A stretch of DNA of 64,000 nucleotides from Selaginella moellendorffii (taxonomy: Eukaryota; Plantae; Lycopodiophyta): NCBI RefSeq assembly GCF_000143415.4, contig NW_003314432.1, forward strand, positions 104,851 through 168,850, written 5' to 3'. The notes under the pieces are model-generated. The model ran no database searches and was not told the origin of the DNA. It saw only the letters and a list, made by a program, of their open reading frames with translations. Positions 1-64,000 of the stretch are shown piece by piece (positions within the stretch are counted from its first letter, which is position 1; each line of letters starts with the position of its first letter). The position numbers were made by a program, and so were the translations under genes.

Positions 1-2012
1 GGAGGAAGCCACGTCTGGAGGAGTTCCCCTGGAGCACAGCGTGCCGGGAGCTCCAACTGCTTTGAGAACCAGAGATGGCGGTGAGTTTACATTTCTTAGG
101 TTACATGCATGCATGAGTGATTGAGAGCTCCCGGCAGGGTCATGAAGAAGAGGGAGATGACAGCGTCCCTGATCTGGAACAAGACCCGGATGCTCACTTG
201 GAGGAGCTCGACCACGAGGCTGTCCAGTTTGTGGATACCTTGGGTTTTGCTGCACCTGCTGCTGCGAAGAGAACCCGGGGAAAGAACTGGAACCATGCTG
301 AGACCATGCTCCTGATTGATCTCGTTTGGGAAAAACATCTCGCAAAGATTGCGGGGGAGGGAGGAGCAGCCAGCATGTTCTCATGACGAAGACACAGCGC
401 TGGAATCTCATCTTTCACCCTTTTGCTTTAGGGTTTAAATGCACATTGCGGATGACAAGAGCCCCGCTGCCAGAGGAAGAAGACCATGAACTTGAGGTTC
501 GTCGGGCTGTGATTGGGAGGAGGTTTTGCATCGGCCTGTGGTGGGTGAAGCCTCGAAATGTCACCACCTGGAGTAAGTTTTCTTTGGAGTATTACGATGT
601 GGGGAGGTGGAAGAGGAAACTTCAGATGGAGAAGAGGACCTTCTTCACCATTTGTGGCATGCTGGAGAGCGAGATCCAGAAGCAAGATACCGGTTGGAGG
701 AGTGTGGTGCCGGTGGATGTTCGACTGGGGGTAACTTTGTACAAGCTTTTCAAGAACACAGATTACTTGGATCTAGCAGACAAGTTCGGCATCGGGGAGT
801 CCACAGCTCATGAGATTGTCATGGACACTACTGTGGCAATTGTCAAGTGTCTCAGGTACAAGATTCATTTTCCTTCAACCGCCAAGGAGGTTCAAGCTGT
901 TACTGCTGGCTTTCAACAAGTGACAGGTACATTTTCTTATGTTTTTTGGATTGTTATAAGTTTTGATGACCAATAGGAACCCGACTGCCTAATGTTGCTG
1001 GGGCGATCGACTACTAGACTGGACGGCAAGAGCTACTATGACTGGAAGCAGTGGTACTTGGTCATCTTGCAAGGGGTTTGTGATGCCCAGAAGAGGTTCC
1101 TCAGTGTCTACGCTGGGTGGCCAGGATGGTTTTAAAATGTTCTTTTTGCTTTCAGGACGCATCCATGACATGAGGGTTTTTCGTAATTCAACCCTCAAGA
1201 ACAAGATTGTAGCAAGGGAGCTGCTGACATCACCCGCGATGTTAGCTTATGATGATAGGATCAAGCCATACCTAGTGGGGGACAAAGGGTACCAACTCCA
1301 GCAGCATCTGATGATTCCACACACAAGTAAGTCTTCTTCATTCTACTTTCTTTTGTTCACTTGTTTTGGTTGTTGCTCAGCTCCGAACCCGACACCATCC
1401 AAGGCAGCTTTCAACCTTCATCACCACCTTGCTCAGATTGTTATTGAGCAAGCATTTGGACTTCTTAAAATGAAGTTCAGATGCTTGGATCAAAAACAAA
1501 GAATCCAGCCAAAGTACCATCCCAACATCATCAAGAGTTGTTGCATCTTGCACAATTTCTTGATTGATGTTGGGGAGACTGATCTTCGGGCGGAGATCCA
1601 AGCTTGGAGGAAAGAGGTGAAATGGCTCAAGGACCAGGACCTCTTTGTTGATTACAGTGATCCCGAGCAATTGGAAGGGGAGCCTCATGAGGAGTTGCAC
1701 AGTCCAGAGGATGCGAAAGAGGTTAGAGAGAACCTCACGTTTTCCCTCTGTCTTTGCCAGTGGCGCTTGTGTTTGCTTTGAAATTTGCCAGGATATAATT
1801 CTAAACATTTGAATTTGAATTTGAAATTTCAAAATTTGAATTAAGTCATTTTTAAGTGTTCGAATGCATTGTTTTTAAGTGTGTGCGAATGCAAAAGTCC
1901 TTATAAGTTTACTTTGCAACACAAATTTTTTCAATGTGCAAACCCGACTTTCTTAATTTTTAAAGTGGGTCGCTTAAGTTTTTTTTCACTAAATAAATGT
2001 GCGAATTGGTCC
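1..2012 (+). mobile_element. PIF/Harbinger DNA transposon, copy 1 (defective; 5' part runs off the window)
   Basis: Myb/SANT-like ORF1 remnant (KRTRGKNWNHAETMLLIDL, 117-386) followed by a spliced DDE_Tnp_4/HARBI1-like transposase: RMEKRTFFTIC, LADKFGIGEST, HDMRVFRNS, YLVGDKGY, IEQAFGLLKMKFRCL, CCILHNF. The right end is tentative (tgtgcgaattggtcc, 1998-2012). Confidence 0.85.
450..1781 (+). pseudogene. Harbinger DDE transposase pseudogene
   Basis: Motifs as above. The first catalytic motif is broken (GAID is not followed by GTHI), and an intron donor present in copy 2 (caggtatg, about 39053) is deleted here. Confidence 0.8.
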
Positions 2013-2229
2013 TTTCTCAACATAGAAGATAATGTTTTGCCAAGCTTACCACAACCACTAGCAACCTTGATTGCCAATGATGTTGTCCTTGGCTGTGGTA
2101 CCTATAACCATACAGCTAGGGCCAAAGTTACACCACCAATGGCCCATAGCAAGCACAGCCATGGTGGCACAAGGTCTCGGCCATGGCTAGCACTACCTTG
2201 GCTAGCCTTAGCCGTGGCATAGCCATCTA

Positions 2230-2640
2230 CTAGAGGTGCTAGAGGAGAGCTGTTGTAGGAGGAGTGCTAGAGGAGTTGGAGGAGAGCTGTTGCAGGAGAA
2301 GTGCTGGAGGAGCTGGAGAGCTGCTATAGGAGGAGTGCTGGAGGAGCTGGAGAGCTGCTATAGGAGGAGTGCTGGAGGAGCTGGAGGAGACTCAATGCAC
2401 AAGGGGTTTTGGAGCAGCTAGAGGGTGAGAAAGAATGATTTGATGAAAATAAAATAAAAACTGAAAAATCCAAGAGTAGGATTGGCAAAAGTACAATGTG
2501 GAAGAGAGTTGTTGCAGGAGGAGCACTAGAGGACATGGAGGAGAGTTGCTACAGGAAGAGTGTTGGAGGGAGGAGATATGTTGCATTGGAGGAAAGTAAG
2601 AGCCACTAGAGGAGTTGGGCACTAGAGGAAAATAATGGAG
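2230..2640. repeat. Low-complexity GGAG/GAGCTG-rich degenerate tandem repeat (about 34-bp unit ggagagctgctataggaggagtgctggaggagct); second copy at about 40200-40570
   Basis: Visible repeated units; this copy has one more unit than the 40 kb copy. Confidence 0.7.
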
Positions 2641-3089
2641 TACACAATACCATCTACACTAACTAACCCTAACTGAACTCAAATAGATGCATTGCACTAC
2701 GTTTGGTTTGCTTTGATATTGTCAATTTTTACATAAATAAAAAATTTATATGATGTACTTATTTTAATACATTTTTTTATTCATATATAATTTGGAATTT
2801 TAGTACTTCTTGTTTATCTTTCAAAGAGTTCAACTAATTTTTTTTTTATCAATTTTATTCTTTCTATAGAAAGCTTAAAGCAAATAGTGAAGAATATAAG
2901 GAAGAAGTCCTACACTCTTGCAGCACTAAAATCTTGCAAATTTTCCTTTAAGAACATTATTACTAGTCAAAAAGTTCACTTTTTTTGAGTAGTCTGATGT
3001 GTTTGTTTTTATAGCATGTCCATAAACAGAAAATAAGGAACTTTTTACTTGCTCCTCATAGTAGAGTATCACAGTGATAGAAGTTCTCA

Positions 3090-3570
3090 AGGGTAAGGAA
3101 TTGAAGAGTGACGGTGTAGAGGAGCTTTTGAGGTAGCTCGAGGGTGGTTGGGTTCAAGAGGAGGCGTAGTCTAGTTTAGAAAGACTAGATTGTTGATTTT
3201 TTGTGCCGACTTATAACATTGGTATAAGAGGTGTTAGTTGTGATGGCTGACCAAGTTGAATGTTGGAATCCTATTGTTGATGGTGGTGCCGATGATGGTG
3301 CTGACGGAGCTGCAAAGGTTTGGACCATGGAAGATGTTATTCACAAGCTGCGAGCTCTTAATAAAAATCAGCAAGAGATGCAAGACAAGATGCATGGCAT
3401 GATGAGTACTTTGTGTGAGTGTGTTGAGGCACTTAAGGCTAGTCATGGTGGCACTTTAAGTAAGCCTTCTTTGGTGGATGGACTCAAGATTCCAACCTTT
3501 TCTGGTGATGGTGGTATGGATAAGTGTTTAGCTTGGTTAGCCAATGTGAAGAAGTTTTTAATTGCTAAAG
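3090..3570 (+). mobile_element. Ty3/gypsy 5' region and gag N-terminal fragment (same family as 43930-47455)
   Basis: MADQVECWNPIVDGG...LKIPTFSGDGG...WLANVKKFL matches 43930-44390, which continues into gag-pol. Confidence 0.75.
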
Positions 3571-3859
3571 GAGACCATGCTAGTGAGAGTGAGCCGTGGA
3601 AGTCTCTCATGAGCTCTTGTTGAAAGTGTGAAGTAATGGTGTGGAAAGCTTGCATTTGAGGCACGGGTGGATGGGCTCATTGCAGTAAGGTGATAGCTCG
3701 TTCCCATTGCCTTCCTTTTGTATCCTATCTCCCTCGTTGCCTCCCGACATGCTTCATATGTTCTCTCTGTGTTCCATATGTTATCCTCTCCACTTGCGAA
3801 GCATTGCACAGCATGTTGCTGGAGCTAGGCCTCAGCCCATTCGTTGATGGCTAACATTT

Positions 3860-6800
3860 ACAAAGGCTTCATTGGATGTTGATACAGAGAATTAAGTTTA
3901 AAGACAATTGGCCCACTTTTATGATGGGCTTAATCTATGTTGACTGGATTGTTCTTTGCAAAGCATGTATGCAAGGCGATTTTACAAGGAAATTTATCAA
4001 ATCTTCCACAAAGTCAATGCCATAATCTGTCAAGAACCAAATCCTTGGAGAGCTTTAGGAATAATATATGCATAATGAAGATTCTTTGTTGTAGCAGTCT
4101 TTATTGGTTGAGTTTCAGCCCATTTAATTATATAGTCTATTGCAATTAGAATGTATTAGTTTTGCTTGGAGCTTGTCATAAGTGGACTAACAAAGTCGAG
4201 TCCCCATTATTGAAAAGGTTCAAGTGGAGTTTTTGGATGAAGTTCTTGAATTTATTTCTTTGGTGCATACTTGGTTCATTGGTAGATGTTGCATTTTTGA
4301 CAACACTTAACTTAGTTATGCCAAAGTGTTGGCCACCAAAGTCTTGCTTGTAAAATTTTTCGAGTTGTGATTTCTTCAACAAAATGTCCTCCTATTTGTC
4401 TATAGTAGGCTTCTTTTAGTAGATCTTGTGTTTCTTCTAGGTTTGCACATCTTCGTAAAATATTGTGTCTTCTTTGTTTGTACAGTTTTCTTCCCACAAC
4501 TGAATATGGTTTTGTCCTCAAGAGAAATTGCTTGCACTTGTCAAAGGTTGAATATCAACTTGGTATTGTTGCTGTTGTGAGGTAGTAGTAGATGTTGTCC
4601 ATTTAGGTTGGTGATATGTGGATTCAAAGGATATTAGAGTCAGGAAAGTCATCCATGTTGTGTTTCAGTTGTTCATCGATTGTAATACAACTTAGGTATT
4701 CATGTTCTCTTCCAGGCTTGTAGATGATCTCGAAGTTGTATTCTTGAAGTAGTAAGAACCATTGTGCAATTTTGCTGGTGAGGATTATTTTGTTGAGAAA
4801 GTTACCGAGTAGGTAGTATCAAAACTTCTGGAGTGCATAAATCATTGCTAAAGCTTCTTTTTCAATTGTAGTGTAGTTTATTTCAGCTGAGTTGAGTTTT
4901 TGACTTGCATAATAGATTGGTTAGTCTTTATGATCTTCTTGTTGTTGCAAAAGGATCACTTTGAGGGCATAGTTGGAGGTGTCAACTTGGATGTTGAAGT
5001 TTTTGTTCCAGTTTGGTTAAGCAAGTATTGGAGCTTGGGTGAGGGAATTCTTGAGGTTGATAAAGGCATTTTGACAATTTTGAGTCTAGTTGTAAGCTTG
5101 ATTCTTCTTGAGGAGTTCAGTGATAGGTTTTGCAATCTTGGTGTAGTCTTTGATGAATCTTCGATGGTGTCCCATCTTATCGAGGAATGATTGAAGGCTT
5201 GAAATGTCAAATGGATGTTATATGTTGGTGATTGTGAGGGTTTTGTCCTTTTCGATGAGGATTCCTTCTTTGGAAACTACATGTTCAAGTAGAATTCCTG
5301 ATTTGACAAAGAAAATGCACCTATCAAGGTTCAATGTGATATTGTGTTCATGGCATTTGATGAAGCATTTCTCTAAGCATTGGAGATGATATTTTTTGTT
5401 GCTAAAGACACTGAAGTCATTCATAAACACTCACATAAATTCAGTGAGGTATTCTCAAAAAGTGTCAATGATGATCCATTGAAACATAATGGTGCATTGG
5501 AGAGACTGAAAGGCATGTGAAGGTAGGTATATGCTCCCCATGGATTGATGAAAGCCATCTTATAGGCACAATGTGTACTTGATTGTGTCTACTGATGCTG
5601 TTGAGAAAAGAGTACATCTCATATCCTACAACTGCATCAAGAATTTCATTAGAGAATGGAATTGAAAAGGTGTCCTTTTGAGTTGTATCATTGAGATTCT
5701 TATAGTTGACACAAATTCTAAGCTTGTTGTTCTTCTTGGGGACAATGACTAGTGGTGATAACCATTTTAGATTTTGAATTGGAAAGATGAATCTAACATT
5801 TTCAAGTTTGTCAAGCTTTTCTTTGACTTTGGTTTGTATGTTGGGATTCATTCGGTAGGCTAATTGCTTTGTTGGTACCGCTTGTGATAGAAGTTCAATC
5901 CAATGTGTGTAGAGTTCAAGTGGAATTCCTCATAAGTCAGTCTAGGACCAGGTGAAAACATCTTGATAAGTGTCAAGTAGTTGGGTTGCTTTTGCTTTCA
6001 AATCTTCATCAACCTTTTGGGCAATGTGACTTTTTTTTGGTTCTTCAGGTGTTCCAAGGTTAATTTCTTGAGCTGGTTCTTCAAGGTTGAGTGTTGGTGT
6101 AAGTCATAATCCTTCTTGTCGTAGACCTAGTTGTTCTTGGAGTGGAATTTGTTGATGCATCAGTTTAAACTATTCAAGTTTGATGCTTGAATGTTCTTGT
6201 TGTTTTTTCATGTGTGCTAGTGTTGTCTTTTCTTTCAAATCTTGGTGTTGGAAATCTTCATTTTGAAGTTGAGGATCTTGATTGCTTGTTTTGTTCAGGA
6301 TGATTTGGTTGAGATGACTTAAATTAACATTTTTAATTCAGGGTATGCCTTGAGAATTTGAGCTTCTTCATAGCTGTCGAGTCCTTCATTCTAGTCATAT
6401 TGTTTGATTGTGGTTAGTTAAAATGTCTTTGCAATCTTCTTTAGAATACTGGTAGATAGTTGTGGAGCATCTTTATGTCCTCCAAGGGTGATGGTATTGT
6501 TCCTTTAGTATGTGATAATGTCTATTGTCTCGAGCCAAGTTCATTTGAGGAGTACTTCGTAACAACTTTGGTCTTTTGCCATCTTGATGTTGCGAATGTG
6601 ATTTCAGGTATCGAAAGATACTTACGGACACTCTTTTTTTATTGCCATGATGGCAGGAGGTTGGTATTGCTGGTTCCCTTTATTAACCCCTTTTGTTCAA
6701 GTGTTAGTAAACTGGATTTAGCATCTGTACTTGGCCGGATGAGCATAAGGAAGGAATTCCTACATACTTGGTTCGGCTTGTTAGTTTTCTTTTGCTTTGT

Positions 6801-9700
6801 CTTGCACTAGCTTAGCAAGAACCCTTGTGTATTGAGATTAGTCCCTCAATATCACTAGATGATAGTTTACTGTATCTGCCAAACACTCTCGCTATCATGC
6901 CCTTTGTGTTAGTTTCATTCCAGTCCCAAATGTTATTTATAGAAAGTGTCTAGATTTTCTCATTTCATATTTATGGAATGTAGAGATTGTCCTGAACACA
7001 ATGGTGTTCGTCCTGTGTCCAAATTTGTAATCTAGCACCATTTCATATTTAATAAGTTTTGAGCTTGTCCCAGAGACTAACTCCTGGTACTAAGGGAGGC
7101 TTGGGGTGAAAGCCCAAAGCGTGTGTTCCGAGAGGGGGGGGGGGGGGGGGTGCCAAATGTGTAGTAGGGATAATGGGTAGGTCAGGCATGGCCAACCAAC
7201 TTAAGGCATAGTTTAGCTTCCACTTGCATGCCTATCCTTGTTCTGCGTCTGGCTTGGGTCTAAGCCCAAGCTCCACACCATGCTAGCTGGTGAAGTACCC
7301 ATGTCTTTGCATTAGGCCACTGGTATGTCGAAATAACGCCAGACTCCATTTGGCTCTGTTTTGCATACTGGTCCTGGCATTGGGATGTTGGTTGCTCTAA
7401 AACTGTTCCAAGTTGCTCCAGCTCCTGTTCCTTTGCTCCTCGGGTTGTATGCTCGAGAGTTGCTCCGTGGTCCGGTTCCGTCACTCCTTGGCTCTATGCT
7501 TGGGAGTTTGGCATTGTTCCTTTGTTCAGTGGCCTAAGGCTCTGAACCTCAGGTTCCACACCTCTATCCTTTGGACACATGGCATGTGATATGTGGCATC
7601 TGTCATATGGCACAAAGAGGGTTTAAGTTCCGCTTCGTGGTGTTATCCTATGGTAAATCACTATAGGATAAAGGGTAAAACCCACATGCGCTACAATTGA
7701 GTACGATGAAAGTTACCTTAAATTCTTGATCTTTAATCTTTGATAGGAATGTTGTACACTCCGATCATCGGCCATCTTGACATTGAAGGGTGTAGAGTGG
7801 ATTGGTCCAAGTCCTATTGCTTTGCAGGTTGAATACTCGATAATGTTGATATTTTCTCTGCCATTGATGATTACTTATATAACTTTGTTTTTTCTTATCG
7901 TGATTGGGATGCATGGTACATTTTCATCATAGTCGCTAGGTTGGATGTTTGCCTTATGGGATGAGTTGTTAGTTTTTTTCTTGACTTGAGTTGAAGTTTT
8001 TTGGTGGAGAAGCTTGACATATTTTGAGAAGTTGTTTTCTCAAGTATAAAGCTATATGTGAAAGTTCTAGAAGGGTGAGTGTGATACTTTGTTGAAGAAT
8101 TTTGGTGATGGGCTTTGGTTGTTCCTCTTTTTTTGACAAAGTTTTAATCACAATTTCTTGATCATCTTTAATTTCAAGTTGTTGTTGTCGAAGGGTTTGT
8201 TGAATTGTGGTGACTAACTTATTGCCATTCGTGCCTTGAGATTTCTTACACTTTGTCTTAGAGTTTTTGTTCTTTGACTTTTCCTCAATGTCATCTTTAG
8301 GAGTGTAGTGTTTTTCTGACTTCGAGTTAGAGCTTTTACCTCAGGTTCATCTTTAGAGTGTTCATCTTCAATTTAGTCGATGTTGACATTTCTTATTGTT
8401 GGAGAAGGTCTTTGATGTTGCTGATCTTGCTGAGGAGGTCAATTTCCTTGATTTGTTGTTGTTGGTATTGGGGTCGGATTTCTTGAGTTTGAGGTTGTTA
8501 TTGATAGTTGTTGTGAGGAAATACTTTGGGTGGTGGATCATATTGTTGATTTTACTATTAATAGTTTAGTTATTGCAGAGGTGGTCTCCATTGCCGATTG
8601 TTGTGGTACTGATATTGATAGTTATTTTGCTGGGGTGGTGGTCTCCATTGTTGGTTGTCTCGATAAGGTTGGTCACTAATACTGATTGTCTTGATTGCCA
8701 TTGTTGTATTGTTGATGGTATCTAGGGTTAGGATTATATATATCTTGATTTTGGTAGTTCAACTACCACTGTTGTGGTTCTTGTCTGAGTTGATTATAAT
8801 GTCTTCTAGTTGCTGTAGGAGTTTAAGGTATATTTTCGACTTGTATGACTTTAGTTGCTTTTTTGTATCGACAGATCTTTGCTATATATCCTTCCTTTTC
8901 ACAGATCTAATACTTACACTCTGTTAGGATGTATCCTTTATCCTTACATTTCATATACCATACTCCTTTAAATTTGTTCTTGATTGTAACTTTTTTGAGT
9001 ATTTTGGTAAGTTCTTTATTCTTGTCTTTCTTCATGACTTCGAGTTTGTATTCTTCCTTATCATCAGAAAAGTCATTTATTCTTGTTGTTTCTACTCTTA
9101 AAAAATTTCAAAGCTGTTTCTCGAGGTTCTTGATTTTTTAAAAAATATTGTCAATAAAGGTCTCGGCATTTAGATCTTCTTCCGTATTTACAAGAGCAAC
9201 CATTTACTAGTATATCTTCTTCAATCCTTGTACATACCAAATATACTTACCTTGTTTAGTGAGTAGATCTTTGTAGTGCTTTGTGTGAAATTTGAATCTT
9301 CGGGTATAGTCTTTGATATCTTCTTTACTGCCTTGTTTAATGCTCTTGAAATGTTCTAGGTATTCAACTATTATGCCACTGGGTTGGTACTTCTCTTTGA
9401 ATCACTTAACTTTTTCCTAAAACTTAGGTTTTTCATCAAGATTATAATACCATTCTAATGCTTTTCTTTTAAGTGTGAAAAGGAATAGAAGTTCTTTGTT
9501 GTCTTCTTGTTGATTGACTTATATAATTTGGTTGAATTGTTGGAAATGTCTTTTTGTATTTTCAATTTTGCTATTGGTGAAGATTGGATATGTAATCATG
9601 ATGCAATAGGGTATTGTTGGGTTGATGAGTGTTATCTTTCTACTGTTAATGATGGTTCAGTTTCTTAAGAAGCTAGATAAGACTGAAAGTTGTCGGTGTT
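3860..9700 (-). mobile_element. Degenerate Ty3/gypsy LTR retrotransposon gag-pol (non-chromovirus-like)
   Basis: Minus strand: gag FTLKRKALEW (about 9450-9485), two decayed zinc knuckles (about 8870-8965), protease split by a solo LTR, RT WLSPLVIVPKKNNKLRICVNYKNLN (5465-5851), RNase H (about 4700-5000), integrase GGHF..ILQARLWWPTL (4312-4521). Many stops. LTRs were not identified. Confidence 0.85.
6588..7695. mobile_element. Solo LTR (1108 bp) nested in the gypsy protease region
   Basis: Starts TGTTGCGAATGTG and ends CACATGCGCTACA (11/13 inverted termini, TG...CA). Flanked by a near-perfect 5-bp TSD, CTTGA (6583-6587) / ATTGA (7696-7700). The protease frame (FIVL|KMAKDQSCYEVLL) rejoins across it. 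Contains a G17 run at 7134-7150. Confidence 0.8.
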
Positions 9701-12636
9701 ATAATCTTTGTAATTGGGATTTCAAGTGGTGGTAAATCTTGATCTAAGTCTAAATTTTAATTGATTATGTCTTCCTCGGCATTGATTGTGTTGATGTTGC
9801 TTGATTTGCTAACTTGTATGGCTTAAGTCGTTTTGTCAAAAGTCTTGAATATAGTCTCAAGGATTTCAATTTAAGCTTAAGTCTTCTATTGCTTATCTAC
9901 TTCTAATTTTTGCTGGAGTTGTTTCTTCTCTTCTCATATTTGTTGTATTTGATCTCGCTCTTGTTTCTTGAGTGGATCAAGGTTGTGTTTGTATATTTGA
10001 TGTTGTGCTAGAGTTTTCTTGAGTTATCATTTTCTTGAATTTGCTTTCCTGGTTTTCTTTTTGTTGTCTTTGGTTTGTTGTGTTCTTCTTGAGGAAATGT
10101 TATGTAGTTGTAGAATCATGTTTTGTAGACTAACACAATCTTATGTATTGGTATTTGTGTTGCTATGTTGTCTTCGGCTCAATAAAGTTAATCTTCAACA
10201 AAGTTGTTGCTCGCCAACTTCGGGATCGAACAGGAGTGCATACTATGGCTACTCTTTTTACAAGTCCTTGTTGTGTTAAATTGTTGTAAAGTAATTGTGG
10301 CTTACCTTTAATTGTGTTGTATAAAGTCATACACATGCTTACTATGAGCATCCGCATTCTCCAATCAATGGTGATGTTCAAAAAGTCTAAGCTAAGTAGT
10401 GGTTATATTCTAAGTATTGTTGTCCTCAAGATTGTTGTTGATACAGGTTTCTAAATTTTTGATTCTTATATTTTTTACTTTTGATCACTGTCCATGCTTC
10501 AATTAACTATTATTTTTATTCCCTATCGTCCCCAAGGGATCTCCACTTGTTAAATCCTTAGTATTTGATTTCTATTTGCTTGGTTGCTTCTTAATAGCTC
10601 ATTTGATAAATGTATATTTTCATTTTTAATAATGTGAAGAAGAAATGCAAGTGTTTATTAGTATGGTAGATGGTATATTATTATCAAAAGAGTTTGGGAT
10701 AGTTTCCATTGAACTAGACTACCTATTTCCAACTTACTTGAAACATCACCAAAAGAAGAGATTGAGATTCTAATATAATCCCACTCTAAAGCTATGTTGT
10801 GTAGAGCATCTTGAGGGTCTACAATAATAATTAGTCCCTCAGGCAAAACTACATGTATAGCATCCACTATCTTCACAAGAGCTTTATACCATATATTACA
10901 TATATACCATATAGCTTTATATCTATAGAATAACAACCAGAGTTAGGGATATTCTTGCCTTCTGAAATATTTTTACTCTCTATCTTCTGTGAAATAACAT
11001 CTTCATCATTATTCCTTTGTGTTCCAATTATATTTCCCTAAGAGATTTTGGTAGGAAATATCTCTATTGGAGACATCAATTGATTCTGCTTCTATATAAA
11101 AAACCCACTAACATCCAACTCACCTATAAAGGGGGAGTAATTCGAGTTAAACACCTTAATAATGCAAAGCAAAACACATTTAACTCTTAAAGAAGCACAG
11201 TGACAAATGCAAGTAGCATCTAAAGATTCTATTCTTCCCTTTGCAATTGATCCTTCATTATCCCAAACAATCTCTATTACATCTCCTTTTCACAACTTGA
11301 GAAAAATAAAGAAAATTACAAATATCAAAACACAAATAGAAGGAAAAAAGTACAAAAAAAGACAAGAAAATAGGAAATTAAAAAACAAAGTTCCTTTTGT
11401 GAATATGAGAAAACAAAACATGAAAATATGTAGCGAAAATAATTAAAAATGCATAAAATAAGCACACACAAAGTCAAAGAATTTCTAGTATGCACTTGCA
11501 TGCTAAAGACCCAATTTAATGTATTGATGAAAGAATATAAGCTCACAATAAACCAAAGTCAAATTAAGAGAGAAACAGATTGGTAAGTGCAAGTTTGTAA
11601 AATGACCAGAGAAACAAGAGTTATTTAACTTTGAACAAGCATGGTCTCACACTCATTCTTAAACAATGTAAGGATTTCTAACACTCTCTCTCTCATGGTC
11701 TCTTGTTTTTTTAAGCTAGCGTGTGAGCTCATGCCTAGCCAAACTCAAATTTGACTTTCTCCAAAGAAGCTTGAGATTTCTTGGCATGCACTTGTACACT
11801 TATAGACCAGTTTTGGATGACTCTCTCTTGTAAATCTTTGTTCTTTTGTTTTGAGATTTCTAGGCATGCTCTCTCATGCCTATACACAAGTATGGGATGA
11901 CTCTCTTGTAAATACACTACACTATCATATAGTCTCATGCCAAGCAATACTAAAATACGAATGTATATTCTTATAATAATGGAAACCATATGTTTTGAGG
12001 AAAGAAAAACTTACCATGGCCATAAACAAGAGAGATATGTGCTTAGGATGTGCTAGAGAGGAAGGAAAAATGCCTCCTAAGATGTGATCCATGAACCAGT
12101 AGTGGCGAACCCAAGAGAACCCAAAACCTAAGAAAAAACCATAAGGCTAAGAGGGTGAAAGAATTTGAAATGCAAGGGTAGTGCTATAATACTAATAGCT
12201 TGTATCAGTTTTGATTGAATTTAGGCAGGATTATTAAATAATGTAGTACAGATATTTAATGTTGTCATATAGTTCAAGAAGAGACTCCATAAAAAGTTTT
12301 TTCAAAAAATGAGATAACTAGAATTTTTTAGTATTTATCGAAATTGTGTTTACAAGATTATATAATGAGAATCATGGCTTGAAATTTATTACTGAAGAGT
12401 TGTTGCATATGTTGTAGTTTATTACTCTATTTTATTCTATTTATATTCTATGTTATATTTTACAGTTTTCATTTTGAATTTTATTGTTTTATAGAATTTA
12501 ATTCCTGAATTATATTGTTTGATCCATTTTATTTATCTTGCTTCCTAGCTTCGCTCGTGGCTCCAAAGAATCACCCCAGCCAAAAAAAATCCCGACTACT
12601 ACTTCGCTACACTGCTCTACCAAAATCCACCCACTA

Positions 12637-14915
12637 CTACTTACTTGTGGAGTGTGATTTACAATTCCACCTCTTGCAAGTCGTCTCCAAACACTCCAGA
12701 GGAACTGGCAGCTTCGAATCCCACTGTGCCGGACTGTTGATGGCCGATGAATCAAACTTTCCTGGTGTTGGTTTTGCTGCTGCTGCTCGACCATCACTGG
12801 CAGAGTGACTTCCAGAGCTGGGAGGTGGCGGCAACGAGATGGTCAACGGTGCTGCTGGATAGTGATTCAAATAGAACATTGCTGGCGAAGAGCCACTCGA
12901 GAGATGATCAGGCGTTGGCCCCGGATCGTTTCTCATATCCTGTACAACCGGCTGAGCGAATGCTGCTGCTGCAAACGGTCCATTCCCGTTTGAGAATGCC
13001 GTGTCGGGGACAAAGGCCGGTGCCGAGGAAGGATCCACCGAATGGTTGCTGTTGATATCTGGAGCAGCGGCAGCAGCGGCCGCAGGCACGAAAAATCTCG
13101 CTGCAGCCAAAGGCTTTGCGCTTGCCTTTGGCACCACGCCAAACAGTGGAGGAGAGTCCGATGATGTCTTGGATGGTGTTACGCTACCTTTGTTGAATGT
13201 ATCGACATATCTGCAAAAACCTCGTGAGATTGGAGTGTGGGATTCCACTCACAACCGGTTGCGGCCTTTCCGGAGTTGGCTGTCGTCTCTCTGGAGACAT
13301 GGAAATAGGAGCGCCGTTCTCCTCCACGCGCGAGACGAGCTTGTTTGCCGTGGGAGGAGGAGCCAACGGAAGCTCTGGCGCTTGTGCCTCGGCTCCTTCT
13401 TCAACCCAGCGCTTCAGTGTCTCGTCGTATCTAAACTTGTTGCTGTCGCCAAGCTTTGCCTGCATCACGTACCAACCATTAGCGCTCTTTCCAAAGCTTC
13501 TACAAACCTCCTTCGAAGGTGTTTTTATGAAGCCCATCGCTCTTTGCACGAAAGAAGTAAAGACGTCTCTGTTTGGCGTTCCTTTCGTTGGACTAACGAT
13601 CTGATGAAAGAATACAAGTCTTAATCGAAGGTACACAAGAGCAAGTCGAGTTACCTGTGCAGGCCTGTGAAATGCTTCTTGCTGGCATGTTGGATCTTCT
13701 CGTATTATCACTTATGGGTTCCATTGATGCTGACGAGGCAAGTGATACACTAGCTGTTGCAGGACAGTTATTAATATCAGCATATCAGAAGCTTTCGGGG
13801 AAGAAGGGCCTATCATCTTGTGTAGACCAATATTGCCAAAAAACCGTTGCACAATTGACGTCGAGCCTCCCTGGATAACAGGAAAGTGAGTATAAAAGCC
13901 GAGTGTCCGATTACAAACCTGAGAGTGGATACGAAGACGCTCTTCCAAGGCTACAGCCGCTTCTTTGCACACATCAGCTGCATGGCCCACTGTTTTCAAA
14001 GAGAAACCTTAAGGATACAGTTAAGAATCACTACCAACCTTAAAGCTTCGTTTATCTTTCCAGCTTCAGCAAGCATCGACGCATAAATAAGCTTGTATGG
14101 CTGAAAAGGAAGTAAAATAAACTGGGAATTGCCGGTCATTCTTGCAAATTCTTCCATTCGCTGATGAAGAAAAGGTTAACAATTGTTATTGAGGACAAAC
14201 ACGGCTTACCTGGATAGCTTCTGGACTAGCGTACGTGCGTGGATACAATGGTCGGCAGCTATAAGACAAAGTCCGGCAGAAGTAGAGAAAGGCTCAAAAC
14301 TAGCATTTGCAACACGATAGCAAATATGGGCTCCACATATCTGCAAGTTAAAACTATGAGAAACATCAACGTGTGACCATGTATATACCTCATCTCGATG
14401 TCTCCAGAGACAATCACCAAGATGCATAATCACTCTCTCGTCCCCATTAGTTCGGTTAACTGCCATTATAGCCAGGTTTTCCTGCCATTCTTCGAGCATT
14501 CCTTCTACTGCGTCCTGCAAGTCAACATGCACTCCTTAAGCAAGAGAGCAGCTTGATAAAAGTATTTCACCTGTGTTGCACCATCTACAGCGGACGCTGG
14601 AACCGGTTGAGGTTGAAGCGCTGTTACGTTCGACGAATTAGTGTTCCCTATGAACACTCCGGCATGTTGACCAGCATAAAGAAGAGTTAGAGTCCGGAGG
14701 GTTGAAACTGACGTTGAGCCATCTCCACTATAGTGTCGGTGTACTATTAAAAACCACAAGACCATCACTAACGGTCTCTACAAGACTAGGTACCTTCTCT
14801 CCCAGCTGCCGGGCCATAAGAAGAGCACATCCCCAAAGTTGCCCGTCTTGGGCAGCCCGTAAAGCCTCTTTCTGCTTTCCGGCAATCAGTAGCCTTTTCA
14901 CCTCAAATGCAGTTG
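12637..14915 (-). pseudogene. SEC16: COPII coat assembly protein SEC16 homolog, 3' two-thirds only (multi-exon, 5' end missing)
   Basis: EVKRLLIAGKQKEALRAAQDGQLWGCALLMARQLGEK; LEEWQENLAIMAVNRTNGDERVIMHLGDCLW; AHICY.VANASFEPFS..AGLCLIAADH; FQPYKLIYASMLAEAGK; AKLGDSNKFRYDETLKRWVEEG; RYVDTFNKG. These are typical plant SEC16 motifs. Confidence 0.8.
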
Positions 14916-15039
14916 CCTGTCGCCAGAAAGTCTTTGTTTGTATCAACTCAAGAGAAAAAGACTGCCCAACCTGCATTTGCTGTTCGGTTGGAGTTGTCTG
15001 TAGACAGCGAGAGCCAAAAGCCCATGACTCTTTATGTTC

Positions 15040-15538
15040 TCAAACAAAGCCTCGGCTTCTTCCAAATGCCCTTTCCTGGCAAATGCTGTGACGAGGGCAG
15101 TCTGCGCAACGATTGTCTTCACGGGCATCCGATCAAAGAAATCCTTGGCAGAAGCTATCTTTCCACTGCGGATGCAAAGCGTGATCATCACATTTCAAGA
15201 GATCTCGCTCTTCTCTGGAGCCAATTCGAAAATCTCTCGCGCTTTATCAAGATGCCCGTTGTCGGCATATGCCGTGACGATCGAGTTCCACGTCGAGGCA
15301 TCTCGCCGGAGCATCCCATCGAACGTTCTGCGCGCTCGATTTAGATATTTCGCCTGTGCGTAGGCCTGGATCATGATTTGGGAGGAGAAGAGCTTAGGAT
15401 TCTCTATGGATTCCAAGATTGCACGGGGCGTCATCGACGCTGCCGCATTTGCCATACATCTGGACGAGCAGATTCGCGAGGTATTTGTTGCGGCGGTGCT
15501 CGCTCTGCGCAATGCGGGCGTGGATTTGCCTCCCTGTG
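15040..15538 (-). pseudogene. PLS-class PPR gene fragment (frameshifted, 5' part displaced by an inversion)
   Basis: GRQIHARIAQSEHRRNKYLANLLVQMYGKCGSVDDA; RDASTWNSIVTAYADNGHLDKAREIF; TALVTAFARKGHLEEAEALF; stop and frameshift present. Confidence 0.8.
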
Positions 15539-15559
15539 TCTGGAGCAGACGAAGTGGAA

Positions 15560-16300
15560 GCCCTAGTGAAGAATAGTGAGTTTTGGATGTAGTATTCTGA
15601 GCTTCTCGTGATCATGGCCCCAATTCTAAAGCTGTTAAACATAGTTGATAGAGATGGCGCAGGGATGTGTGTCATCTTTGAAGCTATGGATCAAATGCAA
15701 AAGAGCTTATAGAAATTCGCTGATGATGATGTGGTGGACAAGCAGAGAATTGAAATGATTAAAGCATTCATATACAATAATGATTAGTTTGGTCCAAACT
15801 GTTAGCTCATGATGCACAATTGTCTGCAAAGTGTGGCTGTTGTTTACATCCATTGTGGATGGACATGGAAGAGGATGTTGAAGGCAATGATACCCATGCA
15901 TACTTTGAATAGATTTCAAAGGGGGATTTGAAGCTTAAGGAAACGTTAGTGCTTCAATTTCATGATTTCAAGAAAAATCAACCTACACAGATAAGACATA
16001 ATCTAGAGAGTATATATCTCAACTCCTTGACCTGCAAAAGGTGGCTATATAAGTGCTCAACCAATGTATTTCAATTTTTGATGCTAAAAGAAATTAGAGC
16101 ATTTGGAGCATTGTCTAGTCTAAGAGAAGAGCTCAGTTGCTAGTTGTGAACATGAAAAGTTAGTGTATTGTTACACTAACTTGAAGTTAATCCAACTCAT
16201 AGAGACAAAGGGCACCCCTTGTAAGGAAATTGATCATGATGATTTGGATTTAGAAGCCAATTGGGAGAGGCTTTTATATATGCAGCAAATGATGGAAGAA
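15560..16300 (+). mobile_element. hAT transposase remnant (C-terminal and dimerisation region)
   Basis: IMAPILKLLNIVDRDGAGMCVIFEAMDQMQKEL (about 15610-15710) and DLQKVAI*VLNQCISIFDAKRN*SIWSIV*SKRR...LVYCYTNLKL (about 16030-16190) resemble plant hAT motifs. Confidence 0.7.
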
Positions 16301-16559
16301 TTCTAAGAACTTTTATAAGAGATAGATGAAAGTGTTGTATGATCTTGAAATCATGCAGTAGAATATCCTAATATTTAAAAGAATCTTTTAGAATCTTTTT
16401 CATTTCTTTAGGTTTTTAGGTTTGTTACTGACAAACGTGTTTGGAGAAAAATTTGACATTTGCAAAATTATGCATTTGGAACGTTTGTGTGTTTGCTTGG
16501 TAAGTATGGTTTCTACCACGAATTCTTGCTCCAGATCGGGGAGAACTAATAGAGGAGAC

Positions 16560-16763
16560 TTGGAGGAATCATCATTTGAGCTCCACAAAGCTCAAAAAAA
16601 TGGAAATCTTGTAATTTATGATAAAAATTACAGAGAGATCTTAGTATATCATTTAAAGAAACAAGATAAATGGGTTACATATGCATTATGTGTTGAAAAT
16701 GAAGGATATCTTGCTGTTTATAATACAAATTTGCAAATTTGTGTATGGAAATCAAATTATTAA
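16560..16763 (+). pseudogene. Bulb-type (B) mannose-binding lectin domain fragment
   Basis: QKNGNLVIYD...YALCVENEGYLAVYNTNLQICVWKS resembles the QxDxNxVxY repeats of B-lectins. Confidence 0.5.
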
Positions 16764-17672
16764 ATTTCTTTAACATTAAGATAATTCACCATGATTATTT
16801 TTAAATAAACTATTTCATATCATTAGCTAATAAAAAACAGGGAAAATTACATTTGTACCCCTAAAAATTTACAAAATAACAAATTTGCCTTAGAAGTTTT
16901 AAAATTATAGTTTTGATTCTACAAAGCTAGAAAACTACCCTTACTCAACCTTCAACTAAAATAATCTAGAGTATTATATTTAATTTGGGGCAAATGGGAT
17001 TAAGGATTAGGGCTAATTGATTATTGAGGTTTGTGCTAGAAAGGAATTACAGTAGGAAATTGTTTTGATTCTATTAAGGAGTTATAAAAGGTAATTAAAG
17101 TGATGTTATTTAGTATGAAGTCGTGATTGCTACTACATCATTAGTTTAGTTGATATAACAGTATTCAAGATTCACTCAGAGCACCACATTCAAATTGTGA
17201 GGCTTGTTGAAAAGACTTATTTTTGCTTTGGTTCGCAAAAGATTAATATTCCATGTCTTTTATGCAATTATAACTATCATATTTTACAGAGAGCATATGT
17301 AATTCTACACCCATCCTTGCTACTCACTTGAGGCTTATTGTGGCGCATATATAGGTCTTTTTTTCTGGAGGGCTTGTGCAAGAATAATACATAACCATTA
17401 AAAATCCTCTTAGTTATCTAAAGAAAAAATGTGTATAAACATAATACATTGGTTAAGATAAAAAGGGCTTTCCATTGTGGATGATGCCATTACGTAGAAC
17501 ATAGCAGATGAACTTGTTAGTAGCTAATTTAATTAGTTTATTTGATTTTCTTTCTATCTTATTTGTTATTCCCTTGAATATATGTTAATAAGTAGAATAT
17601 TCTAGAATATTCTAGTTGAAGAGTGTTAAAAGGTTGAGTAAGGGTTTTCTTTTGTAATATGTAAAATTTTGT

Positions 17673-18130
17673 GAGATGGAAATTCATTGATTGTTCTTTT
17701 TTGTTCTTGTGGAGATGGACCATTTTACTTCGATCACAGCAAGCTCCATTCCAGAGGATGTAAGGACTGGAGGGAGGAGAGAGCCAATCTTATAAGCCCA
17801 GTGGAGTAGAGGAATTCTCACCAGAGAGTAAAATCTTTGCTTCTTCCAGGGTGTCCTTGTTCTTGCAAGGCAAGATGGATTATCTTCTTCTTCTTAGCCG
17901 TGATCTCCAAGCTAGATTGGAATGTTCTTTCTCCGTCCAGGATTCTCAAGAGCTGTGGAGGTCGCGCCCGGATTCTCGCAAGGAATACCTCGCGAATCGC
18001 GAATGCATGTGAGATCCAGCAAAGTTTATGGCATTGCTCTTCCCCAATTTCGTGATTTCCACAGACACCTCAGAGGATTGCTTGCTCTCCTGGGGAGCAC
18101 TGCTCAAGAACTGCCGGGATCTGTCACAGG
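17673..18130 (+). other. Locally inverted segment carrying the fucosidase ATG (minus strand, 17687) and the 5' end of the PPR fragment
   Basis: Same orientation as 49185-49548, while both flanks are inverted relative to that copy. Encodes SWGALLKNCRDLSQ, whose continuation GRQIHAR lies at 15535 on the minus strand. Confidence 0.75.
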
Positions 18131-19700
18131 TCTTTCTTGCTCCTCGAGATACTAGTGGAGCTGTCGCCCTAAATTCGCCCCCACCGCTCCCTCTCCGCCC
18201 AATTCCCTCATGGCGCCAGCTCCAGTTCCACTCGCGCCGCCTCTCGATGTTCTTCCACTTCGGCGTCAACTCGGAGCGTGGATCCGGCCACGAATCGCCC
18301 TCCATCTTCAACCCGGAGCGATTGAATACGTCGCAGTGGATGGACGCGGCCCAATCCGCGGGCGCGCAGCTCGTGATCCTCACGGTCAAGCACCACGACG
18401 GGTTCTGCCTGTGGCCCTCGGCCTACAGCTCTTGGCGAGGAGGGAAGGGGGATGTGGTGGCCGAGTTCGTGGCCGCCGCCAGGGAGCGTACGTGGGCTTT
18501 TACCTCTCGCCATGGGATTTGCACGAGAGCTGCTATGGCGACACTCTTCTCTACAACGAGTTCTACTTGGCTCAGCTCCCGGAGCTTCTTACTGGGTGAG
18601 TGAGACATTCTTTGCTTCTTCTTCACGCATTTTTCTTGGTGGCATGATCACTGTGTGATATGTTTGCATTTGCTCCAGCCCATCAAACGGTTTTAGCATT
18701 AGGAGCTCGCGAGCTTGTGGGCTTTTGTAGTTTTCATCTCTAGCAGCAGATGCCTTGACGCGGCATTCTGTTTTGGCGTGCAGATATGGGCCGATCTTCG
18801 AGGTGTGGCTGGATGGTGCGAAATCACCCACTGCAGTGAACATGAGCTACGATTTTGAGCTCTGGTTTGACACGATTCATCCCCGGTGGCAACATCTTTT
18901 CCGATGCTGGCCCCGACATCCGATGGGTTGGGAACGAGTATGGCGAGGCTGGACAACCATGCTGAGCGATGGCGAACAGATCTTCCATTACGATTGGCAG
19001 GAGCGATGGCCAGTACGTAAAATCCATCCTTCCATGAAACTTTCGTTCTCGTGAAACTCAATCCAATTCGCAACATCAACAGGTACTTGATGTCTTGAGA
19101 GAGTGCTGGAACCGGCTGGCTCCCTCCGGAGTGCGATATCTCCATCAGGCCCGGTTGGTTTTGGCACAGGAACGAGGCTCCAAAATCCCTGGAGCAGCTG
19201 CTCGACGTTTTCTACAAATCATCCACCAGGAACTGCTTGCTTCTGCTCAACGTCCCTCCAAACTCGTCGGGACTGATCGACGAATCTGACTTCCAGACGC
19301 TGGAGCGGTTTAGCTCCGCCATAGATTCCATCTTCAGCGTCAACTTAGCAGCGAATCCCTTGTCCGTGACAGCAAGCAGCGTTCACAGCTCTTCGTTCGG
19401 GCCGAAGCAAATCCTTGATGAGCGTATGGAAACTTTCTGGGCTCCAATGCAAGGGGAGTCAACCGGCTGGATCGAGCTTGATCTTGGCAAGGTCTCAAAG
19501 TTCAACACACTGGAGATCCGAGAGCCAGTAAACATGGGACAAAGGGTCATGGAATATCATGTCAAGGCATGGGACAGCGAGCTGGGCTGGTACCTGGTGA
19601 GCAACAGTAGCACCATTTGGGGGGGGGGAGGGATCCATTTATCTGCTTCTTTGGTTTATACTTCGATATATACAACCTGAGGCACTTGTCTTCTATTTAT
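18131..19700 (+). pseudogene. Alpha-L-fucosidase (GH29, FUC1-like) pseudogene, copy 1
   Basis: MFFHFGVN, VILTVKHHDGFCLWPS, GFYLSPWD, YGPIFEVWLDGA, ECDISIRPGWFWH, LLLNVPPNSSGLI, C-terminal F5/8-like region; GT-AG introns; several deletions and frameshifts; start codon displaced. Confidence 0.88.
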
Positions 19701-19723
19701 AAGAGAAATTACAAGAGGATATA

Positions 19724-20077
19724 CCCCTCTAAGTGGATCAAGATATTATCAATGAAGTCAACAGTCATCTCGGCATATCATAAAGAATACGAGTACTTGC
19801 TTAGCAAATGCTGTGGTGTTGATCACACACCGCAAGCAATGAAGCCCTAGGAGTGCATAGCATAACACCTGTCACCATGCCCTCTTCTCTTCCCGGCCAC
19901 ACATGCATCCTGCTCATTGGCCACCACAACATTGAGCCAATATTCCCACTAACCATGGCCACTGGTCCTGGCCTGGGCTTGGGGTGGCCTCTCCTTTCTG
20001 AGAACTATGGCTTCTGAGGCTGCCCCGGGCCTAGGATCAGACGGCTGTGGGGGTATGGTCCCTTCGTTGTTATTATT
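19724..20077 (+). mobile_element. About 350-bp insertion ending in a (TAT)n tail; SINE or 5'-truncated LINE-like
   Basis: Absent from the paralogous flank at about 47500-47512, where the two sides are adjacent. Ends ...cccttcgttgttattatta. Confidence 0.45.
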
Positions 20078-20349
20078 ATAGATATTTCATGGATACACAT
20101 TTCAGGTATGAGAAGCATAGCTTTGGGTTGGAAATCCCTGGCCTGATCAATAACAGTCTCTTTGCATCACTCCTAACAGATTGGAGCCTAGAGAACAACC
20201 AAAAAAAATCAAGAGATAGCCCTCTACCCTTTGAGCTTGTGGAAAGTACCCTTGCATGGAGGTGGTAGCTGGTTAAACTTGAGAACTTAGCTTGTCTGGA
20301 GGACCTACTGTTGCTCTTGTGTCCTTGCCACAAAATCACACTTGCAAAC

Positions 20350-20560
20350 ATGAATGATTATAAGGTGGTGGAGGATTAGTTTTACAATAACTTTTAAGCA
20401 TTACTATTATTAAGCTTAGAGAATGTTTTATATGCTAAATTATACTTGGCAGATAATATTAAGCCTTGGTGGAGAACAAAAGAGGTTAATAAAGGACCAG
20501 TGGCCACTTGGGAAATGATAAAAATGAAGATCCGTACAACTTATATATCCAAACATTGAA
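20350..20560 (+). mobile_element. Retrotransposon gag remnant
   Basis: YAKLYLADNIKPWWRTKEVNKGPVATWEMIKMKIRTTYI resembles the gag A..WW...TW..K..F pattern. Confidence 0.45.
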
Positions 20561-21599
20561 CTAGTAGTTCTCATATTTAAAAGCTTTGAAAATAAATTAG
20601 AAACATCTTTTTGCAGAAACCGTCACTCAACTATATGTAATCAACGTGATGACCATTATTAAAATGTTTTTAATTTATAAACACAAAATTATTCTACATA
20701 AATATCAACAATTAAATTATAGAATATTCAAGAATACCCAAGTATATCCTATGTTGGTTTGCTTAAGCAAACCAAAAATATGCCTAAATTGAAGAAATAC
20801 TCAAAGGTGTAAATGACTATAACTTAACTAAAGCCATAAAAGATAGGTATTGTGGAAAAATAAAGAATATAAATATAACAAAATTGATATGTGTGCAAAT
20901 ACTAAACAGGTCATACACCTTATGGGTGTTCTTTGCAAATAGCCTGCAGAAAATAAGCTATTAAAATAAATATTTGATTTGTAAAGAATACTTTATGCAT
21001 TAAAAATATGAGCTTATATAGCACTTTTTCTCCATCTAGCATGTCATAGAGGACATAGTAGCAATCTATTTAAATTATAACTCAATGTAGATTAAAATCA
21101 CTAAAGGATGATCCTAATGATTCAAAACAACTATTATACTTGTCTCAAAAGGCTAGCAATATTCTAATCTGAATACCAATCCTGGATTTGGAATGATGCT
21201 AGACTGGAAGATTAAAGGGAACTGAAGTATATCTCTAGTTGAGTCTAGTATTCCTAAGAGTTTAAGAATGATTAAGATTGTACTCCAATATGTTAGTTTT
21301 GAAAATTTTCATATACTTATATTCCATGATATTGGAAGAGAAGGGAATAGATTGGTCACGAAACATTGAACAAGTGCTAGTTGCCATTGAAGAAGCAATA
21401 TTGCCCTATACAACAACATTATATATAAAACTCCACCCTGCAGAATAGAAAGAAAGTTTTCGAAGGGAATGGATCAGTAGGAAATGGCACTTGTGATATT
21501 TCTTATTTCCAATGGGGAGAATTGTTTGGGATGTTGAGCATCCCTGATTGCTATGCTAGATAATATGTTTGATAACATATGTCAAACTTCTCATCATCA

Positions 21600-22045
21600 A
21601 ATCACTTAACTTCATTTACGAAAACATCATCACAAGATATGGCTTACCTTGAGAACTCATCACTGATCAAGGAACACACTTCATCAATGAAACAATCAAG
21701 ATTCTGGCTCAAGAATTCACTATCCAGCACAAGGCTTCAACACCATACTACCCTCAGGGCAACGGTCAAGCAGAGTCTACAAACAAGACACTCAAAAACA
21801 TCCTCATGAAAATCGTGAAAATAAATCAGAAAGACTGGGACGATTACATCTATAATGCTTTGTAAGCATATCGAACTGCATATAAAGTTTCAATAAATTC
21901 AACACCATTCAAACTCACCTACGGCCTTGAATCTTTGACACTACTTGAGTACATCGTTCCATCACTATAAATGGCAATATAATACAAAATCAACCAAAAA
22001 GAATCAATCAAAAGAAGACTAACCATGCTAGAACAACTTATTGCT
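21600..22045 (+). mobile_element. Ty3/gypsy integrase core fragment
   Basis: ENIITRYGLP*ELITDQGTHFIN...STPYYPQGNGQAESTNKTLKNIL...DWDDYI..AL*AYRTAYK..TPFKLTYG. Confidence 0.85.
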
Positions 22046-22189
22046 AGCTAAGATCCTTTGACTATCTCGTTTTGAAGCTTTGGAATGCTCAAGGAGTCTT
22101 TTCTAACTCAGCAAAGATGTTGCTTCATATGATGGCCAAGGCTAACTATTATCAAACAGTTCTTTTGATAGAGTTATGCAATCTCACAT

Positions 22190-24740
22190 GCAAGGCACTA
22201 CTTTGATGATGTCCTATGACTAAGGAGGAACATGAGATGCATGTGAGGCAAATGTTGCCACTATTGAGGGAGAACAAACTGTATTCTAAACTGTCAAAGC
22301 GTGACTTCTTCTTGGAGGAGATCACATATCTTGGACATGTGGTGCCATGAGATGGTGTGCGGGAAGATCCTCAAAAGACTCAGATAGTCATTGACTAGCT
22401 TGTTCCCCCTACTGTGCATGGGTTTCCTTGGTATGGTGGGAGTCTTTTGCCGGCTTGTGAAGAACTTCTCCTTGATTGCTGCTCCTTTGATGGATATTCT
22501 GCAAAACACCACCAAGCATGCTAAGTTGGTGTGGGGTGAAAGTGTCAAGAAGTGTTTGAGCAATTAAAGCAGTCATGTATATTCTACAGATATTTGCTTG
22601 TGATAAGCCACTTGTGGTAGAAGGCTAAGGCTCACACTATGGAGTCTATGCGTTCAGAGGGTATGGCTCATGAGTCCTTTTCTCTTTCTGATCCTAGTGA
22701 GCCCATGGGTGTCAGTGTGGACCAAGGAGAGAATGTATCTACTCGTGTTCTAGCTGACACTGCTGTCACTAAGCTTTCTGAAGGAGTGAAGAAGAATTGT
22801 ATCAACTCATCTGAGCTATACAGTTGTTTGTGCAATGAGTTGTGCATAGCCAAGTGCTCAGTGTCCTCTTTGACTCTGGTGCTACGCATACTTTCATTAA
22901 CAAGGCTAGTGATGAGGGTATAGGAGCTGTCTTGGTGCAAGACTGCTGTCCTATTGCCTACATAAGCTACAAGTTTGATGCAACTTAGCTGAATTGGCAA
23001 CTCGGGATAGGAAGTTGTATGTTGTAGTTGTTGCGGTCAAAGAATGGAGGCATTATCTGTATGGTTTGAATTTTTCATGTGGATAACTTTACCACTTGTC
23101 ACTCTTTCCACTCGCCAGATGGAGCTTTGAGGCCAGCTAGCTCATTCACTGGAGTTTTTGCAGGAAATGGATGTGCAGATTCCAAATCACCAGAGGGGTT
23201 TAAGGTGACGAAAACCGATTTCCCTAGGGATTCCGGAGTAAAAGTCAAAGGGTAATTTTGACCGTGAATTCGGAAGTTGCTAGGTTTTCCAAGATCTACA
23301 ACTTTTCTTTAAGACAATTTTCCTGTTTCTAAAAGGAGTAGACAGTAAAGGTTGTTGTTTCTCCATTGTCTAGGATGGTGAACTTTATCTCATTTGGGAA
23401 GCTCTCCAGTGGTTTGCTGGATGAAATTAAGGAACTTGCTGACTTCAACTCCTTTGTAGTGAAGGCACGTGCAGTTGTTTTGAAGGGGGATGCCTCTTCC
23501 AATACAATTGTGCTTCCTTCAATGTATGAGATGGTTTCCTAGTCAAGAGGAATCGGGCTATGGTTCCTAGAGATGATGTTCTTTTACAGTGGATTCTGTA
23601 AGAGTGTCTGTTGCACCAAGTGCAGGACATCAAGGACGTGTGTTCTGGTAGAGATGCATTTATTTTGGCTTGGAATGTTGATAAGTATGTGCACAATTGT
23701 TAGACTGGCCAGGCAGTCACAATGGATTGTCAGAAGCATGAAGGTCTCTACCATAGTTAACCTCAGTGGAAGTGGGATAGCATTTTCTATGAGTTTCATA
23801 GTAGGCACTTCAAGGCAATGATGCTATTTGGGTTGTTGTGGATTGTGTGATGATGTTGGCTCACTTCTTCCTTGTGAAGATGAATGCTAAGGCTTTTGAC
23901 CTTGCTCAGCTGTATTTCTCTATGGGCTGCATGAGGATGTTGTAAGTGATCGGGATCCCACGTTCACTTTGGTGTTTTGGCAGATGGTGTTCCAGAAGCT
24001 TGAGACAAAGCTGAGCATGAGCATCCACAGTCAGATGGACAAACAAAACGAGTTAATTAGGTGCTGGAAGACATGCTGAGATCATTTGTTGGTCATTTGA
24101 AGAGGCAAGGTATTTGGGAGAAGTACCTGCCTTTGTTAAAGATTGCCCATAACTGTGCCTTCCATTTGGCTATTGAGATAGCTTTGTTTATGGCAATGTA
24201 TGGCTTTCAACCTCAGTCCCCTGTTGGTATGAACTTGGCTTCTCTTAAGGTGCGCCAGGCAAAGGAGTTGGCTGATGAGCATCATCAGCACAAGCAGTTT
24301 CAGGTTGGAGACAAGGTTTTCCTTCGGTTGTCTGAAGCTCAGTGAGCTCTTCAAGGTGGAGGTAGTTCTAAGTTGTTGCCACAGTACTGTGGGCCTTGGA
24401 TTATTCTCAAACGAGCTGGAGACCTTGCCTATCAACTAGATTTGCCTAGTGGTGTGAACATTCATCCCGTCTTCTATGTAGGAAGTTGAAGGCATGTTTG
24501 CATTCTGGTAATATCTTGGACCAGTCTGCGATCAAGATTCCAGAGATAGATGTTTGAAGGTTGGCCCTACTTGTGTGTTATAGCAACAGCTAGTGCGCAC
24601 ACATCATAAAACTTGGAGAGAGTTACTCGTTCAGTGGAATGGTTATTCTCCATATGATGCTACATGGGAAGCTGAGGATGATGTTGCTTCCTAATTTTGA
24701 GTATGACTTGGATGACATTCCAGAGGAAGAGGAGAATTAG
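22190..24740 (+). mobile_element. Degenerate chromovirus-type Ty3/gypsy pol (RT end, RNase H, integrase, chromodomain)
   Basis: LRENKLYSKLSKRDFFLEEITYLGH; ELYVVVVAVKEWRHYLYG; VSDRDP.FT..FW; HPQSDGQTKRVN*VLEDMLR; YCGPW....GDLAYQLDLP..IHPVF; LVQWNGYSPYDATWEAE. Confidence 0.85.
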
Positions 24741-24854
24741 TCGTTTGCTCCTATCCTTTCTTTCTTTTCTGACCCTGTTGATGGCTGGAGGTGTTGTGTC
24801 ACATGAGACAGTTAGTGGTTTTGTTAGCGGGATGCTTTGCTAGCTTCTCTCTCC

Positions 24855-26430
24855 TCAGCTACTGTTCATCATAGTTGGAGCAGAGGGGAAAATGTCACCA
24901 TATTTCGTGATGAACCAGCTGATTCTGGACCTAGGTCTCTGATCAAAGAGCCAAATACCAACTGCAAATTTGCATGTGAAGAGGTGTTCAAGCATCTCCA
25001 CGGGGTTTTCATTGCATAGAATACACAGAGTTTTGTGAACTGTGAGCCAATCACCAATAGGGATGCTGTCCTGCACAAGAAGCCAGCTTACCTTAGCTTC
25101 CACCAGTGTCTTCCACATGTTCACAATGTACTTCTGATTCTTCAACTTTCGCATAAGCTTGGTGTCAATTTTATCCATCAAAAGCTCTCTGCCATGCTTA
25201 GACCTGTACATAAAAAAAGACACACTGAACTCATTACCTTCCCAGGATAACTGAGGCGGATTCTATATAGGATCAGATATAGGTACTCCCCAAACTAGTG
25301 TATTGCAGAGCATTCTCCCAGTTGAACCTTAGGATCCAGTTCAGTGTATTTCCCTCTCTGATGATCCTTTTACCGAAGGCCATCCTGGGAACTGGGACCT
25401 CCTCGGGAACTATACATGGAAACAGTGCACCACTGTTATGGGGATAAAAAACAATACCTTGAGGTGATGCGGTTGTTTCCATAACATGAGTCTCAGCACC
25501 ATCAAGCATTATCCAATCACGAACCTATGATAACTTCAGTTTGTAAAGCAAGATGAAGGCGATCACAAGCGATGCTGCCTTAAGCTTTGATGTGGAGTTT
25601 TCATCCTGGGTTGTAATGGGTTGTCATGAGGCCATCCGATGAGCAGGGTTTGCTCCAAGCGGACGTTAAACAAATACCTGACTTTACCTTTTTCATTGTA
25701 TCATACCTTGTCCACTGCTGAGGAAGAAAAACAAGATCCCAACAAGAACTTTGCTGTAAGTGATGGCTTGCTAGCTCTTTGTAGATCCAATAAGTTTTTG
25801 ATCGAAGCTCCCACATTTCTATGCCACCTAGGCCAAAAACCTCTACCCAAGCCTGGAGCTGAACAGTCACCTATATACTGTTGATTACTGTTCTTATGCA
25901 CTACGTTGAAGAACAAGCAATCAGCTAATGCCTCTGTCAGATGGTCTGGTTCTTTCTGACTTAACCTGGGTAGGAGTGTGACTTCCATATCTTCAACATC
26001 TCTTTTGCTATTCCATCCTGGACTTTCTTTGTGTTGAGAGGAGCAATGCCAATCGATTCCTTGTTTCTAGTTACCACTCTGTTTAGGCAAGATCTTCTGC
26101 AGCTAAGCTCTGAAGAGGAGGTGCCAGCTCTGGTTTCGTGGATATAAACCTGACACAAGCACTTTGAAGAGAAGAGCTTTGGATTGAATTCCTGGGTGTG
26201 GCACATTCTGAATAACTGAATTCCACTCTACTTTTGCCCAGACTTTGCACCTGCTGGAGTTTCTAAAGTTTCTACATATGTTGTTGGTGATCAAGTGTTG
26301 GTGAGTTATCGGGTGTTGCGGATCCAAGGTTTTTGCTGCGTAGGTCCTTATCACATCGTCCAACAAGTTGGTCCACAAATCTATGTGGTGACACTCAATG
26401 CACAACGTCAAGAGAAGATCCATGTGAAGC
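24855..26430 (-). mobile_element. Non-LTR (LINE) ORF2 C-terminal remnant with zf-RVT-like motif
   Basis: KVSWLLVQDSIPIGDWL...CILCNENPVEMLEHLFTCKFAVGIW matches the CxxC...E...HLF.C..A..IW zinc-binding motif. The upstream extent is uncertain. Confidence 0.55.
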
Positions 26431-28666
26431 GGTTAGCTCGATATTGTGTGTGAACGGATTGATGTAAGGATTCTACCATATATTCTATGATAGATATAGA
26501 TAAACTCAACAAGATTGGAATACACTAACTTTTTAATAATAATAAATAAAAATTTTTTAATGTGTATTTATGGAGCCCACAAGAGTAGGAGTGAGGTGTT
26601 ATTAAATTATGAATCCCACATTATTTATATGCTCATATGATCCTGAGGTTTAGGGATATGAGGGAGTAAGTTTTATGTAGAGGGAGGAAAAATAAGAATT
26701 AATTAGAGTGAAAATACGAGTTATTGTGAAATTAGAGTATAATGTGAGTTAAGAGTTAACACGAGCTAAGAGTAAAAACGTGATGTAGCAGCTTAAAAGA
26801 GGGAAGTAGGAATGCTCAGATGGAGTTCCACCAGGTAGAAAAGACAAGTCATACCTCAAGCCTCGGATTGCTCTCACCCGGTTGCCTACTTTAACCAAGC
26901 CCCGAACCACCCAGCAGTCTTGGCGCACAAGGATGACATCAGCCCTAACCTCTTGCTCCACTGCTCCTACTTCTGAGCTGCTAGCAGCTTCTCCCCTCCT
27001 TAAAAAAAAAGGTCTGTTGTTCTCTTGGAGTTCAAGAGGCATCCTCTTCACCGTCTCCTCTGTTTTTGCTAGCTAGTTAGCTCTTACAAGAAGGAGCACA
27101 AGCCAAGTTCAGCTCCATGCTCAGCTCTATCATCTCCTCTTTAAGACACCTCACCTCTTTGAAGCCATTCAGGAGAGCTAGCACGCTTCACGTCTAGACG
27201 TCCCCCCCTTTTTTCCTTTTTGCGATTGTCTCTTCAAACTCATCATACTTATTTAACTCACCAAACCTTACCAAGCCGAGTGCAGGTTTTGAAACCCCAT
27301 GAGTCACCTTGGCCTTTTTCCATCTTCCAGTTGAGCTCTCCAACAATCTTGACATGCGGATACGTGCAAACTGCTCCTTGAGCCAGGACCATTTCTCCAG
27401 GAGATAACTTATGCTACAACACTCTCCGCTCGACGATCTCAATGTGGAAAGATCCACAAAGCTGTCCCACTCATCATAGTTGTAGAAGAAATCATCCTCA
27501 TACTGCATCTGCAACCTTGCTCGAGCCCGAGCCTCCGCCATCGCAAGCTTCTCCCTCATCTTGATCAGCTCACACGAGGCGGCAAAACAAGTCCAGGTCC
27601 TGAGGAACAACAATGGAATACACCTTTCCCAGGTACCTGTCTCGAAACCTGTGAAAGTACAGTGGACGATGTGGTGTTTCAGATCGCAGTGGAATGATAA
27701 CTTGATGAAAGCAACAAAACCATCGAGCTCGCTCTTTGGGGATCAATTATCATCTCCTCCTTTGAAGCAATGAGCAGCAGGCCTTGATCGCATCCAGAAG
27801 TACTAGAGATAGTCTGCAAAAGCAAGTTTGACACCAGTTATTTTGGCAACACAGAAGAAAAGGAAGAAAAATAAACTCAAGTTTCAAAATTTATGGAGAT
27901 CCATACAATCCAAATCAAGATCAATCCTCCACGAACTTAATGCCGCTTTCAGCACCTCCAAGCTCTGCCGAAAAACGTAGCCACAGTATGCCACAATCGT
28001 TCGCTTGAAAATCTGAAGATGTCAATCGAAGCATGCAAGCAAAAACATGAAGTAAAGAAGTGCAGGTGGACAACAAAGGAGATGAACTGAGCGAGGCCAA
28101 GAACACATATAAGGACTGAATGTAAGCACGTGAGGCCACGTGTGGTTTTTTCCTCCGTGCGTGGCTTCATGTGCGAAGAGTTTGGTGTGGTAAGGTATGT
28201 TGCAGAGCAGCCAGAAGCCCTGGGTGAATATAAGTACGTGAGGCCTTGTGAGGTTTTACCACCGCCCGAGGACTCCTGTGCATGGGCCCCGGGCGAGAGT
28301 CATTTGTGAAAGTGTTCTGCATGAAACTGGTGCCCTGAGGCTTCTGGCCACGTGGCCCCATGATTAATTTGTGTAGAGTGTGGTTTATTTTTGCATATTG
28401 AGTGTATCGATATCTTTTAGTTAGCAGATTATATTGAAGAACTGAAGACGATATTGAACTGAAGATTCTTCAGCTCTTGAGCAACTGATTGCTGCTGGCT
28501 CACTTTCTATATATATCAAAGAGATTTTTTTTTAACAATAAACATCTAAGCTGCTGCAGTTAAGCTGTGACATTGTAAAGTTTAAAAAGGAAAAGAATTA
28601 GAAAAAGAAAAAAACAGAAATCACGAGCATTTTACTACTGCAATAACAAATCGGGATTTCTAGGGT

Positions 28667-31600
28667 ATGTGTGCGGCGCTAGGGTTTGTGTGGTGTGTGT
28701 CATTTCTCAACAATCTCATGGAGTGGAAAACGTTTTTCAGGGATCCCACTTTCTGGTGGGACAACAGGTTCAAGAAGAAAAACAAGTTCTTCTCAGAGTC
28801 CTACCCGGATTTCAAACATGTTTCTACCGGAGAGAGCCTCTGGATCGCCAACAGGAAAACACCGACCTGGGTCTCTGCAAAACTCGAGGCGCTCGCTGAC
28901 CCAGCTGTAGGTAAGGCCACCACGGCCCGCTACAAATCTCCACATACCCCACCTGTAGCTGGTGATGAACCGGTGAGTTTAGGGAGGCTGATACACCGCG
29001 TGAGAGACTCAGCTGAGAGCAGATCCCTTTCTTTGGGAAAACAAGCCCATGAAGCTGTGCTCAAGAGTGATGAGCACAAAAGCAACATCTACTTGTTGAC
29101 GGGATTGATCGATATGTACTGCAAGTGTGGCGAGCTTAAGGAGGCTCGCAAGATTTTCGACTCCATGGGAACCCGGAGTGTTGCGTCCTACAACGCGATC
29201 ATCCAGGGCTGCGGCTCGAACGGGCAAGCTGAACTTGCTCTGGAGTACTACTCTGCCCTGAGAGCTTGTACCACCATTCAACCCAACGATCGGACACATG
29301 TTGCGGTGATCAGCGCCTGCTCCAGACTTGCTACCGAATCCAGCGAGAAGAGGGAGAGAGCTCTACGCATCGGGATGGAGATCCATTCAATGCTGAGCAA
29401 GGAGAAGAAACAGCTAGATCTGTTCGTGGCGACTTGCCTGGTAGACATGTACTGCAAGTGTGGCGAGCTTGAGGAGGCTCGCAAGATTTTCCACTCCATG
29501 GGAACTCGGAGTGTTGTGTCCTACACCGCGATCATCCAGGGCTGCAACACGAACGGGCGAGCTGAACTTGCTCTGGAGTACTACTCTGCCTTGAGAGCTT
29601 GTACCACCATTCAACCCAACAATCGGACTCATGTCGCGGTGATCAGCACCTGCTCCACACTTGCTACCGAATCCAGCGAGAAGAGGGAGAGAGCTCTACG
29701 CATCGGGATGGAGATCCATTCAATGCTGAGCAAGGAGAAGAAACAGCTAGATCTGTTCGTGGCGACTTGCCTGGTAGACATGTACTGCAAGTGTGGCGAG
29801 CTTGAGGAGGCTCGCAAGATTTTCCACTCCATGGGAACTCGGAGTGTTGTGTCCTACAACGCGATCATCCAGGGCTGCGGCTCGAACGGGCAAGCTGAAC
29901 TTGCTCTGGAGTACTACTCTGCCCTGAGAGCTTGTACCACCATTCAACCCAACGATCGGACACATGTCGCGGTGATCAGCGCCTGCTCCAGACTTGCTAC
30001 CGAATCCAGCGAGAAGAGGGAGAGAGCTCTACGCATCGGGATGGAGATCCATTCAATGCTGAGCAAGGAGAAGAAACAGCTAGATCTGTTCGTGGCGACT
30101 TGCCTGGTAGACATGTACTGCAAGTGTGGCGAGCTTGAGGAGGCTCGCAAGATTTTCCACTCCATGGGAACTCGGAGTGTTGTGTCCTACAACGCGATTA
30201 TCCAGGGCTGCGGCTCGAACGGGCAAGCTGAACTTGCTCTGGAGTACTACTCTGCCCTGAGAGCTTGTACCACCATTCAACCCAACGATCGGACACATGT
30301 TGCGGTGATCAGCGCCTGCTCCAGACTTGCTACCGAATCCAGCGAGAAGAGGGAGAGAGCTCTACGCATCGGGATGGAGATCCATTCAATGCTGAGCAAG
30401 GAGAAGAAACAGCTAGATCTGTTCGTGGCGACTTGCCTGGTAGACATGTACTGCAAGTGTGGCGAGCTTGAGGAGGCTCGCAAGATTTTCCACTCCATGG
30501 GAACTCGGAGTGTTGTGTCCTACACCGCGATCATCCAGGGCTGCAACACGAACGGGCGAGCTGAACTTGCTCTGGAGTACTACTCTGCCTTGAGAGCTTG
30601 TACCACCATTCAACCCAACAATCGGACTCATGTCGCGGTGATCAGCACCTGCTCCACACTTGCTACCGAATCCAGCGAGAAGAGGGAGAGAGCTCTACGC
30701 ATCGGGATGGAGATCCATTCAATGCTGAGCAAGGAGAAGAAACAGCTAGATCTGTTCGTGGCGACTTGCCTGGTAGACATGTACTGCAAGTGTGGCGAGC
30801 TTGAGGAGGCTCGCAAGATTTTCCACTCCATGGGAACTCGGAGTGTTGTGTCCTACAACGCGATCATCCAGGGCTGCGGCTCGAACGGGCAAGCTGAACT
30901 TGCTCTGGAGTACTACTCTGCCCTGAGAGCTTGTACCACCATTCAACCCAACGATCGGACACATGTCGCGGTGATCAGCGCCTGCTCCAGACTTGCTACC
31001 GAATCCAGCGAGAAGAGGGAGAGAGCTCTACGCATCGGGATGGAGATCCATTCAATGCTGAGCAAGGAGAAGAAACAGCTAGATCTGTTCGTGGCGACTT
31101 GCCTGGTAGACATGTACTGCAAGTGTGGCGAGCTTGAGGAGGCTCGCAAGATTTTCCACTCCATGGGAACTCGGAGTGTTGTGTCCTACAACGCGATTAT
31201 CCAGGGCTGCGGCTCGAACGGGCAAGCTGAACTTGCTCTTGAGTACTACTCTGCCCTGAGAGCTGATAACACCATTCAACCCGACGATTGGACACATGTC
31301 ACGGTGATCAGCGCCTGCTCCACACTTGCTACCGAATCCAGCGGGAAGAGGGAGAGAGCTCTACGCATCGGGATGGAGATCCATTCAATGCTGAGCAAGG
31401 AGAAGAAACAGCTAGATCTGTTCGTGGCGAATTGCCTGGTAGACATGTACTGCAAGTGTGGCGAGCTTGAGGAGGCTTGCAAGATTTTCCACTCCATGGG
31501 AACTCGGAGTGTTGTGTCCTACACCGCGATCATCCAGGGCTGCAACACGAACGGGCGAGCTGAGCTTGCTCTGGAGTACTACTCTGCCCTGAGAGCTGAT

Positions 31601-33088
31601 AACACCATTCAACCCGACGATCGGATTCATGTCGTGGCGATCAGCGCCTGCTCCACACTTGCTACCGAATCCAGTGAGAAGAGGGAGAGAGCTCTACGCA
31701 TTGGGATGGAGATCCATTCAATGCTGAGCAAGGAGAAGAAACAGCTAGATCTGTTCGTGGCGAATTGCCTGGTAGACATGTACTGCAAGTGTGGCGAGCT
31801 TGAGGAGGCTCGCAAGATTTTCCACTCCATGGGAACTCGGAGTGTTGTGTCCTACACCGCGATCATCCAGGGCTGCAACACGAACGGGCGAGCTGAACTT
31901 GCTCTGGAGTACTACTCTGCCCTGAGAGCTGATAACACCATTCAAGCTGATGCTTGCACCTACACCTGCGTCCTTGTTGCTTGCGGGAGTGTGATGGCGA
32001 TCAAGCTCGGGAGGGAGATTCACCAGCTGGCGAAGCATAAAGGGCTGCTGAAAAACAATCCAGTTCTGGGCTCCAGCCTGGTGAGCTTCTACGGCAAATG
32101 CGGCGATGTTGATTCTGCTCAGGAAGCGTTTGACGAGTGCCGAGCTCGGGACGACACGGGTCTCTGGAACTCGCTCATACAGGCTTACACTCTCCAGGGC
32201 CGATCGATCGAGGCCTTGGAGCGTTTCTATTCCATGACTCAGGAGGAGGGCTGTAAAGCTGACGATGTGAGTTTTGTCTCGGTGTTGAACGCTTGCAGCC
32301 ATGGTGGTCTGGTCGGGAAAGGAAGGCAGCTTCTGGATGAAATGCCCAAGCAGTATGGAGTCAAGCCACGTCTGGAGCATTATGTGTGCCTGATCGATAT
32401 GCTCGGGCGAGCTAACCTCCTCGACGAAGCTGTGAGAGTTCTCAGAGCCATGCCTTTTGAACCGGATGCAGTGGTTTGGACGTCCCTGCTCGGAGCCTGC
32501 CGGAAGTGGAAGAATTACACGATCGGCAAACTCGCGTTTGAGCGTCTTGTGGAGATGGATCCCAAGAGCGACACGCCCTACGCATTGATGGCCAATATAT
32601 TTGGAAACCTGGGGATGCTCAGTGAAAGGGCTACTGTTGTGGAGAGAATGAGAGGTGAAGGCAGCTTCAGGGAGCCCGGGAGAAGCTGGTGGACGGATGT
32701 TAGCTCAGGAAAAGTGCATTCTTTTTCTGTCGGGGATAGGAGTCACTCACAGAGCGACGAGATTGCGGCGAAGCTCAAGCAATTGTTGCTGAGAATGAAA
32801 GAGGAGGGGTACGCGAGTGATGTGATCAACGTTCTAAAAGACATACCCGAGGAAGAGAAAGAGGATCACCTGTGCGGCCACAGTGAGAAGCTTGCGCTGG
32901 GGTGTGCTCTGGTGAACTCGCACCAGAAGGAGACCATCAGAATTGTGAAAAATCTCCGAGTTTGTGACGATTGCCATGCGGCCACTGCTCTCATCTCTAA
33001 GCTGGAAAAAAGGCTAATCATCTGCAAAGATGCCAGTCGGGTTCATGTGTTCCAGGATGGCAGATGTTCCTGTGACAACTACTTTTGA
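28667..33088 (+). CDS. PLS-class PPR-E-DYW putative organellar C-to-U RNA editing factor (DYW of PGxSWWTD type) with N-terminal OSB-like PDF motif, 1473 aa
   Basis: Intact intronless ORF (alternative ATG at 28718). WWDNR..K..PDFKH..TGESLW at 28724-28894; S-P-L array 29087-31951; P2-L2-S2, E1/E2; DYW from PGRSWWTD (32675) with HSEKLA, CDDCH and HVF..G.CSC; ends NYF. Confidence 0.93.
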   Translation: MCAALGFVWCVSFLNNLMEWKTFFRDPTFWWDNRFKKKNKFFSESYPDFKHVSTGESLWIANRKTPTWVSAKLEALADPAVGKATTARYKSPHTPPVAGDEPVSLGRLIHRVRDSAESRSLSLGKQAHEAVLKSDEHKSNIYLLTGLIDMYCKCGELKEARKIFDSMGTRSVASYNAIIQGCGSNGQAELALEYYSALRACTTIQPNDRTHVAVISACSRLATESSEKRERALRIGMEIHSMLSKEKKQLDLFVATCLVDMYCKCGELEEARKIFHSMGTRSVVSYTAIIQGCNTNGRAELALEYYSALRACTTIQPNNRTHVAVISTCSTLATESSEKRERALRIGMEIHSMLSKEKKQLDLFVATCLVDMYCKCGELEEARKIFHSMGTRSVVSYNAIIQGCGSNGQAELALEYYSALRACTTIQPNDRTHVAVISACSRLATESSEKRERALRIGMEIHSMLSKEKKQLDLFVATCLVDMYCKCGELEEARKIFHSMGTRSVVSYNAIIQGCGSNGQAELALEYYSALRACTTIQPNDRTHVAVISACSRLATESSEKRERALRIGMEIHSMLSKEKKQLDLFVATCLVDMYCKCGELEEARKIFHSMGTRSVVSYTAIIQGCNTNGRAELALEYYSALRACTTIQPNNRTHVAVISTCSTLATESSEKRERALRIGMEIHSMLSKEKKQLDLFVATCLVDMYCKCGELEEARKIFHSMGTRSVVSYNAIIQGCGSNGQAELALEYYSALRACTTIQPNDRTHVAVISACSRLATESSEKRERALRIGMEIHSMLSKEKKQLDLFVATCLVDMYCKCGELEEARKIFHSMGTRSVVSYNAIIQGCGSNGQAELALEYYSALRADNTIQPDDWTHVTVISACSTLATESSGKRERALRIGMEIHSMLSKEKKQLDLFVANCLVDMYCKCGELEEACKIFHSMGTRSVVSYTAIIQGCNTNGRAELALEYYSALRADNTIQPDDRIHVVAISACSTLATESSEKRERALRIGMEIHSMLSKEKKQLDLFVANCLVDMYCKCGELEEARKIFHSMGTRSVVSYTAIIQGCNTNGRAELALEYYSALRADNTIQADACTYTCVLVACGSVMAIKLGREIHQLAKHKGLLKNNPVLGSSLVSFYGKCGDVDSAQEAFDECRARDDTGLWNSLIQAYTLQGRSIEALERFYSMTQEEGCKADDVSFVSVLNACSHGGLVGKGRQLLDEMPKQYGVKPRLEHYVCLIDMLGRANLLDEAVRVLRAMPFEPDAVVWTSLLGACRKWKNYTIGKLAFERLVEMDPKSDTPYALMANIFGNLGMLSERATVVERMRGEGSFREPGRSWWTDVSSGKVHSFSVGDRSHSQSDEIAAKLKQLLLRMKEEGYASDVINVLKDIPEEEKEDHLCGHSEKLALGCALVNSHQKETIRIVKNLRVCDDCHAATALISKLEKRLIICKDASRVHVFQDGRCSCDNYF
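29087..31951 (+). repeat. Coding tandem array of 333-bp (111-aa) S-P-L PPR triplets: 8 full units plus a ninth S-P
   Basis: DMYCKCG occurs 9 times at exact 333-bp spacing (unit starts 29087, 29420 ... 31751), with near-identical DNA. Confidence 0.97.
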
Positions 33089-35087
33089 AAACATGTCAGT
33101 GCTCTTTCTTGCAGTTATCCCTGGTTTTAAACCCTCCGTGAGTCAAGCAGAAACATGGGCCGCTGAGTGAGCATGCCTTGTCAAAGTACTGCTGTCAACC
33201 TGAACTTCACGGAGAAAAAATTAACATTTAAAAGTTAAAACTATGCAAAAGGAGTCTTAAATTTAAATTTCTTTTTGGTAGCAGAATCGGGGAATGCTGA
33301 CTAAACCTGCCAACAGGTGCCCCAAAACGGAGTGCCCTAGTATGAAGACTTGCCAGTACCCAACTTTGGGTTTGTGCTCCTAGAGCACGTTGAAGACGTG
33401 TGGAAGCTGGTGACGACAGCATTTGTTTCTTGTGACGTACTCAACAGTTCCTTGGCGACGTCTTCCTTCCAGATTTTTTGAGCTTGTCGTGAGTGGTGAC
33501 CTGCTTGCTCTCTCTGTGACAACTTCTTCCAGCCTCTGGTGCCCAACCTCAAGGCTCTCTTGTGGATGGAGCTAGCCCTACACAGTGTGTGTGTGTATCA
33601 ACCAGCAGACACACAAATCATTGAGAATTAGCAACAAGTGTGTATCATAGGCTTAGTACGTAGTGTACTAGTGTTCATGTACATGTGTTTCAGTTAAATA
33701 TAATGGGCCAAATACACCGAAGAAGTGTGTATAAGAAGAGTAGAAACAAATTAAGAAATTTAAATTAAGAAGTGAAAATGAAAATAAAAATTGTCCATCC
33801 TCATCAGTTTGCTGAAATTAAGTTGGATTCAATTCTTCCAGCTCCAAATATTGTGTGATTGAGTTGTAAGTTAATAGTAGAAAATAAGAAAAAAAACAAA
33901 CATTGAAAAAATAGTGTTTGATAATATCTTCTTTGCTTTTAGTTTTTTATTTTCAAAAGAAAGTTAGTGGGGGAGTAAGATATCTTTGCCGTTCATTGGT
34001 GGTTAATTAAATGAGCATGTTTAGAGATGTTTATAAGAGTTTAGCTCTGGACCAAGAGTACCCGAAAATTAAAGTTCAAAATTTACGTTTTCCCTATTTG
34101 CACAATAACTTAAGCTAAAGTAATGTACTTACCCTTATTTTTTATGGGGATTCGCAAGAAAAAAAAAGGCAAATTTAGAGGATTCTTAAGTAATTTTCAA
34201 AAACCCCGACCAAATCGGTCATCATCCTTCTATATTTAAAAGAGCAAGGGTGACATATTCAATCGAAATTCTTTACGAGCTTAATGGTGGAGATGAAGAC
34301 ATGTGGGAAAAAACAGTTGAGGGTGGAACGTTTTTCTTTTAGGGTAAACCAGCTTTTTTAATGCATTTTTCCAGGAGCGCTTATGTATTTATGTTATGGC
34401 TGTTCATATATGAGGGTTTCATGTTTGACTCTCTCTCGTATCACTGTGCAGCATTGGGAACAAAACAAAGAGAGTGAGCTCCTTGATTCTTCCAAGTTTC
34501 GTTCTCACATTTTTCACAGTTGAATCGCCACTGTTTCTGAGTCTCCAGAATGTATACTTTGGAACGGGTATGTGTATGATTTATGGTCTTTGCAATGTCG
34601 TTTGAATGTGTTTGCATAAGAACAGGTCATGAGTACTGGGAAGATGAAGGCATTGAAGAAAAAAAGCCAGCATGCAGGCAAATGATGAACATATTTCACC
34701 CATATGATCCTCTCACCTATAGGTATCAATATACTTCTGTGTGACCAGTGTTTACATTTATCCTTTCATCCTGATTACAGAGTGGAACCTCTAATATCTA
34801 TTCTTTTTGGAGAAAGTCAATGAATATCTTGGGATACAGGTAATCATAGTTCTTTGTAAGTTTTGTTGTCAAAGCTAGAGGAAATTCTTTGGTTGGGGTA
34901 TGGTTTTGTCACAGTTTTTTATGGTAGTATGGTGACAGAAAGGCTATCTAGAAGTCCTAATGGTAGAGTCGACTTAATGCTACAGGTAAGTCTTGCTCTT
35001 TGCTATCACGTCATTCTCATGTGGATCCAGGATACAAAATTTGAGCACCACTACATATTGGTATCTGATAAATGACAGTAGTGGCTG

Positions 35088-35130
35088 GAGAGAGAGAGAG
35101 TTGGAATCACAGCAGCAGCAGCAGCAGCAG
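35088..35130 (+). repeat. Compound microsatellite (GA)n plus (CAG)7
   Basis: gagagagagagag followed by cagcagcagcagcagcagcag (35110-35130). Confidence 0.85.
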
Positions 35131-35699
35131 CATCACCAGCCAGAAGATCTTAAGGCCATCCACCAGGAGTTTGGGATCAGTCACATGTATGTAGCAGCCA
35201 GGTGAGAAGGTCAGTGCGAGGGACAGGGACGAAGATCTTGTAGGGTCAGCCTTCACCCACAAGCAGCAGAGATTGATGAGGTCACTGGTTTGCTCTATCA
35301 AATATGTCTAAAATGCAAGAGAGTATTCAGAATTTCTTAACGATACAGGTATTGCTCAGAAGAAAAAAACAATGTGCTGCTTCTCCAGGTACTCTAACAT
35401 TCAAGTGAATCCAAGGTGCCTTGTGATGTTTCTCCAGTCCAGTGAATCTGATCAATGGCATCGTGATCAATACAATAGAATCCAGTGAGCTTTGGTTTTT
35501 TTTAAAAAATGACTAACATTGTGATGGTTCTTCAGGCATGTGTTTGCATTCTAGCAAATCCAGGATGGCTGTTTATTGCCAGTCACAAACACCTCACAGA
35601 TGCACAGTAATTTTTTCTAGCACACACTTGCTCTCTAATGCACTAAGCACGTAGACTTGTCTCCTATCTATAGTTTATTGAGAATCCCATTCAGGCTGT

Positions 35700-36526
35700 G
35701 TGCCTGGAAGGAGCTCCCATCACTCACTGAACAAGCCACTGTCCGATGCTCCCTGGTGCTACACCAAACAAGCCGTGCCAATGTTGTCCCATGATGCCGT
35801 GAACATGGAATCCCACCCATTTCCAATCACAGCCATGTTTTGAATCATCTCCTAAGAGAGCTGAAAGGACCACAACTGCAGTGAGCCTCTAGCTCCCAGG
35901 CTGCTGACAGCAACAACAGCAGCAGGTCCACTAAAGCTGAGAACTGTGAGTCTGGCACCCAATGAGTAGAAGCGATGCGTTTGGACTCACCTCCACAACT
36001 TGGTGTGTGTAGCTCACACCTTGGGAGACGTAGTTGAGGTCTGGTTGGAATAGGTGGAGAGGCAAGAGCTCAGACTTGTAAGCAACGTCCATGGTAGCTC
36101 TCCAAACAGGATCCAATTGACACACATGTTTGCCTGGGTGGAGGTGCCCCAGAACACAACCATATGGTGTTTGTTAGCAGAGGTGGTGTCTTCCTTGTAC
36201 ACTGGGCCCCAAGCTTTGGAGTCCGAGGAGGGCTCAAGTGTTGGAAGTTTGGGGATGGCTTCCAGCTGGGGATGGAGGCAGGCATCTATAGGTTTTGGTG
36301 GAGATTGTGGTGAGCGGGAGATGAAGAGTGCCAGACACTTGGGATCATGCTGTGAGAGCTTGGAGACTTCGTCCCACACTTCCAGAGCTTCTTCGCTTGG
36401 TGGGTTTTGTTTGGCTGAGCGGTGGTGGTGATGGCGGGCTAGAAAAACACTGGCAGTAACAATGGCAGGCACAACCAAAAGCAAGAGCAGGAGAGTGCAA
36501 GCCATGCATTTGTGATTTTTCTTCAT
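35700..36526 (-). pseudogene. Unidentified gene fragment with N-terminal signal/anchor, inside the Helitron-like element
   Basis: ATG-started 170-aa ORF MKKNHKCMACTLLLLLLVVPAIVTASVFLA..., with an apparent frameshifted continuation (35931-36125). Family not recognised. Confidence 0.4.
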
Positions 36527-37445
36527 GGTTTGGAAGGAATCTTACCTCTGTTCTCCCTGCGGGTTTGAAAATTAAAGAGTCACCAGATCTCACGTATCTA
36601 TGTTGCCTTCGTCAAAGCTTTATAAAAGTTCAACTCTTTTTCACTTTATATGGTCTGGCTCTTTCTTGCTCTGGATTTCTTAACTCTCAAATTTTCAAGT
36701 ATGCACAACAGGAATCTAAAATTCACAGATCTCACTTATCAGCATTGCTTTGGTCAAATGGCCTAAAACTATTATATCTTAGATTTTGCATTTCTTTCTC
36801 TCTTTTAGCAATTTCTTAACATTAAATGCTTTGTGATCAAAAGAGAGCATGCAAAAAGTTCCTCTGCAAGAAGAACCACCAGGCTGCCTTTGATGTGTTC
36901 CAAAGGTGATGACTCTGAACTCAATATCCATGTTGAGCAGAATAAAGTTGCTTGGGTCCTCAATAAACTTCCACCACCTCTCTTCAATTTCTTCTTGCCA
37001 CTTTATAGTAAGTCACTGAAAAAATCTAAGATTCTATAGAACTTCACTAGTTAAAACTTGGACAGGAAATCTAGAAGAAAAAGCAATCCTTTGAACACTT
37101 CTGTTTTTATCCTGGTCCTTCGATTTAAAACCAAATGGGTTATGCTAGAACACCCTCCCTCGATATCAAGCTTTCAAGTAGATGTTGTAACTTTTAATTA
37201 TGGATATCTTATGTTCCATCTCCAGGATGATGAATTTAGAATCTCTTGGAACTTTCCATGCAGACATTTGCTTTCATTTCAGACTTGCAGAATAAAAGAA
37301 GCCAGTTTTGATTAATTACAAATCCTTGCTTTCTAGAGCTTACAGCTATAACTTTCAACTGATTATTTTAAAATTAATATTAAAATGCTTACTCTTGATG
37401 CTAAAATGCTTGAAAATTCAATGTGCCCAAAATATTTTGCGCTAG

Positions 37446-39992
37446 TTTTATTTTAAGGGAAGTTGTTAAAAATTATTCCGGAAATATTCGAGAAGATTCT
37501 TAAGTTAGGGTTTGGCGTGCCTGCGAAGAAGATCTGATCTCGCGGCCCGGCCCGAGAATTAAAACATGGCAGCAGCCGCGGAGATTTATGAGGAGAACCT
37601 GAGGAGGTGGAGGAAGCAGGTTTAGGGTTGGAAGAGGAGGAAGTCGCCATAAACAGCAACAGGAGGAAGAGGTGCCCATGGAGGGAGGTGGCCATGGAGT
37701 GGTAGGAGGGAGCGGGGTGGCCGGGGTTGGCCGCGGATCTCTGAATCTGGCCCCGGGAGGATTAGGCCATGGTTCTGAGGCGGCTCGAGGAGGGGGTGCC
37801 CCGGGAGGAGGAGGCCATGGTTCTACCCTAGGCGGTTCTTCTTCGGGAGGAGGAGGCCATGTATCATCGCCAGGAGGAGGCCAAGCCTCGGTGGGAGGAG
37901 CCGAAGCCACAGCGGGAGGAGTCCAAGCCGCACCCGGAGGAGCCCAAGCCACGTCTGGAGGAGTTCCCCTGGAGCACAGCGTGCCGGGAGTTCCAACTGC
38001 TTTGAGAACCAGAGATGGCAGTGAGTTTACATTTCTTAGGTTGCATGCATGCATGAGTGATTGAGAGCTCCCGGCAGGGTCATGAAGAAGAGGGAGATGA
38101 CAGCGTCCCCGATCTGGAACAAGACCCGGATGGATGCTCACATGGAGGAGCTCGACCACGAGGCTGTCCAGTTTGTGGATACCTCGGGTTTTGCTGCACC
38201 TGCTGCTGCGAAGAGAACCCGGGGAAAGAACTGGAACCATGCTGAGACCATGCTCCTGATTGATCTCGCTCGGGGAAAAACATCTCGCGAAGATTGCGGG
38301 GGAGGGAGGAGCAGCCAGCATGTTCTCATGACGAAGACACAGCGCTGGAATCTCATCTTTCACCCTTTTGCTTTAGGGTTTAAATGCACATTGCGGATGA
38401 CAAGAGCCCCGCTGCCAGAGGAAGAAGACCGTGAACTTGAGGTTCGTCGGGCTGTGATTGGGAGGAGGTTTTGCATCGGCCTGTGGTGGGTGAAGCCTCG
38501 AAATGTCGCCACCTAGAGTAAGTTTTCTTTGGAGTATTACGATGTGGGGGGAAACTTCAGATGGAGAAGAGGACCTTCTTCACCATTTGTGGCATGCTGG
38601 AGAGCGAGATCCGGAAGCAAGATACCGGTTGGAGGAGTGTGGTGCCGGTGGATGTTCGACTGGGGGTGACTTTGTACAAGTTTTTCAAGAACACAGATTA
38701 CTTGGATCTGGCGGACAAGTTCGGCATCGGGGAGTCCACAGCTCATGAAATTGTCATGGACACTACTGTGGCGATTGTCAAGTGTCTCAGGTACAAGATT
38801 CATTTTCCTTCAACCGCCAAGGAGGTTCGAGCTGTTACTGCTGGCTTTCGACAAGTGACAGGTACATTTTCTTATGTTTTTTGGATTGTTATAAGTTTTG
38901 ATGACCAATAGGAACCTGACTGCCTAATGTTGCTGGGGCGATCGACTACTAGACTGGACGGCGAGAGCTACTACGACCGGAGGCAGCGGTACTCAGTCAT
39001 CTTGCGTTTGTGATGCCCAGAAGAGGTTCCTCAGTATCTACGCTGGGTGGCCAGGTATGTTTCTTTGTGTGTTGTGGATGGTTCTAAAATGTTCTTTTTG
39101 CTTTCAGGACGCGTCCACGACATGAGGGTTTTTCGTAATTCAACCCTCGGGAACAAGATTGTAGCAAGGGAGCTGCTGACATCGCTCACGGTGTTAGTAT
39201 ATGGTGATAGGATCAAGCCATACCTAGTGGGGGACAAAGGGTACCAACTCCAGCAGCATCTGATGATTCCACACACAAGTAAGTCTTCTTCATTCTACTT
39301 TCTTTTGTTCACTTGTTTTGGTTGTTGCTCAGCTCCGAACCCGACACCATCCAAGGCAGCTTTCAACCTTCATCACCACCTTGCTCGGATTGTTATTGAG
39401 CAAGCATTTGGACTTCTTAAAATGAAGTTCAGATGCTTGGATCAAAAACAAAGGATCCAGCCAAAGTACTTTCCTAACATCATCAAGAGTTGTTGCATCT
39501 TGCACAATTTCTTGATTGATGTTGGGGAGACTGATCTTCGGGCGGAGATCCAAGCTTGGAGGAAAGAGGTGAAAAGGCTCAAGGACCAGGACCTCTTTGT
39601 TGATTACAGTGATCCCGAGCAAGCGGAAGGGGAACCTTGTGAGGAGTTGCACAGTCCAGAGGATGCAAAAGAGGTTAGAGAGAACCTCACGTTTTCCCTC
39701 TGTCTTTGCCAGTGGCGTTCGTGTTTGCTTTGAAATTTGCCAGGATATAATTCTAAACATTTGAATTTGAATTTGAAATTTCAAAATTTGAATTAAGTGA
39801 ATTTTAAGTGTTCGAGTGCATTGTTTTTAAGTGCGAATCCGAGGGTGTTTTTCCACTTAAATCTAAGACATGTGCGAATGCAAAAGTCCTTATAAGTTTA
39901 CTTTGCAACACAAATTTTTTCAATGTACTTTCTTAATTTTTAAAGTGGGTCGCTTAAGTTTTTTTTCACTAAATAAATGTGCGAATTGGTCC
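37446..39992 (+). mobile_element. PIF/Harbinger transposon, copy 2 (defective; its 5' subterminal part probably lies at about 34092-34221, split off by the Helitron)
   Basis: Gly-rich plus Myb/SANT-like ORF1 remnant (about 37566-38330) and transposase (about 38400-39733) with YLVGDKGY, IEQAFGLLK and CCILHNF; frameshifts present. Confidence 0.88.
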
Positions 39993-41399
39993 TTTCTCAA
40001 CATAAAAGATAATGTTTTGCCAAGCTTACCACAACCACTGGCAACCTTGATTGCCAATGATGTTGCTGTGGTATCTATAACCACACAGCTAGGGCCAAAG
40101 TTACACCACCAATGGCCCATAGCAAGCACAGCCATGGTGGCACAAGGTCTCGGCCATGGCTAGCACTACCTTGGCTGGCCTTAGCCGTGGCATAGCCATC
40201 TACTAGAGGAGCTAGAGGAGAGCTGTTGTAGGAGGAGTGCTAGAGGAGTTGGAGGAGAGCTGTTGCAGGAGAAGTGCTGGAGGAGCTGGAGAGCTGCTAT
40301 AGGAGGAGTGCTGGAGGAGACTCAATGCACAAGGGGTTTTGGAGGAGCTAGAGGGTGAGAAAAAATGATTTGATGAAATTAAAAGAAATTGAAAAATCCA
40401 AGAGTAGGATTGGCAAAAGTACAATGTGGAAGAGAGTTGTTGCAGGAGGAGCACGAAAGGACATGGACAGGAAGAGTGTTGGAGGGAGGAGATATGTTGC
40501 ATTGGAGGAAAGTAAGAGCCACTAGAGGAGTTGGGCACTAGAGGAAAATAAGAGTTGCCAGGTGGAGAGTTGGGCATTATACACAATACCATCTACACTA
40601 ACTAACCCTAACCGAACTCAAATAGATATAATTTTCTGCATTGCACTATGCAACAACGTTTGGTTTGCTTTGATATTGTCAATTTTTACATAAATAAAAA
40701 ATTTATATGATGTACTCATTTTAATACAATTTTTTATTCATATGTACTTCTTGTTTATCTCTCAAAGAGTTCAACTAATGTTTTTTTTATCAATTTTATT
40801 CTTCCTATAGCAATCTTAAAGCAAATAGTGAAGAATATAAGAAAGAAGTCCTACACTCTTGCAATACTAAAATCTTGCAAACTTTCCTTTAAGAACATTA
40901 TTACTAGTCAAAAAGTTCACTTTTTTTGAGTAGTCTGATGTGTTTGTCTTTATAGCATGTCCATAAACAGAAAACAAGGAACTCCTCATAGTAGAGTATC
41001 ACAGTGATAGAAGAAGTTTGAGCTTCTTCTCCATGCAATGGGCAACAATATAATCAAGTGGCTGTAGTGATTGATACAACAGTTCTCCTGGATCTTGCTT
41101 GTCAGGCTGGCGTGGCTAAGACACTGATAAAGGTAAGTTCTGCAAAGATTTAATAAGGTTTTGCTGGATTGTCCTTACTGGGTTTACAGTTAGATCATGG
41201 GTGATCAGGAGCTCACAGTTTTGCATAAGATTTGATGAAACATGTTTCTTGCTTGAGCTAGGATCCTTGATCTGCCATGGGTGGTGATCAATGCATTCAC
41301 AAAAGGTGCCGGAATGAAATCCAACAGCTTAAGCACTTTCAAAAGACACCCATTCTAGGCATTTGCAGTGACCATTGCATTCCAAGAGACCAAGGTCCT

Positions 41400-43720
41400 C
41401 TTGCTCAAAACTTCCTGCTATGCTCATGATGACATTTCCAAGATTGAGCTTCATGTTTCTAGAATTCTTCTGTGAATCGTCACTTCTTTCTCATACTGCA
41501 CAGGTCACAAATCACCCAAGAAATCGCCTCATGGAGGCTGCAACACTCAATAGTTCTAGGACTGGCAGACAAGCCCTGTCCCATGGACAGCCACTGCTCC
41601 TTACGTGGGAATGTGCACATTACAGAGGTTCGTTTTTGTTTTCCAGTCTGTCTTTTAACTCCTCAAATGTCTTGATCATTATGAAGAAGGGAACCCATTG
41701 AGAAAATACAGTGTTGGGCAGACTGTTCGAGCTAAAATCCTTTCAAAACGTAAAACCAGCAGAAAGCACAGAAATGCTGCCACTTTGGATTTATCTCTAC
41801 GTCCATCTGAGCTTGCATGTCTGTATGGTGGCCCTTTGAATTAGCTTACTTATCATGACTTGCAGGAAACGATGCTGCATGCTCAGTGATTACTTTCGAG
41901 ACCGTAACCATTGAACAGTCGGTTATCAGATACGTTCAAGAAGTAAAGGACAACTGGGCATGGCTAGTCCTCTCACCCCATCTTAAAGGCTGCCTTTTTA
42001 TACTGGACACGTCTGACGATCCCTCGGAGCTTGAACGTTTTAAAGAGCGCTTCAAAGTCGGTGACCCGTTCCAGTGCCATATAAGAAGTGTGAACCACGA
42101 AAGGAAGCAAGTGGATTTGTCTCTACACCCGAAAACAAGTGACAAACAATTCAAGAAAGGCGACCTGTTAGGCCGACGAATCACACGAGTTTTTGCTGGT
42201 GTTGGCGGACATACTGTGCAAAGCAGATGGGAAAGTTTCGGAAAAGTTCATGTAACGATCCATGGATTGATGACCCAGCCAGTTTATTTACAGAGGGACA
42301 GTTTGTAAGGTCTTGGATTTAAAACGACCAGGGAGGGGAAAGATGGGCTTGGAACTTTCAGTAAGTTGGTGGACGTGGTGGTTTTGAGTCCCTTCCAAGC
42401 TATCACACACTTGAAAGGTAACTTCCGAGATTTGCATTAAATTTTTTTGACTCTGCATCCAATGCTCGTATTGTCAATTGGAGGCTCCAGCTCCGGCGGA
42501 GGTTCTGTCTCTGCCTGGGTTTGTTTACGCCCTGCCCTTGCCATCTCCCAGCAATCCGCCTAAGATATGAAGTGCAAGTAAGCAGAAACCTTGCATGCTG
42601 TGGACGTGACTTGTTTTTGTGTTGCAGGGTTTTGTCAAGAATGTGACGGAGAAAGGTTGTTTTGTGGTCCTGGCACCTTCACTTGAAGCTAGAATTCAAC
42701 TGAAGAACCTATCGAACTCGTTTGTACAAAACCCTGATATCGGGAAGGTATGAACTTTTCTCCGTATGGAAGTGTTTGCTGATATCTTCTTCTTCGTCAG
42801 AATTTTAAGCATCGAGCCATTGTCTGGGCACATTGAAATGTCTTTGGCGGCAACAACATCACAAGATTCAAGTGGCTGGAAGAAGTTTGGTGCTGGAGAG
42901 ATCGTTAGTGGCCGCATACACAACATTGAAGCATTTGGGATCTTCATCAGCCTTGCCGAGAGCGATGTGGTAAACTCTCTCTCTATCTTGGTTTCAAGTT
43001 CTTAGTCTGTGCTCCAGGTTGCTTGTGTCATGTCGCTGAAGTGTCTTACGATTTTATTCAAGACTTGTCAACACTTTACAAAGTCGGCCAATGGGTTCAA
43101 GTAAAGATTCTAAAGGTGAGAAGGAAAGCTTTAGTAAAACCACAGGGTTATGATTTCCCTCTACAGGTTGATGGGGAAACCAAACGTATATCTCTTGGAA
43201 TGAAAGCGTCATATCTGACCCTTGAGGATGGCATCGAGCCGATGGAGGAAGAAGCTATAAATGAAGAGCCTTCGAACACAAATGTGCTCATGAGGGAGGT
43301 GGATCTGGCATCAAAACGATTCCCACAGCTATGCATGTTGATCCACTCTCAACAAAGACGTTGAGGATACAGTGCCAATTGACTTGAAAGAGCAGAGTTA
43401 CTTCTTGTTTATATTTACTCTTCTCATGTCCTGCTTCTCAACAGGGAGGCTGCAGCAAAAGAGAAGTTATTACAGAAGGACCAGCCTCCAGAGACCATGG
43501 ACGACTTTGAAAGGCTTGTAGCAGCGTCACCAAATAGTAGCTACATGTGAATCAAACGCATGGCTTATTGGTTGTGTCTTGCGGACCTGGACAAGGTGCA
43601 AGCAGTGGCTGAAAGGTAACACTCTACTCACATTTGATTCTATTTTTCTTTAGGTGTTACAATCCTTTTTTATAGGGCATTGGAGAAGAGATATGGATGG
43701 CTTATCTCAACCTAGAGATT
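41400..43720 (+). pseudogene. RRP5: rRNA biogenesis protein RRP5 (S1 repeats plus start of HAT region), internal multi-exon fragment
   Basis: GQTVRAKIL; GFVKNVTEKGCFVVLAPSLEARIQLKNLSNSFV; RILSIEPLSGHIEMSL; VDGETKRISLGMKASY; DDFERLVAASPNSSYM*IKRMAY...AVAER|AL. GT-AG introns, stops and deletions present. Confidence 0.85.
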
Positions 43721-44650
43721 TGAAGAGCAAATGGCAATTACTTTAGATGGTTATAATGATCATGGAAACTACTATAGTAAGCATGCTTGTGTTTGGGGAT
43801 GGAGATCAAAGGTATGGTAGAAGACTTTAATGTTTTGAATGCTAATGTTGGAGATATATTACAACAAAGTGTGGCAATTTGTTAGGTGCCAGCTTTGACC
43901 ACATGGTCAACATCAGTCAAAGGGAGGTTCAAGGGTAAGGAATTGAAGAGTGATGGTGTAAAGGAGCTTTTGAGGTAGCTTGGGGAAGAGGAGGTGTAAT
44001 TTAGTCTAGAAAGACTAGATTATTGATTTTTTGTGTTGGGTCATAACATTGGTATAAGAGGTGTTGGTTGTGATGGCTGACCAAGTTGAACGTTGGAATC
44101 CTATTGTCGATGGTGGTGCCAATGATGGTGCCAATAGAGCTGCAAAGGTTTGGACTATGGAAGATGTTGTTCACGAGCTGCAAGCCCTTAATAAAAATTA
44201 GCAAAAGATGCAAGATAAAATGTATGGCATGATGAGTACCTTGCGTGAGCATGTTGAGGCATTCGAGGCTGGTTGTGGTGGCACTCCAAGTAAACCTTCC
44301 TTGGTGGATCGACTCAAGATTCCAACTTTTTTCAGTGATGGTGGTGTGGATGTCTAGTTTGACTAGCTAATGTGAAGAAGTTCTTGGCTGCTAGAAGAAT
44401 TCCAAATGTAGAGGCTTTAGTGGCTATTCCAATAGTTTTGTGTGATGCGGGTCTTCGGTGGTGGAATTGGCTTAAAGGGTTTTGTGTTGCGGATAAAAAA
44501 CCATTAGTGTTTAAGATGGATGAGTTTGAGGTTGCTTTCCATTTACGTTTTACCCTTCACTATGACATAGAGAATGCTTACACCAAACTTTGACATTTTT
44601 AGCAAAGGAAAATAAAGCTTGGGGACTATATTGAGAAGCTAACTTGCTTG

Positions 44651-44845
44651 NNNNNNNNNNNNNNNNNNNNNNNNNNNNNNNNNNNNNNNNNNNNNNNNNN
44701 NNNNNNNNNNNNNNNNNNNNNNNNNNNNNNNNNNNNNNNNNNNNNNNNNNNNNNNNNNNNNNNNNNNNNNNNNNNNNNNNNNNNNNNNNNNNNNNNNNNN
44801 NNNNNNNNNNNNNNNNNNNNNNNNNNNNNNNNNNNNNNNNNNNNN
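44651..44845. other. Assembly gap (195 N)
   Basis: Run of N. Confidence 1.
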
Positions 44846-46573
44846 AATTGTTGTCATGATCGTTGTGGACATAAGGATGGGAATAAACATCACAAGCTGA
44901 AGTCTATGGTGACTACTTCGGGTATAGAAGCAAAAATTCTTTATGAAGAATTATAGACAAGGTTGTCATCATTGTGGCAAGTTGAGACACTACAAAGCTG
45001 ATTGTCCACAGTAAAGAGCAAATAATATGGCAACAAGAATGGCCAATCTTTTACTAAGAGTAAGTCAAATACTAAGAAGTTGCAAACTTTGCAGCACAAG
45101 GATGACAGGGATGACCATTTTGGTTGGAGGAAGAGGTTTTTGATTGTTGCTCGTCAACTTAATTGTGTGTGGAACAAGGTTAAGAACACTCGTGCATCAG
45201 CTTGAATACTGAAGGGCATGTTCTGTGGCGGTCCAATGTAAATTTTACTGGATAATGGGAGCAATGACAACTTTGTTTTCACAAAGTTTGTTGAGGAGTA
45301 TGGCTTGGTGACACAAGGAGTTCTTCCATACACAGTGGAAGGTGCTCGTACCTCTACTTAGCATTTCAATACTTGTGTAGAAAGGCTAGAAATGTTGGTT
45401 GGCAAAACCACACCTATGGAGACTTTCTATTTCACAGATATTCATCATGTGGATTTTATTCTTGGGATGCCATGGTTGGTGAAGGTGGATCTGGAGATAA
45501 AATGGAGTATTAAACGTGTCTCATTGGAGTACGGTAGCATTAAAGATGTATGGTTTGAAGAGGGAGTTCAACCTTTAGTTGTTATGCTCTCCGCTACATC
45601 TTTGAAGCGGGCTTGTCGTAATGGAAAAACACTTTCGAGTTATTTGTTGTTTGTTCGTGAATTGAGGGACCAAGCCACATGTGGAGGAGAGGCAACAATG
45701 CAAACTATACTTGAAGATTTCTCAGATGTTTTTCCCTCTAAACTTCCTCATGGATTGCCTCCATTACGAGGTGTGGAGCATGGGATTACGTTGGAGCTGG
45801 GGACGCGGCCAATTTACTAGTGTCCATTTTAGTTGAGTTAAATTAAGTGATATCTAACTATCTAAAACAAAACAATCTATACATATATGTTGAAGAGCAA
45901 GAAGTTCAACAATAAGTCGAGTTACTTGAGTTTGGATTTATTCAACAAAGTAAGTCTCCGTTTGGTGCTCTGGTTTTGCTTGTGAAGAAGAAGGATAGTT
46001 CAATGAGGATGTGTATTGACTACTGTGTCTTGAACAAGAAGATTGTGAAAGACAAGATGCCCATGCTACATGTGAATAATATCTTAGACAAGTTTGGTGA
46101 AGCACAAGTGTTTACTAAGATTGATCTGAGGAGTGGATATCATCAGATTGCAATGAATGATGCATCTATCTCCAAGATGGCATTTAACATGAGTTTTGAG
46201 CATTTTGAGTTTACAGTTATGCCGTTTGGTTTGACGAATGTGTCAGCCACATTTACTTGATTGATGATAGAGGTCTTTAGGTGTTATTTTCATGAGTTTG
46301 TGGAGATTTTCTTGGATGATATTCTTGTTTTCAGCAAGAATATAGAGGAACATAAGGTGCATTTACACAAGGTTCTTTTGTTACTCAATGACGACAAATT
46401 TTATGTGAAAAAGAGCAAATGTGAGTTTGCAAAGTTGGAAGTGGAATATTTAGGCCATATTATGACATCCAAGGGTGTCAAGACGGATCCAAGGAAGGTG
46501 GCTATGGTGGAGAATTGGCCTACACTGACTTTAGTGGCTGAGTTACGTAGTTTCCTTGGTATTGCTAGTTATA

Positions 46574-46673
46574 NNNNNNNNNNNNNNNNNNNNNNNNNNN
46601 NNNNNNNNNNNNNNNNNNNNNNNNNNNNNNNNNNNNNNNNNNNNNNNNNNNNNNNNNNNNNNNNNNNNNNNNN
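46574..46673. other. Assembly gap (100 N)
   Basis: Run of N. Confidence 1.
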
Positions 46674-47530
46674 CAAACTTTATTAGGTGACATAATGGAG
46701 AGTAACTCTTACTCATATATGGAATAGTGATGCTCTGTGGGATTCAAAGTTCAACTCTCATATGCAATAGGCTGTCCCTCTTGCATAAGAACTCCTCCCA
46801 ATGTATAACCACTCGCATCACGTTCATGCTTTGTGGACGTGGTGGCATTATCTTTATCATAGTGTTGACAGATCACAAACCCCTTGTATATATTTTCATA
46901 TAGGAGTTGAACACTAGGCAAGTTTGTTAGATGGTCAAACTCATGGAGTTTGGGGAGTTTTCTATTAAGCATCATCTGAGAAAATCAAATATGGTGGCAG
47001 ATGCTCTATTTCGTATTTGCCATGTAATGGCGTTACAAACATGGTTTTGTTATCATTTGAGTAAGGTGGTTAGCGAGTTTGGGTAGTTGGTTGAGTGTGC
47101 TCAAGTTTAGGATGTTGAGGTGGTCTTGTTGCAAGCTCAGATAGAAGCATCTTTCTCATTGGTGGATGGGATTTTTTACTACAATGGCCATGTGTATTTA
47201 CCACATGTGGATGCATTAATTATTCAAGTTTTATTCCACTATCATGATTGTCCAGAGGCCAGTCATTTTGGGGGGAAGAAGACATATGAGTTGATTAAGC
47301 ACAATTTTTATTTGAGGAATATAAAGGCTAATATCCTTGAGTGTAAGTTATGTGAACTCTGTCAGCGGGTAAAGGTGCCACGGGTGAAGCCAGAAGAACT
47401 TTTGCAACCTTTACTTATTCCTTAGAGCTATTGGTGTAATATATCTATGCACTTCATCCTATGCAAGCTATGTTTCTTATACCTGAAAAGTGTATCCATG
47501 AAATATACATATCCTCTTGTAGTTTCTCTT

Positions 47531-49199
47531 CTAAATAGAATACAAATGCCTAAGGTTGTACATATCAAAGTACAAACCAAAGAAGCAGATCAATGGATCT
47601 CCCTGACAGGCATCAATCAGCAGTCGAATGAGGCGAGCAGCACATTCCAGTCGATCCACTTTCCTGTAACCAATGGTGCTACTGTTGCTCCAGCCCAGCT
47701 TGCTGTCCCATGCCTCGATGAGATATTCCATGACCCTTTGTCCCATGTTTACTGGCTCTCGGATCTCCAGTGCGTTGAACTTTGAGACCTTGCCAAGATC
47801 AAGCTCGATCCAGCCGGTCGACTCCCCTTGCCTTGGAGCCCAGAAAGTTTCCATACGCTCCTCGAGGATTTGCTTCGGCCCGAACGAAGAGCTGCAAACG
47901 CTGCTTGCTGTCACGGACAAGGGATTCGCTGCTAAGTTGACGCTGAAGATGGAATCTATGGCGGAGCTAAACTGCTCCAGTGTCTGGAAGTCGGATTCGT
48001 CGATCAGTCCCGACGAGTTTGGAGGGACATTGAGCAGGAGCAAGCAGTTCCTGGCGGATGATTTGTAGAAAACGTCGAGCAGCTGCTCCAGGGATTTTGG
48101 AGCCTCGTTCATGTGCCAAAACCAACCAGGCCTGATGGAGATATCGCACTCCAGAGGGAGCCAGTCGGTTCCAGCACTCTCTCAAGACATGAAGTACCTG
48201 TTGATGTTGCAAATTGGATCGAGTTTCACGAGAACGAAAGTCTCATGGAAGGATGGATTTTACGTACTGGCCATTGCTCCTGCCGATCGTAATGGAAGAT
48301 CTGTTCGCCATCGCCCAGCATGGTTGTCCGGCCTCGCCATACTCGTTCCCAACCCATTGGATGTCGGGGCCAGCGTCGGAAAAGATGTTTGCACCGGGGA
48401 TGAATCGTGTCAAACCAGAGCTCAAAATCGTAGCTCATGTTCACTGCAGTGGGTGATTTCGCACCATCCAGCCACACCTCGGAGATCGGCCCATATCTGC
48501 ACGCAAAACAAAATGCCGCGTCAAGGCATCTGCTGCTAGAGATGAAAACTACAAAAGCCCACAAGCTCGCGAGCTCCTAATGCTAAAACCGTTTGATGGG
48601 CTGGAGGAAATGCAAACATATCACACAGTGATCATGCCACCAAGAAAAATGCGTGAAGAAGAAGCAAATAATGTCTCACTCACCCAGTAAGAAGCTCTCG
48701 GTAGAACTCGTTGTAGAGAAGAGTGTCGCCATAGCAGCTCTCGTGCAAATCCCATGGCGAGAGGTAAAAGCCCACGTGCAATCCACGCTCCCTGGCGGCG
48801 GACACGAACTCGGCCACCACATCCCCCTTCCCTCCTCGCCAAGAGCTGCTAGCCACGGAGAAATTGGTGTAGGCCGAGGGCCACAGGCAGAACCCGTCGT
48901 GGAGCTTGACCGTGAGGATCACGAGCTGCGCGCCCGCGGAATTTGGCCGCGTCCATCCACTGCGACGCATTCAATCGCTCCGGGTTGCAGATGGAGGGCG
49001 ATTCGTGGCCGTATCCACGCTCCGAGTCCGTGAATGTGTTGACGCCGAAGTAGAAGAACATCGAGAGGCGGCGCGGGTGGAACTGGAGCTGGTGCCATGA
49101 GGGAATTGGGCGGAGAGGGAGCGGTGGGGGCGAATTTAGGGCGACAGCTCTCAAGAACACTAGTATCTCGAGGAGTAAGAAAGAGAGATGGAAATTCAT
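47531..49199 (-). pseudogene. Alpha-L-fucosidase (GH29) pseudogene, copy 2
   Basis: Signal-peptide start MNFHLSFLLLEILVFLRAVAL; MFFYFGVNTFTDSE; KLHDGFCLWPS; GLHVGFYLSPWD; IFSDAGPDIQWVGNEYGEAG; LLLNVPPNSSGLI; frameshifts (e.g. about 48945). Confidence 0.88.
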
Positions 49200-49445
49200 T
49201 GCTATAGAGAATGGAGGAGAGAGCCAATCTTATAAGCCCAGTGGAGTAGAGGAATTGTCACCAGAGAGTAAAATCTTTGCTTCTTCCAGGGTGTCCTTGT
49301 TCTTGCAAGGCAAGATGGATTATCTTCTTCTTCTTAGCCGTGATCTCCAAGCTAGATTGGAATGTTCTTTCTCCGTCCAGGATTCTCGGATTCTCGCAAG
49401 GAATACCTCGCGAATCGCGAATGCGTGTGAGATCCAGCAAAGTTT

Positions 49446-50047
49446 ATGGCATTGCTCTTCCCCAATTTCGTGATTTCCACAGACACCTCAGAGGATTGCT
49501 TGCTCTCCTGGGGAGCACTGCTCAAGAACTGCCGGGATCTGTCACAGGGGAGGCAAATCCACGCCCGCATTGCGCAGAGCGAGCACCGCCGCAACAAATA
49601 CCTCGCGAATCTGCAAATGCGGCAGCGTCGATGATGCCCGTGCAATCTTCGAATCCATAGAGAATCCTAAGCTCTTCTCCTCCAACATCATGATCCAGGC
49701 CTACGCACAGGCGAAATATCTAAATCGAGCGCGCAGAACGTTCAATGGGATGCTCCGGCGAGATGCCTCGACGTGGAACTCGATTGTCACGGCATAAGCC
49801 GACAACGGGCATCTTGATAAAGCGCGAGAGATTTTCGAATTGGCTCCAGAGAAGAGCGAGATCTCTTGGAATGTGATGATCATGCTTTTCATCCGCAGTG
49901 GAAAGATAGCTTCTGTGAAGGATTTGTTTGATCGGATGCCCGTGAAGACGATCGTTGCGCAGACTGCCCTCGTCACAGCATTTGCCAGGAAAGGGCATTT
50001 GGAAGAAGCCGAGGCTTTGTAGGAGGAGCGCGATGTAGAGTCATGGG
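49446..50047 (+). pseudogene. PLS-class PPR fragment, head-to-head with the fucosidase
   Basis: SWGALLKNCRDLSQGRQIHARIAQSEHRRNKYLANL / KCGSVDDARAIF / ISWNVMIMLF; deletion and stops; paralog of 15040-15538 plus 17820-18130. Confidence 0.8.
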
Positions 50048-50169
50048 CTTTTGGCTCTCGTTGTTTACAGACAACTCCAACTGAACAGCAAATGCAGGTT
50101 GGGCAGTCTTTTTCTCTTGAGCGACAAGCCACTGCGTCGGGAGCGAGCTAGTGAATACTCAAGAACCCT

Positions 50170-50550
50170 AAAAAGGGCAACTGCATTTGAGGTGAAAGGG
50201 CTACTAATTGCCGGAAAGCAGAAAGAGGCTTTACGGGCTGCTCAAGACGGGCAACTTTGGGTATGTGCTCTTCTTATGGCCCGGCAGCTGGGAGAGAAGG
50301 TACCTTGTCTTGTAGCTTTGATGTATAGACCGTTAGTGATTGGTCTTGTGGTTTTTAATAGTTCTACACCGACACTATAGCGGAGATGGCTCAAAGTCAG
50401 TTTCAACCAGGGTTTCCCCTCCGGACTCTAACTCTTCTTTATGCTGGTCAACATGCCGGAGTGTTCATAGGGAACACTAATTCGTCGAACGTAACAGCGC
50501 TTCAACCTCAACCGGTTCCAGCGTCTCTGGAGACATTGAGATGAGGTATA
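50170..50550 (+). pseudogene. SEC16: SEC16 fragment (paralog of 14385-14915)
   Basis: ATAFEVKGLLIAGKQKEALRAAQDGQLWVCALLMARQLGEK; GFPLRTLTLLYAGQHAGVF; truncated at the Harbinger junction. Confidence 0.75.
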
Positions 50551-52963
50551 AGTGGAAAAACACCCTCGGATTCGCACTTAAAAACAATGCATTCAAACAC
50601 TTAAAATTCACTTAATTCAAATTTTGAAATTTCAAATTCAAATTCAAATGTTTAGAATTATATCCCGGCAAATTTCAAAGCAAACACGAACGCCACTGGC
50701 AAAGACAGAGGGAAAACGTGAGGTTCTCTCTAACCTCTTTTGCATCCTCTGGACTGTGCAACTCCTCACGAGGCTCCCCTTCCGCTTGCTCGGGATCACC
50801 GTAATCGACAAAGAGGTCCTGGTCCTTGAGCCTTTTCACCTCTTTCCTCCAAGCTTGGATCTCCACCCGAAGATCAGTCTCCCCAACATCAATCAAGAAA
50901 TTGTGCAAGATGCAACAACTCTTGATGATGTTGGGAAGGTACTTTGGCTGGATCCTTTGTTTTTGATCCAAGCATCTGAACTTCATTTTAAGAAGTCCAA
51001 ATGCTTGCTCAATAACAATCCAAGCAAGGTGGTGATGAAGGTTGAAAGCTGCCTTGGATGGTGTCGGGTTCAGAGCTGAGCAACAACCAAAACAAGTGAA
51101 CAAAAGAAAGTAGAATGAAGAAGACTTACTTGTGTGTGGAATCATCAGATGCTGCTGGAGTTGGTACCCTTTGTCCCCCACTAGGTATGGCTTGATCCTA
51201 TCATCATATGCTAACACTGCGGGCAACGTCAGCAGCTCCCTTGCTACAATCGTGTTTCTGAGGGTTGAATTACGAAAAACCCTCATGTCATGGATGCATC
51301 CTGAAAGCAAAATGAACATTTTAGAACCATCCTGGCCACCCAGCGTAGACACTGAGGAACCTCTTCTGGGCATCACAAACCCCTTGCAAGATGACCGAGT
51401 ACCACTGCTTCCGGTCATAGTAGCTCTCGCCGTCCAGTCTAGTAGTCGATCGCCCCAGCAACATTAGGCAGTCGGGTTCCTATTGCTCATCAAAACTTAT
51501 AACAATCCAAAAAACATAAGAAAATGTTCGTGAGATGTGGACTCCCCGATGCCGAACTTGTCCACCAGATCCAAGTAATCTGTGTTCTTGAAAAGCTTGT
51601 ACAAAGTCACCCCCAGTCGAACATCCACTGGCACCACACTCCACCAACCGGTATCTTGCTTCCAGATCTCACTCTCCAGCATGCCACAAATGGTGAAGAA
51701 GGTCCTCTTCTCCATCTGAAGTTTCCTCTTCCACCTCCCCACATCGTAATACTCCAAAGAAAACTTACTCCAGGTGGTGACATTTCGAGGCTTCACCCAC
51801 CACAGGCCGATGCAAAACCTCCTCCCAATCACGGCCCGACGAACCTCAAGTTCACGGTCTTCTTCCTGAGGCAGCATCCGCAATGTGCATTTAAACCCTA
51901 AAGCAAAAGGGTGAAAGATGAGATTCCAGCGCTGTCGTCATGAGAACATGCTGGCTGCTCCTCCCTCCCCCGCAATCTTCGCGAGATGTTTTTCCCGAAC
52001 GAGATCAATCAGGACCATGGTCTCAGCATGGTTCGAGTTCTTTCCCCGGGTTCTCTTCGCAGCAGCAGGTGCAGCAAAACCCGAGGTATCCACAAACTGG
52101 ACAGCCTCGTGGTCGAGCTCCTCCACGTGAGCATCCGGGTCTTGTTCCAGATCGGGGACGCTGTCATCTCCCTCTTCTTCATGACCCTGCCGGGAGCTCT
52201 CAATCACTCATGCATGCATGCAACCTAAGAAATGTAAAACTCACCGCCATCTCTGGTTCTCAAAGCAGTTGGAGCTCCTGGCACGCTGTGCTCCAGGGGA
52301 ACTCCTCGAGACGTGGCTTCCTCCTGGCGATGATCCATGGCCTCCTCCCGGAGAAGAACCGCGGCGTCCTCCTCCTAGAGTAGAACCATGGCCTCCTCCT
52401 CCCGGGGCACCCCCTCCTCGAGCCGCCTCAGAACCATGGCCTAATCCTCCCGGGGCCAGATTCAGAGATCCGCGGCCAACCCCGGCCACCCCGCGCCCTC
52501 CTCCCACTCCATGGCCACCTCTCCCTCCATGGGCACCTCTTCCTCCTCCTGTTGGTGAAGATAGAGCACGAGCAGGCCCAGATCCAGCTCGATCGGCCCC
52601 ATTTCCCAGAGCTCTGTTTCCTCTTCCAACCCTAAAATCGGATTACCTGCTTCCTCCACCTCCTCAGGCCTCTCCTCATAAATCTCCGCGGCTGCTGCCA
52701 TGTTTTAATTCTCGGGCCGTGCCGCGAGATCAGATCTTCTTTACAGGCACGCCAAAGCCTTACCTAAGAATCTTCTCGAATATTTCCGGAATAATTTTTA
52801 ACAACTTCCCTTAAAATAAAATGACCCCAACACTTTAGATTTGGTCGGGGGTTTTGAAAATTACTTAAGAATCCTCTAAATTCGCCTCTTTTTTTTTGAA
52901 ATACTAATAATTTTCCCATAAAAAATAAGGGTAAGTACATTACTTTAGATTGTGCAAATAGGG
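50549..52963 (-). mobile_element. PIF/Harbinger transposon, copy 3 (defective, 3' end truncated)
   Basis: ORFs 50675-51418, 51497-51883 and 51938-52207 are near-identical to copy 1 on the opposite strand; internal deletion at about 51525. The 5' end is tentative. Confidence 0.85.
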
Positions 52964-53981
52964 AAAACGTAAATTTAAACTTTAATTTTCGGGTAACTCT
53001 TGGTCCAGAGCTAAACTCTTATAAACATCTCTAAACATGCTCATTTAATTAACCACCAATGAACGGCAAAGATATCTTTACCAGCACTCCCCCACTAATT
53101 TTCTTTCAAAATAAAAAACTAAAAGCAAAGAAGATATTATCAAACACTATTTTTTCAATGTTTGTTTTTTTTTTCTTATTTTCTACTATTAATTAAGTTA
53201 CAACTCAATCACACAATATTTGGAGCTGGAAGAATTGAATCCAACTTAATTTCAGCAAACTGATGAGGATGGACAATTTTTATTTTCATTTCTTTTGCAC
53301 TTCTTAATTTACATTTCTTAATTTGTTTCTACTCTTCTTATACACACTTCTTCGGTGTATTTGGCCCATTATATTTAGCTGAAACACATGTACATGAACA
53401 CTAGTACACTACGCACTGAGCCTATGATACACACTTGTGATTTGTGCATCTGCTGGTTGATACACACACACACACACGTGTAGGGCTAGCTCCATCCACA
53501 AGAGAGCCTTGAGGTTGGGCACCAGAGGCTGGAAGAAGTCGTCACAGGAGAGAGCAAGCAGGTCACCACTCACGACAAGCTCAAAAAATCTGGAAGGAAG
53601 ACGTCGCCAAGGAACTGGTGAGTACGTCGCAAGAAACAAATGCTGTCGTCACCAGCTTCCACACGTCTTCAACGTGCTCTAGGAGCACAAACCCAAAGTT
53701 GGGTACTGGCAAGTCTTCATACTAAGGCTTATTATCTGAATCTGGGCACTCCGTTTTGGGGCACCTGTTGGCAGGTTTAGTCAGCATTCCCCGATTCTGC
53801 TACCAAAAAGAAATTTACATTTAAGACTCCTTTTGCATAGTTTTAACTTTTAAATGTTAATTTTTTCTCCGTGAAGTTCAGGTTGACGGCGGTACTTTGA
53901 CGAGGCATGCTCACTCAGCGGCCCATGTTTCTGCTTGACTCACGGAGGGTTTAAAACCAGGGAAAGAGCACTGACATGTTT

Positions 53982-56696
53982 TCAAAAGTAGTTGTCACAG
54001 GAACATCTGCCATCCTGGAACACATGAACCCGACTGGCATCTTTGCAGATGACTAGCCTTTTTTCCAGCTTAGAGATGAGAGCAGTGGCCGCATGGCAAT
54101 CGTCACAAACTCGGAGATTTTTCACAATTCTGATGGTCTCCTTCTGCTGCGAGTTCACCAGAGCACACCCCAGCGCAAGCTTCTCACTGTGGCCGCACAG
54201 GTGATCCTCTTTCTCTTCCTCGGGTATGTCTTTTAGAACGCTGATCACATCACTCGCGTACCCCTCCTCTTTCATTCTCAGCAACAATTGCTTGAGCTTC
54301 GCCGCAATCTCGTCGCTCTGTGAGTGACTCCTATCCCCGACAGAAAAAGAATGCACTTTTCCTGAGCTAACATCCGTCCACCAGCTTCTCCCGGGCTCCC
54401 TGAAGCTGCCTTCACCTCTCATTCTCTCCACAACAGCAGCCCTTTCACTGAGCATCCCCAGGTTTCCAAATATATTGGCCATCAATGCATAGGGCGTGCC
54501 GCTCTTGGGATCCATCTCCACAAGACGCTCAAACGCGAGTTTGCCGACCGTGTAATTCTTCCACTTCCGGCAGGCTCCGAGCAGGGACGTCCAAACCACT
54601 GCATCCGGTTCAAAAGGCATGGCTCTGAGAACTCTCACAGCTTCGTCAAGGAGGTTAGCTCGCCCGAGCATATCGATCAGGCACACATAATGCTCCAGAC
54701 GTGGCTTGACTCCATACTGCTTGGGCATTTCATCCAGAAGCTGCCTTCCTTTCCCCACCAGACCACCATGGCTGCAAGCGTTCAACACCGAGACAAAACT
54801 CACATCGTCAGCTTTACAGCCCTCCTCCTGAGTCATGGAATAGAAACGCTCCAAGGCCTCGATCGATCGGCCCTGAAGAGTGTAAGCCTGTATGAGCGAG
54901 TTCCAAAGACCCGTGTCGTCCCGAGCTCGACACTCGTCAAACGCTTCCTGAGCAGAATCAACATCGCCGCATTTGCCGTAGAAGCTCACCAGGCTGGAGC
55001 CCAGAACTGGATTGTTTTTCAGCAGCCCTTTATGCTTCGCCAGCTGGTGAATCTCCCTCCCGAGCTTGATCGCCATCACACTCCCGCAAGCAACAAGGAC
55101 GCAGGTGTAGGTGCAAGCATCAGCTTGAATGGTGTTATCAGCTCTCAGGGCAGAGTAGTACTCCAGAGCAAGTTCAGCTCGCCCGTTCGTGTTGCAGCCC
55201 TGGATGATCGCGGTGTAGGACACAACACTCCGAGTTCCCATGGAGTGGAAAATCTTGCGAGCCTCCTCAAGCTCGCCACACTTGCAGTACATGTCTACCA
55301 GGCAAGTCGCCATGTACACACCTAGGTGTTTCTTCTCCTTGCTCAGTACTGAATGGAGTTCCATCCCGATGCGTAGAGCTCTCTCCCTCTTGTCCCTGGA
55401 TTCGGTAGCAAGTCTGGAGCAGGCGCTGATCACCGCGACATGAGTCCGATCGTTGGGTTGAATGGTGGTACAAGCTCTCAGGGCAGAGTAGTACTCCAGA
55501 GCAAGTTCAGCTCGCCCGTTCGTGTTGCACCCCTGGATGATCGCGGTGTAGGACACAACACTCCGAGTTCCCATGGAGTGGAAAATCTTGCGAGCCTCCT
55601 CAAGCTCGCCACAGTTGCAGTACATGTCTACCAGGCAAGTCGCCATGTACAGACCTAGACGTTTCTTCTCCTTGCTCAGTACTGAATGGACTTCCATCCC
55701 GATGCGTAGAGCTCTCTCCCTCTTCTCGCTGGATTCGGTAGCAAGTGTGGAGCAGGCGCTGATCACCGCGACATGTGTCCGATCATCGGGTTGAATAGTG
55801 TTATCAGCTCTCAGGGCAGAGTAGTACTCCAGAGCAAGTTCAGCTTGCCCGTTCGTGTTGCACCCCTGGATGATCGCGGTGTAGGACACAACACTCCGAG
55901 TTCCCATGGAGTGGAAAATCTTGCGAGCCTCCTCAAGCTCGCCACACTTGCAGTACATGTCTACCAGGCAAGTCGCCACGAACAGATCTAGCTGTTTCTT
56001 CTCCTTGCTCAGCATTGAATGGATCTCCATCCCGATGCGTAGAGCTCTCTCCCTCTTCTCGCTGGATTCGGTAGCAAGTCTGGAGCAGGCGCTGATCACC
56101 GCGACATGTGTCCAATCGTTGGGTTGAATGGTGGTACAAGCTCTCAGGGCAGAGTAGTACTCCAGAGCAAGTTCAGCTTGCCCGTTCGAGCCGCAGCCCT
56201 GGATGATCGCGTTGTAGGACACAACACTCCGGGTTCCCATGGAGTCGAAAATCTTGCGAGCCTTCTCAAGCTCGCCACACTTGCAGTACATATCGATCAA
56301 TCCCGTCAACAAGTAGATGTTGCTTTTGTGCTCATCACTCTTGAGCACAGCTTCATGGGCTTGTTTTCCCAAAGAAAGGGATCTGCTCTCAGCTGAGTCT
56401 CTCACGCGGTGTATCAGCCTCCCTAAACTCACCGGGTCATCACCAGCTACAGGTGGGGTATGTGGAGATTTGTAGCTGGCCGCCTTACCTACAGCTGGGT
56501 CAGCGAGCGACTCGAGTTTTGCAGAGACCCAGGTTGGTGTTTTCCTGTTGGCGATCCACAGGCTCTCTCCAGTAGAAACATGTTTGAAATCCGGGTAGGA
56601 CTCTGAGAAGAACTTGTTTTTCTTCTTGAACCTGCTGTCCCACCAGAAAGTGGGATCCCTGAACTCCATGAGATTGTTGAGAAATGACACACACAT
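53982..56696 (-). CDS. PLS-class PPR-E-DYW putative RNA editing factor with N-terminal PDF motif, paralog 2 (904-aa ORF; likely ATG at 56669)
   Basis: Intact ORF: WWDSR...PDFKH..TGESLW; 4 DMYC(K/N)CG units; E domains; PGRSWWTD (54395), HSEKLA, CDDCH, CSCDNYF. Confidence 0.92.
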   Translation of the reverse strand: MCVSFLNNLMEFRDPTFWWDSRFKKKNKFFSESYPDFKHVSTGESLWIANRKTPTWVSAKLESLADPAVGKAASYKSPHTPPVAGDDPVSLGRLIHRVRDSAESRSLSLGKQAHEAVLKSDEHKSNIYLLTGLIDMYCKCGELEKARKIFDSMGTRSVVSYNAIIQGCGSNGQAELALEYYSALRACTTIQPNDWTHVAVISACSRLATESSEKRERALRIGMEIHSMLSKEKKQLDLFVATCLVDMYCKCGELEEARKIFHSMGTRSVVSYTAIIQGCNTNGQAELALEYYSALRADNTIQPDDRTHVAVISACSTLATESSEKRERALRIGMEVHSVLSKEKKRLGLYMATCLVDMYCNCGELEEARKIFHSMGTRSVVSYTAIIQGCNTNGRAELALEYYSALRACTTIQPNDRTHVAVISACSRLATESRDKRERALRIGMELHSVLSKEKKHLGVYMATCLVDMYCKCGELEEARKIFHSMGTRSVVSYTAIIQGCNTNGRAELALEYYSALRADNTIQADACTYTCVLVACGSVMAIKLGREIHQLAKHKGLLKNNPVLGSSLVSFYGKCGDVDSAQEAFDECRARDDTGLWNSLIQAYTLQGRSIEALERFYSMTQEEGCKADDVSFVSVLNACSHGGLVGKGRQLLDEMPKQYGVKPRLEHYVCLIDMLGRANLLDEAVRVLRAMPFEPDAVVWTSLLGACRKWKNYTVGKLAFERLVEMDPKSGTPYALMANIFGNLGMLSERAAVVERMRGEGSFREPGRSWWTDVSSGKVHSFSVGDRSHSQSDEIAAKLKQLLLRMKEEGYASDVISVLKDIPEEEKEDHLCGHSEKLALGCALVNSQQKETIRIVKNLRVCDDCHAATALISKLEKRLVICKDASRVHVFQDGRCSCDNYF
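55119..56318 (-). repeat. Coding tandem array of 333-bp PPR triplets: 3 full units plus a fourth S-P
   Basis: 333-bp periodicity; same unit as 29087-31951. Confidence 0.95.
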
Positions 56697-58236
56697 ATAT
56701 ATAATTGGCTACTTGGCCTTCGACATAAGCTGCCAGATCCTTGTTCGGGATGTTCACCTGGAGTCATCTCGCGTCTCCATGAGATTGTTGAGAAATGACA
56801 CACACACCACACAAACCCTAGCGCCGCACGCATACCCTAGAAATCCCGATTTGTTATTACTTAACTGTAGTAGTAAAAAGCTCGTGTTTTCTGTTTTTTC
56901 TTTTTCCACTTCTTTTCCTTTTTAAACTTTACAATGTCACAGCTTAACTGCAGCAGCTTAGATGTTTATTGTTAAAAAAAAATCTCTTTGATATATATAG
57001 AAAGTGAGCCAGCAGCAATCAGTTGCTCAAGAGCTGAAGAATCAGTACATGCATAATTTTCAGACAATCTTCTAACTGGCTGAACATCAGGTTTTTATGA
57101 TTATTATTATTATTACTAACAACACGCACGAACTTCCTAGAAATCCCGATTTGTTATTCTCTGCATTCATTTTTTATATGATCTGTTGCTCCATGCACTT
57201 AACTGTAGGTAGTCTACAGTTCTTCAATATAATCTGCTAACTAAAAGATATCGATACACTCAATATGCAAAAATAAACCACACTCTACACAAATTAAATA
57301 AAAAATGCTCTTCATGGGGCGACGCGGCCAGAAGCCTCAGGGCACCAGTTTCATGCAGAACACTTTTGCAAATGACTCTCGCCCGGGGCCCATGCACAGG
57401 AGTCCTTGGGCAGTGGTAAAACCTCACAAGGCCTCACGTACTTATATTCACCCTGGGCTTCTGGCTGCTCCGCAACATACCTTACCACATGAAGCCACGC
57501 ACGGAGGAAAAAACCGCACAAGGCCTCACGTGCTTACATTCAGTCCTTATATGTGTTCTTGGCCTCGCTCAGTTCATCTCCTTTGTTGTCCACCTGCGCT
57601 TCTTTACTTCATGTTTTTGCTTGCATGCTTCGATTGACATCTTCAGATTTTCAAGTGAACAATTGTGGCATACCGTGGCTACGTTTTTCGACAGAGCTTG
57701 GAGGTGCTGAAAGCGGCATTAAGTTCGTGGATTGATCTTGATTTGGATTGTATGGATCTCTATAAATTTTGAAAATTGAGTTTATTTTTCTTCTTTTTTC
57801 CAAAATAACTGGTGTCAAACTTGCTTTTGCAGACTATCTCTGACCTTTTTTCTTAAGGGGGGGAGAAAAGAGGTTAGGGCTGATGTCATCCCTGTGAGCC
57901 AAGACAGCTGGGTGGTTTGGGGCTTGGTTAAAGTGGGGGTTGGGAGCAATTCAAGGCTTGAGGTATGACTTGTCTTTTCTACCTGGTGGAACTCCATCTG
58001 AGCATTCCTACTTCCCTCTTTTAAGCTGCTACATCACGTCTTAGCTCGTGTTAACTCTTAACTCACATTTATACTCTAATTTCACAATAACTCGCATTTT
58101 CACTATAATTAATTCTTTTTTTTCCTTCCTCTAACTTACCTGGGCCCCCCTCATATCCCTAAACCTCAGGATCATATGGAGCATATAAATAATGTGATTA
58201 ACACCTCTCACTCTTGATCTTGTGGGATAACACCTC

Positions 58237-58262
58237 ACCCTAAACCCTAAACCCTAAACCCT
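58237..58262. repeat. Short interstitial plant telomeric repeat (CCCTAAA)3
   Basis: ACCCTAAACCCTAAACCCTAAACCCT. Confidence 0.8.
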
Positions 58263-58419
58263 CTTGTGGGCTCCATAAATACACATTAAAAATTGTTAAT
58301 TTATTATTATTAAAAAGTTAGTGTATTCCAATCTTGTTGAGTTTATCTATATCTACCATAGAATATATGGTAGAATCCTTACATCAATCCGTTCACACAC
58401 AATATCGAGCTAACCGTTT

Positions 58420-60009
58420 CACATGGATCTTCTCTTAACGTTGTGCATTGAGTGCCCCACATAGATTTGTGGAGCAACTTGTTGGACGATGTGATAAGGA
58501 CCTATGCAGCAAAAACCTTGGATCTGCAACACCCGATAACTCACCAACACTTGATCACCAACAACATATGCAGAAACTTTTAGAAACTCCAGCCGGTGCA
58601 AAGTCCGGGCAAAAGTAGAGTGGAATTCAGTTATTCTAAATGTGCCACACCCAGGAATTCAATCCAAAGATCTTCTCTTCAAAGTGCTTGTGTCAGGTTT
58701 ATATCCACAAAACCAGAGCTGGCACCTCCTCTTCAGAGCTCAGCTGCAGAAGATCTTACCTAGACAGGGTGGTAACTAGAAACAAGGAATCGATTGGCAC
58801 TGCTCCTCTCAACACAAAGAAGGTCCAGGATGGAATAGCAAAAGAGATGTTAAAGATATGGAAGTCACACTCCTACCCAGGTTAAGTCAGAAAGAACCAG
58901 ACCATCTGACAGAGGCATTAGCTGATCGCTTGTTCTTCAACGTAGCCCATAAGAACAGTAATCAACAGTATATAGGTGACTGTTCAGCTCCAGGCTTGGG
59001 TAGAGGTCTTTGGCCTAGGTGGCATAGAAATGTGGGAGCTTCGATCAAAGACTTATTGGATCTACAAAGAGCTAGCAAGCCATCACTTACAGCAAAGTTC
59101 TTGTTGGGATCTTGTTTTTCTTCCTCAGCAGTGGACAAGCTATGATACAATGAAAAAGGTAAAGTCAGGTATTTGTTTAACGTCCGCTTGGAGCAAACCC
59201 TGCTCATTGGATGGCCTCATGACAACCCATTACAACCCAGGATGAAAACTCCACATCAAAGCTTAAGGCAGCATCGCTTGTGATCGCCTTCATCTTGCTT
59301 TACAAACTGAAGTTATTGAGGTTCGTGATTGGATAATGCTTGATGGTGCTGAGACTCAAATCATCTTTGTTATGGAAACAACCCCATCACCTCAAGGTAT
59401 TGTTTTTTATCCCCATAACAGTGGTGCACTGTTTCCATGTATAGTTCCCGAGGAGGTCCCGGTTCCCAGGATGGCCTTCGGTAAAAGGATCAGGACGATA
59501 CATCAGAGAGGGAAATACACTGAACTGGATCCTAAGGTTCAACTGGGAGAATGCTCTGCAATACACTAGTTTGGGGAGTACCTATATCTGATCTTATATA
59601 GGATCCGGCTCAGTTATCCTGGGAAGGTAATGAGTTCAGTGTGTCTTTTTTTATGTACAGGTCTAAGCATGGCAGAGAGCTTTTGATGGATAAAATTGAC
59701 ACCAAGCTTATGCGAAAGTTGAAGAATCGGAAGTACATTGTGAACATGTGGAAGACACTGGTGGAAGCTAAGGTAATCTGGCTTCTTGTGCAGGACAGCA
59801 TCCCTGTTGGTGATTGGCTCACAGTTCACAAAACTCTGTGTATTCTATGCAATGAAAACCCCGTGGAGATGCTTGAACACCTCTTCACATGCAAATTTGC
59901 AGTTGGTATTTGGCTCTTTGATCAGAGACCTAGGTCCAGAATCAGCTGGTTCATCACGAAATACGGTGACATTTTTCCCTCTGCTCCAACTATGATGAAC
60001 AGTAGCTGA
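58420..60009 (+). mobile_element. LINE ORF2 C-terminal remnant (inverted copy of 24855-26430)
   Basis: CILCNENPVEMLEHLFTCKFAVGIW in 59641-60009. Confidence 0.55.
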
Positions 60010-60129
60010 GGAGAGAGAAGCTAGCAAAGCATCCCGCTAACAAAACCACTAACTGTCTCACGTGAGACAACACCTCCAGCCATCAACAGGGTCAGAAAAG
60101 AAAGAAAGGATAGGAGCAAGCGACTACTG

Positions 60130-62615
60130 GAATGTCATCCAAGTTATACTCAAAATTAGGAAACAACTTCCTCACATCATCCTCAGCTTCCCATGTAGCA
60201 TCATATGGAGAATAACAATTCCACTGAACAAGTAACTCTCTCGAAGTCTTACAACGTGTGCGCGCTAGCCGTTGCTATAACACACAAGTAGGGCCAACCT
60301 TCAAACATCTATCTCTGGAATCTTGATTGCAGACTGGTCCAAGATATTACCAGAATACAAACATGCCTTCAACTTCCCTACATAGAAGACGGGATGAATC
60401 TTCACACCACTAGGCAAGTCTAGTTGATAGGCAAGGTCTCCAACTCGTTTGAGAACAATCCAAGGCCCACAGTACTGTGGCAACAACTTAGAACTACCTC
60501 CACCTTGAAGAGCTCACTGAGCTTCAGACAACTGAAGGAAAACCTTGTCTCCATCCTGAAACTGCTTGTGCTGATGATGCTCATCAGCCAACTCCTTTGC
60601 CTGGTGCACCTTAAGAGAAGCCAAGTTCATACCAACAGGGGACCGAAGTTGAAAGCCATACATTGCCATAAACGGAGCCATCTCAATAGCCAAATGGAAG
60701 GCACAGTTATGGGCAAACTCTAACAAAGCCAGGTACTTCTCCCAAATACCTTGCCTCTTCAGATGACCAACAAACGATCTCAGCATGTCTTCCAGCACCT
60801 AATTAACTCGTTTTGTTTGTCCATCTGACTGTGGATGCTGCAAGCTTCTGGAACGGTTATATACAGAAGTTGAATTAAATCTAACAACTATCTGCCAAAA
60901 CTCCAAAGTGAACGTGGGATCCCGATCACTTACAACATCCTTAGGCAGCCCATAGAGACAAACAACTGAGCAAGTTCAAAAGCCTTAGGATTCGTCTTCA
61001 CAAGGAAGAAGTGAGCCAACATCATCACACAAACCACAACAACCCAGATAGCATCATTGCCTTGAAGTCCCTACTATGAAACTCATAGAAAATGCTATCC
61101 CACTTCTGCTGAGGTTAACTATAGTAGGTGTGTCTCTACCAAATGTGTCTCTACCAGAACACATGTCCTTGATGTCCTGCACTTGGTGCAATAGACACTC
61201 TTACAGAATCCACTGTAAAAGAACATTGTTTCTAGGAACCATAGCCCGATTCCTCTTGACTAGGAAACCATCTTATACATTAAAGGAAGCACAATTGCAT
61301 TGGAAGAGGCATCCCTCTTCAAAACAACTGCACGTTGCCTTCACTACAAAGGAGTCAAAGTCAACAAGCTCCTTAATTTCATCCAGCAAACCACTAGAGA
61401 GCTTCCCAAATGAGATAGAGTTCACCATCCTAGACAATGGAGAAACAACCACCTTTACCGTCTAACAGGAAAATTGTCTTAAAGAAAAGTTGTAGATCTT
61501 GGAAAACCTAGCAACTTTGCTTTAAACATCATCTTCTGAATTCACGAGTAATCTGCGGTCAAAATTACCCTTTGACTTTTATTTCATCACCTTAAACCCC
61601 AGAGCTAAACTCCTCTGGTGGTTTGGAATCTGCACATCCATTTCCTGCAAAAACTCCAGTCAATGAGCTAGCCGGCCTCGAAGCTCCATCTGGCGAGTGA
61701 AAAGAGTGACAAGTGGTAAAGTTATCCACATGAAAAATCCAAACCATACAGGTAATGCCTCCACTCTTTGACCGCAACAACTACAACATACAACTTCCTA
61801 TCCCGAGTTGGCAATTCAGCTAAGTTGCATCAAACTTGTGGCTTATGTAGGCAATAGGACAGCAGTCTTGCACCAAGACAGCTCCTATACCCTCATCACT
61901 AGCCTTGTTAATGAAAGTATGCGTAGCACCAGAGTCAAAGAGGACATTGAGCACTTGGCTATGCACAACTCATTGCACAAACAACCGTACAGCTCAGATG
62001 AGTTGATACAATTCTTCTTCACTCCTTCAGAAAGCTTAGTGACAGCAGTGTCAGCTAGAACATGAGTAGATACATTCTCTCCTTGGTCCACATTGACACC
62101 CATGGGCTCACTAGGATCAGAAAGAGAAAAAGACTCATGAGCCATACCCTCTGAACACATAGACTCCATAGCGTGAGCCTTAGCCTTCTACCACAAGTGG
62201 GTTATCACAAGCAAATATCTGTAGAATATACATGATTGCTTTAACCACTCAAATGCTTCTTGACACTTTCACCCCACACCAACTTAGCATGCTTGGTGGT
62301 GTTTCGAAGAATATCCATCAAAGGAGCAGCAATCAAGGAGAAGTCCTTCACAAACCGGCAAAAGACTCCCACCATACCAAGGAAACCCATGCACATTAGG
62401 GGGAACAAGCTAGTCAACGACTATCTGAGTCTTTTGAGGATCTTCCCACACACCATCTCGTGGCACCACATGTTCGAGATAGGTGATCTCCTCCAAGAAG
62501 AACTCACGCTTTGCCAGTTTAGAATACAGCTTGTTCTCCCTCAATAGCAGCAACATTTGCCTCACATGCATCTCATGTTCCACCTTAGTCGTAGGACATC
62601 ATCAAAGTAGTGCCT
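60130..62615 (-). mobile_element. Degenerate chromovirus pol (inverted copy of 22190-24740)
   Basis: LEDMLRSFV...LEFAHNCA; QYCGPWIVLKRVGDLAYQLDLPSGVKIHPVFYVGKLK. Confidence 0.85.
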
Positions 62616-62764
62616 TGCACATGAGATTGCATAACTCTATCAAAAGAACTGTTTGATAATAGTTAGCCTCAGCCATCATATGAAGCAACATCTTTGCTGA
62701 GTTAGAAAAGACTTCTTGAGCATTCCAAAGCTTCAAAACAAGATAGTCAAAGGATCTCAACTAG

Positions 62765-64000
62765 CAATAAGTTGTTCTAGCATGGCTAGTTTTCATTTGA
62801 TTGATTCTTTTTGGTTGATTTCATATTGTATTGCCATTTGTAGTGATAGAACAATGTACTCGAGTGGTGTCAAAGCTTCAAGGCCGTAGGTGAGCTTGAA
62901 TGATGTCAAATTTAACCTTATATGCGGTTTGATATGCCTATATGGTATTGTAGATGTGATTGTCCCAGTCTTTCTAATTTATTTTCATGATTTTCATGAG
63001 GATGTTTTTGAGTGTCTTGTTTGTAGACTCTGCTTGACCGTTGCCTTGAGGGTAGTTGTGTTCTTTGATCAGTGACGAGTTCTCAAGGTAAACCATATCT
63101 TGTGATGAGGTTTTCATAGATGAACTTTTTGTGTTCTTTGTTATAACAGTCTTTATTGGTTGAGTTTGAGCCCATTTTGTCATATAGTCTACTGCAATTA
63201 GAATGTACTAGTTTTGCTTGGAGCTTGTCATAATTAACCAACAAAGTCAAGTCCTCATCATTGAAAAAGTTTGAGTGGAGTTTCTAGATGACGTTCTTAA
63301 GTTTATTTCTTTGGTGCATACTTGGTTCATTGGTAAATGTCGTATTTTTTATAGAACTTGGCTTAGTTGTGCCAAAGTGGTGGCCACCAAAGTCTTGCTT
63401 GTAAAGTTTTTCGAGTTGTGATTTCTTTAACAAAGCGTCCTCCTATTTGTCCACAGTAGGCTTCTTTAAGTAGATCTTGTGTTTCTTCTGGGTTTTAAAA
63501 TGTTATGTCTTCCTTGTTTGTACAGTTTTCTTTCCACGACTGAATATGGTCTTGTCCTCAAGACAAATTGCTTGCACTTGTCGGAGGTTGAATATTAACT
63601 TGGTATTGTTGCTATTGTGAGGTAGTAGTAAATGTCCATCTAGGTTGGTGATGTGTGGATTCAAAGGATATTGGAGTTAGGAAAGTTATCCATATTGTGT
63701 TTCGATTATTCATCGGTTGTAATGCAGCTTAAGTGTCCATGTTCTTTTCTAGGCTTGTAGATGATCTCGAAGTTGTATTCTTGAAGTAGTAAGAACTATC
63801 GTGCAATTTTGCCGGTGAGGATCGTTTTGTTAAGAAGTTAAAGGAAGTTACCGAGTAGGTAGTGTCGAAACTTCTAAAGTGCGTAGACCATTGCTAGAGC
63901 TTCTTTCTCAGTTGCAGTATAGTTCATTCTGGCTGAGTTGAGTCTTCAACTTGCATAGTAAATTGGTCGGTCTTTATAATCTTTTTGTTGTTGCAAAATG
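62765..64000 (-). mobile_element. Ty3/gypsy RNase H-integrase region (same family as 3860-9700), continuing beyond the window
   Basis: YMTKWAQTQPI...YPQGNGQAESTNKTLKNIL; 63160-64000 is a diverged direct copy of about 4110-4955. Confidence 0.85.

Follow-up and report, generated by a model that had tools for sequence, protein, structure and literature searches.

An OSB-type PDF motif at the N-terminus of a PLS-E-DYW protein of Selaginella moellendorffii and in a family of PPR proteins of seed-free land plants

PLS-DYW proteins are the enzymes that edit RNA in plant organelles, and designer RNA base editors are built on them. The window studied here, i.e. the whole stretch of 64,000 nucleotides from contig NW_003314432.1 of Selaginella moellendorffii, holds a reading frame (gene 1 in the following) in which such an editor appears to be preceded by a motif known from organellar proteins that bind single-stranded DNA (OSB proteins). 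The locus raises the question whether this motif is a genuine PDF motif that forms one polypeptide with the editor, whether the combination is peculiar to this place, and what the motif could contribute to RNA editing.

Architecture of gene 1 and homology of its N-terminal motif

Gene 1 is intronless and consists of one unbroken ORF of 1473 aa (28667..33088, forward strand). The initial annotation had placed the start at 28718, which is indeed an in-frame ATG but the second one (M18); the ORF opens at M1 (28667), directly downstream of an in-frame stop at 28661-28663, and which of the two is the true start is uncertain. The modules follow each other on the forward strand in this order: i) the PDF motif (aa 20-73, W20 to L73; 28724..28885), identified by profile score, alignment and predicted fold; ii) a Pro/Ala/Gly-rich linker of about 27 residues (aa ~75-100; 28889..28966) that is predicted to be disordered (pLDDT < 50 at model residues 66-91, equal to ORF aa 75-100); iii) a PLS-class PPR array (28967..32512; Pfam PPR, PPR_1, PPR_2 and PPR_3, in 20-21 stretches), whose helices begin at about aa 105 in the predicted model (pLDDT > 90); iv) the E and E+ motifs (aa 1283-1377; 32513..32797), comprising in Pfam an E motif at aa 1283-1341 (E 5e-10) and an E+ motif (Eplus) at aa 1350-1377 (E 1.1e-5); and v) the DYW deaminase domain (32807..33085; Pfam DYW_deaminase, aa 1381-1472, E 3.3e-31). 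Within the PPR region lies a tandem array (29114..31945) of 8.5 units of 333 bp, each encoding a triplet of 111 aa, with 96% matches and zero indels, and an S-P-L reading of the triplet fits these units.

The PG box (PGRSWW, aa 1337; 32675-32692), the HxE motif (HSEKLA, aa 1405; 32879-32896) and the CxxC motif (CDDCH, aa 1433; 32963-32977) are all intact. The protein ends in CSCDNYF, in which NYF replaces the Asp-Tyr-Trp tripeptide; this is a conservative variant that affects no catalytic residue. No stop or frameshift separates the PDF motif from the PPR and DYW modules, and the single ORF, together with the Pfam assignments, bears out the earlier claim that one frame carries the motif, a PLS array, E domains and a DYW domain retaining HSE and CxxC.

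The N-terminal string itself had been read as an OSB-type PDF motif, and the searches confirmed this. It follows the pattern W..FF..P..WWDNR..K..PDFKH..GE.LW...P.WV and keeps 13 of the 13 columns that are invariant or near-invariant in an alignment of 101 sequences, including all the near-invariant aromatic and basic ones. A phmmer search with aa 1-100 against 1.84 billion representatives returned 484 matches at E ≤ 1e-3, of which 126 reached E ≤ 1e-10; every match runs through aa ~19-76, and among them are a 'protein OSB1' of Populus (E 2.6e-18) and an 'organellar ssDNA binding protein 3' of Euphorbia. A profile that drew exclusively on non-PPR proteins (376 PDF segments) gave gene 1 a score of 75.4 bits (E 1.3e-19, Z=1e6). 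The AF2 model of the motif (pLDDT 80.9) was compared by Foldseek with the Swiss-Prot AlphaFold models, so that both sides of the comparison are predicted, and retrieved only OSB2 (307-371), OSB1 (184-240), OSB3 (369-426) and OSB4 (294-357), each with probability 1.00; in sequence, the motif and the Arabidopsis PDF regions are 34-41% identical. Chance resemblance is ruled out by the E-values and the fold, and by sequence and model the N-terminal motif of gene 1 is a true homologue of the OSB-type PDF. Gene 1 is thus, as read from its sequence, a PLS-E-DYW protein of the type that performs C-to-U organellar RNA editing, with an N-terminal OSB-type PDF motif added, and we regard this architecture and its membership of the PDF-PPR-DYW family as nearly certain.

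Pfam contains no model of the PDF motif, and the N-terminal 118 aa of gene 1 gave no match there at E ≤ 1. The motif has neither a solved structure nor a detectable structural relative: a sequence profile search of the PDB, Foldseek against the PDB and a wide VIA search recovered no relative (E > 5, Z ≤ 2.7), so that the fold gives no mechanistic lead. A word-indexed search with aa 1-100 within the 1473-aa protein was without match, which given the limited sensitivity of the tool is no proof of absence, and phage gp49-like clusters retrieved from the ESM Atlas with the N-terminal 100 aa (scores ≤ 0.81) were taken as chance.

The inverted paralog and the RNA contigs

A paralog of 904 aa lies in inverted orientation in the same window (53982..56696, reverse strand), and a large inverted duplication encloses the whole region of the two genes. 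The final 440 aa of the paralog are 98.6% identical to those of gene 1, and the catalytic residues are kept in both ORFs. The initial annotation had credited it with the same architecture; this holds for the layout, but the paralog has four triplet units, against nine in gene 1, and its PDF motif (56496..56663, reverse strand) is damaged by a 12-nt deletion that removes WKTF and with it the one Trp that is invariant throughout the family. The damaged motif scores 60.6 bits against the non-PPR profile, in a match that begins only at profile position 32. Upstream, the paralog carries 111 nt that gene 1 lacks (56664..56774, reverse strand). They consist of an insert and a duplicated stretch of 29 nt from the start region, and owing to them the ancestral ATG (56833) is no longer in frame.

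Contigs from RNA libraries run continuously and gap-free from the PDF motif into the first PPR, so the junction that the initial annotation had proposed to check on RNA is covered. They do not represent gene 1 itself: they differ from it at 4 positions, and upstream they have the insert of the paralog type, with the loose end before 28693 matching paralog positions 56724-56695, and they therefore derive from a third copy. The 1.4 kb upstream of gene 1 yielded neither an RNA contig nor a splice joint.

These observations bear on the reading that gene 1 and its paralog are young, unconstrained and maybe, as editors, non-functional duplicates, the recent outcome of unequal crossing-over together with inverted segmental duplication, within a family whose architecture is real. 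The 96% identity of the triplets, free of indels, their different number in the two copies, the lost Trp and the insert in the paralog, the surrounding inverted duplication and the origin of the RNA contigs from a third copy all suit it, and nine near-identical triplets are odd for a site-specific editor, so that gene 1 may be such a duplicate. Set against this are the two intact ORFs with their catalytic residues and the occurrence of a near-identical copy of gene 1 in RNA-labelled libraries of several studies, and on balance we consider this reading unlikely.

Distribution and origin of the PDF-PPR fusions

Similar fusions had been suspected in other seed-free plants, and they are indeed numerous: at least 75 fusion proteins were recovered from Diphasiastrum, Sphagnum, Adiantum and Selaginella and from one transcript contig. 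They include at least 68 Diphasiastrum proteins that combine one to three PDF motifs with a PPR array, and a second Selaginella family (P0093). The contig, a presumed transcript of 4755 nt from Logan, encodes P0022 as a single ORF of 1371 aa. In 74 of the 75 fusions the PDF motifs are N-terminal to the PPR array, and at least 19 of the proteins end in GDYW. An artefactual fusion of gene models is ruled out by the continuous ORF of gene 1 and the single ORF of P0022. The fusion is therefore not peculiar to this locus but belongs to a large family of seed-free plants, and the data show that, among the PLS PPR proteins of seed-free land plants, the PDF-PPR proteins form a subfamily that is old, widely distributed and lacks annotation. 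That the combination departs from the canonical PLS-DYW layout, as originally proposed, was upheld, and our literature search found no publication describing a PDF motif together with a PPR-DYW protein.

A tree constrained to place all PPR-linked PDFs in one clade beat the free-search tree (AU p 0.89), and these sequences do not speak against a single origin. The OSB protein of Diphasiastrum itself (P0133) groups with seed-plant OSB1, apart from the PPR-linked PDFs; since it lies elsewhere and one PPR-linked clade is compatible with the tree, recent capture of a PDF from the lycophyte's own OSB is not favoured. The mean pairwise identity within Diphasiastrum is 76% for the PDF and 73% for the array, so that the PDF is no better conserved, a comparison that is uninformative on separate constraint because the family there is young.

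Presequence-like N-termini precede the PDF motif in Sphagnum, in many Diphasiastrum members and in P0022. No transit peptide is visible in gene 1 or in the family P0093, both of which start directly with the PDF motif, and the organellar location of the Selaginella copies is putative.

Possible roles of the PDF motif and comparison with known systems

The N-terminus of a PPR array lies toward the 5' end of the RNA that it binds, and the PDF motif would for this reason be positioned just upstream of the sequence-specific PPR footprint. Rich in aromatic residues and connected to the PPR solenoid by the flexible linker of ~27 residues, it would there most likely bind single-stranded nucleic acid irrespective of sequence, which could add affinity or avidity and keep the substrate from folding during deamination of the target C by the DYW domain. 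An auxiliary role of this kind alongside the PLS-E-DYW editor is in our opinion the best explanation overall, held with slightly better than even confidence. That the PPR-linked PDF has retained the capacity to bind single-stranded nucleic acid is probable; that RNA rather than DNA is its relevant ligand is held with somewhat less than even confidence, and is an assumption, because OSB1 and OSB2 prefer ssDNA over RNA (PMC4166229).

This preference leads to a different proposal, in which the deaminase still acts on RNA and the PDF serves as a tether to ssDNA (in transcription bubbles, R-loops or replication intermediates) that would concentrate the editor at nucleoids for co-transcriptional editing. 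The sole activity reported for the motif is binding of ssDNA, in preference to RNA, and according to two reviews (PMC6963530, PMC4166229) the PDF motif of OSB1 alone is enough to bind ssDNA; every residue conserved in the OSB PDFs is kept in gene 1, the linker is suitably flexible, and the presequence-like N-termini of the relatives fit an organellar location. The Selaginella copies have no visible presequence, however, and contact with RNA would explain equally well the constant 5'-side position of the PDF relative to the array. We therefore judge the tether to be improbable, and tethering of the gene 1 product to nucleoids or R-loops is speculation.

Less probable still is a PDF that acts as a module for protein-protein contact, oligomerisation or import, recruiting OSB or nucleoid proteins or substituting for a presequence. 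OSB2 has been reported to be tetrameric (PMC6963530) and the Selaginella PDF occupies the exact position of a transit peptide, but its acidic residues and five Trp are unlike organellar presequences, family members in Sphagnum and Diphasiastrum carry a presequence-like extension besides the PDF, and no structural relative of the fold hints at protein binding.

The presence of an ssDNA-binding module and a cytidine deaminase in one chain, the lack of a visible presequence in the Selaginella copies and a repeat array that is turning over fast would also suit a PDF that brings the DYW domain to ssDNA, or an enzyme whose targets, in cytosol or nucleus, would be transposon or viral RNA or DNA, by analogy to APOBEC3. 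We know of no DYW domain for which deamination of DNA has been shown, the E/DYW region belongs to the ordinary type of organellar editors, and the relatives in Sphagnum and Diphasiastrum and P0022 have presequence-like N-termini; this reading is accordingly very improbable, and editing of ssDNA by gene 1 is unsupported. It is likewise doubtful that these proteins represent the first editors coupled to ssDNA, be it through obligatory co-transcriptional editing in organelles or through Selaginella copies acting on ssDNA or in nucleus or cytosol.

With the auxiliary binder as the preferred reading, dozens of moss, lycophyte and fern editors would contain a built-in accessory module of the single-strand-binding type that seems to have been overlooked, probably for want of a Pfam model of the motif, and the known range of the motif is extended past the OSB proteins. 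If functional, the PDF could explain how editors attain sufficient affinity in lineages that lack MORF helpers, offer a direct way to ask whether editing is coupled to transcription at nucleoids, and serve as a small natural add-on to try in improving synthetic PPR editors.

The MORF/RIP proteins of seed plants may play a like role, as non-specific helpers of RNA binding by PLS arrays. They are, to our knowledge, absent from early-diverging land plants, and they work in trans and have a different fold, whereas the PDF would work in cis; the analogy is one of function and does not imply homology. With the OSB proteins, gene 1 shares the motif of ~55 aa with its conserved W, P, WWDNR, K, PDFK(H), LW and P.WV, and the predicted fold, and the PDF-PPR family shares a copy number that varies from 1 to 3. 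In OSB proteins the PDF is C-terminal to an OB fold, whereas in gene 1 it lies at the N-terminus, ahead of the PPR, E and DYW modules; the PDF begins at residue 20, Pfam recognised no SSB or OB-fold domain in gene 1, and without an OB fold it is not an OSB protein. Canonical PLS-E-DYW factors, of which Physcomitrium PPR56 and PPR65 edit in E. coli (PMC6397227) and for which DYW structures have been published (PMC7611903), have the same P-L-S triplets, E/E+ motifs and DYW domain with PG box, HxE and CxxC; gene 1 differs from them by the extra N-terminal PDF, the lack of a recognisable transit peptide, nine near-identical triplets and the C-terminal tripeptide NYF. RRM-PPR fusions are catalogued in a kingdom-wide survey of editing-factor fusions, from which the PDF motif is absent (PMC13386178). 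The RRM-PPR proteins join a sequence-reading PPR array to a second nucleic-acid module in one chain, and gene 1 follows the same principle. The PPR-SMR and PRORP proteins, in which PPR arrays are fused to other nucleic-acid-binding or catalytic modules, follow it as well; what sets gene 1 apart from all three is that its added module is a PDF motif.

An OSB-type PDF motif in front of a PPR-DYW array

The reading frame of gene 1 (28667-33088, + strand) runs uninterrupted over 1473 codons and has an in-frame TAG stop immediately upstream (28661-28663); the start proposed by the initial annotation, 28718, is in frame with it but is the second in-frame ATG, the frame opening at 28667. In the encoded protein, Pfam recovered 20-21 PPR stretches, an E motif (aa 1283-1341), an E+ motif (aa 1350-1377) and a DYW_deaminase domain (aa 1381-1472, E 3.3e-31), and the sequence itself contains: a PG box, PGRSWW (aa 1337), the strings HSEKLA (aa 1405) and CDDCH (aa 1433), and the C-terminus CSCDNYF. 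The PPR region contains a tandem array (29114-31945, + strand; Tandem Repeats Finder: 8.5 copies of a 333-bp unit, 96% matches, 0 indels), which corresponds to nine near-identical 111-aa PPR triplets that vary chiefly at a few positions (SYN/SYT, QPND/QPNN/QPDD, ACTT/ADNT). Upstream of the gene, a short ORF (24061-24345, + strand) is similar to the C-terminal part of a retrotransposon integrase and is probably a transposon remnant.

Pfam assigned no domain to residues 1-118, even at a cut-off of E<=1. The string (W20 to L73) that had been read there as the Pro-Asp-Phe (PDF) motif of the organellar ssDNA-binding (OSB) proteins is encoded by 28724-28885 (+ strand). We used residues 1-100 of gene 1 as phmmer query against 1.84 billion representative proteins and obtained 484 matches at E<=1e-3 (126 at E<=1e-10), all via query residues ~19-76, the matched module being present 2-13 times in most of the proteins. 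They included, as named by exact look-up, 'protein OSB1, mitochondrial-like' of Populus (P0048, E 2.6e-18) and 'organellar single-stranded DNA binding protein 3' of Euphorbia (P0079), as well as a Chara protein in which a clear Pfam SSB domain is followed by the motif (P0142). A PDF profile was then built from 376 motif segments, taken solely from matches without PPR repeats, and gene 1 matched this profile significantly over aa 8-81 (75.4 bits, E 1.3e-19 at a nominal database size of one million); the profile derives from matches of the gene 1 query itself and is not fully independent, which is offset by the named OSB members and by the fold match described below. Within an alignment of 101 motif sequences, gene 1 keeps the invariant Trp and all 12 near-invariant positions (P, W, D, R, K, P-D-F, L-W, P, W).

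The AlphaFold2 model of the motif made on this alignment (mean pLDDT 80.9) comprises a helix, short strands and a C-terminal helix. Foldseek against the Swiss-Prot AlphaFold models connected it to four proteins only at probability 1.00, with the next best at 0.04: Arabidopsis OSB1 (184-240), OSB2 (307-371), OSB3 (369-426) and OSB4 (294-357), to which the gene 1 motif is 34-41% identical. The AFDB cluster library likewise returned plant proteins named OSB, and no solved structure resembling the motif was recovered by sequence profile, Foldseek or a wide VIA search. The phmmer, profile, alignment and predicted-fold matches thus firmly support the assignment of the gene 1 N-terminus as an OSB-type PDF motif, and on this point the initial annotation was right.

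Several retrieved proteins are made of 6-13 tandem PDF-like motifs: P0010 (Cladocopium sp., a dinoflagellate symbiont, 534 aa), P0012 and P0005 (ENA/JGI, 719 and 908 aa) and P0003 (Kingdonia, 1160 aa). Since one of these is from a dinoflagellate, the motif extends beyond green plants and beyond OSB proteins.

Gene copies and RNA-library contigs

Both PDF-PPR-DYW genes of the window lie in a large inverted duplication (27928-33337 / 53744-57731), and a six-frame scan of the window revealed no PDF motif beyond these two. Further inverted pairs occur between the genes (39076-39864 / 50544-51332 and 38550-38749 / 51527-51726), and the whole ~30-kb stretch resembles one long imperfect palindrome with its centre near 45 kb. 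The paralog (53982-56696, - strand) had been credited with the same architecture. This holds for its 904-aa ORF, which shares 98.6% identity with gene 1 over the last 440 residues, but not for its PDF motif: a 12-nt deletion takes out WKTF, including the sole invariant Trp of the family, and as a consequence the profile match (60.6 bits) begins only at profile position 32. In addition, owing to an extra segment of 111 nt upstream (56664-56774, - strand), the ancestral ATG is no longer in frame. The paralog carries four of the triplets against nine in gene 1, and the array gives the impression of expanding and contracting through unequal crossing-over. Such near-identity among nine triplets and the damage to the paralog's PDF motif also allow the reading that both genes are recent and under little constraint, and the gene 1 locus is possibly a young one among several copies.

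A word-indexed search yielded two S. moellendorffii RefSeq models with an N-terminus 97-98% identical to that of gene 1. Both are wrong in detail: in P0001 (497 aa) the repeated triplets are spliced out, and in P0002 the first half of the PDF motif is read in another frame, so that the public annotation under-represents the gene.

Words sampled from 28300-29110 were present at a fraction of 0.43-0.45 in 14 RNA-labelled runs (from at least nine studies) and of 0.65-0.84 in six runs of unknown type. The contigs of four RNA-labelled runs were aligned to 27300-29150, and each run contributed a single contig that extends from 28693 to ~29103-29143 without gaps or joints. The 0.7 kb directly upstream of gene 1 (27982-28692) was covered by no contig of these runs, the sole upstream match was a low-depth contig (27803-27960) in one of the four, and there was no sign of an upstream exon over the aligned region. 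The contigs carry mismatches to gene 1 (including 28840 C/G, 28864 G/A and 28889 G/T) and run upstream into the insert known from the paralog, yet keep the WKTF codons, which indicates that they represent a third, near-identical copy that is neither gene 1 nor the paralog. The RNA-library assemblies thus show the PDF coding region of this third copy running directly into the linker and the initial PPR motifs; the PDF-to-PPR junction is unbroken in a copy other than gene 1. Every contig begins inside the insert shared with the paralog (56664-56774, - strand), which may have brought the transcription start. In the third copy an upstream TAG closes the frame and the first Met gives MCVSFLNNLMEW..., which leaves no room for a transit peptide.

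PDF-PPR fusions in other seed-free plants

Among the best 150 of the 484 phmmer matches, five (one of them P0001) also matched the PPR part of the query, and PPR repeats were confirmed in all four of these that were scanned with Pfam. Fusions recovered in the survey included: P0093/P0152 from Selaginella (910 aa, PDF at residues 4-78, E-type end), P0129 from the lycophyte Diphasiastrum complanatum, P0092 from the fern Adiantum capillus-veneris, with two PDF motifs, and P0022, a 1371-aa ORF with three PDF motifs on a 4755-nt Logan contig that we take to be a transcript. A second search, with the PDF of P0129 as query and candidates limited to 607-1930 aa, retrieved 72 proteins, every one with PPR Pfam domains (68 other distinct Diphasiastrum proteins, the query as the 69th, and three from Sphagnum). 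According to a PDF profile scan these contain one to three motifs N-terminal to the array; only P0195 departs from this, and it resembles two gene models joined into one. The C-terminus GDYW is present in at least 19 of the fusion proteins. The PDF-PPR-DYW architecture is real and widespread in seed-free plants.

In a tree of 101 PDF motifs (82 columns) the motifs of gene 1 and P0093 form a pair (SH-aLRT 96), one loose group gathers 15 of the 18 PPR-linked motifs along with charophyte OSB motifs, and Diphasiastrum's own OSB (P0133) groups with seed-plant OSB1. Forcing all PPR-linked motifs into one clade gave a better tree, 27 log-likelihood units above the quick free search (AU p 0.89). The data are thus compatible with one ancient fusion event, though 82 columns are too few to prove it. 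The Diphasiastrum family is a young expansion (mean pairwise identity: PDF 76%, array 73%, DYW domain 85%), so that relative conservation is uninformative here on constraint of the PDF motif.

A presequence-like extension of 30-140 residues precedes the first PDF motif in P0022, in the Sphagnum proteins and in many of the Diphasiastrum members. The Selaginella fusion proteins begin with the PDF itself, and given this lack of a presequence we keep open a non-canonical location of the Selaginella copies.

A proposed tethered single-strand binding module

In an AlphaFold2 model of gene 1 residues 10-299, made on an alignment of 66 fusion proteins, the PPR helices are confident from ~aa 105 (pLDDT above 90) and aa 75-100 score below 50; the PDF motif is thus predicted to stand apart from the array as a module of its own, joined to it by ~27 flexible residues. 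PPR arrays are established to bind RNA in parallel orientation, with the N-terminus towards the 5' end of the RNA, and the motif would accordingly lie just upstream of the sequence-specific footprint.

The sole activity reported for the PDF motif is the binding of ssDNA, for which that of OSB1 suffices, and OSB1 and OSB2 favour ssDNA over dsDNA or RNA (reviewed in PMC6963530 and PMC4166229). We prefer to read the motif as an accessory module that would bind single-stranded nucleic acid irrespective of sequence, add affinity and keep the substrate open for the DYW deaminase; candidate ligands are the RNA 5' of the editing site or single-stranded DNA in nucleoids. Deamination of DNA by such a protein is unsupported.

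Our full-text literature search found no description of a PDF-PPR fusion; most subscription papers lie outside its scope, so that absence in print is unproven. A 2026 survey of OSB evolution admitted only proteins that have an OB as well as a PDF domain, and there is no mention in it of PPR or of Selaginella (PMC13393729). A 2026 kingdom-wide survey of domain fusions in editing factors is silent on OSB or single-strand binding modules (PMC13386178). The gene 1 protein has no OB-fold domain and is therefore not an OSB; a PLS-DYW editing factor equipped with an OSB-type PDF module is apparently an undescribed combination.

Follow-up and report, generated by a model that had tools for sequence, protein, structure and literature searches.

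A family of PPR-DYW genes in Selaginella moellendorffii with near-identical P-L-S cassettes re-assorted by recombination

The window, a 64,000-nucleotide stretch of a Selaginella moellendorffii contig, carries two related PPR genes, gene A and gene B, on the two arms of an inverted segmental duplication. The features are as follows.

21739..34216, plus strand: left arm of the inverted segmental duplication, about 12.5 kb at 90-95% identity, bearing gene A (window self-BLAST)
28667..33088, plus strand: gene A, an intronless, intact ORF of 1473 aa (ORF list, translation)
28718..28912, plus strand: N-terminal region with a P-D-F signature, resembling the OSB "PDF" ssDNA-binding motif (translation)
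29087..31951, plus strand: tandem array of a 333-bp cassette (S31 + P36 + L44) made up of eight complete units followed by a half unit, with nine S/P anchors in all (Tandem Repeats Finder, anchors, 9kfx_A register)
29201..31239, plus strand: perfect higher-order repeat, 29201-30240 being identical to 30200-31239 over 1040 bp at offset 999 (offset scan)
31952..33088, plus strand: unique C-terminal part with canonical L-S, P2-L2-S2, E1, E2 and DYW, the last at about 32807-33082 (Pfam)
52838..63062, minus strand: right arm of the inverted segmental duplication, bearing gene B (window self-BLAST)
53982..56696, minus strand: gene B, a paralog of 904 aa that ends as gene A does, with four anchors and three full cassettes (3.5 units) in an array at about 55125-56291 (ORF, Pfam)

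Gene A was assigned by Pfam to the PLS-class PPR-E1-E2-DYW genes. Its product runs from the PDF-like N-terminal region through L-S, eight P-L-S cassettes, a final P-L-S and P2-L2-S2 to E1, E2 and a DYW deaminase. The PPR families were matched at E 1e-117, together with E_motif, Eplus_motif and, at residues 1381-1472, DYW_deaminase, and PF20431, PF20430 and PF14432 scored above their cut-offs. The P-L-S order of PPR-DYW editing factors was recovered from Pfam, from the alignment with 9kfx_A and from the hairpins of a structural model, and the E1/E2 motifs and DYW deaminase that such factors require are also present. In the translation, HSE and CDDCH, which correspond to the HxE and CxxCH zinc/catalytic motifs of the DYW deaminase, are intact, and the C-terminus reads NYF, not DYW. 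Judged by this architecture, the gene A-family proteins would be organelle-type C-to-U RNA-editing factors. Inspection of the translation by eye found no obvious organelle presequence at the N-terminus. This region had no match in Pfam or in Atlas, and its apparent resemblance to the OSB motif, as defined in PMC6963530, is offered as a lead only. An Rfam search of the 64-kb window returned no match.

The original prediction, made from the letters alone, described near-identical 333-bp units, and Tandem Repeats Finder bore this out: 29114-31945 has a period of 333 bp and 8.5 copies at 96% matches, with no indels and a score of 5209. DNA identity among the cassettes is 91-100%, none of them contains a stop codon, and the anchors are spaced by 111 aa throughout, with the whole array inside the single 1473-aa ORF. 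Alignment with 9kfx_A, a synthetic PPR-DYW protein of solved structure (E 5.8e-73), confirmed a motif register of 31 aa for S, 36 aa for P and 44 aa for L, in which the first S motif opens at position 29087. An AlphaFold2 model of three units (pLDDT 87.6) showed six helices per unit, forming three helical hairpins, and, in L, a helix B 22 residues long. The closest structural matches of the cassette were 9kfx_A and the designer PLS protein 5iww_D. At 44 aa the L motif is unusually long, and both the 9kfx_A alignment and the model attribute this to a 9-residue insertion that extends helix B. Units A2 and A5 of gene A are identical at the nucleotide level, as are A3 and A6. The 1040-bp repeat is a three-cassette duplication that took the gene from six to nine anchors.

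Five further paralogs, with 5-9 cassettes each, were found in S. moellendorffii GCA_000143415.2. Over the seven paralogs the anchors number 4, 5, 6, 7, 7, 9 and 9, in steps of whole 333-bp units, and one of the further copies also carries a perfect three-cassette duplication (a 1156-bp repeat at offset 999) whose unit content is unlike that of gene A. Open frames of 904-1491 aa are kept in six of the seven; the plus-strand copy on L004 has a frameshift ahead of the DYW domain. The flanks of the paralogs are 90-96% identical, and since no pair among the five reference loci exceeds 97%, all five are paralogs and not alleles. The genes lie in segmental duplications of 10-12 kb, adjoined by ORFs of Harbinger-type transposases and a zf-RVT remnant. 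Among the Logan contigs of 24 runs, those aligned at 97% identity or more were short within the array and mostly derived from paralogs. The exact 5' flank of gene B (56695-56724) was present in contigs of runs X2 and X15, and a loose end of 30 nt proved to be this flank.

Public gene models of the family measure 497-617 aa against 1030-1491 aa, the arrays having been spliced out as false introns, so that PPR censuses built on such models miss the array architecture. A search of public records for the exact products of gene A and gene B gave no match, and a word search of proteins of 810-2578 aa found none above 40% identity to the array. In an exhaustive search with one cassette, the single representative above 42% identity was a 223-aa fragment model of the same PPR subfamily. 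The gene A subfamily is young and, in public data, seen only in S. moellendorffii.

All four gametes were observed at 261 of 595 site pairs and Rm was at least 10, so the units are mosaics. The first units, and some of those after them, are orthologous by position between paralogs; A2-A6, in contrast, are copies made within the gene. The linked blocks noticed in the original prediction (GSNGQ/NTNGR and CTT/DNT) are real features of the units. P position 5 varies together with P12/P13, and the last P position (P36) together with P30/P31; neither ever varies alone, and changes at either could therefore be hitch-hikers in conversion tracts. What the prediction took for recurrent substitutions did not hold: independent mutation was rejected as the origin of the code changes, each block existing as two old alleles that recombination has redistributed among the units.

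In the 9kfx_A register the predicted strings of specificity residues proved exact. The P 5/last pairs of gene A read NN, TN, NN, NN, TN, NN, ND, TD and TD, and the S pairs read TS seven times and then NS twice. Over 47 P-motif pairs we counted 11 NN, 11 TN, 9 ND and 16 TD, which places all four canonical codes on one scaffold. Under the PPR code, TS and TN specify A, TD specifies G, ND specifies U, NN specifies C or U and NS specifies C, with VD weak (PMC6468296). Gene A is thereby predicted to recognize roughly 5'-A(YnA)(AnA)(YnA)(YnA)(AnA)(YnA)(UnC)(GnC)G-3', upstream of the fixed C-terminal motifs, and gene B is predicted to recognize A(YnA)(GnA)(AnA)G. The predicted target is of low complexity and has a periodicity of 3 nt, and in this it is atypical of specific editing sites.

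Among 34 distinct units, 49 of the 111 positions are variable. All six of the 5/last positions are among them (hypergeometric P 0.006), and four of the six are among the 19 common polymorphisms (P 0.008). Amino-acid polymorphism at these positions was also nominally enriched, with P 0.045 for the units of the window alone and 0.006-0.02 with the 34 distinct units. The check for enrichment at code positions that the original prediction proposed thus came out nominally positive (P 0.006-0.045), yet in a control set of 18 other PLS proteins whose internal triplets are nearly identical the enrichment at code positions was not significant (30 observed vs. 24.8 expected, P 0.13).

The C-terminal part is under purifying selection, with an omega of 0.24 (Nei-Gojobori, five paralogs, 380 codons) compared to 0.80 for the units. 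Within the units, omega was 1.22 in the P motif and 0.26 in S helix B; this constraint and the stop-free cassettes indicate that the fold of the cassette is maintained. The differences in the two P-motif blocks amount to nine changes, all of them non-synonymous. Event-based N:S counts were 52:29 in the units and 18:20 in the C-terminal part, which was not significant (Fisher P 0.11), and neither was the comparison of common with rare polymorphisms (21:6 vs. 46:28, P 0.16). Positive selection was not demonstrated, and adaptive reprogramming of the array is unproven.

The array dynamics (mosaicism and perfect duplications) support a recombination-driven re-assortment of cassettes. With DNA identities this high, at 91-100%, the cassettes would misalign and recombine. 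Unequal crossing-over would then gain or lose whole cassettes, at times three together, and gene conversion would carry short blocks from cassette to cassette. Two such blocks bear the specificity residues of the P motif (N/T at position 5 and N/D at the last position), and S position 5 (T/N) is a further site. The outcome would be paralogs with their own length and their own string of the four canonical codes. Since these strings differ, the PPR code predicts a different RNA for each paralog. The code changes may alter the choice of target, and such diversity could benefit a lineage whose editing sites number in the thousands. The idea that crossover and conversion build new specificities thus stood as regards the 333-bp steps, the 999-bp duplications and the mosaics; the accompanying tests for positive selection were not significant. 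As a whole, a young editing-factor subfamily in which the re-assortment of cassettes alters the predicted RNA is the explanation that we consider probable.

The main alternative is near-neutral drift. Here the proteins would be working editing factors whose targets are set by the unique C-terminal motifs (final P-L-S, P2-L2-S2, E1 and E2), while the distal cassettes would add general affinity or length only, their number, order and code residues drifting by slippage and unequal crossing-over. The higher omega of the units relative to the C-terminal part, the N:S of common polymorphisms (21:6), which is close to the neutral site ratio, the copy number of 4-9 with the frame kept, the 18-protein control and the absence of a significant test of positive selection would all fit this explanation. 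However, drift accounts poorly for the constraint on S helix B and the maintained, stop-free fold, for the nominal enrichment of code positions among the variable sites and for P-motif blocks whose differences are all non-synonymous. We regard it as possible, though on the unlikely side.

A stronger adaptive reading would see a natural cassette system under selection, in which a constant P-L-S scaffold with four P and two S codes is re-assorted in steps of 333 and 999 bp, allowing editing factors to follow the rapid change of organelle RNAs. As the cassette reads three nucleotides, with clear codes in two of its three motifs, the arrays may be tuned to RNA of 3-nt periodicity, either codon-phased sequence or mitochondrial trinucleotide microsatellites, with the number of cassettes tracking the number of repeats. 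The mitochondrial DNA of S. moellendorffii contains 57 trinucleotide microsatellite loci of variable length, such as intronic runs of ACC and AGC (PMC5654404). We hold this reading to be improbable.

Over-assembly of gene A was also considered. The true form would have six anchors, and the 999-bp repeat would be a mis-join of near-identical cassettes or haplotypes. The 1040-bp repeat is free of mismatches, the read contigs are short and leave 29712-30695 nearly uncovered, a gene with exactly the product of gene A is absent from public records, and the window and GCA_000143415.2 are possibly not independent assemblies. On the other hand, the repeat keeps the frame exactly and contains no gap, and no N runs occur within gene A or gene B, the nearest lying 11 kb off. 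Haplotypes joined by mistake should diverge by about 1% and lie beside gaps. Moreover, a second paralog carries a like repeat of other cassette content, and the arrays with 4-7 diverged cassettes are independent of the repeated segment. An artefact is thus very improbable. Least credible is a decaying family of recent passengers of transposon-rich segmental duplications turning into pseudogenes, with the array variation as debris of relaxed constraint: the neighbouring transposase ORFs and zf-RVT remnant, the frameshift of the L004 copy and a unit omega near 1 point that way, but six of seven copies keep open frames, the C-terminal part is conserved, the catalytic motifs are intact and family-matching contigs occur in runs that look like transcriptomes (their RNA status is a guess, so this point is weak).

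For plants with thousands of editing sites, published accounts of the origin of new site-specific factors stress whole-gene duplication and retroposition (PMC13386178). With cassette re-assortment as the preferred explanation, the gene A family would represent a second, ongoing route within the gene, and because duplication, loss and recombination act on entire P-L-S cassettes, the predicted specificity would shift by 3-9 nt at once. The array family illustrates a way in which editing-factor genes can change quickly. The literature searched contained no account of editing factors with near-identical PLS triplets.

In mechanism, the nearest known parallel is provided by the restorer-of-fertility-like (RFL) genes of angiosperms. 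These P-class PPR genes form duplicated clusters in which unequal crossing-over, gene conversion and indels of whole motifs create chimeras, and their positions 5 and 35 are unusually variable, changing the predicted RNA (PMC5075784). Clustered duplicates, crossing-over or conversion and a change of predicted RNA are shared with the gene A family. RFL proteins, however, contain only P-class motifs, single 35-aa units that are far from identical, and have no deaminase or other editing domain; gene A, by contrast, combines PLS motifs with DYW in a lycophyte editing factor whose repeating unit is a P-L-S triplet at 91-100% identity, and in which diversifying selection was not demonstrated.

TAL effectors consist of near-identical 34-aa repeats, each of which reads one base through two residues; recombination varies the number and order of the repeats, and the differences between them fall almost only at the specificity residues. 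The TALE-like array of the original prediction holds for the first property, the near-identical repeats being re-assorted in number and order among paralogs (4-9 anchors, 999-bp duplications, Rm of at least 10). It fails for the second, as only 6 of the 49 variable positions are specificity residues and the other 43 lie elsewhere. Furthermore, the unit comprises three motifs, the ligand is RNA, and recognisable codes occur only in P and S.

In the model of Rivals et al. (2006), as cited in PMC2848758, PLS (PCMP) arrays grew by internal duplication of motif blocks. That model, as represented there, was drawn from old, diverged Arabidopsis motifs, whereas the duplicates of gene A are still 91-100% identical and vary in number among paralogs; the gene A family would show block duplication of this type caught in progress. 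The best sequence and fold matches of the cassette are designer or synthetic PLS and S-type factors (9kfx, 5iww; PMC8809517), in which only the code residues are changed on a constant consensus scaffold. In these artificial proteins the motifs have the canonical lengths of 35/36/31 aa, while the L motif of the natural cassette, with its 9-residue insertion, reaches 44 aa. MORF cofactors are absent from Selaginella (PMC8809517), and a natural, MORF-independent PLS scaffold that tolerates four canonical codes is of practical interest for the design of editing factors.

At 29114-31945, Tandem Repeats Finder detected a single strong array of 8.5 copies with a period of 333 bp, 96% matches, and no indels (score 5209). 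A weaker copy of its 333-bp unit was detected on the opposite strand at 55125-56291. The first array is enclosed by a single ORF of 1473 aa (gene A), and the second by an ORF of 904 aa (gene B). In the gene A product, Pfam detected PPR families (E 1e-117), both the E and the E+ motif, and, at residues 1381-1472, a DYW deaminase. HSE and CDDCH are retained in the deaminase, and the protein terminates in NYF. Its closest protein relatives were Selaginella moellendorffii PPR proteins with 78-98% identity across the C-terminal part. The near-identical P-L-S triplet array in gene A was confirmed as real. The N-terminal signature W-W-D-N-R ... P-D-F-K-H ... L-W-I (28718-28912), common to B and the paralogs L2, L3, and L4m, recalls the 50-aa PDF ssDNA-binding motif of plant OSB proteins. 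Since this N terminus had no match in Pfam or Atlas, the likeness stays a resemblance.

The motif register was fixed by alignment to 9kfx_A, a solved synthetic PPR-DYW protein (E 5.8e-73). The unit consists of S (31 aa), P (36 aa), and L (44 aa) motifs, the last with a nine-residue insertion. In this register, the start of the original prediction, 29087, falls on the opening residue of the first S motif, and its strings of P 5/last pairs (NN, TN, NN, NN, TN, NN, ND, TD, TD) and S pairs (seven TS, then two NS) were exact. The AlphaFold2 model of three units was confident (pLDDT 87.6, pTM 0.78), with six helices per unit and L helix B extended to 22 residues; its top structural matches were 9kfx_A and the designer PLS protein 5iww_D.

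The DNA of GCA_000143415.2 (loci L001-L004) holds open frames of 1030-1491 aa, which indicated a family of at least seven members. The window and this assembly were not counted as independent sources.

Members of the family, with S/P anchors (one per unit)
28667-33088 of the window, forward strand: A, 9 anchors, 1473 aa
53982-56696 of the window, reverse strand: B, 4 anchors, 904 aa
L001: L1, 7 anchors, open frame
L002: L2, 5 anchors, open frame
L003: L3, 7 anchors, open frame
L004 4214-8686, reverse strand: L4m, 9 anchors, 1491 aa
L004 10732-13794, forward strand: L4p, 6 anchors, frameshift before the DYW domain

L4p and L4m are arranged head-to-head. L4p is likely a pseudogene or a sequencing error, because its frame is lost immediately upstream of the PG box and the DYW domain. 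Four public models (P0001, P0002, P0003, and P0005) reach only 497-617 aa, while the DNA beneath them holds the open frames of 1030-1491 aa; the models are short because they treat the arrays as introns and splice them out. PPR censuses relying on them under-count motifs. An allelic reading of the loci was excluded, as the flanks were only 90-96% identical between all loci compared; the loci are paralogs within segmental duplications of ~10-12 kb. Among proteins of 810-2578 aa in a 5.8-billion-sequence collection, none exceeded 40% identity to the array, and an exhaustive one-cassette search gave just one representative with more than 42% identity, which is a fragment model (223 aa) from the gene A/B family.

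Genes A and B face each other on the arms of a large inverted segmental duplication (21739-34216 and 52838-63062, 90-95% identity), of which additional partial copies lie at 1-2346, 37946-40319, and 50549-52324. The window also holds these elements:

1038-1781, 39047-39733, and 50675-51418: three ORFs, each encoding a DDE_Tnp_4 transposase domain of the PIF/Harbinger type (E 1e-16 to 1e-19)
326-976: HTH_Tnp_4 hint
24855-25223: zf-RVT remnant within the duplicated block
58237-58262: short stretch of 3.7 perfect copies of ACCCTAA, the telomere unit of plants, within the right duplication arm

Full units shared 90.7-100% nucleotide identity (median 94.9%). In gene A, 29201-30240 is exactly identical to 30200-31239, which makes a repeat of 1040 bp at offset 999. 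L4m carries a perfect repeat of 1156 bp, also at offset 999 but built from different cassettes. Each of these duplications spans exactly three cassettes, or nine PPR motifs. All four gametes occurred in 261 of 595 site pairs (35 informative sites), with a minimum of 10 exchanges within 333 bp. The nearest kin of the first units, and of some later ones, is the same position in other paralogs, and units A2-A6 are copies made within gene A. These results indicated that the arrays are older than the gene duplications, and that cassettes continue to be gained, lost and exchanged. The mechanism originally proposed, in which near-identical P-L-S cassettes change by gene conversion and unequal crossing-over, is well supported by the perfect repeats at offset 999, the four-gamete mosaics, and the range of 4-9 anchors.

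Alignment of the units across paralogs showed a nominal enrichment of variation at the 5/last positions. In the 11 window units, 30 of 111 positions were variable, including 4 of the 6 5/last positions (P 0.045). Among 34 distinct units the figures were 49 of 111 and 6 of 6 (P 0.006), and for the 19 common polymorphisms 4 of 6 (P 0.008). With position 2 added, 9 of 9 were variable (P 0.0004), in a test picked once the data had been seen. Of the 47 P motifs, 11 carried NN, 11 TN, 9 ND, and 16 TD, so all four canonical codes are present at similar frequency. Variation is not confined to code residues, as 43 of the 49 variable positions lie elsewhere. Variation at P5 went together with that at P12/P13 and in most cases P16, and P-last was linked to P30/P31, which indicates that each is one allele of a multi-residue block.

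Re-assortment as adaptive "reprogramming" is a plausible hypothesis, and it has a serious rival in near-neutral drift of the distal motifs. Omega was 0.80 in the units versus 0.24 in the C-terminal part, and within units reached 1.22 in the P motif and 0.26 in S helix B. The event counts (52:29 in units versus 18:20 in the C-terminal part, P 0.11) and the common-versus-rare contrast (21:6 versus 46:28, P 0.16) were not significant.

According to the code tested by Yan et al. (TS/TN = A, TD = G, ND = U, NN = C or U, NS = C, VD weak; PMC6468296), the repeated tract of gene A is predicted to read ~A(YnA)(AnA)(YnA)(YnA)(AnA)(YnA)(UnC)(GnC)G, and that of gene B A(YnA)(GnA)(AnA)G. Both readings are of low complexity with a 3-nt period. 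Logan contigs for all runs served as read evidence. Within the array they were short and mostly paralog-derived, and 29712-30695 was nearly bare. In three transcriptome-like runs the ORF was covered and the 160 bp upstream uncovered, and one contig bears the exact 5' flank of gene B. This hints weakly at expression of the family.

As a control, 372 PLS proteins were screened for internal windows of 100 aa that share at least 80% identity with one another when offset by ~101, 202 or 303 aa. Such windows were found in 18 (~5%; P0243, P0342, P0080, P0093, P0009, P0016, and 12 others). These include Sphagnum, fern, and Balamuthia proteins, with two from Sphagnum fallax and two Balamuthia proteins of the DYW type, and P0243 has eleven 97-aa units, all identical bar one residue. 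Triplet duplication seems to be a general, recurrent mode. Code positions were not significantly enriched in the pooled 18 proteins (30 observed, 24.8 expected, P 0.13).

No paper in our literature search described editing factors with near-identical PLS triplets. The strict TALE analogy is weakened by the non-code variation, the block linkage, the non-significant selection contrasts, and the control set. Among known systems, the RFL clade of P-class PPR genes comes closest, with documented indels of motifs, gene conversion, and variability at code positions (PMC5075784; PMC2848758). As for the older block-duplication model of PLS arrays, the process is visible here still under way.
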